DNA from: Macrostomum lignano
Lineage: Eukaryota
Direction: 5' to 3'
Length of the DNA stretch: 64,000 nucleotides
Assembly: GCA_002269645.1 (NCBI GenBank)
Contig: NIVC01000169.1
Coordinates: 310,001-374,000, forward strand
Part shown: positions 1 to 64,000 of the stretch, in pieces
How the letters are laid out: each line of letters begins with the position of its first letter
Numbering within the stretch: position 1 is the first letter of the stretch
Program-made: the position numbers and the translations under genes
Notes under the pieces: generated by a model
What the model saw: the letters and a program-made list of their open reading frames with translations, nothing else
What the model was told of the DNA's origin: nothing
Database searches by the model: none

Positions 1-208
1 GTTACCGTCAGGTTACCGTCAGGTTACCGTCAGGTTACCGTCAGGTTACCGTCAGGTTACCGTCAGGTTACCGTCAGGTTACCGTCAGGTTACCGTCAGG
101 TTACCGTCAGGTTACCGTCAGGTTACCGTCAGGTTACCGTCAGGTTACCGTCAGGTTACCGTCAGGTTACCGTCAGGTTACCGTCAGGTTACCGTCAGGT
201 TACCGTCA
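1..208. repeat. 11-bp tandem repeat (GTTACCGTCAG)n, about 19 copies, truncated by window start
   Basis: Perfect 11-bp periodicity read directly; lies upstream of the acceptor at 302, so probably intronic. Confidence 0.95.
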
Positions 209-302
209 ACCCATGACGGGCTGACCTTCTGTTTCCTAACCGCCCAGACTGGTGACCCGTTAAAAGTCCTGACTGTACACCTCGGACCCGCGTCATCCGC
301 AG

Positions 303-540
303 ACGCAGCGGTCTGCAGGAGCAGCTGGCCAGGATGAACGCCGAGGTCGCCAGGTTGAACGGTGAGCTGAACCGGACGGCCGAGGAGCGCGGCGAGTTGT
401 CCGACCAGATCGGACTCTGGTCGGACGCGGCCGGTCTGTGCTCTCTGGCCGAGCCTGAGTCCTCCGATCTCAGCCAATCGCTGGCCAGCGCGGCCAGGTC
501 CTCGCCGGCCAATCACAACGGGCCACCGGCTAAGAAATGA
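303..540 (+). CDS. Terminal coding exon of a coiled-coil (leucine-zipper-like) protein; rest of gene upstream of window
   Basis: Acceptor ccgcag|A at 302/303; frame reads RSGLQEQLARMNAEVARLNGELNRTAEERGELSDQIGLW...PPAKK* with L/M/L/T/L heptads; GC-rich, followed by AT-rich 3' sequence. Confidence 0.6.
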
Positions 541-689
541 AAGCAACTGCGTGTGGAAGGGAAATCTTAGACTCTTCTTCCGTACTTTCTGCAACAAGCT
601 GCTTCTAGTAGGACTTCTTTACTAAGAAAAACTTTTTAAGAACAATTTTTTAAACGAAAATCTGTTAATTTTTGCCCATTTATAATATC

Positions 690-2640
690 TCTAGATGTGA
701 GATTTTCACAAATCTCTAGACATAAGATTTCCATAACTCTCTAGACATGAGACTTTAAACAAATCTCTAGACCATGAGATTCAACAATTCTCTAGACATG
801 AGATTCAACAATTCTCTAGACATGAGATTCAACAATTCTCTAGACATGAGATTCAACAATTCTCTAGACATGAGATTCAACAATTCTCTAGACATGAGAT
901 TTACCAATTCTTTAGACATGAGATTCAACAATTCTCTAGACATGAGATTCAACAATTCTCTAGACATGAGATTTCCATAACTCTCTAGACATGAGATTCA
1001 ACAAATCTCTAGATATGAGATTTCCATAACTCTCTAGACATGAGATTCAACAAATCCCTAGATATGAGATTTCCATAACTCTCTAGACATGAGACTTCCA
1101 TAACTCTCTAGACATGAGATTCAACAAATCTCTTAGACATGAGATTCAACAATTCTCTAGACATGAGATTTACCAATTCTTTAGACATGAGATTCAACAA
1201 TTCTCTAGACATGAGATTCAACAATTCTCTAGACATGAGATTTCCATAACTCTCTAGACATGAGATTCAACAAATCCCTAGATATGAGATTTCCATAACT
1301 CTCTAGACATGAAATTTCCATAACTCTCTAGACATGAGATTTCCATAACTCTCTAGACATGAGATTTCCATAACTCTCTAGACATGAGATTCAACAAATC
1401 TCTAGACATGAGATTCAACAATTCTCTAGACATGAAATTTCCATAACTCTCTAGACATGAGATTTCCATAACTCTCTAGACATGAGATTTCCATAACTCT
1501 CTAGACATGAGATTCAACAATTCTCTAGACATGAAATTTCCATAACTCTCTAGACATGAGATTTCCATAACTCTCTAGACATGAGATTTCCATAACTCTC
1601 TAGACATGAGACTTCCATAACTCTCTAGACATGAGACTTCCATAACTCTCTAGACATGAGATTCAACAAATCTCTTAGACATGAGATTCAACAATTCTCT
1701 AGACATGAAATTTCCATAACTCTCTAGACATGAGATTTCCATAACTCTCTAGACATGAGATTTCCATAACTCTCTAGACATGAGATTCAACAAATCTCTA
1801 GACATGAGATTCAACAAATCTCTAGACATGAGATTCAACAAATCTCTAGACATGAGATTCAACAAATCTCTAGACATGAGATTCAACAAATCTCTAGACA
1901 TGAGATTCAACAAATCCCTAGATATGAGATTTCCATAACTCTCTAGACATGAGATTCAACAAATCCCTAGATATGAGATTTCCATAGCTCTCTAGATATG
2001 GGATTTCCATAACTCTCTAGACATGAGATTTCCATAACTCTCTAGACATGAGACTTCCATAACTCTCTAGACATGAGATTCAACAAATCTCTAGACATGA
2101 GATTTCCATAGCTCTCTAGACATGAGACTTCCATAACTCTCTAGACATGAGATTCAACAAATCTCTGGACATGAGATTCAACAAATCTCTAGACATGAGA
2201 CTTCCATAACTCTCTAGACATGAGATTCAACAAATCTCTGGACATGAGATTCAACAAATCTCTAGACATGAGATTCAACAAATCTCTGGACATGAGATTC
2301 AACAAATCTCTAGACATGAGATTCAACAATTCTCCAGACATGAGATTTCCATAGCTCTCTAGATATAGGATTTCCATAACTCTTTAGACATGAGATTTCC
2401 ATAACTCTCTAGACATGAGATTTCCATAACTCTCTAGACATGAGATTTCCATAACTCTCTAGACATGAGACTTCCATAACTCTCTAGACATGAGATTTCC
2501 ATAACTCTCTAGACATGAGATTTCCATAACTCTCTAGACATGAGATTTCCATAGCTCTCTAGATATGGGATTTCCATAACTCTCTATACTTGAGATTTCC
2601 ATAAATCTCTAGATATGAGATTTCTACAAACCTCTAGATT
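690..2640. repeat. 24/25-bp minisatellite with two interleaved unit types (CTAGACATGAGATTCAACAATTCT / CTAGACATGAGATTTCCATAACTCT)
   Basis: Direct periodicity; TCTAGA in nearly every unit. Confidence 0.95.
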
Positions 2641-3734
2641 AAAATATATTTTTGCAATATTATAATTTTGAATTGAATGTCTATACAGCTGCTGATTGAA
2701 ACAAATTGAAAACATTTTTGTTTGTGGTTTTTTTTCGGAAGCAAACAGATTCTCAGCTCATTAAAAATTCTTGGTCAGTTAGACACGTATATTGTCACTG
2801 GCATTTTTTATTAAAGACATTTGCTTTTTAAAATTCGCGCCGTTTTTTGTTTGTTCGCGTGTTTTGCTTTAACGTCATTCGAATTCTAGTGAATACGATC
2901 GAATTACGAATCAATTGAAGTATTTTATTCTTGCATTGCATTGGCTTTTTGCTCATTATAAATATATTATAGCTCGTATTATAGTGTATATTAACCCAGC
3001 CACTTTTTATTGCATGTTTTTCTGCTTCATCCGTGTTTAATATCTGTCCTACACTTTCTAGTCAAAAATCGCAAAGCTATATTCATTCGCTGTCATTTTA
3101 TTAAATTTTATTTCTTTTGTTGTAAAACTCTTACTGCTCTACTTATAGTAAGTTTAACGAAAATTCGTGTTCACAAATTTTATTTCGCTTTGATTGAACA
3201 GCGATTCATATAAAAATCTACATCGATAAATAAATACATTCGCTCCTGTTGTAAGCCTAAGACTTAAATTTTGTGACAAAGAATCTCGTGTTTACAACCA
3301 GAAGCTTCTATCAGCGATTAAAAATAACAACAATGAGCACACAGGCAGCGGCTCCGTGTCACCTGTAGACGATGACTAAAATAATTCAAAATTGCTTTGG
3401 TGCAACAGCATTGCTAATGACCCATTGTTGCCTAACTAGTGCAGTGTTGACTGGTCTCTCTGAGGAAATCCCTCATTTTGACGCGTTGGAAATAGCGGGA
3501 ATCAGTTATTAATTAATCCAGGTTTGACAGCTGCGACCAGCAGGGGGGTTGCAGGTAGGGAGTGAGCGGTAGAAATTGCTGAAAAATAATTGAATTGTGC
3601 GGAAACGTGTCAAGAATCACAATACAGGTACAAGGATGCTCTGGTGCTCATGTTAGTGTTGTTAGTGGAACCTCAGTTTGCCTACCTATGCTGGAGGCAG
3701 AGCGTTTTTCATATCTGTCTCTGCATTAAGCTAA

Positions 3735-4230
3735 AATATACTGAGGAGATAGAAGCCTGAGATCAAAGCTACTGAGGAGATTGAAGCCTGACATCAAAGC
3801 TACTGATGAGATAGAAGCCTGACATCAAAGCTACTAATGAGATAAAAGCCTGACATCAAAGCTACTAATGAGATAAAAGCCTGACATCAAAGCTACTGAG
3901 GAGATAGAAGCCTGACATCAAAGCTGCTGAAGAGATTAAAGCCTGACATCAAAGCTACTGAGGAGATTGAAGCCTGACATCAAAGCTACTGAGGAGATTG
4001 AAGCCTGACATCAAAGCTACTGATGAGATAGAAGCCTGACATCAAAGCTACTGAGGAGATAGAAGCCTGACATCAAAGCTGCTGAAGAGATTAAAGCCTG
4101 ACATCAAAGCTACTGAAGAGATTAAAGCCTGACATCAAAGCTACTGAGGAGATTGAAGCCTGACATCAAAGCTACTGAGGAGATTGAAGCCTGACATCAA
4201 AGCTACTAATGAGATAGAAGCCTGACATCA
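3735..4230. repeat. Diverged 31-bp minisatellite (AAGCTACTGAKGAGATWGAAGCCTGACATCA), about 16 copies
   Basis: Period 31 (ctgaggaga at 3741 and 3772); runs directly into the 30-bp array. Confidence 0.9.
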
Positions 4231-7200
4231 AAGCTACTGATGAGATAAAGGCTAATCGCAAAGCTACTGATGAGATAAAGGCTAATCGCAAAGCTACTGA
4301 TGAGATAAAGGCTAATCGCAATGCTACTGATGAGATAAAGGCTAATCGCAAAGCTACTGATGAGATAAAGGCTAATCGCAAAGCTACTGATGAGATAAAG
4401 GCTAATCGCAAAGCTACTGATGAGATAAAGGCTAATCGCAAAGCTACTGATGAGATAAAGGCTAATCGCAAAGCTACTGATGAGATAAAGGCTAATCGCA
4501 AAGCTACTGATGAGATAAAGGCTAATCGCAAAGCTACTGATGAGATAAAGGCTAATCGCAAAGCTACTGATGAGATAAAGGCTAATCGCAAAGCTACTGA
4601 TGAGATAAAGGCTAATCGCAAAGCTACTGATGAGATAAAGGCTAATCGCAAAGCTACTGATGAGATAAAGGCTAATCGCAAAGCTACTGATGAGATAAAG
4701 GCTAATCGCAAAGCTACTGATGAGATAAAGGCTAATCGCAAAGCTACTGATGAGATAAAGGCTAATCGCAAAGCTACTGATGAGATAAAGGCTAATCGCA
4801 AAGCTACTGATGAGATAAAGGCTAATCGCAAAGCTACTGATGAGATAAAGGCTAATCGCAAAGCTACTGATGAGATAAAGGCTAATCGCAAAGCTACTGA
4901 TGAGATAAAGGCTAATCGCAAAGCTACTGATGAGATAAAGGCTAATCGCAAAGCTACTGATGAGATAAAGGCTAATCGCAAAGCTACTGATGAGATAAAG
5001 GCTAATCGCAAAGCTACTGATGAGATAAAGGCTAATCGCAAAGCTACTGATGAGATAAAGGCTAATCGCAAAGCTACTGATGAGATAAAGGCTAATCGCA
5101 AAGCTACTGATGAGATAAAGGCTAATCGCAAAGCTACTGATGAGATAAAGGCTAATCGCAAAGCTACTGATGAGATAAAGGCTAATCGCAAAGCTACTGA
5201 TGAGATAAAGGCTAATCGCAAAGCTACTGATGAGATAAAGGCTAATCGCAAAGCTACTGATGAGATAAAGGCTAATCGCAAAGCTACTGATGAGATAAAG
5301 GCTAATCGCAAAGCTACTGATGAGATAAAGGCTAATCGCAAAGCTACTGATGAGATAAAGGCTAATCGCAAAGCTACTGATGAGATAAAGGCTAATCGCA
5401 AAGCTACTGATGAGATAAAGGCTAATCGCAAAGCTACTGATGAGATAAAGGCTAATCGCAAAGCTACTGATGAGATAAAGGCTAATCGCAAAGCTACTGA
5501 TGAGATAAAGGCTAATCGCAAAGCTACTGATGAGATAAAGGCTAATCGCAAAGCTACTGATGAGATAAAGGCTAATCGCAAAGCTACTGATGAGATAAAG
5601 GCTAATCGCAAAGCTACTGATGAGATAAAGGCTAATCGCAAAGCTACTGATGAGATAAAGGCTAATCGCAAAGCTACTGATGAGATAAAGGCTAATCGCA
5701 AAGCTACTGATGAGATAAAGGCTAATCGCAAAGCTACTGATGAGATAAAGGCTAATCGCAAAGCTACTGATGAGATAAAGGCTAATCGCAAAGCTACTGA
5801 TGAGATAAAGGCTAATCGCAAAGCTACTGATGAGATAAAGGCTAATCGCAAAGCTACTGATGAGATAAAGGCTAATCGCAAAGCTACTGATGAGATAAAG
5901 GCTAATCGCAAAGCTACTGATGAGATAAAGGCTAATCGCAAAGCTACTGATGAGATAAAGGCTAATCGCAAAGCTACTGATGAGATAAAGGCTAATCGCA
6001 AAGCTACTGATGAGATAAAGGCTAATCGCAAAGCTACTGATGAGATAAAGGCTAATCGCAAAGCTACTGATGAGATAAAGGCTAATCGCAAAGCTACTGA
6101 TGAGATAAAGGCTAATCGCAAAGCTACTGATGAGATAAAGGCTAATCGCAAAGCTACTGATGAGATAAAGGCTAATCGCAAAGCTACTGATGAGATAAAG
6201 GCTAATCGCAAAGCTACTGATGAGATAAAGGCTAATCGCAAAGCTACTGATGAGATAAAGGCTAATCGCAAAGCTACTGATGAGATAAAGGCTAATCGCA
6301 AAGCTACTGATGAGATAAAGGCTAATCGCAAAGCTACTGATGAGATAAAGGCTAATCGCAAAGCTACTGATGAGATAAAGGCTAATCGCAAAGCTACTGA
6401 TGAGATAAAGGCTAATCGCAAAGCTACTGATGAGATAAAGGCTAATCGCAAAGCTACTGATGAGATAAAGGCTAATCGCAAAGCTACTGATGAGATAAAG
6501 GCTAATCGCAAAGCTACTGATGAGATAAAGGCTAATCGCAAAGCTACTGATGAGATAAAGGCTAATCGCAAAGCTACTGATGAGATAAAGGCTAATCGCA
6601 AAGCTACTGATGAGATAAAGGCTAATCGCAAAGCTACTGATGAGATAAAGGCTAATCGCAAAGCTACTGATGAGATAAAGGCTAATCGCAAAGCTACTGA
6701 TGAGATAAAGGCTAATCGCAAAGCTACTGATGAGATAAAGGCTAATCGCAAAGCTACTGATGAGATAAAGGCTAATCGCAAAGCTACTGATGAGATAAAG
6801 GCTAATCGCAAAGCTACTGATGAGATAAAGGCTAATCGCAAAGCTACTGATGAGATAAAGGCTAATCGCAAAGCTACTGATGAGATAAAGGCTAATCGCA
6901 AAGCTACTGATGAGATAAAGGCTAATCGCAAAGCTACTGATGAGATAAAGGCTAATCGCAAAGCTACTGATGAGATAAAGGCTAATCGCAAAGCTACTGA
7001 TGAGATAAAGGCTAATCGCAAAGCTACTGATGAGATAAAGGCTAATCGCAAAGCTACTGATGAGATAAAGGCTAATCGCAAAGCTACTGATGAGATAAAG
7101 GCTAATCGCAAAGCTACTGATGAGATAAAGGCTAATCGCAAAGCTACTGATGAGATAAAGGCTAATCGCAAAGCTACTGATGAGATAAAGGCTAATCGCA

Positions 7201-10200
7201 AAGCTACTGATGAGATAAAGGCTAATCGCAAAGCTACTGATGAGATAAAGGCTAATCGCAAAGCTACTGATGAGATAAAGGCTAATCGCAAAGCTACTGA
7301 TGAGATAAAGGCTAATCGCAAAGCTACTGATGAGATAAAGGCTAATCGCAAAGCTACTGATGAGATAAAGGCTAATCGCAAAGCTACTGATGAGATAAAG
7401 GCTAATCGCAAAGCTACTGATGAGATAAAGGCTAATCGCAAAGCTACTGATGAGATAAAGGCTAATCGCAAAGCTACTGATGAGATAAAGGCTAATCGCA
7501 AAGCTACTGATGAGATAAAGGCTAATCGCAAAGCTACTGATGAGATAAAGGCTAATCGCAAAGCTACTGATGAGATAAAGGCTAATCGCAAAGCTACTGA
7601 TGAGATAAAGGCTAATCGCAAAGCTACTGATGAGATAAAGGCTAATCGCAAAGCTACTGATGAGATAAAGGCTAATCGCAAAGCTACTGATGAGATAAAG
7701 GCTAATCGCAAAGCTACTGATGAGATAAAGGCTAATCGCAAAGCTACTGATGAGATAAAGGCTAATCGCAAAGCTACTGATGAGATAAAGGCTAATCGCA
7801 AAGCTACTGATGAGATAAAGGCTAATCGCAAAGCTACTGATGAGATAAAGGCTAATCGCAAAGCTACTGATGAGATAAAGGCTAATCGCAAAGCTACTGA
7901 TGAGATAAAGGCTAATCGCAAAGCTACTGATGAGATAAAGGCTAATCGCAAAGCTACTGATGAGATAAAGGCTAATCGCAAAGCTACTGATGAGATAAAG
8001 GCTAATCGCAAAGCTACTGATGAGATAAAGGCTAATCGCAAAGCTACTGATGAGATAAAGGCTAATCGCAAAGCTACTGATGAGATAAAGGCTAATCGCA
8101 AAGCTACTGATGAGATAAAGGCTAATCGCAAAGCTACTGATGAGATAAAGGCTAATCGCAAAGCTACTGATGAGATAAAGGCTAATCGCAAAGCTACTGA
8201 TGAGATAAAGGCTAATCGCAAAGCTACTGATGAGATAAAGGCTAATCGCAAAGCTACTGATGAGATAAAGGCTAATCGCAAAGCTACTGATGAGATAAAG
8301 GCTAATCGCAAAGCTACTGATGAGATAAAGGCTAATCGCAAAGCTACTGATGAGATAAAGGCTAATCGCAAAGCTACTGATGAGATAAAGGCTAATCGCA
8401 AAGCTACTGATGAGATAAAGGCTAATCGCAAAGCTACTGATGAGATAAAGGCTAATCGCAAAGCTACTGATGAGATAAAGGCTAATCGCAAAGCTACTGA
8501 TGAGATAAAGGCTAATCGCAAAGCTACTGATGAGATAAAGGCTAATCGCAAAGCTACTGATGAGATAAAGGCTAATCGCAAAGCTACTGATGAGATAAAG
8601 GCTAATCGCAAAGCTACTGATGAGATAAAGGCTAATCGCAAAGCTACTGATGAGATAAAGGCTAATCGCAAAGCTACTGATGAGATAAAGGCTAATCGCA
8701 AAGCTACTGATGAGATAAAGGCTAATCGCAAAGCTACTGATGAGATAAAGGCTAATCGCAAAGCTACTGATGAGATAAAGGCTAATCGCAAAGCTACTGA
8801 TGAGATAAAGGCTAATCGCAAAGCTACTGATGAGATAAAGGCTAATCGCAAAGCTACTGATGAGATAAAGGCTAATCGCAAAGCTACTGATGAGATAAAG
8901 GCTAATCGCAAAGCTACTGATGAGATAAAGGCTAATCGCAAAGCTACTGATGAGATAAAGGCTAATCGCAAAGCTACTGATGAGATAAAGGCTAATCGCA
9001 AAGCTACTGATGAGATAAAGGCTAATCGCAAAGCTACTGATGAGATAAAGGCTAATCGCAAAGCTACTGATGAGATAAAGGCTAATCGCAAAGCTACTGA
9101 TGAGATAAAGGCTAATCGCAAAGCTACTGATGAGATAAAGGCTAATCGCAAAGCTACTGATGAGATAAAGGCTAATCGCAAAGCTACTGATGAGATAAAG
9201 GCTAATCGCAAAGCTACTGATGAGATAAAGGCTAATCGCAAAGCTACTGATGAGATAAAGGCTAATCGCAAAGCTACTGATGAGATAAAGGCTAATCGCA
9301 AAGCTACTGATGAGATAAAGGCTAATCGCAAAGCTACTGATGAGATAAAGGCTAATCGCAAAGCTACTGATGAGATAAAGGCTAATCGCAAAGCTACTGA
9401 TGAGATAAAGGCTAATCGCAAAGCTACTGATGAGATAAAGGCTAATCGCAAAGCTACTGATGAGATAAAGGCTAATCGCAAAGCTACTGATGAGATAAAG
9501 GCTAATCGCAAAGCTACTGATGAGATAAAGGCTAATCGCAAAGCTACTGATGAGATAAAGGCTAATCGCAAAGCTACTGATGAGATAAAGGCTAATCGCA
9601 AAGCTACTGATGAGATAAAGGCTAATCGCAAAGCTACTGATGAGATAAAGGCTAATCGCAAAGCTACTGATGAGATAAAGGCTAATCGCAAAGCTACTGA
9701 TGAGATAAAGGCTAATCGCAAAGCTACTGATGAGATAAAGGCTAATCGCAAAGCTACTGATGAGATAAAGGCTAATCGCAAAGCTACTGATGAGATAAAG
9801 GCTAATCGCAAAGCTACTGATGAGATAAAGGCTAATCGCAAAGCTACTGATGAGATAAAGGCTAATCGCAAAGCTACTGATGAGATAAAGGCTAATCGCA
9901 AAGCTACTGATGAGATAAAGGCTAATCGCAAAGCTACTGATGAGATAAAGGCTAATCGCAAAGCTACTGATGAGATAAAGGCTAATCGCAAAGCTACTGA
10001 TGAGATAAAGGCTAATCGCAAAGCTACTGATGAGATAAAGGCTAATCGCAAAGCTACTGATGAGATAAAGGCTAATCGCAAAGCTACTGATGAGATAAAG
10101 GCTAATCGCAAAGCTACTGATGAGATAAAGGCTAATCGCAAAGCTACTGATGAGATAAAGGCTAATCGCAAAGCTACTGATGAGATAAAGGCTAATCGCA

Positions 10201-11826
10201 AAGCTACTGATGAGATAAAGGCTAATCGCAAAGCTACTGATGAGATAAAGGCTAATCGCAAAGCTACTGATGAGATAAAGGCTAATCGCAAAGCTACTGA
10301 TGAGATAAAGGCTAATCGCAAAGCTACTGATGAGATAAAGGCTAATCGCAAAGCTACTGATGAGATAAAGGCTAATCGCAAAGCTACTGATGAGATAAAG
10401 GCTAATCGCAAAGCTACTGATGAGATAAAGGCTAATCGCAAAGCTACTGATGAGATAAAGGCTAATCGCAAAGCTACTGATGAGATAAAGGCTAATCGCA
10501 AAGCTACTGATGAGATAAAGGCTAATCGCAAAGCTACTGATGAGATAAAGGCTAATCGCAAAGCTACTGATGAGATAAAGGCTAATCGCAAAGCTACTGA
10601 TGAGATAAAGGCTAATCGCAAAGCTACTGATGAGATAAAGGCTAATCGCAAAGCTACTGATGAGATAAAGGCTAATCGCAAAGCTACTGATGAGATAAAG
10701 GCTAATCGCAAAGCTACTGATGAGATAAAGGCTAATCGCAAAGCTACTGATGAGATAAAGGCTAATCGCAAAGCTACTGATGAGATAAAGGCTAATCGCA
10801 AAGCTACTGATGAGATAAAGGCTAATCGCAAAGCTACTGATGAGATAAAGGCTAATCGCAAAGCTACTGATGAGATAAAGGCTAATCGCAAAGCTACTGA
10901 TGAGATAAAGGCTAATCGCAAAGCTACTGATGAGATAAAGGCTAATCGCAAAGCTACTGATGAGATAAAGGCTAATCGCAAAGCTACTGATGAGATAAAG
11001 GCTAATCGCAAAGCTACTGATGAGATAAAGGCTAATCGCAAAGCTACTGATGAGATAAAGGCTAATCGCAAAGCTACTGATGAGATAAAGGCTAATCGCA
11101 AAGCTACTGATGAGATAAAGGCTAATCGCAAAGCTACTGATGAGATAAAGGCTAATCGCAAAGCTACTGATGAGATAAAGGCTAATCGCAAAGCTACTGA
11201 TGAGATAAAGGCTAATCGCAAAGCTACTGATGAGATAAAGGCTAATCGCAAAGCTACTGATGAGATAAAGGCTAATCGCAAAGCTACTGATGAGATAAAG
11301 GCTAATCGCAAAGCTACTGATGAGATAAAGGCTAATCGCAAAGCTACTGATGAGATAAAGGCTAATCGCAAAGCTACTGATGAGATAAAGGCTAATCGCA
11401 AAGCTACTGATGAGATAAAGGCTAATCGCAAAGCTACTGATGAGATAAAGGCTAATCGCAAAGCTACTGATGAGATAAAGGCTAATCGCAAAGCTACTGA
11501 TGAGATAAAGGCTAATCGCAAAGCTACTGATGAGATAAAGGCTAATCGCAAAGCTACTGATGAGATAAAGGCTAATCGCAAAGCTACTGATGAGATAAAG
11601 GCTAATCGCAAAGCTACTGATGAGATAAAGGCTAATCGCAAAGCTACTGATGAGATAAAGGCTAATCGCAAAGCTACTGATGAGATAAAGGCTAATCGCA
11701 AAGCTACTGATGAGATAAAGGCTAATCGCAAAGCTACTGATGAGATAAAAGCTAATCGCAAAGCTACTGATGAGATAAAGGCTAATCGCAAAGCTACTGA
11801 TGAGATAAAGGCTAATCGCAAAGCTA
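4231..11826. repeat. Near-perfect 30-bp satellite (AAGCTACTGATGAGATAAAGGCTAATCGCA) x253, 7.6 kb
   Basis: (11820-4230)/30 = 253 units; only two variant bases noticed (near 4322 and 11750). Confidence 0.98.
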
Positions 11827-12850
11827 ATAAAATAGCTTAAAGTGCCAAAGTGCTGCCAAAACAATGCTGCCAAGCGTGTTAAAATTTTTTCTTCATCAAT
11901 TTTTTTACAACGGTTCAGGCGCCCAGCGGTCTGCGGGCTCTCCCACTCCCCCCTGGCGCACCCCAACCTCCTCCCTTCTAGCCCCCAGTTTTGTCCAAGA
12001 GGACCCATTCTTGACCATGGATGACGGCTCCGCAATGTGGCAACTGTTTATTGGCCGGCAAATTAATAATTCCCAAACTCACACCCTGTCGTCTCCCTAC
12101 CCTATCCTTAAAACTGAAGCGGCTTCTATTCTAGAACTCACCGACAATGCTTAGCAGCATCATTGCTGGGGAGGCTGAGATGAGGGAGGCTGGCCCAGCT
12201 GCCATAGAGCTGCCCTACTCATCGTCACAGGTTTTTTATAACAGCTCTCATTCAGCACTGGCACTGACTGACAAGAATGCCTTGAGAGAGGTGGAGGCAG
12301 CCAAGCGCTAAACTTATTGGATATATTGTGATACTGATTGTGTTGATGCAGGCCTGCCTCTTTGTTCCCTAGACAGCTGAGCTTATTCAGTTTAGTAAAA
12401 TCATTTCCCCTGTCGTTTTTCAAAAGCGAAAGCGCATTTTTTAAAATAATTTTTTGTTATACCGCTGACACGGTTCGTTTGATTTCTCCGACGGCTTTAC
12501 AAGTCCGGGTTTTAGACAGCAGGCTGGATAAAATAGACACAGATAATCCGCGTTGCGCGTGTGACTTCACATCAGCCAGGCGGATCAGAGGTTCTTTCGG
12601 ATCAGACTTTCTTAGAAACGATCCGGAGGCCGGTAAGGATCGTGTATTTGTGTGCCATCGAGAAATCCGATTTTTCTCGACCGAACTTGTCTATGGTAAA
12701 ACTCCATTCAGTGACGTGCATTCGCGAGAGGTTTCTAATTGTACTGGTTAATGTTTCTATAATAGATGGGCCACTCCTTGCGGTAGCGCGAAAACCCCAG
12801 GGTTTTGACCATAGACTATAGCTTCTGCTGCTCTCAAGGCACGTCTAGGT

Positions 12851-12992
12851 AGTATAGAATCCTTGCGCCAACCCTCCGTCCATAGCGACGCGTCGGCCGT
12901 TCAGGGACTAGCAGAATGGGCGCCCGCGCCTTCCCGCTGTGTCCCCTCCGGGACAGCCCTGCAGCTAAGTCAAGTAAGTCAGTATAGAATCC
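12851..12992 (+). mobile_element. 5'-truncated non-LTR retroelement/SINE 3' stub (118 bp) with 12-bp target-site duplication
   Basis: AGTATAGAATCC at 12851-12862 and 12981-12992; insert ends CCCTGCAGCTAAGTCAAGTAAGTC, and a near-identical end recurs at about 60491-60516; short-repeat tail resembles RTE/L2-type 3' ends. Confidence 0.75.
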
Positions 12993-13929
12993 AATCCAGC
13001 ATATTTAAACTAAACTAAAGACGGGCCAATAAGAATCAATGCACTGTTTTCGTCATTTTTATTCACATAATATTACTATTTTTAATTGCATCTCCAGCAG
13101 GTAAAAATCTTAACTAAGCTGTAAAAAGGGGGTTGGTCAAGAGAACACGACAGGAGCCCCTCCGCTCTCCTCAGTTTAGCGATCTGCACTGCATTGTAGA
13201 CGGACTCTGTTAATTACGTCTTGTCAAACACCTTCAAATACGTTTGACCGAATCATTAACAAGTCTTAGTCGCACCTACAGAGCCCAGCAATTATCGCTA
13301 GGCAGGCAGGTTAAATGAAACATGATCTGGAATGGAGTTTCTTCCATCAGAAAAATAATTGAATGTCCTAATTTTAAGCTAGAACTCCTTGACTAGCCAG
13401 AAAGAATGAGGCAGAAGGTGAAGAAAGAAATAAATAAGAAAAATGGTTTCTGAGGCGGCCCCTTGTGAGACCCAGTTGAAGAGGCACAGATCGTTAGCAC
13501 TTGCCGCCATGATGTTGTCTCTCAGGCTTCAGACTCGCGGGCTTCTGCCGATAGTTGCTTCATGCATGCTTTACACCGAATAGTAGCAGCAAGATGCTAG
13601 ACAAGCTCGAAGCAGCTCGGAACAATTCTGTAACTCGCACAAAAGCAAATAAACAGGCACACCGCCCGTACAAACTCTGCTTAAGTATCAGACTCTCCCG
13701 CCATAGAAACTGTGCCTGATTGCAGCGGCAACTCTGCTGACTGTGCTGCCGAGTTGTCATGCGGGGCGAATTTGATACATTTTGTATTATTATATACGAA
13801 TTTGGAGTCAGGGCATTGTTGATGCTTGCTTAGCCAGGCGCTCCCCACTGACTTTTGCTGTTCACTCTTCCACTTACTGTATGAACTTTTTGGCCTCCTG
13901 CATGCCATTAGCGTGTCTGCTTAGTCTGC

Positions 13930-14425
13930 ATCTATCTATCTGACATTGCTGCCGATTGCCTATCTGACATTGCTGCCGATTGCCTATCTGACACTGCTGC
14001 CGATTGTCTATCTGACATTGCTGCAACTCTATCTGACATTGCTGCCGATTGCCTATCTGACATTGCTGCCGATTGCCTATCTGACATTTTTGCCGATTGT
14101 CTATCTGACATTGCTGCCGATTGCCTATCTGGCATTGCTGCCGATTGTCTATCTGACATTGCTGCCGATTGCCTATCTGACATTGCTGCCGATTGTCTAT
14201 CTGACATTGCTGCCGATTGTCTATCTGACATTTCTGCCGATTGCCTATCTGACATTGCTGCCGATTGTCTATCTGACATTGCTGCCGATTGTCTATCTGA
14301 CATTGCTGCCGATTGTCTATCTGACATTGCTGCCGATTGCCTATCTGACATTTCTGCCGATTGCCTATCTGACATTTCTGCCGATTGTCTATCTGACATT
14401 TCTGCCGATTGTCTGCCGATCTGAT
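13930..14425. repeat. 24-bp minisatellite (TATCTGACATTGCTGCCGATTGYC)n
   Basis: Direct periodicity; source of spurious QQCQIDNR/LPIAYLTL ORFs. Confidence 0.95.
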
Positions 14426-15852
14426 ATTTCTGCCAATTTTCAGAGCCTGTATTGTCATTCAACGCAGCCACAGGCATCTTGTTCAGCCGCTGCGCAATAT
14501 AAGAGCTGGTAACTGACTGACAGCGGGTGTTTAACCGCTGCTATCTTTAATTTTCCTATTGTGTTTAGAGCTGCCTGCCTGTCAGCTCAGAAAGATTTGA
14601 GTAACTCGCTGTTCAAAGGGTTAAAATAGCACAAATTTTCAGGCTCTGGGCTCGGGTCTCGTAAAGACAGCGTGTCAGCATCGTCTGTCAAACAGCTGTC
14701 AAAAAGCCTCACATCGTTGCAATTTTGTTGTTTCAAAGGAATCAAATGGAAGAGTTTAATATGTTAAGCTGTTGAGATTGTTTTACTAGTCAAATGAACT
14801 GTACCGCCCACCTGCGACTGAGGACTGCTGTCAAACCTGCAAGAGAAATGCTTGACTCAACTGGCTCAGGAAATTTTAATTACTATCAAGATAATGAGCA
14901 ATTGCACATTAACTACTTTTCTTAACTCTGCTCTGTCTCCTCTGCTCTCTCCCATCTCCAATCTTCTCACTTCTCTGTCCTCTCCCTCCTTTCTTACGTA
15001 ACGATCGTAAATCAGACTACTTTTTATCAGGCGTTACGAAAACGTTAAAATGGCTGGTGAAACCCAACGATCGATTTCTGTTCCAAATAAATGTAAAAAA
15101 ACTTCATCTAGTTTAGAATTTGCTGATTAAATAAACAAATTTTTTTATTCAGCAAAACGGCAACAAAAGCAACTGTTTGAGTTTAGATGTTTATTAATTT
15201 GCAAATCAGAGCCGAGAATTCATCGAATTTTCAATAAAAATCAGCGGGACAAATAAAAAATGGCTAAAATTGTACAGACTAAAAGGTTAAAGTTTTTTCA
15301 TATAATTTTCCGGCTTCATTTTGCTTTAAGGGGAAAGGCAATGTTTTTAGCAAAACAAGCAGGAGTGGCCTAGAAATTATTAGAGAGGAGGGGGATAGAG
15401 GGGAGAGAGGTGGACATGAGAAAGAAGGGGTGAGAAAAGAGAGAAATATAAACAGAGAGATGAGACAAAATAGAAAAGAGATAGAAGCAGAGATGAGACA
15501 TGATAGACAAGAGATAGAGACAGAGATGAGACATGATAGGAAATAGATAGAAACAGAGATGAGATGAGAATCACAATACACAGTAAAGTGATTTGCATCG
15601 CTAAAAAAGGTACCCTGCAACTCGTACGCATCAACAGCAAGAAGCGGACAGTGCTCAAATGTTCATATAGTAAGAGTAGAGACAGTTTTCGGTGAGTTCA
15701 ATTTAATTACAATTATAACAGATTAGCAATTTACCGTTAGGGTATCTATTAAAGTTAACTGACTATACCAGTGTGAGCTCTGGCATGCAGAGCGTCCTCA
15801 ATTTGCAGTTTTTATATTATAATAAAAATAAGTTCATCGATTCTGCAGACTC

Positions 15853-18800
15853 TCACGAATAGGAGGAGAACGCGGCTGGTGAACATTGGCCATGGAAATT
15901 CCACAGCATCTGGTGTTGAAGCTGCTGCTGCTGCTGCGGTGGTGGTGGCGCAGGCATCAGCGGCACCGGAGGCTTCGGCGGATCAGCGCGGTTGAGCGTC
16001 TCCACGATGGACCAAATGCGAGGCTTCTGCGGCAGCGGCGGCGGCACCTCTTCAAGCCTCCGTCGTTTCGCCTGAATCTCATCGCAATTGTCGGCCTCGT
16101 CTTCGTCTAGGAGGAGATGGCGCTCGTTGAAGTGAGATTTTATCGACTGAGAACCGGCTTCTGCTCTGCCTGGTGCAGCTTCCTGGTCTTCACAAGCCTC
16201 GCTGTCTTCCGGATCTTCATCATCCTCGTCATCGCCAGCATCGTGAGAGCCGGCCCTTGGCGTCCAAGTCATGCGATTCTCCTTCTTCAGTCGGCGACGA
16301 GCGTTCGCGAACCAGGTGGACACCTGCGGGATGTTGGTGAGGGGATCAGAGGGATTCAATGTTTTGTGATGTCAACTCGATCTTCGTCTCATCCCAGTGT
16401 GTTTGGCGCCACCGATCCCAGTGTGTTTGGCGCCACCGATCCCAGTGTGTTTGGCGCCACCGATCCCAGTGTCTTTGGCGCCACCGATCTCAGTGTGTTT
16501 GGCGCCACTGATAACAGTGTGTTTGGCGCCACTGATAACAGTGTGTTTGGCGCCACTGATAACAGTGTGTTTGGCGCCACCGATCCCAGTGTGTTTGGCG
16601 CCACTGATAACAGTGTGTTTTGCGACACTGATAACAGTGTGTTTGGCGCCACTGATAACAGTGTGTTTGGCGCCACTGATAACAGTGTGTTTGGAGCCAC
16701 TGATAACAGTGTGTTTGGCGCCACTGATAACAGTGTGTTTTGCGACACTGATAACAGTGTTGTTGCGCCACTGATAACAGTGTTGTTGGCGCCACTGATA
16801 ACAGTGTGTTTGGCGCCACTGATAACAGTGTGTTTGGCGCCACTGATAACAGTGTGTTTGGCGCCACTGATAACAGTGTGTTTGGCGCCACTGATAGCAG
16901 TGTGTTTGGCGCCACTGATAACAGTGTGTTTGGCGCCACTGATAACAGTGTGTTTGGCGCCACTGATAACAGTGTGTTTTGCGCCACTGATAGCAGTGTT
17001 GTTGGCGCCACTGATAACAGTGTGTTTGGCGCCACTGATAACAGTGTGTTTGGCGCCACTGATAACAGTGTGTTTGGCGCCACTGATAACAGTGTTGTTG
17101 GCGCTACTGATAACAGTGTGTTTGGCGCCACTGATAACAGTGTTGTTGGCGCCACTGATAACAGTGTTGTTGGCGCTACTTATCCAATTGTGTTTGGCAT
17201 CTAAAAATGGCTTTATTTCAGATCCCACATCGCAACTCGTGGGATGCATTCAAACAGCCTAAAACTAATAAAAGCTTGAAAATATATATTCATAAATCTA
17301 TCAGCTGCCGCAGACATCCCGAAAGAATGTTTTGAGCGCTACTCCGCTGCATCTGCAGCAGTTGTTGAAACGCTTGGGATAAAAAAGTGATCCGTTTCGC
17401 TGTGTTGATGCATTAATGCTATCCGTCCATAAGCGGTATTTTCAACGGCCCCTGAGCGACAAAGCGGAACAGCGGAATTGAGAAGTGTGCGACGCCCCAT
17501 GGTGCCAGTGTTTAACGCAGTTAAAATCCGAAAGTGATGGTTCCGGGGTATCGACTGACGAGCCGTGACAGCTGCCTCCCCAGCTGCCTCGTGAACATAA
17601 TGGCGGTGTGCATTTTTGCTTTATTCCAGAGTATTCTTCCGCGTCGTGATGTAACTGCCGCCCGAATTCAGCGCAAGCAATTCAGCTGACGTTTTTTTAT
17701 TTTTAGGAGATTGGCTAAATAATGCGCTCTCACGGCTTTGCTCATGACCGCACCGTAGCGTTGGGCCTGATGTTGTGCGCTCAAATCACTCCACACAGCA
17801 TCAACACAGCTATCTACTACCGTGTCTGATTGTGTAGATTACCGTGTCTGATTGTGTAGATTACCGTGTCTGATTGTGTAGATTACCGTGTCTGATTGTG
17901 TAGATTACCGTGTCTGATTGTGTAGATTACCGTGTCTGATTGTGTAGATTACCGTGTCCGATTGTGTAGATTACCGTGTCTGATTGTGTAGATTACCGTG
18001 TCTGATTGTCCAGATTACCGTGTCTGATTGTGTAGATTACCGTGTCTGATTGTGTAGATTACCGTGTCTGATTGTGTAGATTACCGTGTCTGATTGTGTA
18101 GATTACCGTGTCTGATTGTGTAGATTACCGTGTCTGATTGTGTAGATTACCGTGTCTGATTGTGTAGATTACCGTGTCTGATTGTGTATATTACCGTGTC
18201 TGATTGTGTAGATTACCGTGTCTGATTGTGTAGATTACCGTGTCTGATTATCCAGATTACCGTGTCTGATTGTGTAGATTACCGTGTCTGATTGTGTAGA
18301 TTACCGTGTCTGATTGTGTAGATTACCGTGTCTGATTGTCCAGATTACCGTGTCTGATTGTGTAGATTACCGTGTCTGATTGTGTAGATTACCGTGTCTG
18401 ATTGTGTAGATTACCGTGTCTGATTGTGTAGATTACCGTGTCTGATTGTGTAGATTACCGTGTCTGATTGTGTAGATTACCGTGTCTGATTGTCCAGATT
18501 ACCGTGTCTGATTGTGTAGATTACCGTGTCTGATTGTGTAGATTACCGTGTCTGATTATCCAGATTACCGTGTCTGATTGTGTAGATTACCGTGTCTGAT
18601 TGTGTAGATTACCGTGTCTGATTGTGTAGACTACCGTGTCTGATTGTGTAGATTACCGTGTCTGATTTCAACGCTTTACCATAACTTCATAAAAAAGCAT
18701 TGTCAAGATTTCTCAGCCGCATCTCTTTAGTCGGCTGTGTTCAATATAGAAAATGGTATAGACAATGAAGAGCTGCATACCTGTGTCAGACTCATGGCTG

Positions 18801-19916
18801 TCACTAGAGCCAGCATAACTTTCTCCCCTTTAGTCGGATAGGGATTCTTCCTGTGCTCGTTCAGCCAAGCCTTCAGCACGCTGGTTGTCTCTCTGGTAGC
18901 ATTCTTCCTCTTTGGCTGTAGGTAGGAGCCCACCGGCCCGCTGTAGCTTGCCGCTGCTGCTGCGGCCGCGGAGGCAGCGGCGGCGGCGGCTGCTGTCGAA
19001 GAGTTCGGCAAATCCGCGGGAGCTGCTAACGGCGCGGTGAACCGGGGGATCGCGCTGTAGCTTGACTGACCTGCGGCTGCTGCGGCTGCCACCGCCTGCT
19101 GTAGATGGCACCAGTCCTGAGCTGTCGGTGGATGGATTGATAGCTAGTTTGACTAACTCATCTGCTGGTAAATTGATAGCTAATGGAAGCACCGGGGCGT
19201 CATTCTCGGTCCTCTGTTCTCCCGGTCCCTCACCGGTGCTCTCTACTCCCGGTCCTTTACCACCGATGCTCTCTACTCCCAGTCCTTTACCACCGATGCT
19301 CTCTACTCCCGGTCCTTTACCACCGATGCTCTCTACTCCCGGTCCTTTACCACCGATGCTCTCTACTCCCAGTCCTTTACCACCGATGCTCTCTACTCCC
19401 GGTCCTTTACCACCGATGCTCTCTACTCCCGGTCCTTTACCACCGATGCTCTCTACTCCCAGTCCTTTACCTCCGGTACTCTCTACTCCCGGTCCTTTAC
19501 CACCGGTGCTCTCTACTCCCGGTCCTTTACCTCCGGTACTCTCTACTCCCGGTCCTTTACCACCGGTGCTCTCTACTCCCGGTCCTTTACCACCGGTGCT
19601 CTCTACTCCCGGTCCTTTACCTCCGGTACTCTCTACTCCCGGTCCTTTACCACCGGTGCTCTCTACTCCCGGTCCTTTACCTCCGGTACTCTCTACTCCC
19701 GGTCCTTTACCTCCGGTACTCTATACTCCCGGTCCTTCACGCAAGCAGATTATCAGCAGACACGCACAACTCACCAACAGACTCGGTGGTTACAGCAGAC
19801 AGGTGAAGGAAATCCCAGTTCTGAGTCGGCAGTCGTGGCGGAGGCGTCGGCATACCCGGCAGTCGCAGTGACCCGTGAGCAGATGCCAAACCGTTATTCC
19901 AGTTGCTGTCACTCAT
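15853..19916 (-). CDS. irx: Iroquois-class TALE homeobox transcription factor; complement(join 19916-19775, 19121-18781, 16323-15853), about 317 aa
   Basis: Homeodomain [44 protein letters not shown]|[20 protein letters not shown], then an acidic tract and IRO box ([10 protein letters not shown]). Donors GTGAGT and GTATGC; phases 1 and 0 match. First exon is less certain. Confidence 0.95.
16392..17195. repeat. 24-bp minisatellite (GGCGCCACTGATAACAGTGTGTTT)n in irx intron 2
   Basis: Direct periodicity; 1-2 nt indel variants shift the spurious ORFs. Confidence 0.95.
17815..18666. repeat. 22-bp minisatellite (TTACCGTGTCTGATTGTGTAGA)n in irx intron 2
   Basis: Period 22 (cgtgtctg at 17821 and 17843). 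Confidence 0.95.
19215..19740. repeat. 30-bp minisatellite (CCGGTCCTTTACCACCGRTGCTCTCTACTC)n in irx intron 1
   Basis: Direct periodicity. Confidence 0.95.
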
Positions 19917-20069
19917 GCTCCGCTTGCTAGATATTTAAAAATAACTTTAGCGCTTTCGCGGCTTTAATTGGCGTCGGACTGTCTACGGTGGCCAAGGTGC
20001 TAAAATTGGAGCAATTTAAACGTGCCAGTAGCAAATTTTACATCGAATAATAGCTATAGGACGGCAGCT

Positions 20070-20120
20070 CACAGGCCGCTGATTGGCTGCGGCTAATTTG
20101 GGGTGCCAACCAATGAGGGA
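20070..20120. promoter_or_regulatory. Pair of oppositely oriented CCAAT boxes upstream of irx
   Basis: CTGATTGGCT near 20078 and AACCAATGAG near 20108, 160-200 bp upstream of the proposed ATG. Confidence 0.35.
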
Positions 20121-20389
20121 GCGTCTTACCAGTGGCGCGTGTCATGTTTAAACAGTACGGCGACATGCTTATGCGTTCTACATTATGCAATAGGCATTAA
20201 ACATGAAAATTATTAATGTGGGGTCATGTAGAACAGCTCTGACAGTAATTGGTTATTTACTGGGCATCTCTACTATCCAGGGGCGTAGCCAGGGTTTTTA
20301 TGGAGGGCGCGTCTTTGCGGGCGCCACTTACTGGCAACACTTTAGGAAGCGCCATTTTAATGAAGTGGCGCCAATTTACTGTAGGGTGT

Positions 20390-20735
20390 GCCAGTTTACT
20401 GTAGGGTGCTCCGGTTTAGTGTGTAGGGTGCTCCGGTTTACTGTAGGGTGCGCCGGTTTAGTGTGTAGGGTGCGCCGGTTTAGTGTATAGGGTGCGCCGG
20501 TTTAGTGTGTAGGGTGCTCCGGTTTAGTGTGTAGGGTGCTCCGGTTTAGTGTGTAGGGTGCGCCGGTTTAGTGTGTAGGGTGCGCCGGTTTAGTGTGTAG
20601 GGTGCGCCGGTTTAGTGTGTAGGGTGCGCCGGTTTAGTGTGTAGGGTGCGCCGGTTTAGTGTGTAGGGTGCGCCGGGGGCGCCAGCACAGGGGACGCCAG
20701 CACCGGGGACGCCAGCACAGGGGACGCCAGCACCG
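20390..20735. repeat. 22-bp (GGTTTAGTGTGTAGGGTGCKCC)n followed by 16-bp (GGGGACGCCAGCACMG)n
   Basis: Direct periodicity. Confidence 0.85.
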
Positions 20736-21549
20736 GGGAAGGCCGCTCTGCACCGGCTCCTTCTACATCTAAATCCCACAGCTCTGCATGAGTAGGTACG
20801 CGAACACTAAATTTAGGTTATGTAACAGCTACGAACGCCAGGTATTTATTGACACAAATATTCGCAAGCGCTCTCGCTGATAGAAACTGCCCCGGCGGCT
20901 TAATTCCCAGATTTTCACTCACTTCTCATTCGAATCTTAATCTAATCAGTTTGGGAGAGAGGGGAATTAGCGCAGGTGAATGCTATATAATATTATTCAC
21001 AGTGCAATATAATCAACATAACTTTTAGTGCTGTTATTGTTGAAACAATTTACTCTCAATAAAGCCAGGCTTTGAGCAGGGATATAGTTCGTTTAGTGGG
21101 CTGTTATTTAAGCCGCAGCACGTTGAGAAATATAGAGGGTCCTGAACAGTGTTACGCGACTATTAACACCTATCAGTCTGCCTGCCGCCCCCGACCCCGT
21201 AGGCATTAGGGTGACAATTTTCGCACCTTATTAGAGAGCGAGAGATCCAGCCTAATTGCCAAAGCAACCGGCAGGCAGAGTTCTCCGTTTTTTATATTGA
21301 TCGGGCATTGTTTAAAAAATGATAGAATTAAGCAATATCATCGGCAATTAACAATTATAGCAAGATGTGAGCCAGAGTTTTAATTTTTTGACGCGCATTT
21401 TAGGGGTGGCTGCATTTTAAATATTGTCACGTGACTCATCGTGTAGGATGAATTGTGCTTTTACTGCTCTGTTAGATACTAAGGTACACAATTAAGACAT
21501 TTACGGCTCGCAAATAGCCTAGAACAGCTAGCTGAAATAAGATATGCAC

Positions 21550-22025
21550 TACCTACTTTTATCTAGGTGATATAGACATCTACCTATCTTTATCTAGGTG
21601 ATATAGACATCTACCTATCTTTATCTAGGTAATAGACATCTACCTATCTTTATCTAGGTGATATAGACATCTACCTATCTTTATCTAGGTGATATAGACA
21701 TCTACCTATCTTTATCTAGGTGATATAAACATCTACCTATCTTTATCAAGGTGATATAGACATCTACCTATCTTTATCTAGGTAATAGACATCTACCTAT
21801 CTTTATCTAGGTGATATAGACATCTACCTATCTTTATCTAGGTGATATAGACATTTACCTACCTTTATCTAGGTAATTTAAAAATCAATTTACCTTTATC
21901 CAGGTAATAGACATCTACCTAAATTTATCTAGGTAATAGACATCTGCCTACCTTTATCTAGGTAATATAGACATCTAACTACCTTTAGGTGATTTAGACA
22001 TCTGCCTATCTTTATCTAGATAATG
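21550..22025. repeat. 29-31-bp minisatellite (CTACCTATCTTTATCTAGGTGATATAGACAT)n
   Basis: Direct periodicity, decaying rightwards. Confidence 0.9.
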
Positions 22026-22484
22026 TCTACCATAAACTCACCAGGAAATTTATCTTGCCTATCAACTTTTTGTGAAAAAAATTAACTTCCATTCATCCGT
22101 TTTTCATGTTTATAATATTCAACAAAACAATAAACGGTGGTCACTACTGACAATAGAATTAGTACAGTTGCTCATTTTAAGGAGTGTTTAAAATTTTAAT
22201 TTTGTTGAAATGAATTATTTTTGCTTAAGTTTAACAGATTCAAATTGAGAAATTGTTATTTCAATTTGATTTTATTTGTAACGAAAGCCGCATTTTGATA
22301 TGTTTAGCGTTCGCGGTCAAACATGCTCAATGGTTGACTTTCTTTATTCGAAAGCAAATTTGTGTGCAAAGGAAAATAGTTGAGTAGAAAAGAACGGGTG
22401 AATTACAAGGTGAGCAGGAGAAGGGTTGAGAAAAGGAGAGAAAAGTTATTGTAGATGGGAATGTAGGGTGAAGGATTGGATGCA

Positions 22485-22660
22485 GACAGGGATGGGAGAT
22501 GCAGGGATGGGAGATGCAGGGATGGGAGATGCAGGGATGGGAGATGCAGGGATGGGAGATGCAGGGATGGGAGATGCAGGGATGGGAGATGCAGGGATGG
22601 GAGATGCAGGGATGGGAGATGCAGGGATGGGAGATGCAGGGATGGGAGATGCAGGGGTGC
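22485..22660. repeat. 15-bp minisatellite (GGGATGGGAGATGCA)n just 3' of the FGase-like stop codon
   Basis: Direct periodicity. Confidence 0.95.
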
Positions 22661-22673
22661 AGGTCGGGAGGGC

Positions 22674-25600
22674 TCAGGCGTAGCCGTTGGCCCTGGCAAA
22701 CAGCCCGATGGTGGCAGCCAGGTGGCGGCTGAAGCGGTCCCGTTCGGCCTCGCTGGCGTACATCACCGCCTGGGTGATCTCAACCTGCATTGAGTCGAAC
22801 TCGCCGCCAGTCAATGAGCCGTACTGCCGAGTGATGAAGCCGCCAGAGTAGTAGCCTCCAGTCTCGGGGGCGGGCACGCTGGCGCTTGGCACAACCCGAT
22901 AGCCAAAGCTGTTCAACAGGCTGCCGAAGCTCCGGTCGCCGATGATGAACTTGCGGGCGGACAACGAACTCGCGGAATCGCGGGAGGAGCGGCCGACCAG
23001 GCCGCGGATGCTGGTGCTGGCAGCTGGGTACTGGCCGCTGTTCAGCTGCGACTTTCTCAGCCTGCGGTGTTCGGGTGAGTCACCAGCTCACACTGGCACA
23101 GTCACCAACTATAGCCTTTTTCTCATTCACCAGCTAGCTTAGCTCATTCACCAACTCTAGCTCAGTTCATTCACCAACTCTAGCTTAGCTCATTCACCAA
23201 CTCTAGCTCAGTTCATTCACCAACTCTAGCTTAGCTCATTCACCAACTCTAGCTCAGCTCATTCACCAACTCTAGCTCAGTTCATTCACCAACTCTAGCT
23301 TAGCTCATTCACCAACTCTAGCTCAGCTCATTCACCAACTCTAGCTCAGTTCATTCACCAACTCTAGCTCAGTTCATTCACCAACTCTGGCTTAGTTTAT
23401 TCACCAACTCTAGCTCAGTTCATTCACCAACTCTAGCTCAGTTCATTCACCAACTCTAGCTCAGTTCATTCACCAACTCTAGCTCAGCTCATTCACCAAC
23501 TCTAGCTCAGTTCATTCACCAACTCTAGCTTAGTTTATTCACCAACTCTAGCTTAGCTCATTCACCAACTCTAGCTCAGTTCATTCACCAACTCTAGCTC
23601 AGTTCATTCACCAACTCTAGCTTAGCTCATTCACCAACTCTAGCTCAGCTCATTCACCAACTCTAGCTCAGTTCATTCACCAACTCTAGCTCAGCTCATT
23701 CACCAGCTAGCTTAGCTCATTCACCAACTCTAGCTCAGTTCATTCACCAGCTAGCTTAGCTCATTCACCAACTCTAGCTTAGCTCATTCACCAACTCTAG
23801 CTCAGCTCATTCACCAACTCTAGCTCAGTTCATTCACCAGCTAGCTTAGCTCATTCACCAACTCTAGCTTAGCTCATTCACCAACTCTAGCTCAGTTCAT
23901 TCACCAACTCTAGCTTAGCTCATTCACCAACTCTAGCTCATTCATTCACCAACTCTAGCTCAGCTCATTCACCAACTCTAGCTCAGCTCATTCACCAACT
24001 CTAGCTCAGTTCATTCACCAGCTAGCTTAGCTCATTCACCAACTCTAGCTTAGCTCATTCACCAACTTTAGCTCAGCTCATTCACCAACTCTAGCTCAGT
24101 TCATTCACCAGCTAGCTTAGCTCATTCACCAACTCTAGCTTAGCTCATTCACCAACTCTAGCTCAGCTCATTCACCAACTCTAGCTCAGTTCATTCACCA
24201 GCTAGCTTAGCTCATTCACCAACTCTAGCTTAGCTCATTCACCAACTCTAGCTCAGTTCATTCACCAACTATACCTTAGCTTATTCACAAACTCATTCAC
24301 CACCCCAGACGCACAGGTAGCCAATCTCAGTCCAGTTCTGCGGATGATGCTGCCCGTGAATGTCGAGCAAGAGTCCGCGGCCCCGGCAGCTCCGCCGCAC
24401 GGCATCAACGGCCTGCCTCACGAAGCCATGGTAACTGTCGTAGACTCGCTTGGCAGCCGGGTCGCACTGGATGCCTGCTCGTTTGGGATTGACGCGGGAC
24501 AACAGCGCTTTTCAGCATCTTCAATGCTCGAATCTTTCAACCCCCAGCTCCTTTGATCTCCAGATCCCGAGATCGCCAGATCCCCAGATCGCCAGATCGC
24601 CAGATCCCCAGATCGCCAGATCCCCAGATCGCCAGATCGCCAGATCCCCAGATCGCCAGATCCCCAGATCGCCAGATCGCCAGATCCCCAGATCGCCAGA
24701 TCCCCAGATCGCCAGATCGCCAGATCGCCAGATCCCCAGATCCCCAGATCGCCAGATCCCCACATCGCCAGATCGCCAGATCCCCAGATCCCCAGATCGC
24801 CAGATCCCCAGATCCCCCCCAGATCCCCAGATCGCCAGATCGCCAGATCCCCAGATCCCCAGATCCCCTGATCCCCAGATCCCCAGATCCCCAGATCCCC
24901 AGATCCCCAGATCGCCAGATCCCCAGATCGCCAGATCGCCAGATCGCCAGATCCCCAGATCCCCAGATCGCCAGATCCCCACATCGCCAGATCGCCAGAT
25001 CCCCAGATCCCCAGATCGCCAGATCCCCAGATCCCCCCCAGATCCCCAGATCGCCAGATCCCCAGATCCCCAGATCCCCTGATCCCCTGATCCCCAGATC
25101 CCCAGATCCCCAGATCCCCAGATCCCCAGATCCCCAGATCCCCAGATCCCCAGATCCCCAGATCCCCAGATCCCCAGATCCCCAGATCCCCAGATCCCCA
25201 AATCCCCAGATCCCCAGATCCCTAGATCCCCAGATCCCCAGATCCCCAGATCCCCAGATCCCCAGATCCCCCAGATCCCCGGATCCGCAGATCGCCAGAT
25301 CCTCAGATCCCCAGAGCCCCAGATCCGCAGAACCCCAGATTCCCAGATCCCAGATAATCAGATTCCTAGAGCCCCAGATCCCCAGATCCCCAGATCCCCA
25401 GATCCGCAGATCGCCAGAGCCCCAGATCGCCATATTCCCAGATCCCAAGATCCCCAGATCCCCAGATCGCCAGATCGCCAGATCCCCAGATCCCCAGATC
25501 CCCAGATCCCCAGATCCTCTCCAGATTCCCAGATCCGCAGATCGCCAGATCCCCAGATCCCCAGATCGCCAGATCCCCAGATCGCCAAATCCCCAGATCC

Positions 25601-26042
25601 TAAGATCCCCAGACCCCGCGGTCTAATACAGCAATGAGCAGCACAAAGGTCAGCTGTCACCCTCGGACAGAGTCGGGCCGCCCCTATTCGGGTCCATCTT
25701 CATCCGGTCCATGTGATTGGCAATGAGGTGCGGCCGCAGCCCGTCCTCAGTCAGGTAGTCCCGCACGGCCGTGGCGATCTCCCGGGTATTGGGATCGCCG
25801 TACAGTAGTGCCCTGCAGCTGGAGCCCGGGCAGGTGGCATTCCACCTGCAGTCACCGTCGGCAGTCTCGCAGCCAACAGCTCGCCGATCTGAGATCCAAT
25901 CGGGCCTCTGCCTGCCGCCGTGAGGAGCGCTGAGCACGATGCAGGCTGAGCCGGGGGAATACTGCACCTGACCATCCGGATCCCACCTGTCTGAAGCCGT
26001 TGACAGGGCAACGATCAGCAGCAAAACTATCGGGCAAAACAT
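22674..26042 (-). CDS. Secreted N-formylglutamate amidohydrolase (FGase)-like putative metallohydrolase; complement(join 26042-25661, 24474-24315, 23061-22674), 309 aa
   Basis: Signal-like MFCPIVLLLIVALSTA; motifs VLSAPHGG, GDPNT, PHLIANHMDRMKMDPNR, LLLDIHGQ, EIGYL, YYSGGFITRQYG and DSMQVE resemble the FGase family (PF05013). Exon lengths 382+160+388 = 930 with matching phases 1 and 2. Family assigned from motif recall only. Confidence 0.8.
23105..24295. repeat. 23-bp minisatellite (TTCATTCACCAACTCTAGCTCAG)n filling FGase-like intron 2
   Basis: Period 23 (cattcacc at 23145 and 23168), with higher-order variant blocks. Confidence 0.95.
24555..25615. repeat. GATC-rich satellite (CCCCAGATC / GCCAGATC)n in FGase-like intron 1
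   Basis: Mixed 8/9-bp units. Confidence 0.95.
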
Positions 26043-26474
26043 TTTTAATTTCTCTTTAGTAACAACTCTGAGTATAGTTAGTCGCATTGAAGTCAAATTC
26101 GAAGGTTGGTCTGGATACTCTAGTTAGCCCAGGGTGTTTATACTGGCGGCAGTTAGCGCTCGCGGTAATCAATGTTCACAGCGCAATAGAGATATATAAG
26201 TGTATGTACAATTGTACATTGTCGGTATTTTTATCTGCTTTATAAAAAACTCGAGCTTATCAAAAAACATTTTTGAATGCTTGAATTCTATGGAATAGGC
26301 ATGGCTTCTGTCGCATGAGCAGTCAGTTTGTTTTGATTGCTATTTATAGGCAGGACGACATTCGCCAAGTTTCTAGAGAAAATGAACTGGTTCCTTACTG
26401 TGTTAGTTCCGACTGCATTCTGTTCCCCAATTCTGCATACCAATGATTGATAGGGAGCCTATGCTACTTTACTG

Positions 26475-27145
26475 AGGATCTGGTGATCTGGGAATCTGGG
26501 GATCTGGTGATCTAAGGAACTGGGGATCTGAGGATCTGGGGATCTGGGGATCTGGTGATCTGGTGATCTGGGGATCTGGTGATCTAAGGAACTGGGGATC
26601 TGAGGATCTGAGGATCTGGCGATCTGGGGATCTGGTGATCTGGTGATCTGGGGATCTGGTGATCTGGGAATCTGGGGATCTGGTGATCTAAGGAACTGGG
26701 GATTTGAGGATCTGGGGATCTGGGGATCTGGTGATCTGGGGATCTGGGGATCTGGTGATCTGGGAATCTGGGGATCTGGTGATCTAAGGAACTGGTGATC
26801 TGGGGATCTGATGATCTGGGGATCTAGTGATCTAAGGATCTGGTGATCTAGTGATCTAGTGATCTAGTGATCTAGTGCTCTAGTGATCTGGGGATCTGAT
26901 GATCTGGGAATCTGGAAATCTGGGGATCTGGTGATCTAAGGATCTGGGAATCTGGGGATCTGGTGATCTAAGGATCTGGGAATCTGGGGATCTGGTGGTC
27001 TGTGGCTCTGAGGATCTGGGGCTCTGAAGATCTGGGGATCTGAGGATCCGGGGCTCTGAGGATCTGGGGATCTGAGGATCTGGGGCTCTGAGGATCTGGG
27101 GATCTGGGGCTCTGAGGATCTGGGGCTCTGGTGATCTCGAGATCT
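26475..27145. repeat. Same GATC satellite in inverted orientation (GATCTGGGG)n
   Basis: Reverse complement of the 24555-25615 unit; more diverged. Confidence 0.9.
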
Positions 27146-27949
27146 GACTGCAGATACATATTGGTCATTAGCAGTTTTATAAGTAAATGCATGTGATGCA
27201 TAAGCTTTGAATGCACTTTTGACCCCAAGTTCTATTATAAATAAGAGAAAGCTAAACCTACTCACTAAGTAGCAAATATCGCATTTTATTAATTTTATGC
27301 ATATACAATTCACGCAGAACAGGAGTTCAAAGAATTAAATACTACTATTTAAAACAAACCTACGAGCGTATTATCCGCCATAGCACGATTTTTGTTTTTT
27401 TCCTCTTTTCTAAGAAACAGGAACGCCGCAATGGCATGGCAATCCAATCCAAAAGAGCATTTCTTCAGGATAATTAGTGGTCGGCCGAAGGTAAGGGGCA
27501 CACATAAAGCTTTCTGTATACAGAAGCAATTATCGAGAATCAATACAACAAAAATTCAGTTTTTAGTCGTCAAACTAACTGATAATATTGATAGAAAATG
27601 AGAGCAGATTATTTTCGGATCGGCGTTGTTGCCTAAAATTTGCGCGGATGAAAATAAAAGAATGTTTTTTTAAAGAAAAATTGCCCAAATAACAGTCCAT
27701 TGCTCTGGGTTCCACTTCCGCTTAGGGGGGCGGCGGAATGATGTCGGGTGAAATCTATATTATGTTGCCGGGCAGCTGAGCAGCGGGTTCTGCTCAGTAT
27801 AATTCTATGCACTTTTCTCTTGAAATTTGTGAGTATCGGGAACTGAAGCTCTGATGAAGCTCTTTACGCTCGTATTCACAATAAAGCTTTTCCAGGCACA
27901 GCTTCAATGCGTGTTTCTTTAACACTGGCTCAGATACGATGATCTAAAG

Positions 27950-28660
27950 ATGAGGGAATCTAATCATCTCTGGATCTGGGATGTTAGGATCTAATGATCT
28001 GGGGAGCTAAGGATCTGGATATCTGGAGATCTGGGGATCTGGGGATCTAAGGATCTGGGGAGCCGGGGATCTAAGGAGCTGGTGATGAAAGGATCTGGGT
28101 ACCTGGATATTTAAGGATTTGGAGATTTAGTTATCTGGGGATGTGGGGATCTGAGAATTTGGGGATCTGGGGATCTGAGACTTTGGGGATCTGAGGATCT
28201 AGGGATTTGAGATCTGGAGATCTGAGGACCTGGCTATCTGGGGATCTGGGGATCTAAGGATCTGGGAATCTAAAGATCTGAATATCTAGGGATCTGAGGA
28301 TTTTGTGATCTAAGGATATGGGGATCTAAGGTTCTGGGGCTCTAAGGGTGGGGATCTAAGGATCTGTGGATCTGGGGATCTAAGTATCTGGGGATCTAAG
28401 GATCTGTGGATCTCGGGATCTGGAGATCTGGGGATCTGAGGATCCGGTATTTGGGGATCTGGGGATCTGAGGATTTGGCTATCTGTGATCTGGGGATCTG
28501 GGAATCTGGGGATCTAAGGATCTGGGAATCTGGGGATCTAAGGATCTGGGGATCTGGGGGATCTGAGGATCCGGTATTTGGGGATCTGGGGATCTGAGGA
28601 TTTGGCTATCTGTGATCTGGGGATCTGAGGATCTGGAAATCTAGGGATCTGGGAACATGA
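27950..28660. repeat. Third, most degenerate block of (GATCTGGGG)n satellite
   Basis: Direct reading. Confidence 0.9.
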
Positions 28661-29814
28661 AGATAGCAGATCTAAGAGTCATCAAGAACTGGCAGGCTGG
28701 CACCAAGCGTGACTCTGTGGCTACTAACAGTAGGATTTCCCTCCTTCCCTGCCTCAGTCTCACTGCCCGGCAATTGGTCCAGCCCGTCCCCCTATTGCCG
28801 GCTCAGCAGTGAGGTTGTGGGATTTTCTCCTTTACCTTGTGGCCACCTCAGTTAGCGCATAAATATCTGGCCTCTCACTTCCCCTCAGCCATCTTCAGTC
28901 CCAAGCAGAGTTTCCTTTCTAGCAGAGAATGCACGCCTGCCGCATCAGCGCTAAACCTTGCCGCCACGCTTTGCCACGAATAATAAAAGTTTTGCAGGAA
29001 TTCTCCAGCTAACAGCACGGCCTCGAAACATTCTTGCTGGTAAGTGACCCCCTCTGGCACTGTCTGCAACAGTCTTCTTTTGCAATTCCCGATCCCACAG
29101 AAGAGTTTGTTTAACGAATTCTTTTGTTAGTGCTCGGGTGGAACAGTTTTGGAATTACTGAAAGCGATTCTAATTACTGATTTTGACCCCGCCGAAGAGG
29201 GAACAAAATTCTCTGCTTTTGCTGCTACTAGAATCAGCAGAAATCAGTTTCAGCCTCTCCCCTCTGCCTGTCTGCTAAAACTCCAAGGCTTCCACGAGTT
29301 CTGTTCGAACTTTTTTCACCAGTCAAACAATAGCGCGCGCGGGTTGAGATTGAATCCGAGTAGAATTCTCCCAGTGTTCTCCTCTTCCCATTTTTTGAAT
29401 TGGGCAGCCGCTCCCACTGGTTTGGGAATCGATTTTCCCTTTTCAGTTCCGACACATATTCCTGTCTGCCGCCCGGCTAACAGTTTGCCCGCGGAAGCGC
29501 TCGGAGTTGCAGAAAAAAAAATTGACAGAGCTAACGGGGATGAAGCATCGGGAAGCGATGAAGTTCAACGGGCTGTGCGCCCCCCCCCCCGGCCCACCCG
29601 CTGTCCCCATGCGCTGTCCCCATGCGGTGAAAGCTGCGCTGTTCATCCACTTTCCAGCATGCGGAGAACAATTTAGGAACATTGGGACACCATTTTTCCG
29701 GGCAGCCTGGCTGACTCGATGGCTATTGGAACCCTGGAGTGCAAAATTCAGTGCACATTTGCTGCTAGCTAGGGTAGTTGATGTGCTGTTATCTGCATGT
29801 ACTCCAATGGGGTG

Positions 29815-30180
29815 TTCCAATGCGGGTGTTCCAATGCGGGTATTCCAATGCGGGTATTCCAATGCGGGTATTCCAATGCGGGTATTCCAATGCGGGTATT
29901 CTAAAGCGGGTATTCCAATGCGGGTATTCCAATACGGGTATTCCAATGCGGGTATTCTAATGCGGGTATTCCAATGCGGGTATTCCAATGCGGGTATTCG
30001 GATGGGGTATTCCGACGGGGGTATTCTAATGGGGGTATTCCGATGTGGGTATTCCGATGGGTGTATTCCGATGTGTTATTCATTCCGATGGTGGTATTCC
30101 AATGAGGGTATTCCAATGCGGGTATTCCGCTGGGGGTATTCTGATGGGGGTCTTTCGATGGGAGCATTTTGACGGGAGTA
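29815..30180. repeat. 14-bp minisatellite (TATTCCAATGCGGG)n, decaying rightwards
   Basis: Direct periodicity. Confidence 0.9.
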
Positions 30181-30724
30181 TTTCTAGTAGCTCCGGTGGG
30201 GATCTCTGAGATTTCAGAACTCTTTTCAATTCCGAGAACAAGGAACTTCAAAGGGAGTTGATAATTAAAGAAAATTCAGTGCAAAAAAAGCCAGTGAGGC
30301 GGGAGCAAAACACCAAGGAATAATTTACGCGAGAATTTCCTAGAAATGAGGCGGGCATTGCATAATTGACAGCGGCGCAGCCAGCCCGGCAGCAACTGAG
30401 CAGGAAACTAAAAAGCTGAAAAGTGGGCAAGCCAGCAAAGCTGGGGAAACAGGCCGAGCTTTTAACTCTCCGAGCTGTTTCTTGTGCTCAGGGGAGCTCT
30501 AGGGGACTCCAGAGGACTCAGCTTTCACCATCTCGAGCCTCTCCTACTTTAACCGAAATCTCGCTCGTGATAAATAGAAGTGGACATGGGAGGCGGCTGC
30601 CGATGAATCACCAGCCTGACCTGGCCCGCCACCCTGAGCAGCCGAAATTTAGCAAAACTCTCGGAAGCACCTCGAATCGAATCCGATTTCAGATAGCTTT
30701 TTTCTCCTCTGGCTTCCAGCTGTT

Positions 30725-31420
30725 CTCCAGCTATCCGCTCTCTCTCCCCACCTATCCGCTCTCTCTCCCCACCTATCCGCTTTCTCTCCCCAGCTATCCG
30801 CTCTCTCTCCCCACCTATCCGCTCTCTCTCCCCAGCTATCCGCTCTCTCTCCCCAGCTATCCGCTCTCTCTCCCCACCTATCCGCTCTCTCTCCCCAGCT
30901 ATCCGCTCTCTCTCACCAGCTATCCGCTCTCTCTCCCCAGCTATCCGCTCTCTCTCCCCAGCTATCCGCTCTCTCTCCCCAGCTATCCGCTCTCTCTCCT
31001 CAGCTATCCGCTCTCTCTCCCCAGCTATCCGCTCTCTCTCCCCAGCTATCCGCTCTCTCTCCCCACCTATCCGCTTTCTCTCCCCAGCTATCCGCTCTCT
31101 CTCCCCAGCTATCCGCTCTCTCTCCCACCTATCCGCTCTCTCTCCCCAGCTATCCGCTCTCTCTCCCCAGCTATCCGCTCTCTCTCCCCAGCTATCCGCT
31201 CTCTCTCACCAGCTATCCGCTCTCTCTCCCCAGCTATCCGCTCTCTCTCCCCAGCTATCCGCTCTCTCTCCCCAGCTATCCGCTCTCTCTCCTCAGCTAT
31301 CCGCTCTCTCTCCCCAGCTATCCGCTCTCTCTCCCCAGCTATCCGCTCTCTCTCCCCAACTATCCTCTCTCTCTCTCACCAGCTTTCCGCTCTCTCCCCA
31401 GCTATCCGCTCTCTCCCTTA
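30725..31420. repeat. 21-bp pyrimidine-rich minisatellite (CTATCCGCTCTCTCTCCCCAG)n
   Basis: Direct periodicity. Confidence 0.95.
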
Positions 31421-32204
31421 GCTTTTCTTCCTTAGCTTTCCTCTCTCTTCCCCTTGCTTCCCATTAATCTCTTTCTCCATGGCAGTCTCGACTCTCCTAA
31501 AAAATAGACCCTTCACGCGGTTCATGAGAAGTCTAGTTCTCATAATTCGAGCTAAACCGAAAATAATTTCCAAGCAGGTTATATTTCACTGAGCTTGAAG
31601 TTTTCAATCCTCTTTCTCGCTCAGATCTATCTAATTATGCATTACCAGAACACTATGTATACCAAGTTCTATATAAATACATGTAGCATTCATAATTAAC
31701 CCGCCCGGGGGGGGAAGCTGAGGAACCCACAAATCGAAAGATTGATCTCTCCCAACACAGGACCAACCCAAATTGATCTCCTTACGCGGCTTCAAACAAG
31801 AGATGAAGAGTGCTTGCTCGCAGGTTGCCGCTAAATTGTACTGCAATATCAGTGGGGATGGCCATGCATGACCAGAGCAACAGTTCGAATCCCAACATGC
31901 GGCTAAAATGTCCCCTTGCTAATCCGGCGCTTTGACCCGAGGCCGCTTTTTCAAATATCCCACGCCCACTGCAACTGCCGTTGCTTTCTCGTCTGCCGCT
32001 TTTTCTTGGTCACGCAAAGTCGCGCTGGCTGGGCAAAGGTGGCCAAGCCAGGGGATTCTTTCTCTGCTTCTCCTTGTGCTCCCATCAGTTCCCACAGTTA
32101 TCCCTTCATATGGCCAATTCCGCAATTTCTCGTTTTCTTAAATTTTTTCTTTAAACATTTTTGCGCAGGTGCTTTTGCCAGAGGTTTATTCACAAGCTAC
32201 TGTA

Positions 32205-32955
32205 CATAAAATTAACATTTATTTACATAATAAACTCACAATAAGAATCCCACAGTACATAAAATCAACATTTAGTTGCATATTAAACTCACAATAAGAA
32301 TCCCACAGTACATAAAATCAACATTTAGTTGCATATTAAACTTACAATAAGAATCCCACAGTACATAAAATTAACATTTAGTTACATAATAAACTCACAA
32401 TAAGAATCCCACAGTACATAAAATTAACATTTAGTTACATAATAAACTCACAATAAGAATCCTACAGTACATAAAATTAACATTTAGTTACATAATAAAC
32501 TCACAATAAGAATCCTACAGTACATAAAATTAACATTTAGTTACATAATAAACTCACAATAAGAATCCCACAGTACATAAAATTAACATTTAGTTGCATA
32601 TTAAACTGACAATAAGAATCCCACAGAACATAAAATCAACATTTATTTACATAATAAACTCACATTATGAATCCCACAGTACATAAAATCAGCATTTAGT
32701 TACATAATAAACTCACAACAAGCATCCCACAGTACATAAAATCAGCATTTAGTTACATAATAAACTCACAACAAGCATCCCACAGTACATAAAATCAGCA
32801 TTTAGTTACATAATAAACTCACAACAAGCATCCCACAGTACATAAAATCAGCATTTAGTTACATAATAAACTCACAATAAGAATCCCACAGAACATAAAA
32901 TCAACATTTAGTTACATAATAAACTCACAACAAGAATCCCACAGTACATAAAATC
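32205..32955. repeat. 53-bp AT-rich tandem repeat, about 14 copies
   Basis: cacagta at 32251 and 32304. Confidence 0.95.
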
Positions 32956-33570
32956 ATGTCATATTAGTTAACCCAATGTCCCAATTGTCCAGGCCATTCG
33001 CGGATGCCAACAACTAACAAGAACTCATCTGAAAAGACAGCAAAGTGAAAGTGTGTTTAAAAATAGATTGAGACTGGTCTTCTAGCAAAGCCAGCAAGTC
33101 GCGGAGGCTTAAAAACCAGAGACTAATCATTCACACCTTCTTCCCCATCATCGCCAGGGTAAAAGTGGGAAAGTCAGCGCATGTCCATCATCGCTCACTG
33201 CCAGGATCGGTGGTGACTCAACCGTAGCCCTGGACTCGCCGTGCGGGCAGTGAGACAGGCCACCGCCGTCCAACACTCTCCCATTGTCTCGCCTCACACC
33301 TCCCACACTTCTCTTAAAGCCTTACTCAACTGGGTACAGAAGAATGCAAAAAGTCACCCTGCTAAGATGGAGCAGTTTTTTCCCTTCCTTCATCCGCCTC
33401 TCAGACTCCTAAGTTTACCTCCTAGTGTGCATAGAAGATGCTTGCGTTGCAGTTTTGAACACCGCCATCACTCCCTCCCCCTACACGATTTGCAGACTCC
33501 ACTGCATTATTCAGCAACTGGACGAGCCACCTGTCACTCTGTCCGCCAGTCTTCGAAGTCTTCGAAATCA

Positions 33571-36500
33571 ATGACAACCCGACAGCGGCAGCTATTAGCT
33601 GGGCGAGTTCTACGCCGGCAACCGCTGATGCTGCTGCTGCTGCTGGCAGGTGAGTTGGGTCTGTCTGGCCCTAGCGACACAATATTTTTAGACTCTGCAC
33701 CCCGATTGGATCGAAATCAGCCAGCCAAGAGACTTTAAGAGACTGGATGAAGCTGGTGGAGATTGGCGGCCCACTCCACAGGCTGCTGGGTCGAGTGGCT
33801 TGGAGGTCTCGGCTAGGGATTTTAATTAATGCCATAAAAGCCAGTGTTGGACTCTTATATATAAGAGAGAAAAAAAGTGAAGGCGCGATGGTAAGACTGT
33901 GTCAAGAGCGGTCCCACTTTCACCGCTTCGGAATTGGATAAGAAGGCCGGCCGGCCAGAAGATTCTAATTTAACCAAAAATGTGCCCTTCCCTCAGCTTA
34001 GAGACAGTGGAAGAATGGCGACATGCTTGAAGAAGAGGAGAAGGAGGAGAATGAACTCTTCAAAACGAGTTCGCCCAAGAGGAAAAGTGTGACCGCTTAG
34101 CAAACTCGAGTGACGGTCGAGTTCGGGCACTTGAGACGCGACCGGTCATGCGCTTAAAATGTCTAAATGAGCTCTTGAAAATTGATTGACACTTCTCTAG
34201 CTGTGCATTTGAGATTGAGCAAATCATGATGACTCTCTTGTGCCTTCTGTCTTCTAATTGTGTCTGATTTTTCCGGCTCAGAACAAGAGAGTAGAGTCCT
34301 GACAGTTGACGCAGCGGGGGTTTGGGGGGGATAGCTCAGCTGATCCGTGATGAGTTGCCAGGGGGCAGGGAGGAGTGCAACTGATTAGCGGCTACAGCTG
34401 ACTGATAGGTCACGCGACCCGCCTGTTTGGGATATTTGAGGATAATATGCGATATGAATGCATGGGGCAGAATATAGGAGCTAGAGGGGAGCACTGTACA
34501 GACTGCGGATTGATGTTGGATGCTGGATATGCGGGCCGGTCGATTTTGCATCGATGGCACTGCGCAGGGGGGGGGGCAAGGGAGGGTTGCAGTCCACCCT
34601 GAAACTGACACTTATTGACGGACTCCGGTGCGTGCTCCCCATCCGCATCGGGCCAGCGAATTCACTTCCCTCTATTACGTAATCAAAGCAGCTGATGAAG
34701 CTTCAGCTCATTTTTGTGTGCATATGTTTTTTTTAACTCGGAGAAGTTTTATTATTCTTTAGCAGCGCTGAGATCTCTTGCAGCATTGGGAGTGCCAGTC
34801 AGTGGAGTTATTAAATATACTCAACAACATTAAAAAGTCGCCACCTTTGACAGTGCACAGTAAATTCTAGCTCAGTGTTGACTTTTGAGTGACGCAACTT
34901 GCGCCACGCGGCGCGATGCAGAGTTGGGCTGAGTGAGGAGGGATTGGGAAGAGCGGAGGGCAAAGATTGGATGTGGGGATTGAAGCTTCCGCCCGGTTTT
35001 CTTTGTTTTTTCAAGCATTTTTATATATTTAAATGGTTGGCCAGGTGATAGAGGCTGGTCGAAAGACACTGCTCACTGGGGCAAAGGGTGGCGACTTTTC
35101 AATGTTGCTGAGTGCTGAGTGAATATATACAATCAGAGACTCATATACACACACACATATATATATATACGTATATGAACGGCAAAGGAAGCTGGGTAGG
35201 GATGATGTTGACAAAGCTCCTCCCACTGTATTTTTGTCCAAAACCGGCCGCGCCCGAAAAGCGTGCCGCCCACGGCGTCATTTGGCACTCAATTTGCAGG
35301 GGGGGGGGCGGGTTGGGGAGGGTTGGGGTGCCTCAGGCCGCTGGAATACGTTTGGTTTAATAAATTATTCAAGCAAAACTTCCACCCTGCCGCCACTACC
35401 AACCCCCCACTACAAATTTTCTACAAAAAAGTTGCTGGTCGCCTGCCTTCACACTGCTCTGGGTCTTATAGTCTGCTGGACTCTCTCTCTCTCTCTGTGT
35501 GCTCAGGACGGCTATGAAGTCTCACAGTCACGCAACCCCGCTCTGGATTGATAGCGGCAGGCATGGGATTGGGGAAGATTCGCTGCACTGCATGCAAGAC
35601 TAGATTCATTCTGAACCATATGATCGAGGCAGCACTGCATGGCTATGGCTATAGCTCTCATTATTAATTTCGCAGCTCATTAGCAGAGTGCCGACACTGA
35701 ATCTGCATGAGCGCAGCTTCAGCTGATCAAGATCGCTGTCGCGCACTTGAAGTCGCTTTTCGATGCCCACTTTGCTCGGGGCATCCGATCACGTAGGGGC
35801 CAGCCAATCAGAAGCAGCACAGGAGGGGCAAAAAATCGAGGGCAGCCAATCAGAGACAGGCAATCAGAGACAGGCAATCAGAGACAGGCAATTTATCAGA
35901 GACAGGCAATCAGAGACAGGCAATCAGAAACAGGCAATCAGAGACAGGCAATTTATCAGAGACAGGCAGTCAGAGACAGGCAATCAGAGACAGGCAATCA
36001 GAGACAGGCAATTAATCAGAGACGGGCAGTTTATCAGAGACAGGCAATCAGAGTCAGGCAGCATGGTGTTGACATCAATCTGACCAACACAAGACACATG
36101 ATTTTTGCATCAATATCTCTTGGACAAGTCAGCTGAATGCAGTTGCTACCTCAGAAAAAGTAGCCAGTCTAGTCGAATTGCATTTTAGCTAGCATTTAGA
36201 GAAACAGTTCACAGTTCTAGACGCTGTTTTTGTTTAAATCGCGTGACAAAAACATTTGTTGAGAAGCTTTGAGCTACCACTTAAAGTATCAGCTCATTTT
36301 TGCTCACATACACTTCGCTTCAATGACCTCCTCGCTCGGCCACTTCCCTCCCCCCTAACCTCTCGATAATTCAATCCAGCATTGATCTTCGTACCTGTCT
36401 ATCCCACACCCCTCACCCTCAGCACCTGAATCAATTCTGGGAAAATTGTCCTCTCATCCGCAGTCCTGACGACCAAGTGTCTACCTTCTAGCCTATATAT

Positions 36501-39500
36501 AATACACGAGCCAACGCTGTGCACTTTGCTGCCAAAGCGGCATGGGTTACCATGGGCGCAGGTGCTGAGACAGTCGCGTGCAGGGGCAGGTGGATCGATT
36601 GGGAATCGGACCGGATAAGGAGCTGGATGGGAGAAATCTAGAGAGCCTCGGAGACTCGAGTAAGCCTACAGACCGACATCCGGAGTTTGAGATCCGCTCC
36701 AACTGCCTCCTCTTGGCCAGCAGGCAGCAATTTTCAGCCCAAATTGGAAACAAGTCGCCGTTCGAAGAGTCCAGTCTGAATCAATATCTGCACCTTGTTG
36801 TTGCTTTGCTATCAGTATGGACCTGTCTGCTGTAAATTTTCTCTTGAGTCGAAATTAACGTCGTGAATCGAAATTATTTAGCAACTACTTCAACACGGAC
36901 ATCTTTACACAGTCTCTGGCGCATTTCCAAAGGTTGACTACAAGTATTTGAAGGCCTCGTTTCTATGCGAATGTATTTTTAGATTTTAGCACGTAATCAA
37001 CTATTTCTTTGGCCATGGGGGTTGTCCAGCGATTCACACCCATGAAAGGGGGGCCAACCCCCAAGGATCAGAGAGTTTACATGCCTGACGATTAGAAAGT
37101 CAAGGCCCCTGTACACCCTGTGTGAGCGCGCGCACGAGTGCGTTCCCGCGTACACTGTTGGAGCACAGGCAAAAGGGCGCAAACGCGGCAGTGACACAAG
37201 CGCGCAGACAATTTTGACGGCAGTGACACAAGCGCGCAGACAATTTTGACGGCAGTGACACAAGCGCGCAGACAAATCTGACGGCAGTGACACAAGCGCG
37301 CAGACAATTTTGACGGCAGTGACACAAGCGCGCAGAAAATTTTGACGGCAGTGACACAAGCGCGCAGACAAATCTGACGGCAGTGACACAAGCGCGCAGA
37401 CAATTTTGACGGCAGTGACACAAGCGCGCAGACAATTTTGACGGCAGTGACACAAGCGCGCAGACAATTTTGACGGCAGTGACAAACGCGCAGACAATCG
37501 AGGGCCTCTTTTGTTGCCTTGGACTTGCTCCATTCTCAAACTATTCAGATGAGTGACATTGGATAAGAGTAGTAAGAAGTAGTGGGCTTTTATACGATAA
37601 ACAGACATGCACAAACAGCCACACAATCCCTCTTCGTAGTTGTAGGTATTCAACGTAGGTTAAGGACCACAAAAGATGTACATCACCTGACTAACTAGTG
37701 CCCATAGTCTGTAATCACTAGAACGGCACTCACTCAAGGTGGAGGGGCTAAATCATCAAAATACCCATAAAACATCCACGTCATAAATCACCCGAGCCGA
37801 GCTCAAGTTGCATTCAGATGCGCGCTTGTGCCAGACACGTACATTTTAACTGCGCTCTTGCACCAGAGTCATGCATTTGAAATGCGCGCTTGTTCCAGAC
37901 GTCTGCATTTGAAATGCGCGCTTGTTCCAGACGTCTGCATTTGAAATGCGCGCTTGTTCCAGACGTCTGCATTTGAAATGCGCGCTTGTTCCAGACGTCT
38001 GCATTTGAAATGCGCGCTTGCTTGTTCCAGACGTCTGCATTTGAAATGCGCGCTTGTTCCAGACGTCTGCATTTGAAATGCGCGCTTGTGTCACGTAGAG
38101 CAGTTTCAAAATGCACGCTAATGTCATGCGCGCTTAGTCATGCGTCCCAGGAAATCTGATCTTCAACTCTCTCAAGTCTCTCAAGCAGCCGACGGTGTCA
38201 GGATAGTAACTGATGACCCGTTCGAGAAAGATGGCTTAATATTCTTACTGCTAAAGATGAGAGATGTCAAGGAACAAGTTTAACGGACTGACATTGCAAG
38301 CAGCCAGCTGCTCAAGAAGCGATCGCGTGTTACACGGGCTTCAACGCGCTTTTTTCCGAAGGCAGCAGCTAGTTCGCAGCCGGGAGTGTGGCAGTGAATG
38401 AAAAATGGTGCCAGAGGGTTGGCAAAGGAAAGAATGAAGTTACCATAATAATGACTTGACGGAAAGGAATGGAAACTTACAAAAGCCGCAGTATTAGAAG
38501 AAACTGATCAGCGAGAGAAAGGAGGGAAAAGTTAGAGGACAGGGGGATCGGGAAAGACGGGAAGTGAATGAATGGAGGATGGCAAAGAATGATGGAAGGC
38601 TCCCCCGGGCTTGGAAGTTTGGGAGGCCGCTGGGTGCCGGTAGGCGTAGCGAAAGTAGTAGCATAACAAATAGAAGAGATTAGCCCGCAGCGCACTTTGG
38701 GATATTAATTTTGCAGTGGCCTTCCGCCTCTGGGAGTAGAGCAGGCCTCTAAGAAGAAAGTAGTGCAGACTATCTCCGAGCTTTGTGGCCCAGCTATCCA
38801 GCGCCAACCTTCATCAGTGGCGGGAGTTTTCATTTATCTTCTTCTCTTGCATTTGCTGGCCATCTCTCACTCCCTCTTCCCTTTCTCTAAATCTGTTTAC
38901 TTCTAACGGCTGTCTGTCCATCCTTGGATCCCCTTTAATCCCCCATTTAAGAAGCGCTTGTGTCCGATTTCCGATATGATTTTCCTGGAGCACTTCTCTC
39001 TCTATCGGTGATTTTTCTTTTCTTGTCGCAGCTTTCGTCCTTCTGTGTCATTGCACTTTAAGTCATTCTCCCTCCTCTCTATGGTTCTCTCTCCCTCCCC
39101 TCTTCTCGTTTCTGATTGGTTGGCTTATCGATTGGTATCTCAATCCTAGTGGCACACTGTACACTCAGGCCACCCCACCACCCCAGATTTCGCGGGCCAA
39201 GGCGTGGCCGTCATACCCGTATTTTGGGGAAGGGGGCGTGGCGGGGCGGTGGTTTGCGTACGGAATCTACGGGGGAGGAGTCAGGGCAGATGTACAACCC
39301 CAATGTGAACTATGCGTGTCTGTGTACACACGGGCAGGCGCGCACTCACACAGGGCCATGACTTTCCCATTGTTATTTTTATACGAAATTATCGGAAAAT
39401 TCTCTGAAACATAAGCTTAACTTCTAAAATCTCACCTTTTCTCTACCTTTAATTCTCCTTCTCCTCGTAAATAATCAGCCTGCTGCTGCTGAACGCTTCG

Positions 39501-42500
39501 CCAGCCGCTATTAAGAACTAGCATTTTAGTAATCGTTGGCCGCAAGCCAACTGTTACAGCCTCCCTTTTCTAGCCAAGATTATCCTTGGCACCCAGCACC
39601 GCCTTTTATTGCTACGCCATAACTTATTGCGGCCTCTTGCACTTCCCCATCTGCTTTATCCTCACCCTCACTCTCCCACTCGCCTCTTTACTGCCCCTGG
39701 CACCCTGTGCTGTGCTGCTATAGCCAATTAATCAGAGGAGAAAAAAGATAAATATAAGAAAGTGGCGAGGAAACGGCCTATAGCGCTCGTATTGCATTGA
39801 AGCACCAGTGCGCCATATTTGGGGCCTGACTGGTACTGGCGGGCGGGCTGGCAGGGAACCTGTGTATAATAACCTGTTGATCCTATATAGGGGCCAGTGC
39901 GCTTGTCCAACAACTGAGACTTGTAAACTGCCCTCACCCCACCACCGCCATCATCTAGGATGAAGATATAGGGACACGAGAGAGATGAGGGAAAGTCGAT
40001 CGCTCGACCCCCTCCCTACTCCCTGCGCAACAATGTTTGCTAGACCACTTCACGGAATTAATTCTTTTGCTCTGCAGCTGGCTTGTGTTCGGTCTTGAAC
40101 CCGGCTGGATGAAACAAGACTGTGTGTATTGTGTGTGTATTGTGTGTGTGTGTGTGTGTGTATGTGTGTGTATGTGTGTGTGTGTGTGTCCGTATGCTGC
40201 TGGCAATGCCAACCAGTGAAGTGGACGCCCGAGGATCCCAAGCTGATGGGACGATATAGGGATTAGGGAATGATAAGAGGATTGGTCATCGTGCTTGCTT
40301 CTCTCTTTCCCACTATTCAGCGAGACTAATTTTCCAACTTAGCATGGATTTTTATCAGTTTACTGGGAAAAAAACGCTCAGCATCGTCCGTGTCTTCGAC
40401 ATCAGCGAAGTCCTCTAAATTGCCCCCTTCTCTCTCCTGCCCCCATGTTAGCCAGGGGGTCACTCCGGGTTCGCCCTGAATATCAATGTTCCTTTTATCT
40501 GTTTTTTGACCTCAGGCGTAAGCGGTAAGTTGAAAGGAAAAGTCAGGTCTAACCTTTACCCCTGATACCTCCGGTAATTATCAAATGCATTTCTTCATGT
40601 TTGCTGTTCGCTATTCGCATGCTAGGTAGTCATTAGGTGGTCATTAAACTGCTTGTACTCAACCAGAAACCTGATGTCAAGACAGTGCCCCTGTATAGCT
40701 AATGCCTGGTTTCATTCATTAGTTTTGAAAAAAGTAATTCTAGATTAATTCAAATTAAGCTCATATTAAAAATTGAATTGGCCCTCAAAGATGTTTCCAG
40801 TGTATTTGCATGCAGTTTTTCCTGGTACAGGCTTAATAAATACCATGAGGGTTGGGCACATGCACCATGGAAAGCAGACAAAAATGCCTTACAAAACCTA
40901 ACATATTTCAAAAAAAGGACGAAACTATGTTTATAAATTTTTCTTTTTTATTGGTTTTTTTCATTTTTATATATTTTTTAAGGTTTACTCTATATGTTAT
41001 TTGGTTTTTTTTTTGAAACAAAAATTTTATTTTGAACTTTTAATTTTTATTTTCCTGTTATCCCTAAAGTAATTTTTTCCTAAAACCCTGACTAAAAATG
41101 AAAAAAAGAAATGTTCTGGAATTCGATATAGCCGCATAATGCGCTCGCACAGTGTCAGATCCCACCTGGCTAAAGTTTAGATCAGTCGCGCTAAGTCCAC
41201 CAAAGCGATGCATCGGTTTTGTAAATGCCAGCCAGCAATCAAATGCTTTATCTTATCTCTCACCTGGCCTAGAAACCGCTGGTTGCTATCTTTAAAAAGC
41301 TACTATTTCACATTCAATCCAGATTATTTATTTCGAAGAGCCATCTGTTTGCCGCTATCTGCTGCCATTTTCAGGAAATTCTGAAATAGAATCCGCAGTT
41401 TGTATAGAGGCAGAGAGTGAGGTGAGGTAGGCGGAAGAGAGGGTAGAGGGGAGTAGGGAGAAGATGGAGTTCCGGGGGAGGAGATAGGGAGGGAAAGGAA
41501 GTGTTCCCAGAAAGAAATTTACATAGGAGTAAGAAGTTAGTGAGTTTGAATTAGACGCATCTTTACACTTTTCGTATCCGGCACTAATTAGGAAAGTCAA
41601 GTTTCAACGGGCCAAAAGTTACTATTTAATAGTAGGTTGCTAAAAAACTTGTTATTTCCCGGCTGTCTCTACTCTCTAGAGGCGATTTCAAAGTGCAAAA
41701 ACTCAAGCGATGAGGGAAAAGTGCCCCTCAGCTAGTGTTGCTTAATTCCTAGCCAAGAAGCAAGCAGCTGCAGTCCTAGCGGAACTGTTGACCGCCATGT
41801 CAAATTAAAATTAAATGTCAGCAGCATGCAAAGGCGCCAGAGAAGGCAATCAGCAAACAGTGCGCCACAACTTCTCTGCCAGTGTATCGGTAACTAAGCA
41901 AACTTGTTTTCGCTTTGTCCAGCCCGTCTCTGCCCAGCTCAAATAGCTGTCTCTGGGCAGTGCGGTTTTGGCACGGCTTTGCTCAGAAAAGGTCGACCTT
42001 CACCAGCCGCCTCTAGTCCGATCTGCCTCTTTATCCGGACACCCCAAGGCAACCCCAATCGGGAAAAGTTGGTGCACTCTCTATCTAATACCGGCTTAGG
42101 GGACTCTCTGAGCTGAGCTGAGCTGCTTAACCTCCTAAGCCAGCTGAGGTAATCAGGGAGACCACGACCCCACTCCCTCTTTGAGAAGAAAAATTAGCCG
42201 ATTCTATGATGCGATCGCTCTGGGGAGAGCTACAGAACGGGGCAGAAATCGCTAGAAGCAGAATTCAAGCAATGCTAAGCCCAACTTGAACACACCGAAA
42301 AATATTATTTATAATTGAGCAAAAAACGAAACATTTCAGCAGGACTTTAAGATGAACGTCCCGATTCAAACGGCCTTAAAAAGGGTCATTTAAACATCAG
42401 TCAGTTTTTTTCGTTCGCTACTCGCTCTCAACAGTAGGCTTTTACGTTCTTTGAGCCTTGGGGTTTGGGCCTAACCACAAATACTAGAATAACTAGATGG

Positions 42501-45500
42501 GCTACTCAGCATATTTGGTGCAAGCTACTTTCAGTTCAGTAGTAAGTAAAACTGAAGCACTTTTATGTATTTTTAAAGACTAGGCTTTATTTATTGGCTC
42601 TCAACCCCCCTCTTAATTTGAGGAATTGTGTACATTATGGCTGAACCAATTAGCAAGTTGTTTTCGCCTGCAAGCTTATAGGCTTCTAAACTTATCAAAG
42701 TCATTTCAGCTGCCTTAATTCTTATACTCGTAAAATAACTTCTATATTCTTCTTTGCTACTGAGCTGAAAGTAGAAAGCTGTTTTGCAAAGTATATATGC
42801 CTTAGTGGGCCTCATAAGCTCATATTGATGTGGCCCAGACGGGTTCGAACCTGGCTGCTTAAGTACGAGAGTCCAAAGCTACTCAACTCGTACTAGCTAT
42901 TAGAACAGGTGACAGTGTAGTTTTCGCGTTAATGCCTATGGAAAGATTAATTTTTATTATTAAGTTTATGATTTGTATCAAACCTAAAATCTCTCGCCAG
43001 CTTCATCAGGCAGCGACGCCAGTCTCCGGGTGACGGACGGGCCGGCCAATCTGTCCGTTCGGATAGGCGGCAACGCCAGCCTGACCTGCCGCAGCAACGC
43101 CGGACAGCAAGACGGCGGCGGCGGGCCCACCGGCCGGGTCAAGGTGTTCTGGCAGCGAGGCGGCCTCATTGTGGCGGCCACCTCCATGCCGAACACCGAT
43201 GGTCGGTACAGCATAGCCAGCGGCGAGCCAGGTGAGACAGAGAAATCTCAATAAATTCCTTATCTGAATTTTTATAGCTCACTTATTACAGACTGCCTTT
43301 GAGTTTTATCTACTTTTATTACTTAATTACCTTCTAGCCTTACCTTACCGCTTCTTATTTAACCGATTTCCTTTGATCTTTACCGCTTAATTCTTGGCTA
43401 ACCGATTTTATTTACCGCTTAATTCTTGGCTAACTGATTTCCTTTGATATTTACCGCTTAGTGCTTGTCTAACCGATTTCCTTTGATCTTTACCGCTTAA
43501 TTCTTGGCTAACTGATTTCCTTTGATCTTTACCGCTTAATTCTTGGCTAACCGATTTCCTTTGATATTTACCGCTTAATTCTTGTCTAACCGATCTCCTT
43601 TGATATTTACCGCTTAATTCTTGGCTAACCGATTTCCTTTGATATTTACCGCTTAATTCTTGTCTAACCGATCTCCTTTGATATTTACCGCTTAATTATT
43701 GTCTAACCGATCTCCTTTGATATTTACCGCTTAATTCTTGTCTAACCGATCTCCTTTGATATTTACCGCTTAATTCTTGGCTAACCGATTTCCTTTGATA
43801 TTTACCGCTTAGTGCTTGTCTAACCGATTTCCTTTGATCTTTACCGCTCAATTCTTGGCTAACAGATTTCCTTTGAATTTAGCTCGTAATCACCTACTTA
43901 TCGATATCATTTCTTAGGGAAAACTGTCGTATTCATCTACCTGATCATATTTGAAATTGATCACTAGTTTCTTTGGCTTCAGAGACTCCCTGTCTAATGA
44001 TTTTTGAGAGACTTCCTTCTTGGAACCCCTACTTTGATGCACAGCAGTATATCTTCTTAAAAAAACATGTTTTCGGGTTTGAAATTCTCACTAAATCCGT
44101 CATCTATAATTATAACACAAGACCGTCGTGTCTGTCTGCGATGCTGACGCTCGTTCATCAACCGTCTGCTCTACTTGATATACGGAGATAAAATCTGACA
44201 AGCTGCGAGAGCATGGAATGCTTAATGGACTGAAGCCTTACGGATTAGTCGCTGGTGTCAAGGCCCAAGCTTGAGACCCAGCCTGAGATCTATAAGTCCA
44301 GCCGGATGCTCTGCAAATAAGTCGGAGATCAGTGTAGCACTTGCATCTGCGGGGCCCGGTTCTCGCTGACATTTTGTCTCTTTGCAGTCTAAAATATCTC
44401 CCGAAGAAAAGTAACTTTTTTTATTACCTTGTATGCTGTTCGGGACAACTGCTACAAGAGTCATATAGCTCGTAAGATCAAATTTAAAAAGTATTCATTG
44501 CTACAGCCAGGTTTAATTTTAATTTTCCGCACTTTTCCTTGCTAAAAGCAGTTGTATAACACAGCAATACGCCCACAAAGCAATAAAATAACTTTGCAGC
44601 GCTAAAAAATCCTGAAACATCTGCAGCAACCTCCCACAACAGCTGGAACCTCCCGCAACAATCACAACATCCACAACAACCGCAACCTCCCATCTAAACA
44701 TCCCATGCACAAAACCCTCAACAACCGCAAGCTCTCTCAACAACCGCAACCTCCCTCAACAACCGCAACCTCCCTCAACAACCGCAACCTCCAGCAACAA
44801 CCACAACCTCCAGCAACATCCGCAACCTCCCTCAACAACCGCAACCTCCAGCAACAACCGCAACCTCCAGCAATATCCGCAAAACCCGCAGGGGTTCACG
44901 ACCTCCGAATTGCTGGGGTCCGACTGCAGGATCAGGGCGAGTACGCCTGCCAGCTGGCCTTGCAATCGCGCGCCCAGAGCTGGCCGCTGATCTCCGAGCC
45001 CGGCTACCTGCGGGTGCTGCACAACTCGGCCTGGCTGCGGCTGTACCGCGTCACCGGCCCGAACAGTACAGACAAGCCTGCCAACTCGACCGTGCGAGTT
45101 TTGGCCGGACAGCCACTCCGACTGGCTTGCGTGGCCGGCCCGGCCAGTCCGGCGCCAGCGATGTCTTGGACGCTGCGCGACGAAACTAGAATCCCGGTGC
45201 CGCTGTTCCAGCGACCGCAGCTGCCGGCCAGCTTCCAGACACCGTTGAACGGCTTCGCAGTAATGACCGGCCTGGCTGAAGAGGGCCAGCTGTGAGTCTT
45301 CAGTTATACAGTTGATTCCCTTCGATGAAAGACCACGGAAGATCGTTGTCCAGCTAATAGATCAATCTAGCTAGTGTATAGATCAATCAATCTAGTGACT
45401 AGATCAATCTAGCTAGTGACTAGATTATTCTAGCTAGTGACTAGATCAATCTAGCTAGTGACTAGATCAATCTAGCTAGTGACTAGATCAATCTAGCTAG

Positions 45501-48500
45501 TGACTAGATCAATCTAGCTAGTGACTAGATCACAGATGACATTCAATATTCCGCCTTTCACCAAGGCTGAGCGCTCGATCGGAGCTGTCAATCTCCAGCC
45601 AGTCGGTGACGGACGCGCACCACAACATGCCAATCGAGTGTAGCGCCCATGTGCCCGGGTTCGAGTCGGAGCCGGCTCTGACGGCCGGGACTCGCCTCTA
45701 CGTCAGCGTGCCTCCGCGGGTTCGCGTGGTCCTGGAGCCCCTGCGGCCTGGAAACCAGTACAGGGAGCACGACAATGTCATCGCGGTGTGCCAGGCTTTC
45801 GGCCGGCCAGATAACTTTACCTACAGGTACGGCTTTGGAACAGGGACAACTAAAACCTGCTTTGTCCCTGCTTTGGAACGAGTGAATAAAAATGAATTCC
45901 GGGACGTTTTTTTGCTAAACTGGCTACTAACAGTAGGACTTTCAGATTTTGATGTCTAAAAAACAATTGATTACACCTGCCCTACTGGGCAGATGTGCAA
46001 CCGACAGCTCAGCCGCAGCTATTGCACGGCGCATCTGAAGGCTGCGTACGGCTGTTCAGTCCAAGGACTCACCCAACTTCAATTACCCCAGCTAATGCTA
46101 ATTACCCCAGCTAATGCTAGCACCCATCTTACAGCTTTGGTGAACTGAAGCAATGTAGAGTTAAGTGTCTTGCTCAAAGACACAAATTGTTCCGAGTTGG
46201 GTCAAGAATGGAACCCCGACCTTCAAGCCGTGATTCCGACGCTCTAACCACTAGGCTACAACCCCCTGTTGTCGAAAAAATACCTCGGACGAAACACATG
46301 CTGGCTTCATTTGGAATTCGGAAGTTCAGAAGTTGAGACATTGCTGACCGCTGGCGCAAATTCAATGCAAGAAGTAGCTTCAGCCCCAGACATATTCTCA
46401 AAACCCCAGATGGGCCACTCCAGGCGCCTAGCCGCAGCGCGACCATAGACTGTAGTCCCGGGGGGGGGTCGCCAAGCCTGCTAGCAAGCTCTAAATTTAT
46501 ATAAATTTTTCTCCCCCTTTCAGTTGGACCATAGACAGTCTGGAGCCGATCATCCAGCAGTTCGGGCCGCGCCTCCCAATGCTTCTCACCCGTCGGCATG
46601 ACGGTCGGACCGTCCGCTGCTCGGCAACCAGCTTCGCCCGCGGCGAGGCTGAAGTCCGCCTGCGCGTCCACTACGGTCCGAAGTTCGCGCTCAACCTGCC
46701 CCGGCTGTACGCGGCTTCGCCGGGAGGCATCGCCAGCCTCGACTGCCGCGTCGAGTCCAGCCCGACGGCCTCTGTTGAATGGCGCCGCGTCGACAGAGGT
46801 GACGGCGATGTCCTTGGCCGATCGACGACGCTCCGTCTGGACCCGGTTGGCGAGGCGGACTTCGGCGAGTACACCTGCTCAGCCAGCGCGACCGGCTTCC
46901 CCACAGTGACGCGTCGAGTCATCCTGGCTAGGGCGGCGCCGCCTCGGGTTGTGTCGGCCGGCGTCCCGACGGCGGTGGCTGCGTCCGCGACGTCGTCTGA
47001 TGGAAGCGGCGTCAACGTCGATCGTCGGCGCTACGTAGTCGTGGCCGGCCAGCGATCGGTACGGTTGGAGTGCCGCGTCAATTCCGTGCCGCTGCCGATC
47101 GAGCCCGACGGCGTCCGATGGAGCCGCGGCGACGGCACCGCGGTGGAGCCCGGGCTCAGGTGCGATCAGAAAGCTGCCTGGAGTTGGTGAATGCTATCTG
47201 GAGTTGGTGAATGCTATCTGGAGTTGGTGAATGCTATGTGGAGTTGGTGAATTCTATGTGGAGTTGGTGAATGCTATCTTGGTTTGTGAATGCTATCTGA
47301 AGTTGGTGAATGCTATCTGGAGTTGGTGAACGCTATCTGGAGTTGGTGAACGCTATCTGGAGTTGGTGAACGCTATCTGGAGTTGGTGAATACTGCCTGG
47401 TGCTGGTGAATGGTATCTGGAGTTGGTGAATAGGTGTATTAGAAGCTGGATGACAAATAAACTATCCGACAGGCGTCGCCTCTACCGCGAAGACTTCGTA
47501 GGCGGCACGTCGGCCTTTCTGCACTTCGACGAGGTGCAGCCTTCCGACTCCGGGGAGTACAACTGCACCGCGGACAATGGGCTGGGCACCCACTCGGGCG
47601 TGATTCTGCTGCACGTGGAAGGTCAGCGGCTTATCCGTGACTTTGCGAAAATGCGATATGGACTTTACATGGCCTGTCTCGAACTCTATCTCACACCTGA
47701 TCTCCCACCTGATCTCACACCTGATCTCCCACCTGATCTCCCACCTGATCTCACACCTGATCTCCCACCTGATCTCCCACCTGATCTCACACCTGATCTC
47801 CCACCTGATCTCCCACCTGATCTCCCACCTGATCTCCCACCTGATCTCTCACCTGATCTCACACCTGATCTCCCACCTGATCTCACACCTGATCTCTCAC
47901 CTGATCTCCCACCTGATCTCCCACCTGATCTCACACCTGATCTCCCACTTGATCTCACACCTAATCTACCGATTCATTTGGGGTTTGTGCACGAAAATTG
48001 GTTGATGGTTTGTTGTGCGATTCACAGACATGAGGGCCGACCCCCCCCCCGAGGCACAGAGAGTGTACATGCCTGACGATTCGAAAGTCAGGACCGCAGT
48101 GCACCCTGTGTGAGCGTGTGCCTGAGTACAGTATTGGTGCGCTTGAATGTGCTCAGGACTCAGCGGACTGCGCAGAACTGCCTCAATTGCCTTATCACAT
48201 CTACGCTAACTTTCCCAACTTACCCAACACAACCTGAGCAACCCCACCTCAACCTTGGCAGAGAACATTCCCACGGCTTTCATAGCTGGCGCCTCTATCG
48301 CGCTGCTAATGGTGCTCATCTTCGTGCTTGTCCTGGTCTGCGTTTGTCGGCGAAGTAGATGGGAATCTGCTAACGACTCGACTAAAGGTAAGCGAACTGT
48401 GACATCCGGGTTTATTGAGTTGCATTTCGACTGGATTCTGGACTGGGACACTGGAGTGGGAGCTGAGACATTGGAGTGTGAACTGACATTAGGATGTAAA

Positions 48501-51500
48501 CTTAGACATTCGGATGTGAAGTGAGACATTAGAATCTGAGCTGAAACACAGGGATGTGAACTGGGACATTGGCCGGGAACTGGGACACTGGGTGTGAACT
48601 GAGACATAGGGATGGGAACTGGGATACTGGGATCTAAACTAAAACACTAGAATGTGAAATGAGACATTGGGATGGGAACTGGAAAACTGGGATGTGAAAT
48701 GAGACATTGGGATGGGGACAGGAAAACTGGGATGTGAACTGGGACACTGGGGTGTGAACTAGGACACTGGGGTGTGAACTGGGACACTGGGTGTGAACTG
48801 GGACACTGGGGTGTGAACTGGGACACTGGGGTGTGAACTGGGACACTGGGTGTAAACTGGGACTCTGTGGTGTGAACTGGGACACTGGGGTGTGAACTGG
48901 GACACTGGGGTGTGAACTGGGACACTCGGGTGTGAACTGGGACACTGGGGTGTGAACTGGGACACTGGGGTGTGAACTGGGACACTGGAATGTAGACTGA
49001 GACACTGGAATATGTGGATTAAGGCACTGTAATGTGAATTGAGACACCGGGAGGTGTCAGATAAAGATTCTAGGATAAGGATTATGACACTGGGATGCGT
49101 GGATTATGTCATGGGGATTTGGATTTAAATTTATGTAATGTTAACAAGTATTAGTTTACTAACTAAATTGCATTAAACAAACTACTCGATGCACTTCAAG
49201 CCCGCAAGAGAAATGGCTGCGTTGTCGCCGGCGCCCAGCCGGGAGGCCCAGCAGTCGAGTCGCCGTCCAAGCGGCTGCTGCAGCCTGGCGAGGACGCGGC
49301 GGATGACGTGGAAGCCAGCCAGACATGTACAGCCGGGCAGCCGCTGCTCGTCGACAGCTACCCGTTTGCAAACGAGACATCGTCCTTCATCCCGGCGAGC
49401 ACCTGCGCAGTCCACGGCAGCCTCCTTCGGCGACATCAGCAGCAGCAGCGAAACGCGCCAATTTCGTCGTCAATGACGACCTCCTGGGGCCCGTCGGGGC
49501 TCGAGCTGACGGACCTGAGTCCCGGGCACCGGGGCGTCGCCGTGGCGAGATTCCTGACCCGTCAGGGGCCCGGCAGTCCGTCCTGCCAGCAGACTGTGGC
49601 AGCAACGGGCGATGAAGCGCCTGAAGAAGCTGGACAAGAGGAGTGAGTAGAACCGCAGCCAGCTACTTGTAGTAGTGTGGCCCTGGTGGCTCGATTCCGT
49701 GTGCAAACCATGCATTTGCGGCTTGTGCAGGAAATTTGGTTGAAAGGCTGTCGTGTGATTCACAGCCATGAGGGCCAACCCCCAAGGCACAGAGAGTGCA
49801 CATGCCTGACGATTAGACAGTCAGGGCTGCTGTACACCCGATTGCTTGAGAAATAGATAGATGATATCTAGCTAGCTAGATAGCTTGCTTTCAGGGCTGA
49901 TTCAGGGCTTAAGGGGGTTGTAAGCCCAGTGGTTAGAGCGTCGGACCCACGACTTGAAGGTCGGGGGTTCGATTCTCGACCCACTCGGAACAATTTGTGT
50001 CCTTGAGCAAGGCACTTAACTTGCGCACTCGTGACCCTGGCCATTAACCTAAATTCTCGCTTCATATTAGCTGCACTGATTGAATTGTCTGTGGTCGAAA
50101 CAGGAGCTTCAGTTAATGACCAGCCATTAAGCAGAGGTCATTACCGTGAAGTAATGGACAGCTCTGCTTTTCTCTACCGATCAGCTCGATAAGCTCGAAA
50201 ATTCACAAGCTCGAAGCTTCATAGAACGTATAGAACTCCTTGCCCAGAAGTTCGAGTAGTTTTAGGATATGCCATAGACAAGTGGCAGTCGCCTACCCAC
50301 TGACAGCTACGAGCAAAGAGCCTTTCAACACACAATAAATTCGGCTAAAATAGTCTATGAGCAAGATTAGGTCAAATAGTACACACACCGACAATTGAAC
50401 TCTCTCATTGAATTTATGATTTATGACAGTCCTCTATGCCAAAGATCCGGTGCTGTGCGACATTGAATCGGGGTAGACAGCAGTGCAGAAACTCTCAAGT
50501 TCTAGCTCCGATGGCCTCGAGTGATTTGAGATGAGAAGCATTCGGGTGGAGAGGCTGGACGGCTAGCGACAGTGGCAGTGAGAACCTGCGCACCTGCTGC
50601 ATGCCTCATGGCAAGCCTAAGCTGCTACATATCTACCTTTCGTCTCAATCCTGAAATACAAGCCTCGATCATAATTAGCCACCTGATATTCGCGTTTATT
50701 AATTAGAAGCGCCTGAAAACACTGTAATCATGGAAGTGTGGCGCTGTCTGTTAAAATGATCGATAATTTCTGTACAGCATGACTAAGACTAGCTTGCAAC
50801 TGACATGAGCTGGATGACGATCAATGCCCAACGGTGCTAGTTATGTGGTTGGAGGGGTTGCAGCCTAGCGGTTAGAGCGTCGGACTCACGACTTGAAGGT
50901 CGGGGGTTCGATTCTCGACCCAACTCGGAACAATGTGTGTCCCTGAGCAAGACACTTAACTCACATCTGGCCCAATTGGGGCAAGTGTAATCAAATATTA
51001 TTGGCTTGTTTTACGAAAAACGTATTGAACGAAATAGCTAAGACGTAATTTATTAAAATCGATTCAAACATTAAATTATTTTGCATTACAACTTGGTCGA
51101 ACTTGCATGCAATAAAACGCAGTTACAGCAAACTTCATGCTAATCTTTGTTAGATGTTTTGAAGCAACAAATGTGTGTTACGAGCTCGTCATTAAATGAA
51201 ATTGTAACGTAAAAACTAGCTAGGACATTGAAAATATTCAGTTCTAGGATATTGGTTTGCTAAATACTGACCACTGCTAACCTCATTTCTTATGCTAACA
51301 ACAAATATTTTATAGGTAATTTCGAGGGCTAATTAAAATTCTGTCCAGTTTTGCTAATCCAATCCGAATTGAAACAGCTACTCATCAGAAAGTCATCCAG
51401 AATCCTGTCGACTGGCTTGTTCTATTTTTGAAGAAAGTTACCTGAGGTGCAAATTGTTAATTAGATCGATAATTAATTCAGTACTTGTTCGGGAGCCAAA

Positions 51501-52585
51501 CAAACAGGCACACGAAACAACATCGGAAGCAGCTTAACTCAGTCAAAGATAAAATTCTATAAACACCCCTAAAGAAACGTGTGCGCATCTTAGAAACTTT
51601 GTGAATATTCCAGATTGTGAATGTTCCAGATTGTGAATGTTCCAGATTGTGAATGTTCCAGATTGTGAATGTTCCAGATTGTGAATGTTCCAAATTGTGA
51701 ATGTTCCGAGTTGTTAATATTCCGGTTTGTGATATTCTGGTTTGTGAATATTCCGGTTTGTGAATATTTAATTTTCTAAAACTTCCGGTTTGTGAATATT
51801 CAAGATTGTGAATGTTCTGAGTCGTGAATATAATTCCGGTTTGTGAATATTCCGGTTTGTGAATATTTTGGTTTGTGAATATTCCAGTTTGTGAATATTC
51901 CGGTTTGTGAATATTTTGGTTTGTGAATATTCCAGTTTGTGAATATTCCAGTTTGTGAATCTTCCGAGTTGTGAATATTACGGTTTGTGATATTCCGGTT
52001 TGTGAAACTTCCGGTTTGTGAATATTCTGGTTTGTGATATTCCGGTTTGTGAAACTTCCGGTTTGTGATATTCCGGTTTGTGAAACTTCCGGTTTAGGAC
52101 ATTACCTTCAAATGTTTCAACTTTTCAGCAGCGTCAGGAGCTGCGACTCCGGCTACGGCGGCCCAGTCGCGTCCTGCACCGGGTCGTCTCGGTGCCCGAC
52201 TGCTTCCGGCAAGGCCAGCCAGTTAGGCTATCAGCAGCATCATCAGACTCTGGCTGGGGCAGCTTCATCGGGCGGTACAGCAGCCTCGGACTCGGGCGCC
52301 AGCTCGCCCGGCGGCCATCAGACGGTGCTCAGCCTGGCGACCTGCCCAGTGCACAGCGGATCGGTGACTCAGGCGGTTGGCTACGCCGGGGCCTGCTCCA
52401 CTCTGCTGCCCCTACCGCAGCTCAGAACGGCAGGCGTGGTCAAGTCTGTCAACTTCTCGCCGCCGCTGCCGCCGCCGCCTCAGCAGCAGAACACATTCGC
52501 CACTTTGTTGGCCAACAGACGCTTTCGGCAGCAGCCAGCCATCGCGGAAGATCCGGGCGCGGTGGTGGCCATCACGGAAGTCTGA
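33571..52585 (+). CDS. kirre: Kirre/Roughest/Neph1(KIRREL)/SYG-1-type Ig-superfamily adhesion receptor; join(33571-33649, 43010-43231, 44892-45291, 45566-45826, 46524-47159, 47473-47621, 48262-48387, 49201-49642, 52129-52585), 923 aa
   Basis: Hydrophobic leader exon, five Ig domains with C..W..(Y)xC signatures, one TM segment (AFIAGASIALLMVLIFVLVLVCVC-RRSR), low-complexity tail ending ITEV (class I PDZ ligand). All eight introns are GT-AG with matching phases; total 2772 nt. Orthology is inferred from architecture only. Confidence 0.8.
35840..36060. repeat. 14-bp minisatellite (AATCAGAGACAGGC)n
   Basis: Direct periodicity; begins at GCCAATCAG. Confidence 0.9.
37030..37135 (+). mobile_element. 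Short dispersed repeat, copy 1 of 3 (hammerhead-like core)
   Basis: GATTCACA..CATGA..GGGCCAACCCCC..GG..CAGAGAGT..ACATGCCTGACGATTAGAAAGTC..TGTACACCC shared with 47985-48115 and 49725-49840. Confidence 0.7.
37190..37495. repeat. 32-bp minisatellite (GTGACACAAGCGCGCAGACAATTTTGACGGCA)n
   Basis: Direct periodicity. Confidence 0.95.
37815..38095. repeat. 32-bp palindrome-rich minisatellite (CATTTGAAATGCGCGCTTGTTCCAGACGTCTG)n
   Basis: Direct periodicity. Confidence 0.95.
40110..40190. repeat. (TG)n microsatellite, interrupted
   Basis: Direct reading. Confidence 0.9.
42830..42905 (-). mobile_element. Diverged tRNA-derived SINE head / tRNA-like pseudogene
   Basis: Minus strand has B-box GGTTCGAACCC and ends GGGCCA; GGACTCTCGTACTTAAG resembles the GGACYCACGACTTGAAG of the other SINE copies; no proper cloverleaf. 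Confidence 0.45.
43330..43880. repeat. 39-bp minisatellite in kirre intron 2
   Basis: ttcttggct at 43501 and 43540. Confidence 0.95.
44615..44880. repeat. Degenerate ACAACCGCAACCTCC-based repeat abutting the exon 3 acceptor
   Basis: Direct reading. Confidence 0.8.
45355..45532. repeat. 21-bp minisatellite (TAGCTAGTGACTAGATCAATC)n in kirre intron 3
   Basis: Direct periodicity. Confidence 0.9.
46158..46266 (-). mobile_element. tRNA-derived SINE, minus-strand copy
   Basis: Reverse complement of copies at 49913 and 50854 (A box TGGTTAGAGCG, B-box region, TGTGTCTTTGAGCAAGACACTTAAC). Confidence 0.85.
47178..47432. repeat. 20-bp minisatellite (CTGGAGTTGGTGAATGCTAT)n in kirre intron 5
   Basis: Direct periodicity. 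Confidence 0.95.
47690..47965. repeat. 12-bp minisatellite (CACCTGATCTCM)n in kirre intron 6
   Basis: Direct periodicity. Confidence 0.95.
47985..48115 (+). mobile_element. Short dispersed repeat, copy 2 of 3 (hammerhead-like core)
   Basis: CTGACGA-TTC-GAAA at 48073-48086; similar to copies at 37030 and 49725. Confidence 0.7.
48540..49030. repeat. 19/20-bp minisatellite (GGGTGTGAACTGGGACACTG)n in kirre intron 7
   Basis: Direct periodicity with degenerate flanks. Confidence 0.9.
49725..49840 (+). mobile_element. Short dispersed repeat, copy 3 of 3
   Basis: CTGACGA-TTA-GACA at 49806-49819; similar to copies 1 and 2. Confidence 0.7.
49913..50022 (+). mobile_element. tRNA-derived SINE with CORE-like central domain
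   Basis: A box TGGTTAGAGCG, B box GGTTCGATTC, then TGTGTCCTTGAGCAAGGCACTTAAC resembling the CORE/MIR motif TGTGTGACCTTGGGCAAGTCACTTAAC; another conserved-domain SINE superfamily is not excluded. Confidence 0.85.
50854..50963 (+). mobile_element. tRNA-derived SINE, second plus-strand copy
   Basis: Closely similar to 49913-50022. Confidence 0.85.
51600..52095. repeat. 16-bp minisatellite (TTGTGAATATTCCRGW)n before the last kirre exon
   Basis: Direct periodicity, degenerate. Confidence 0.9.
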
Positions 52586-52589
52586 CTTT

Positions 52590-53100
52590 AGTTAGCTAGA
52601 CACAAACTGAGGTAGCTAGACGCAATCTGAGGTATCTAGACACAAGCTGACGTAGGTAGACACAAATTGGGGTAGCTAGACACAATATGAGGTAGCTAGA
52701 CACAAACTGGGGCAGCTAGACACAAACTGAGGTAGCTAGACACAAACTAGGGTAGCTAGACACAAACTGGGGTAGCTGGACACAAACTGGGGTAGCTAGA
52801 CTCAAACTGAGGTAGTTAGACACAAACTGAGGTAGCTAGACACAAACTGAGGTAGCTAGACACAAACTGAGGTAGCTTTACACAAGCTGACGTAGGTAGA
52901 CACAAATTGGGGTAGCTAGACACAAACTGAGGTAGCTAGACACAAACTGGGGTAGCTAGACACAAACTGGGGTAGCTAGACACAAACTGAGGCAGTTAGA
53001 CACAAACTGAGGTAGCTAGACACAAACTGGGGTAGCTAGACACAAACTGAGGTAGCTAGACACAAACTGGGGTAGCTAGACACAAACTGGGGTAGCTAGT
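52590..53100. repeat. 20-bp minisatellite (GGTAGCTAGACACAAACTGR)n, block 1, immediately after the kirre stop
   Basis: Direct periodicity. Confidence 0.95.
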
Positions 53101-53724
53101 AGACACGATAGTGGCATAGTTAGTACAGATACATGTAATATAGCCAATACTGCACTTTATAACGATAAATGCACAACCAATTTGAGCATAATTTTCTCAC
53201 AAAATTCTAGAATTCATTGTTTACTATTAATAATTTTTGTATAATATTAATAATTATTCGTAAATTATTTTCAAAATATTTCTCGCCCGATTTAATCCTG
53301 AATTCAAAGCAACATAAACAGTTAAGTTTTCATCAAAGCCATTAATTTATTATTGCGTTTGCCCTTCAGATCTCATTAATTAAAACAAATAAGATTTTAG
53401 ATATATTTATAGACTTTCTAGATATTGTCAGTATGCACTTATGCCACTACAGCAAACTTTCAGTATTCATATATTACTTAAACATGTGAATTCAGTGTGT
53501 TGCTGTATAGTATGTATTCTGTTCATTCTATTTTTCTGCTACCATAATAATTAAAACAATTTCGCCCGATCACCTGCTTCTGCCCGATGAGTCATTTGTG
53601 AATACTGTTGCAACAAAAATATCTGCATATTTTACAAGTGCAAATCTGTCGCCAGCATTGCGAACTAACCTTTTTAGCAGATATTTATCACCAGGAAAAT
53701 ATATTTAATAAGAGACAGAATTGG

Positions 53725-54350
53725 CTAGACACAAACTGGGGTAGCTGGACACAAACTGAGGCAGCTAGACACAAACTGAGGTAGCTAGACACAAGCTGGG
53801 ATAGTTAGACACAAATTGGGGTAGCTAGACACAATCTGAGGTATCTAGACACAAACTGAGGGAGCTAGACACAAACTGGGGTAGCTGGACACAAACTGAG
53901 AGAGCTAGACACAAACTGGGGTAGCTAGACACAAACTGGGGTAGCTGGACACAAACTGAGAGAGCTAGACACAAACTGGGGTAGCTAGACACAAACTGGG
54001 GTAGCTGGATACAAACTGGGGTAGCTAGACACAAACTGAGGTAGCTAGACACAAACGGAGGTAGCTAGACACAAACTGGGGTAGCTAGACACAAACTGAG
54101 GTAGCTAGACACAAACGGAGGTAGCTAGACACAAACTAGGGTAGCTGGACACAAACTGAGGTAGCTAGACACAAACCGGGGTAGCTGGACACAAACTGGG
54201 GTAGCTAGACACAATCTGAGGTATCTAGACATAAACTGGGGTAGCTAGGCACAAACTGAGGTAGCTAGACACAAACTGGTGTAGCTGGACACAAACAGAG
54301 GTAGCTAGACACAAACTGGGGTAGCTGGACACAAACAGAGGTGAACACAA
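53725..54350. repeat. Same 20-bp minisatellite, block 2
   Basis: Same unit as 52590-53100. Confidence 0.95.
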
Positions 54351-54807
54351 ATTGGGCTGGTAGACAATGTGAGGTACATGTACATGTAGAAATCTTAAAT
54401 CTCAAACCCAGTCAGGAGAATATCTTCGCTCTCCTCAATTCTCCAAGGAGTTGGAGGCAAGGTAAAACAGGGGAGAATTTCCTGAGCACATCCTCTTGAA
54501 ATTTGACCTTGACAAATGGAAACTGAGAGTACATGACCATATCAAATGAATAAGCATTGACAGTCACAGCTTTCTACTGCATAGCACGCAGCTCTCACTG
54601 TAGGATATTGATTTAAAGATTTCTCTAGCTTTGGCACTTTTTTGTCTAGAGCTCATTTCCTACTCTGCGCGTCAATGCTATGGGATTATCAGATGCATGG
54701 ATTTCGGATTATATTGACGAGCAGTTGCGAGGGTCTGGTGGCCCGGGGCGGCCAAAGCCTGCAGTCAGTTGCGCCTAAAGAGGGAATGACTTCAGGGAAC
54801 TTTTATG

Positions 54808-55503
54808 TCCCCTCACCGATGCTTCAGTGAGCGGCTCCTATTCCCTCACCGATGCTTCAGTGAGCGGCTCCTATTCCCTCACCGATGCTTCAGTGAGCGG
54901 CTCCTATTCCCTCACCGATGCTTCAGTGAGCGGCTCCTATTCCCTCACCGATGCTTCAGTGAGCGGCTCCTATTCCCTCACCGATGCTTCAGTGAGCGGC
55001 TCCTATTCCCTCACCGATGCTTCAGTGAGCGGCTCCTATTCCCTCACCGATGCTTCAGTGAGCGGCTCCTATTCCCTCACCGATGCTTCAGTGAGCGGCT
55101 CCTATTCCCTCACCGATGCTTCAGTGAGCGGCTCCTATTCCCTCACCGATGCTTCAGTGAGCGGCTCCTATTCCCTCACCGATGCTTCAGTGAGCGGCTC
55201 CTATTCCCTCACCGATGCTTCAGTGAGCGGCTCCTATTCCCTCACCGATGCTTCAGTGAGCGGCTCTTATTCCCTCACCGATGCTTCAGTGAGCGGCTCT
55301 TATTCCCTCACCGATGCTTCAGTGAGCGGCTCCTATTCCCTCACCGATGCTTCAGTGAGCGGCTCCTATTCCCTCACCGATGCTTCAGTGAGCGGCTCCT
55401 ATTCCCTCACCGATGCTTCAGTGAGCGGCTCCTATTCCCTCACCGATGCTTCAGTGAGCGGCTCCTATTCCCTCACCGATGCTTCAGTGAGCGGCTCCTA
55501 CCC
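54808..55503. repeat. Near-perfect 33-bp minisatellite (CCCTCACCGATGCTTCAGTGAGCGGCTCCTATT) x about 21
   Basis: Direct periodicity; no spacers. Confidence 0.97.
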
Positions 55504-56587
55504 CTCTCACTGATCCTTCAGTTAACAGATAGCCTGTTTTTTGAAAGTAAAATAACCTAACAATATTTATTACACCTGCTGTGATCGTGTCTATATTGAT
55601 ATAGGCTATAGGTCTCCATAAGCAATCTCTATATAATCTATCAGTATCCAGGGAATCGCAGGCTGCTTGTTATACGTGAGCCGTGGAAAATACAATTTAG
55701 AAAACGCATTAGCTATGCATAATGGCAAGCAGTTCACTTTCATTGTAATTTACTCGCAAAGCTCTTCTCGTCCTAGATGGCAGGCTCTATGTGTTGCAGA
55801 TTCTGAGTAGGGAATACAATTCTATTCAAAAATGGAAAGTCATATGGCTAATGAATTCAGGATGCCTTCACAGCTTCAGAAAAATAATTATTTTACTCTC
55901 ACCTCCAACCAAGCAGCTCAGCATTTTTCTCGGGGCGCGCACTGGCATGGATTTTCGATGATTGCCAGCACAATGCAGTAACCCATCTCTCGGTATGACA
56001 GAGTATATAGCTTCTATAGGCTAGCTTTCAGTTTAGCTGCTGACAGAAGAATCAATGCCAATTTGCATCAAGCTTTTGGATACGACAGATAGGGGTTCCA
56101 GACTTATGCTATTTTAATTTTTAATCACGCGTACTCGAGCATGGGTATACATGTACTACACCTTGCAGAGCCTGCAGACTGAGAAGCAGAGTTTAATTGA
56201 ACAGGATTCCTTTGACTATTTCCCTTGATATGGTCCTGTGCGCAGACGAGTTACCGGCAATCTCGGAGTGTGCATCTGATTATGCACGAACAAGACATTG
56301 AGTTCCTTAGGCAGTCCATAGTGGTTACGAGTAGCTTCTCAGTAGTATGTATTGATAGGGAACTTTCCAAAGCTCCCCTAAGGGAGTCAGGAAGCTGGGC
56401 CTACTCTTCGAACAACCAAGGAGACGAGGAATAAACTGCGATATAGCAGACTAAATTGTTCAGTTCACAATTGTTCAGAGTTCTTATTTTGTTATATGCG
56501 TCGTCTATATAGCACATGCAATAGATAACGTGTTTAACAAATCAGTTCGCACGTGCAGGACGCGGACGGGACGGAACGGATATCGAG

Positions 56588-57112
56588 TCACTCGTCAAAA
56601 CGCTTGAACCGGTCAGGCCTAGCGTCAAAGTACGAGCCCGTCCGGTAGAACCGTCGAAACCGATTTGCCTGCTTGAAACCGAACAGTCGCTTGGCGTCGC
56701 GTCGTCGAAATCGGTCCAGCGGAGTGCCGAACAGACGCTTGTACCTGTCAGGAGTGCCGAACAGACGCTTGTACCTGTCAGGAGTGCCGAACAGACGCTT
56801 GTACCTGTCAGGAGTGCCGAACAGACGCTTGTACCTGTCAGGAGTGCCGAACAGACGCTTGTACCTGTCAGGAGTGCCGAACAGACGCTTGTACCTGTCA
56901 GGAGTGCCGAACAGACGCTTGTACCTGTCCGGACTTCCGAACAGAGACCGGCTGACAGACCAGTCACTGACGACACCGTTGTCCGTCTCGGCGAAGCCAT
57001 CCTCGCCGCGCAGAGGCTGCCCGTCGGAAAGTGAAGCAAAGACTGTCATAGCCAAAAGCAGCGCGACCAGGAGGCGCCCGGCCTGGCCCAGTGAGACAAC
57101 TTTGCTGCGCAT
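56588..57112 (-). CDS. Neuropeptide precursor (prohormone), 174 aa, with tandem LFGTPDRY peptides
   Basis: ATG at 57112, 8 nt after an acceptor-like ctctccag; signal-like RLLVALLLAMTVFASLSDG; acidic spacer; peptides separated by KR/RR/RRR: (S)LFGSPDRY, 6x LFGTPDRY, LFGTPLDRF, LFGFKQANRF, FYRTGSYFDARPDRF, FDE. Confidence 0.9.
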   Translation of the reverse strand: MRSKVVSLGQAGRLLVALLLAMTVFASLSDGQPLRGEDGFAETDNGVVSDWSVSRSLFGSPDRYKRLFGTPDRYKRLFGTPDRYKRLFGTPDRYKRLFGTPDRYKRLFGTPDRYKRLFGTPDRYKRLFGTPLDRFRRRDAKRLFGFKQANRFRRFYRTGSYFDARPDRFKRFDE

Positions 57113-59869
57113 CGGCAAAACTGGAGAGGACTAGGCTGGTTAGATTTATCGAAGCAAAATTTATCTGCCAAGACTTGGTAACATCGGTAAGATTTCCTGT
57201 AGCGGACGGCGCTTATATAATAGCGGATGATCGTCCGTTCACTAGCTCTTTCGTGCACCAATCCGGGGAGGCCTTAGCCAACAAGGCCGTGCAGTGTGAC
57301 GTCTATCGGGAAGGAATCGAGGCGTCCTATTGAAAGAGCGCTCCACTGCATGCGAGTGATGAAATTGCAAATCTTTGTGAGACCCAGCGGCTTGTACCGG
57401 GATGTGCGCTTTAATGTTTCCTCACATAGGATAAAGAAATAGGTAACTTTTTTCCACGATAGCTACAGCTTCTGACGCATAAGAAGGCAATGCGCATCGA
57501 GTAATAGAAAATATATCGGAATGCGAGCTGGCCGCCTCTCCTTTGACTTTCGTATCCATCTCCCTCGGGCGCCAAGGTAATAAAGCGCCTATAGCGGATA
57601 CAAAGCTGTATTTTTGCAGATAAAAAAACGTGCCAATGACTGTAGAGATGCGATAGCGAGGTAATATTGCAGCATAAATTACTCAACCGATTGGACACGA
57701 ACTACTCAAATTTGCAAACTACCGATTTATTTGCATACAGCTACATGGATTCCGGGCCATGCGTCATGCTATTGCCGTTCTAAGGAAACGTTGGAGACAC
57801 ATTTATTAAATGTAGTTTAGTCAAGCTAAGCTAAATTCAATCCTTCAATAATGGCATTCTGATTTGCTACAAAGAACTCTGTAACCATTTCAGTCAGCCG
57901 TCATACGCAGCCGGCACTGCGCATTTCAATTAGGTAAATGAGTAGGCAAGAGCAATTTTTGCAGGGGAAAGCGTTTTAAACAAAATTCAAAGGTTTCGAG
58001 TGGCTCGCAGGTAGATGAAAAAGCCCAACTCGCTGGGACAGGGAACCGAAGATTTGGTTCAGATTTTGCGAGGAGAAATCTATCCAATAGACCACAAGCT
58101 GTTGTACTTACATCTAATATCCATTCGCAGATCGGGAAAGACCAGACTGTTGTGGTATTGTATAAAACACTTGGGGCAATAATTCAAAATAAAAGCAATA
58201 CAAGCCATATACCTATAAGACCTGCTGCTTCCCATTCCCAACCAGATGGGATCTTGTAAGTCCCAGCACGGGTCTCGCTCATATTTTTGCTCCCTTGGGA
58301 AGAGCTCTGCAGCGGGATTGGGGCAGATCAAGCCGCTCTAATGAATACGAGCTAAAATCTGTGTGCTAAAACAAGTGCTCAGAGCGGCGGGAGAATGAAG
58401 CGAAGAGAAAGAGGGAATTAAAAATTTAGCAATAAGACCACCCATGCAAAGAGTTTTAATTCCAGGCATCGATTAAATCCCATTGGCTTTGTGGTCGCGC
58501 ATGCAAGGCGAACAACATTGGCGATTTGTCAAACTTGCTGCATACATTATATACAGCTCGTTGCATTCCTAAATTTTTACTTTGAGATAGCCAACTGCTA
58601 TGACAACAGCTCGTTAAGACGCACACAGCCAGGCATGCGGCAGAAATCCCGACAAAAAGTATTTGCTTAAAAAAGCCAAACAAAGAACCACCACAGCTCA
58701 AGCAGCATTGACAGAGTGTGCCCGAGCATTGATGTAAGCAACAGCTCCAATGGAAAATTTCTGTGCGGAATTTGATACAGCATGCGACTATATACAGGTT
58801 CTAGAGAGGTGCAATTCATGCTTGGCTTTTCCACCCGCTTTAGACAATGCCAGCTATTCAACACTTTAAAGCTGGAGCACTAGGATTTCAATTGCCCCCC
58901 CCCCCCTACTTCACAGGCTTGATTAGATTGAAAGGCAAATCGTCATAAAAATCGTTGGCTTCTCAAATTTTTCATTTCGCACGGCTAGCTTCGTGCGAGG
59001 AGGGAGAATCGGGAGATCAAATTAGCAGCTTAGCATTTCCAAAAGATCAATAATCATCGCCTTCTTAAATATGGAAAGAACTATAATATTCCCCTTTACA
59101 TGAACTCACTTTTAACAAATTGATCTTATTTTAAATGCAACTGGGCACCTTGCTGCAAAATTTGCAACGGAGCTTTGAGAGCCAGTGCGCCCTGGCTTCA
59201 CATGATTTGCTTTCTTCATCAACAAAAATTCGGCCCAATGCCAGCCAACCGACACGCTTCTAGTTATAAATATAACCGACCTTATCTGGCGCGCTTTTGA
59301 CGCCAACATCTTGTTTTGATGCAAAGTATTGCATTACAATCGCTACAAGTTTATATTTCAAATTTCCCTAAGAAAAATAAAGGAATGAAGTCGATTTTTT
59401 TCGCTTTCGATTTTACGCATGTTGATCAAACGTCAAAAAGCAAACGTAGATACACGTATATTTTAAAATACGCTATCCATGAGACTGCTACTAGAAGTAG
59501 AAATAAAAGCAAATTTGAATGCTCAATATTTCATTAAATAAACTGACGGAGAAAGCTACATAAGTTCAGACAAGTGAATGAGTCGAACAAACAAACGTAT
59601 AAAATAACAAACACGCACTCACTGATGATAAGTGCATGCCTAATTAAATGTGCATGTAATTATATCCTGGCTGCACTGAAAATACATTTAACGCGAGACC
59701 GGGACTTAGAGGAAGGCATCTAAAGCACAGAATAGAATACAAGTAGCTGATCATCAATGCAAACTTTTGGGCAAGTATGCACATCTAGTATCATAGCAGA
59801 ATAGCATGGCTTTCGTGCTTAAGCATTGCATATATTACATGGCGCCATATACCATGGCGCTGGCGGAGT

Positions 59870-60215
59870 ATGTAGGGGCGGATAGAGTATTTAATGGCGG
59901 ATAGAGTATCAAGGGGCGGATGGAGTATTGAGGGCGCGGACGGAGTATTTAGGGGCGGATAGAGTATCAAGGGGGCGGATAGAGAATAAAGGGGGCAGGT
60001 GGAGTACCAGGTGGTGCGGATAGAGTATTTAGGGGTGGATAGAGTATCAAGGGGACGGGTGGAGTATTTAGGGGCAGATGGAGTGTAAAGGGGTGGGTGA
60101 GTATAAGGTAGGGCGGATGGAGCATAAAGGGGGCGGATAGAGTATCAAGGGGGCGGATAGAGTATTTAGGGGTGGATAGAGTATCAAGGGGGCGGGTGGA
60201 GTGCCAAGGTGCGAT
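59870..60215. repeat. Degenerate 20-22-bp repeat (GGGGCGGATAGAGTATYWA)n
   Basis: Direct reading. Confidence 0.8.
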
Positions 60216-60439
60216 GGATCATAAATCGATAACTTCAGCAAGCACTAGAATGTATTAAATCTAATTATTTAAATTGCTACATAGAAGCTAGGTCCCATTA
60301 GAAGACAAGTTAACAATCTGCAATCGCGCCTGGATGCACACTGCACCGTAATAATCTAGCGGGTGCCGATCGTAGGCCATCCACCACCTGCACTCTCCGG
60401 AGGGGGACCGCGCTGCGGACACCAGCATCACAGAATCAC

Positions 60440-60516
60440 GCAATATATATAGCCGAATGGGTGTCGACGCCTCCTCGCTGATGCCCGGAGCCCCTGCAGC
60501 TAAGTCAAGCAAGTCA
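60440..60516 (+). mobile_element. Second, diverged 3' stub of the retroelement family at 12863-12980; 5' boundary uncertain
   Basis: TAGCCGAATGGGTGTCGACGCCTCCTCGCTG matches TAGCAGAATGGGCGCCCGCGCCTTCCCGCTG; shared end CCCTGCAGCTAAGTCAAGYAAGTCA; no TSD found. Confidence 0.65.
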
Positions 60517-61428
60517 ATCGTTGGCTATGGAAGCAACATCCGGCGCGTCAGACGTCGTAGGCGTCGGTGACGGCTCAGACATTGGCGATGGTGGCGGCAT
60601 CGCCGCCTCGGTGTCAACCTTGGCAGCTTCTGGCGAATAATCTAAATTTTCTTTTTTACTACTATTAGTACTGGAATAGCCAGCCAGATGAAAATAGCAC
60701 CGAGTTCGATCGCTAAGCTGAAACGAATTAAACTTGCAACCGTCGTATTCGTCTTTGAGAGTCTCGCGGACGCTGTCAAGCACTAATACTAGTCTGTAGC
60801 GCCGGACCAACTGCGGCCAGAGCTGCGGATCCATCAGTGCCGTATTGGCAAAGCTAAATACAATCATATCGGCCGGCGGCAGATAGGCCTCGTGGCCAAT
60901 ATCTTTAAATCGGAGCGGTTTGAACCACAACGAGGAGCCAGTATTGACTAGATGCGCGTCCAACGCGGACACGTAGTCGGCCCAGCTGTCGCACTGGTCA
61001 ATCATGTAGAATACAATGCGCTGCTGCTCTTGCAGTTCGGCTTTTTCTTGCTCCTGTTGCTGCTGCTGCTGCGGCAAGCCGCAACCAAGAAAGGCTAACA
61101 GGCCAATGGCATCGGAGCCGGGACCGCAGCCAATGCTGATAACGTGCCTAACAGAGCGTAGAAAATCCATGAATTCGGGCACGTCGGCGCATATCCGATC
61201 GGCAGCCTGGATGTAAGACCTGGCGGATATTGCTAGCCGGTTAATACAATAGGAGGCTCGAAAGAATTCATTCTGATAGCTGGCCATGAAGCACTCTTTG
61301 CGGGTTCGACGGCACCAATGATCGTATAGACGCTCGCCAGATTTATTCAAGTCTTTGCTTAGCACCTTGTTGGCGTGCTCAATCAGTGGCTTTGATAGCC
61401 AGGCTAGGTAAGAATCACGACTGCTCAT
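60514..61428 (-). CDS. Intronless class I SAM-dependent methyltransferase-like protein, 304 aa
   Basis: Non-repetitive ORF; motif I VISIGCGPGSD, acidic end of beta-2 (FYMID), motif IV-like ADMIVFSF; polyQ insert; P/S/T-rich tail. Substrate unknown. Confidence 0.75.
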   Translation of the reverse strand: MSSRDSYLAWLSKPLIEHANKVLSKDLNKSGERLYDHWCRRTRKECFMASYQNEFFRASYCINRLAISARSYIQAADRICADVPEFMDFLRSVRHVISIGCGPGSDAIGLLAFLGCGLPQQQQQQEQEKAELQEQQRIVFYMIDQCDSWADYVSALDAHLVNTGSSLWFKPLRFKDIGHEAYLPPADMIVFSFANTALMDPQLWPQLVRRYRLVLVLDSVRETLKDEYDGCKFNSFQLSDRTRCYFHLAGYSSTNSSKKENLDYSPEAAKVDTEAAMPPPSPMSEPSPTPTTSDAPDVASIAND

Positions 61429-64000
61429 ATCTCCCAGCTGGCTGAGTAGGATAGGTTCTGATTTGCACTGTTTCGCATGCAGTTGAGTAGGGTCTGTTTA
61501 GTTAACAAGTCAGCAGAACATGGAAACAGGTATTAATGTATTCAGGGTTTTTGTTTTCCCTGCTAATGACAAGTTGCTAATGACACAAATGTCTGACAGA
61601 CTGCAGAGTAAGCTTATGATAATTTTCATTGGAATCAATTTTATATACCTAAACCTCAATAGAGGCATAGAGGGATAAAAGTTTTGGAGGGGGCGTCCAA
61701 AGGAGTGACCAACCGAAAGGTCAATGACCAACAACTAGAGCATAGGGAATCAAGGTGTTCAATACCTAAACTTCAATATAGGTATAGGGATCTATTGAAG
61801 ATCAAGTAATATAAAATTTTGACCCAATTAAAAATGAAGCTTAAATATCTAAATAACCCATGCCATGAGTAACCCATATAGAAAAGAAATTGTAGTCCTA
61901 TCAAAACTAGAAGTTCTGTGTGTGTATCCTAAACTCTGTTCAATAAAGACTTGATACCTCTTTAAGATTAGGTAGATTATTAATTCATTAAGCATATATT
62001 GTTTTACATTTATGTTTAATAACAAACCAGAATAGTTAACAGTTATAATCTATAGGGGATAAACAAATCAAGCTCCTATCATCACCAAAGCCAAGGGTAA
62101 ACATTTGCAGATTTAGCTTTTTTATCATTTATGATACCCCTTGACTGCCTGGCAAAGTTTAAAAAAATCAGAAAATTAGAAGTTTTTTATATCTTTAAGG
62201 TTCAAAAAGTCCTAATTATTAGGAATATTAAATATTATTAAATATTGGGACCTAATATTTGAGTAGTTATTCAATATTTATTAGCTTCTAAAAGGATATA
62301 CATATCATAGACAATTAAGCTTGACTTGGCTAGATTAGAGCATGTTGGGCCCAAGATAGGCTAGGCAAATTTTGACTTAAGCCAGGATGGGCCACAGCTA
62401 TAGTGGCATATATACTCAACTTAGAAAATGTTGAGTTAGTGGCAACATCTTGTATACATGTAGCTAACTAATAGTTAAAATTTAGGCTTCTGACATTTTA
62501 TAAACATTGTCTCTAAAGTATTCAGTTCAGTATACTCAAGATAGCAAGAATAAATAACCTTAAACAAATCAAAAGGGTTGCTATTCTAATATGAATCATA
62601 TAAAGTGTTTTAGGTGACTGATCCTTTAGTCTAATCAATGTTCCTTGACCCTCCTAGTATATATGTTACTTTTAACTTATGTAAAAAATATTTTAGTTGT
62701 TAGAACAAGGAAACTTATAAAATACCTATAGTAAGTAGTCAAGGGATATGGTATTCAAGCTATAGACATTTTAAGACACCTATTTAAAGCTCAACAAAAG
62801 TTTATCAGTGTAATCACTTTTAAAATAATTGTACTACTTGTACACAATGCATTGGCATAGTGTATTCTTGAAATATATATCAACATGCTGCTTATGAACA
62901 ATGCAATCAATCATTACAAGTTAGGTGTTGCTGGAAAGCGGCTTTTAACTTCTACAATTTGCTACTAGAATCATTTGGTTCCATCAGTTTTTATCAAAAG
63001 TTACAACTACATATGTAGCAATAGGTCACCTATAGACTTACAGTAAGTCAACAAGTTAACAAAATTTCAAAGTGATAGCTCACAAATGGCTAACTGGCTA
63101 CAATGAATACTAAAAAATGATTGCAGTAAATGACTAAAATAAACCCATGAGCCAATGAAAGTTGAGCATGAATCTTAGCTCAACTATGCCCTATCCCCAA
63201 AGGGTGTTTCTCACACTCCTTTGAGCAACACTTGAATGCATATCCAAGACTTTTAGCGTAGCAAAAGGAGGGAACAAAAAGCAATAAAGTTTGAAATATT
63301 CTGTTGCTTTAAAAGCTATATGCTTCTCCAAGTTTCTCCATAGATATCTCTTTGTCACAGCAGCCTAACAAAGAAGTCTGAAAGCATTCAATCAAAAGTA
63401 CTCTTGCTACTTTTCACTAGCTAGCTTCCACTAGCTTTACGAGTATAAATTAGGCTATAAACTTTTCCTTCAAGTTCCTCCTTCTTCATTCTATCAAAAT
63501 TCCTATTTTTCTTTATATTACTCATATGTTTATATTTGAAAATGACCAAACAAAATTATTAGTATTTTTAATTCTATTAAAATGCACTGGGATAAGCAGT
63601 TTCTATTTTTTTGCTTCAATGTATAGTGTTATATTTCCAATTTTTTCATTTATTGGTTTTTTATATCATTGGGGGAGACATTATTCCCAATAAAAACTAT
63701 GGGCCTAGGGACATGCAAATGCTTTGTCTTTATCATTTAGGCCTCATTAATATTACCTAGTAAACCATAAATTATGATAATCAATAATTTTGATTTGAGG
63801 CAATAAAACAGCCTCTGAAGTGCCAAAATGAGTATGCCAACAACACCAAAATTAAAAATAATGTATACTATACATAAAGGCCCTAAAGACAATTAAACTG
63901 CAACATATATACAGGATGCAATACTTACATTTCATGGAAAAAGTTTTGAATGCCACTTTTTATTTAAAAAACACTATGTCTCTATGAAGATAAGAACTTT

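What the first reader, a model, noticed from the sequence alone, without database searches (positions are those of the whole stretch)
56588..57112. Unassigned multi-copy neuropeptide precursor yielding non-amidated LFG...DRY/DRF peptides
It has classic prohormone layout (signal peptide, acidic spacer, dibasic sites), predicting 6x LFGTPDRY plus (S)LFGSPDRY, LFGTPLDRF, LFGFKQANRF and FYRTGSYFDARPDRF. All end in RY/RF but lack the Gly amide donor, so they would be free-acid analogues of RF/RYamides. I cannot match LFGxPDRY to a family I know; the terminal KR-FDE faintly recalls orcokinin/pedal-peptide starts. This is a candidate new peptide signalling system with an unknown receptor.
Basis: partly seen in the sequence, partly recalled or inferred. 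Interest (0 to 1): 0.75.

Follow-up and report, generated by a model that had tools for sequence, protein, structure and literature searches.

The report
Flatworm multi-copy secreted peptide precursor gene
This is a real, transcribed gene of the flatworm Macrostomum lignano that looks like a peptide-hormone precursor releasing about ten short non-amidated peptides (mostly LFGTPDRY); no relative was found outside this species, and neither its tissue nor its receptor is known.

Summary
Window 56588-57112 (-) is an uninterrupted 174-codon ORF. It has a signal-peptide-like N-terminus, an acidic spacer and 11 di/tribasic sites. These release 6x LFGTPDRY plus (S)LFGSPDRY, LFGTPLDRF, LFGFKQANRF and FYRTGSYFDARPDRF. 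There is no Gly amide donor and no Cys.

The window is Macrostomum lignano assembly Mlig_3_7. The gene is already in GenBank as 'hypothetical protein' BOX15_Mlig016576g1. Two near-identical paralogous copies exist, and all three genomic ORFs are intact. The GenBank models come from RNA-seq, so the locus is transcribed, but they wrongly skip 3-5 repeat units.

The older, diverged units keep LFG...(D/N)R(Y/F)+basic through synonymous codon changes. That argues for a coding sequence rather than a chance ORF in a minisatellite-rich genome.

An exhaustive HMMER search of 1.84 billion representative proteins, a word-index search of 5.8 billion proteins and literature searches found no relative outside M. 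lignano. The gene fails the tests for RFamide/RYamide, luqin and orcokinin/pedal-peptide families.

Ten R-x-K/R-R motifs suggest the conserved Arg may serve convertase recognition rather than mimic RFamides.

Best reading: a lineage-restricted multi-copy peptide prohormone. This is a common kind of gene. Neuronal expression, processing and a receptor are all untested. Interest is modest.

The parts
56588..57112 (-). Complete single-exon CDS (174 aa plus stop) of the peptide precursor, GenBank BOX15_Mlig016576g1
   Evidence: L002 (NIVC01000169.1) is 100% identical to window 50588-63112.
57026..57112 (-). Signal-peptide-like N-terminus, aa 1-29: MRSKVVSLGQAGR | LLVALLLAMTVFA | SLS. The cleavage point is approximate.
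   Evidence: Hydropathy profile (heuristic only; SignalP was not run).
56948..57025 (-). Acidic spacer or propeptide, aa 30-55: DGQPLRGEDGFAETDNGVVSDWSVSR (6 acidic and 2 basic residues), ending in a single Arg
56915..56947 (-). Older diverged unit (S)LFGSPDRY-KR. It differs from the main unit at 3 bases: 2 synonymous and 1 Thr-to-Ser.
56735..56914 (-). Six DNA-identical 30-bp units, each encoding LFGTPDRY-KR (a recent tandem expansion). Each unit contains CAG|GTAC, which lets aligners draw GT-AG 'introns' inside the array.
56699..56734 (-). Diverged unit LFGTPLDRF-RRR, with an in-frame Leu insertion, Arg codon changed AGG to CGA, and Tyr to Phe
56687..56698 (-). Short linker DA-KR
56651..56686 (-). 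Diverged unit LFGFKQANRF-RR
56600..56650 (-). Longest unit, FYRTGSYFDARPDRF-KR. It keeps P-D-R-F-K-R using different Arg and Phe codons.
56588..56599 (-). C-terminal remnant FDE plus the TGA stop
57212..57219 (-). TATATAAG (TATA-box-like), -107 to -100 from the ATG, identical in all three paralogous loci
   Evidence: Sequence only; function inferred.
57258..57303 (-). Upstream promoter-like motifs conserved in the three copies: GACGTCA (CRE-like, -191 to -185) and GATTGG (inverted CCAAT, -151 to -146)
   Evidence: Short motifs that could occur by chance.
57121..57128 (-). Polypyrimidine-CAG, 8 nt before the ATG: a possible (trans-)splice acceptor
   Evidence: M. lignano trans-splices about 39% of its genes (PMC5730564). 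Use at this site is inference only.

Best explanation
The gene encodes a small secreted preproprotein of Macrostomum lignano that works as a multi-copy peptide prohormone. The proposed steps are:
1. The signal peptide directs the protein into the ER and is removed near residue 29.
2. In the secretory pathway a subtilisin-like convertase (PC2-type or furin-type) cuts after each KR, RR or RRR.
3. A carboxypeptidase E/D-type enzyme trims the basic residues.
4. The cell releases 6 copies of LFGTPDRY plus (S)LFGSPDRY, LFGTPLDRF, LFGFKQANRF and FYRTGSYFDARPDRF. All have free C-termini, because no Gly donor for amidation is present.
5. The peptides most likely act as extracellular signals, neuropeptide or hormone, on a receptor not yet identified.

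The six identical units are a very recent minisatellite-type expansion of an older precursor that already held about four diverged copies.

Shown: the ORF, its architecture, three intact paralogous copies, a transcript-derived gene model, and motif conservation at the amino-acid level. Inferred: signal-peptide cleavage, convertase processing, secretion, neuronal or endocrine origin, and signalling function.
For: Architecture: signal-like N-terminus, acidic spacer, 11 di/tribasic sites separating 8-15-aa units, 10 R-x-K/R-R motifs, no Cys and no Gly-basic.

Coding constraint: the diverged units conserve LFG and (D/N)-R-(Y/F)-basic-basic through synonymous codon changes and in-frame indels.

Paralogues: three loci in Mlig_3_7 carry intact ORFs of 174, 184 and 174 aa. 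The non-repeat CDS shows 0-2 substitutions and no indel in 345 bp. The flanks show 1.4-1.9% mismatches and roughly one gap per 160 bp.

Transcription: the GenBank annotation of Mlig_3_7 was built only from genome-guided RNA-seq transcript assemblies (PMC5730564), and all three loci carry models.

Processing machinery: M. lignano has a PC2 homologue expressed in the nervous system, and its RNAi is lethal (PMC4490696).

Precedent: species- or clade-specific multi-copy peptides, some non-amidated with aromatic C-termini (LWDY, AWDF, MRF), are commonly reported proneuropeptides (PMC6188537).

Peptide chemistry: the main peptides carry no net charge and are only 8-9 residues long, which fits signals better than cationic antimicrobial peptides.
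Against: No expression pattern, peptidomic detection or receptor is known. The three gene IDs were not found in the held supplements of four M. lignano transcriptome papers.

No orthologue was found outside M. lignano, so there is no deep conservation to argue for function.

The two substitutions between paralogues in the non-repeat CDS are both non-synonymous. The sample is too small to show purifying selection between copies.

Sites that conform to the furin consensus fit constitutive secretion from non-neuronal cells equally well.

The signal peptide was judged by hydropathy only.
Confidence: 0.55

Rival explanations
1. The same processed multi-peptide precursor is made by non-neuronal secretory cells (epidermal or other gland cells, gut, prostate/seminal fluid). 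It would be cleaved by furin in the constitutive pathway. The peptides would act outside the animal or on a mating partner as a pheromone, an allohormone, or a defence or immune effector.
For: Ten R-x-K/R-R motifs match the furin consensus. The gene is restricted to one lineage and its copy number evolves fast (6 versus 7 units, with variants LFGTTDRY and LFGTPGRY). That pattern is typical of reproductive, defence and pheromone genes, and reproduction-related genes evolve rapidly in Macrostomum (PMC7336406 title and abstract). Furin-processed multi-peptide precursors outside the nervous system are known, for example Drosophila Baramicin, honeybee apidaecin and yeast alpha-factor (my own knowledge, not tested here).
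Against: The main peptides are neutral octapeptides, unlike typical cationic antimicrobial peptides. No expression data were found that place the gene in any gland or reproductive tissue. The gene IDs were not found in the held supplements of the neoblast/germline re-analysis, though those files may be incomplete.
Confidence: 0.3
2. The gene is young, transcribed and ORF-bearing, but the product has no selected function. The prohormone look would be an accident of a 30-bp minisatellite that happens to encode KR in a genome full of such arrays.
For: About a third of the window is minisatellite, including other 30-bp arrays, and long ORFs through arrays are common. No homologue exists outside the species. 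The six units are DNA-identical, so they carry no information on selection. Both paralogue differences in the unique CDS are non-synonymous.
Against: The four older units differ at many bases yet keep LFG and DR(Y/F)+basic through synonymous changes and in-frame indels. A well-formed signal-like N-terminus and a conserved TATA promoter are present. The ORF is intact in all three copies while the flanks have accumulated many indels.
Confidence: 0.08
3. It is a diverged member of a described family (FMRFamide-like/RYamide/luqin, or orcokinin/pedal peptide) that has lost amidation.
For: The peptides end in RY or RF. Flatworms have (G)YIRFamide-type peptides (mentioned in PMC4490696). The precursor ends in KR-FDE.
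Against: None of the 11 sites has Gly before the basic residues, and there are no Cys. There is no sequence match to any annotated neuropeptide precursor in 1.84 billion representative proteins or 5.8 billion word-indexed proteins. There were no motif hits in the Schmidtea prohormone supplements or in Schistosoma neuropeptide text. FDE is a three-residue remnant, not a peptide.
Confidence: 0.05

Closest known systems
Lineage-specific multi-copy peptide (MCP) proneuropeptides, e.g. xenacoelomorph LWDY, AWDF and MR(F) peptides (Thiel et al. 2018, PMC6188537)
   Same: A small secreted precursor with many short paracopies separated by dibasic sites. Some of these families are non-amidated with an aromatic C-terminus. 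They are restricted to one clade or one species and have no assigned receptor.
   Different: There is no sequence relationship. Several of those families were supported by mass spectrometry or found in multiple species, whereas this one has neither. Here six units are DNA-identical, which points to a very recent expansion.
Flatworm npp/spp prohormone genes (McVeigh 2009; Collins 2010, PMC2953531; Koziol 2016)
   Same: Same phylum, same general precursor logic, and dependence on a PC2-type convertase known in flatworms.
   Different: No similarity was found to any of them, either in the database searches or in motif searches of Collins' supplements. The McVeigh 2009 and Koziol 2016 texts could not be read here, so comparison with their full lists is indirect.
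RFamide/RYamide peptides (FLPs such as GYIRFamide, luqin/RYamide, NPF)
   Same: C-terminal Arg followed by an aromatic residue.
   Different: There is no Gly amidation donor at any site, no luqin-type Cys pair and no NPF-length peptide. The Arg sits at P4 of the cleavage motif, which may explain its conservation.
Orcokinin / pedal peptide family
   Same: Non-amidated, multi-copy, KR-flanked.
   Different: Those peptides are about 13-20 residues long and have an N-terminal (N/P)FD(E/S)I-type motif. Here the units are 8-10 residues starting with LFG, and only a terminal FDE tripeptide resembles that motif.
Furin/Kex2-processed repeat precursors outside the nervous system (Drosophila Baramicin, honeybee apidaecin, yeast alpha-factor). 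Cited from my own knowledge.
   Same: Tandem identical peptides separated by R-x-K/R-R or KR sites. Copy number evolves quickly.
   Different: There is no sequence relationship, and those products are antimicrobial peptides or pheromones with a different chemistry. Relevance depends on the tissue of expression, which is unknown.
Met-enkephalin-Arg-Phe from vertebrate proenkephalin. Cited from my own knowledge.
   Same: A natural bioactive peptide with a free-acid ...RF C-terminus, showing that non-amidated RF ends can be functional.
   Different: Unrelated precursor and an opioid YGGF core. It is an analogy only.

Membership tests
Generic proneuropeptide / peptide prohormone (a kind, not a homology family) | N-terminal signal peptide | tested here: met
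   Basic n-region, 13-residue hydrophobic core (Kyte-Doolittle mean up to 2.9) and a small-residue c-region. This is a heuristic; SignalP was not available.
Generic proneuropeptide / peptide prohormone | Multiple short related peptides flanked by di- or multibasic convertase sites, in a precursor shorter than about 500 aa | tested here: met
   11 sites and 10-11 peptides in 174 aa.
Generic proneuropeptide / peptide prohormone | The gene is transcribed | tested here: met
   Indirect evidence: GenBank models for Mlig_3_7 derive only from RNA-seq transcript assemblies (PMC5730564), and all three loci carry models. The reads themselves were not inspected.
Generic proneuropeptide / peptide prohormone | Expression in neurons or endocrine cells and packaging with PC2 | not testable with these tools
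   No expression data were found for Mlig016576, Mlig015463 or Mlig028865.
Generic proneuropeptide / peptide prohormone | Mature peptides detected biochemically | not testable with these tools
   No M. lignano peptidomics was found in the searchable library.
RFamide / RYamide peptides (FLP, NPF, luqin/RYamide) | Gly immediately before the basic cleavage site, giving a C-terminal amide | tested here: not met
   No G[KR][KR] anywhere in the protein.
Luqin / RYamide | Conserved pair of Cys in the C-terminal part of the precursor (from my own knowledge of the family) | tested here: not met
   The protein contains no Cys.
Orcokinin / pedal peptide | Repeated peptides of about 13-20 aa with an N-terminal (N/P)FD(E/S)(I/L) motif (from my own knowledge of the family) | tested here: not met
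   The units are 8-15 aa and start with LFG or FYR. FDE occurs once, as a three-residue C-terminal remnant.
Described flatworm npp/spp families | Detectable sequence similarity of the precursor or of the mature peptide motif | tested here: not met
   Only M. lignano paralogues were found among 5.8 billion and 1.84 billion proteins. There were no motif hits in Collins 2010 text or supplements or in a Schistosoma neuropeptide paper. The McVeigh 2009 and Koziol 2016 lists were not readable.

The most novel reading that the evidence does not exclude
LFGxPDRY and its relatives are the ligands of a peptide signalling system specific to macrostomid flatworms. In this reading a free-acid ...DR(Y/F) C-terminus, rather than an amide, is the receptor determinant, acting on an orphan GPCR or a peptide-gated channel. 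Because M. lignano has transgenesis and RNAi, it would be a tractable case of the recent birth and rapid copy-number evolution of a neuropeptide gene.
Probability: 0.3. Interest if true: 0.45.

Novelty: new member of a known kind. Interest (0 to 1): 0.3.

Why it matters
If confirmed, this gene would add an orphan, non-amidated peptide family to the poorly charted peptide repertoire of Macrostomum lignano. That species is the only flatworm with routine stable transgenesis, so expression, knock-down and receptor pairing are all feasible.

It is also a clean example of a very recent tandem expansion inside a multi-copy peptide gene: units are DNA-identical, and copy number and variants differ between the subgenome copies.

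On the practical side, the three GenBank models are wrong in the repeat region. They give 124, 144 and 144 aa where the genomic ORFs are 174, 184 and 174 aa.

The finding does not bear on any long-standing open question. Lineage-restricted multi-copy peptide precursors turn up in almost every neuropeptidome survey.

Tried and rejected
1. Pfam scan of the protein. The only hits were repeat-driven artefacts (UbiD_N, Nucleoporin_FG and similar). Rejected.

2. Exhaustive phmmer against 1.84 billion representatives. It gave 143 hits below 1e-3, all driven by 10-residue periodicity in unrelated repeat proteins. A regex scan found no hit with KR-flanked LFG...R[YF] units other than the M. lignano paralogues.

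3. The best look-alike, P0017 (LFSSPVRYRK units). It is an ORF called with an alternative genetic code, has no signal peptide, and sits on a 1-kb, 29%-GC contig of a fragmented assembly. Rejected as a minisatellite coincidence. P0033, a secreted repeat protein from a xylariaceous fungus (PFGKPDDFKH units), has no dibasic sites and was also rejected.

4. Exact-protein look-up of the window ORF. Nothing was on record, because the deposited models skip repeat units.

5. Literature full-text searches for the peptides and for site-spanning hexamers: zero papers. Searches for a Macrostomum neuropeptidome or peptidome found none.

6. McVeigh 2009, tried by DOI and by PMC id: not held.

7. Supplement searches for the three gene IDs in four M. 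lignano transcriptomic papers: no real hits, only unrelated orthogroup numbers.

8. Paralogue comparison as a test of selection. There are too few substitutions to decide: 2 in 345 bp, both non-synonymous. The lower divergence and the lack of indels relative to the flanks are only suggestive.

9. The annotated 'introns' as real splicing. The three copies skip 5, 4 and 3 units inconsistently, and every unit offers CAG|GT. I read this as a short-read alignment or assembly artefact. It is in-frame and would change only the copy number.

Full report
**What is there**

Window 56588-57112 on the minus strand is an uninterrupted 174-codon ORF. An in-frame TAG lies 18 nt upstream of the ATG, so the start cannot lie further upstream without splicing. 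The translation has these parts, in order:
- MRSKVVSLGQAGRLLVALLLAMTVFASLS, signal-like
- DGQPLRGEDGFAETDNGVVSDWSVSR, an acidic spacer
- (S)LFGSPDRY-KR
- 6 x LFGTPDRY-KR
- LFGTPLDRF-RRR
- DA-KR
- LFGFKQANRF-RR
- FYRTGSYFDARPDRF-KR
- FDE

Tandem Repeats Finder reports a 30-bp x 7.5 array with 98% matches. The six central units are identical at the DNA level. There are 11 di/tribasic sites, no Gly directly before any of them, and no Cys. The hydrophobic core at residues 14-26 reaches a Kyte-Doolittle mean of 2.9 over 11 residues. It is preceded by basic residues and followed by S-L-S. That fits a signal peptide, but SignalP was not available.

**Where it comes from**

A database search returned only two proteins, both 'hypothetical protein' of Macrostomum lignano. 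The locus fetched for one of them (L002, GCA_002269645.1, contig NIVC01000169.1) is 100% identical to window 50588-63112. The window is therefore the Mlig_3_7 assembly of this free-living flatworm, and the gene is BOX15_Mlig016576g1 (PAA88951.1).

Two further copies exist:
- BOX15_Mlig015463g1, on NIVC01001384.1
- BOX15_Mlig028865g1, on NIVC01000153.1

Their flanks are about 96-98% identical to the window. This is expected for a neopolyploid genome (PMC10733133 abstract).

All three genomic ORFs are intact, at 174, 184 and 174 aa. The copies differ in unit number (6 or 7) and carry the variants LFGTTDRY, LFGTPGRY and LFGFEQANRF.

The deposited products are shorter, at 124, 144 and 144 aa, because the models skip 150, 120 and 90 bp, which is 5, 4 and 3 units. 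Each unit contains CAG|GTAC, so a GT-AG 'intron' can be drawn between any two units. The inconsistent number of skipped units suggests a short-read alignment or assembly artefact rather than real splicing. That reading is inference. Either way the skip is in-frame and changes only the copy number.

**Real gene or chance ORF?**

Caution is needed. Roughly a third of the window is minisatellite, including an 8-kb array with a 30-bp period, and long ORFs run through many of these arrays. Four observations set this ORF apart.

1. The older units flanking the perfect repeats differ from it at many bases yet keep the peptide pattern. Gly is encoded by GGC, GGA and GGT. The Arg before the aromatic residue is encoded by AGG, CGA and CGG. 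Pro is CCT or CCG. Tyr/Phe and Lys/Arg exchanges are conservative, and the length differences are in-frame. This is the signature of selection on the amino-acid sequence in this frame.
2. The ORF is intact in all three copies. The non-repeat CDS (345 bp) shows 0-2 substitutions and no indel, against 1.4-1.9% mismatches and about one gap per 160 bp in the flanks. This is suggestive but not significant, and both substitutions are non-synonymous.
3. The GenBank annotation of Mlig_3_7 was generated solely from genome-guided RNA-seq transcript assemblies (PMC5730564). A gene model at all three loci therefore implies transcription.
4. A TATATAAG at -107 to -100, an inverted CCAAT and a CRE-like GACGTCA are conserved upstream in all three copies. 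A polypyrimidine-CAG 8 nt before the ATG could serve as a (trans-)splice acceptor. These promoter readings are inference from short motifs.

**How it most likely works**

The layout is that of a multi-copy peptide prohormone: signal-peptide removal, cleavage after KR/RR/RRR by a subtilisin-like convertase, and trimming of the basic residues by a carboxypeptidase. This would release about ten peptides of 8-15 residues. With no Gly donor the products are free acids.

M. lignano has a PC2 homologue expressed in the nervous system whose knock-down is lethal (PMC4490696), so the processing machinery exists.

The invariant Arg before the C-terminal aromatic residue may therefore be conserved for convertase recognition. 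This weakens the idea that the peptides are free-acid analogues of RF/RYamides. It also leaves open constitutive, non-neuronal secretion.

The main peptides carry no net charge. That fits signalling peptides better than cationic antimicrobial peptides.

**Comparison with known families**

- Sequence searches. Pfam gave only repeat artefacts. An exhaustive phmmer search of 1.84 billion representative proteins gave 143 hits, all driven by 10-residue periodicity. None combines KR-flanked LFG...R(Y/F) units with a signal peptide. The closest look-alike, with LFSSPVRYRK units, is a spurious alternative-code ORF on a 1-kb AT-rich contig.
- Literature. Full-text searches for the peptides returned nothing. 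The motifs are absent from the Schmidtea prohormone paper and its supplements and from a Schistosoma neuropeptide paper. No Macrostomum neuropeptidome exists in the searchable library. McVeigh 2009 and Koziol 2016 could not be read.
- Membership tests. The defining amidation Gly of RFamide/RYamide families is absent. The luqin Cys pair is absent. The orcokinin/pedal-peptide motif is absent, and FDE is only a three-residue remnant.
- Best fit. The best description is an orphan, lineage-restricted multi-copy peptide precursor. Such precursors, including non-amidated ones ending in aromatic residues, are found routinely. One example is the 14 clade-specific types plus 16 single-species precursors in xenacoelomorphs (PMC6188537).

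**What remains unknown**

The tissue of expression, actual processing, the receptor, and the distribution in other Macrostomum species are all unknown. The protein databases used here appear to hold no other macrostomid proteomes. The gene IDs were not found in the held supplements of four M. lignano expression papers.

**Verdict**

My estimates for the readings are:
- neuronal or endocrine multi-copy peptide prohormone: about 0.55
- the same kind of precursor from non-neuronal secretory cells: about 0.3
- functionless young ORF: about 0.08
- diverged member of a described family: about 0.05

Novelty: a new member of a known kind. Interest: modest, 0.3.

Noticed in passing
window 56735-56914; L001 6001-6555; L003 6001-6525: All three GenBank gene models of this gene (BOX15_Mlig016576g1, Mlig015463g1, Mlig028865g1) skip 5, 4 and 3 repeat units as 'introns'. 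They give products of 124, 144 and 144 aa where the genomic ORFs are 174, 184 and 174 aa. This looks like a repeat-collapse or spliced-alignment artefact, helped by the CAG|GTAC in each unit.
   Followed up: yes
window 3764-11826: An 8-kb minisatellite: 30-bp unit x 268 copies at 99% identity, with strong AT and GC skew. Two spurious ORFs of more than 2,500 codons run through it.
   Followed up: partly
window 52593-55522: Directly downstream of the peptide gene lie a 33-bp x 21.6 array (54810-55522, 98% matches) and two 20-bp arrays (52593-53099 and 53724-54336). The paralogous loci hold arrays matching the same units in the corresponding position. No coding role is apparent.
   Followed up: partly
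window 15853-16359 (-) and 18727-19092 (-): Two ORF fragments match the Homeobox_KN (TALE) domain, with [13 protein letters not shown] and KRKNATRE...NPYPTKGEK. They are probably exons of an Iroquois/TALE-class homeobox gene interrupted by minisatellite-rich introns.
   Followed up: partly
window 44705-47190 (+): ORF fragments with immunoglobulin domains (Ig_3, I-set), probably exons of an Ig-superfamily cell-adhesion gene.
   Followed up: partly
window 60514-61428 (-): A 304-aa ORF annotated as a gene about 3.4 kb upstream of the peptide gene, on the same strand. It is present in all three paralogous loci at 301, 304 and 329 aa. It has no Pfam hit. It contains a poly-Q/E stretch and an IGCGPGSD motif reminiscent of SAM-methyltransferase motif I; that resemblance is unverified.
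   Followed up: no
window 24555-25617, 26472-27146, 27941-28653: Three related arrays built on GATCCCCA/CTGGGGAT 8-mers (periods 8, 16 and 24) in both orientations. They produce many overlapping repeat ORFs and a local GC peak of 0.59.
   Followed up: no
window 25650-26096 (-): A 148-aa ORF with an internal Met followed by a hydrophobic, signal-like stretch (MFCPIVLLLIVALSTASD) and several Cys. It has no Pfam hit and may be an exon of a secreted protein.
   Followed up: no
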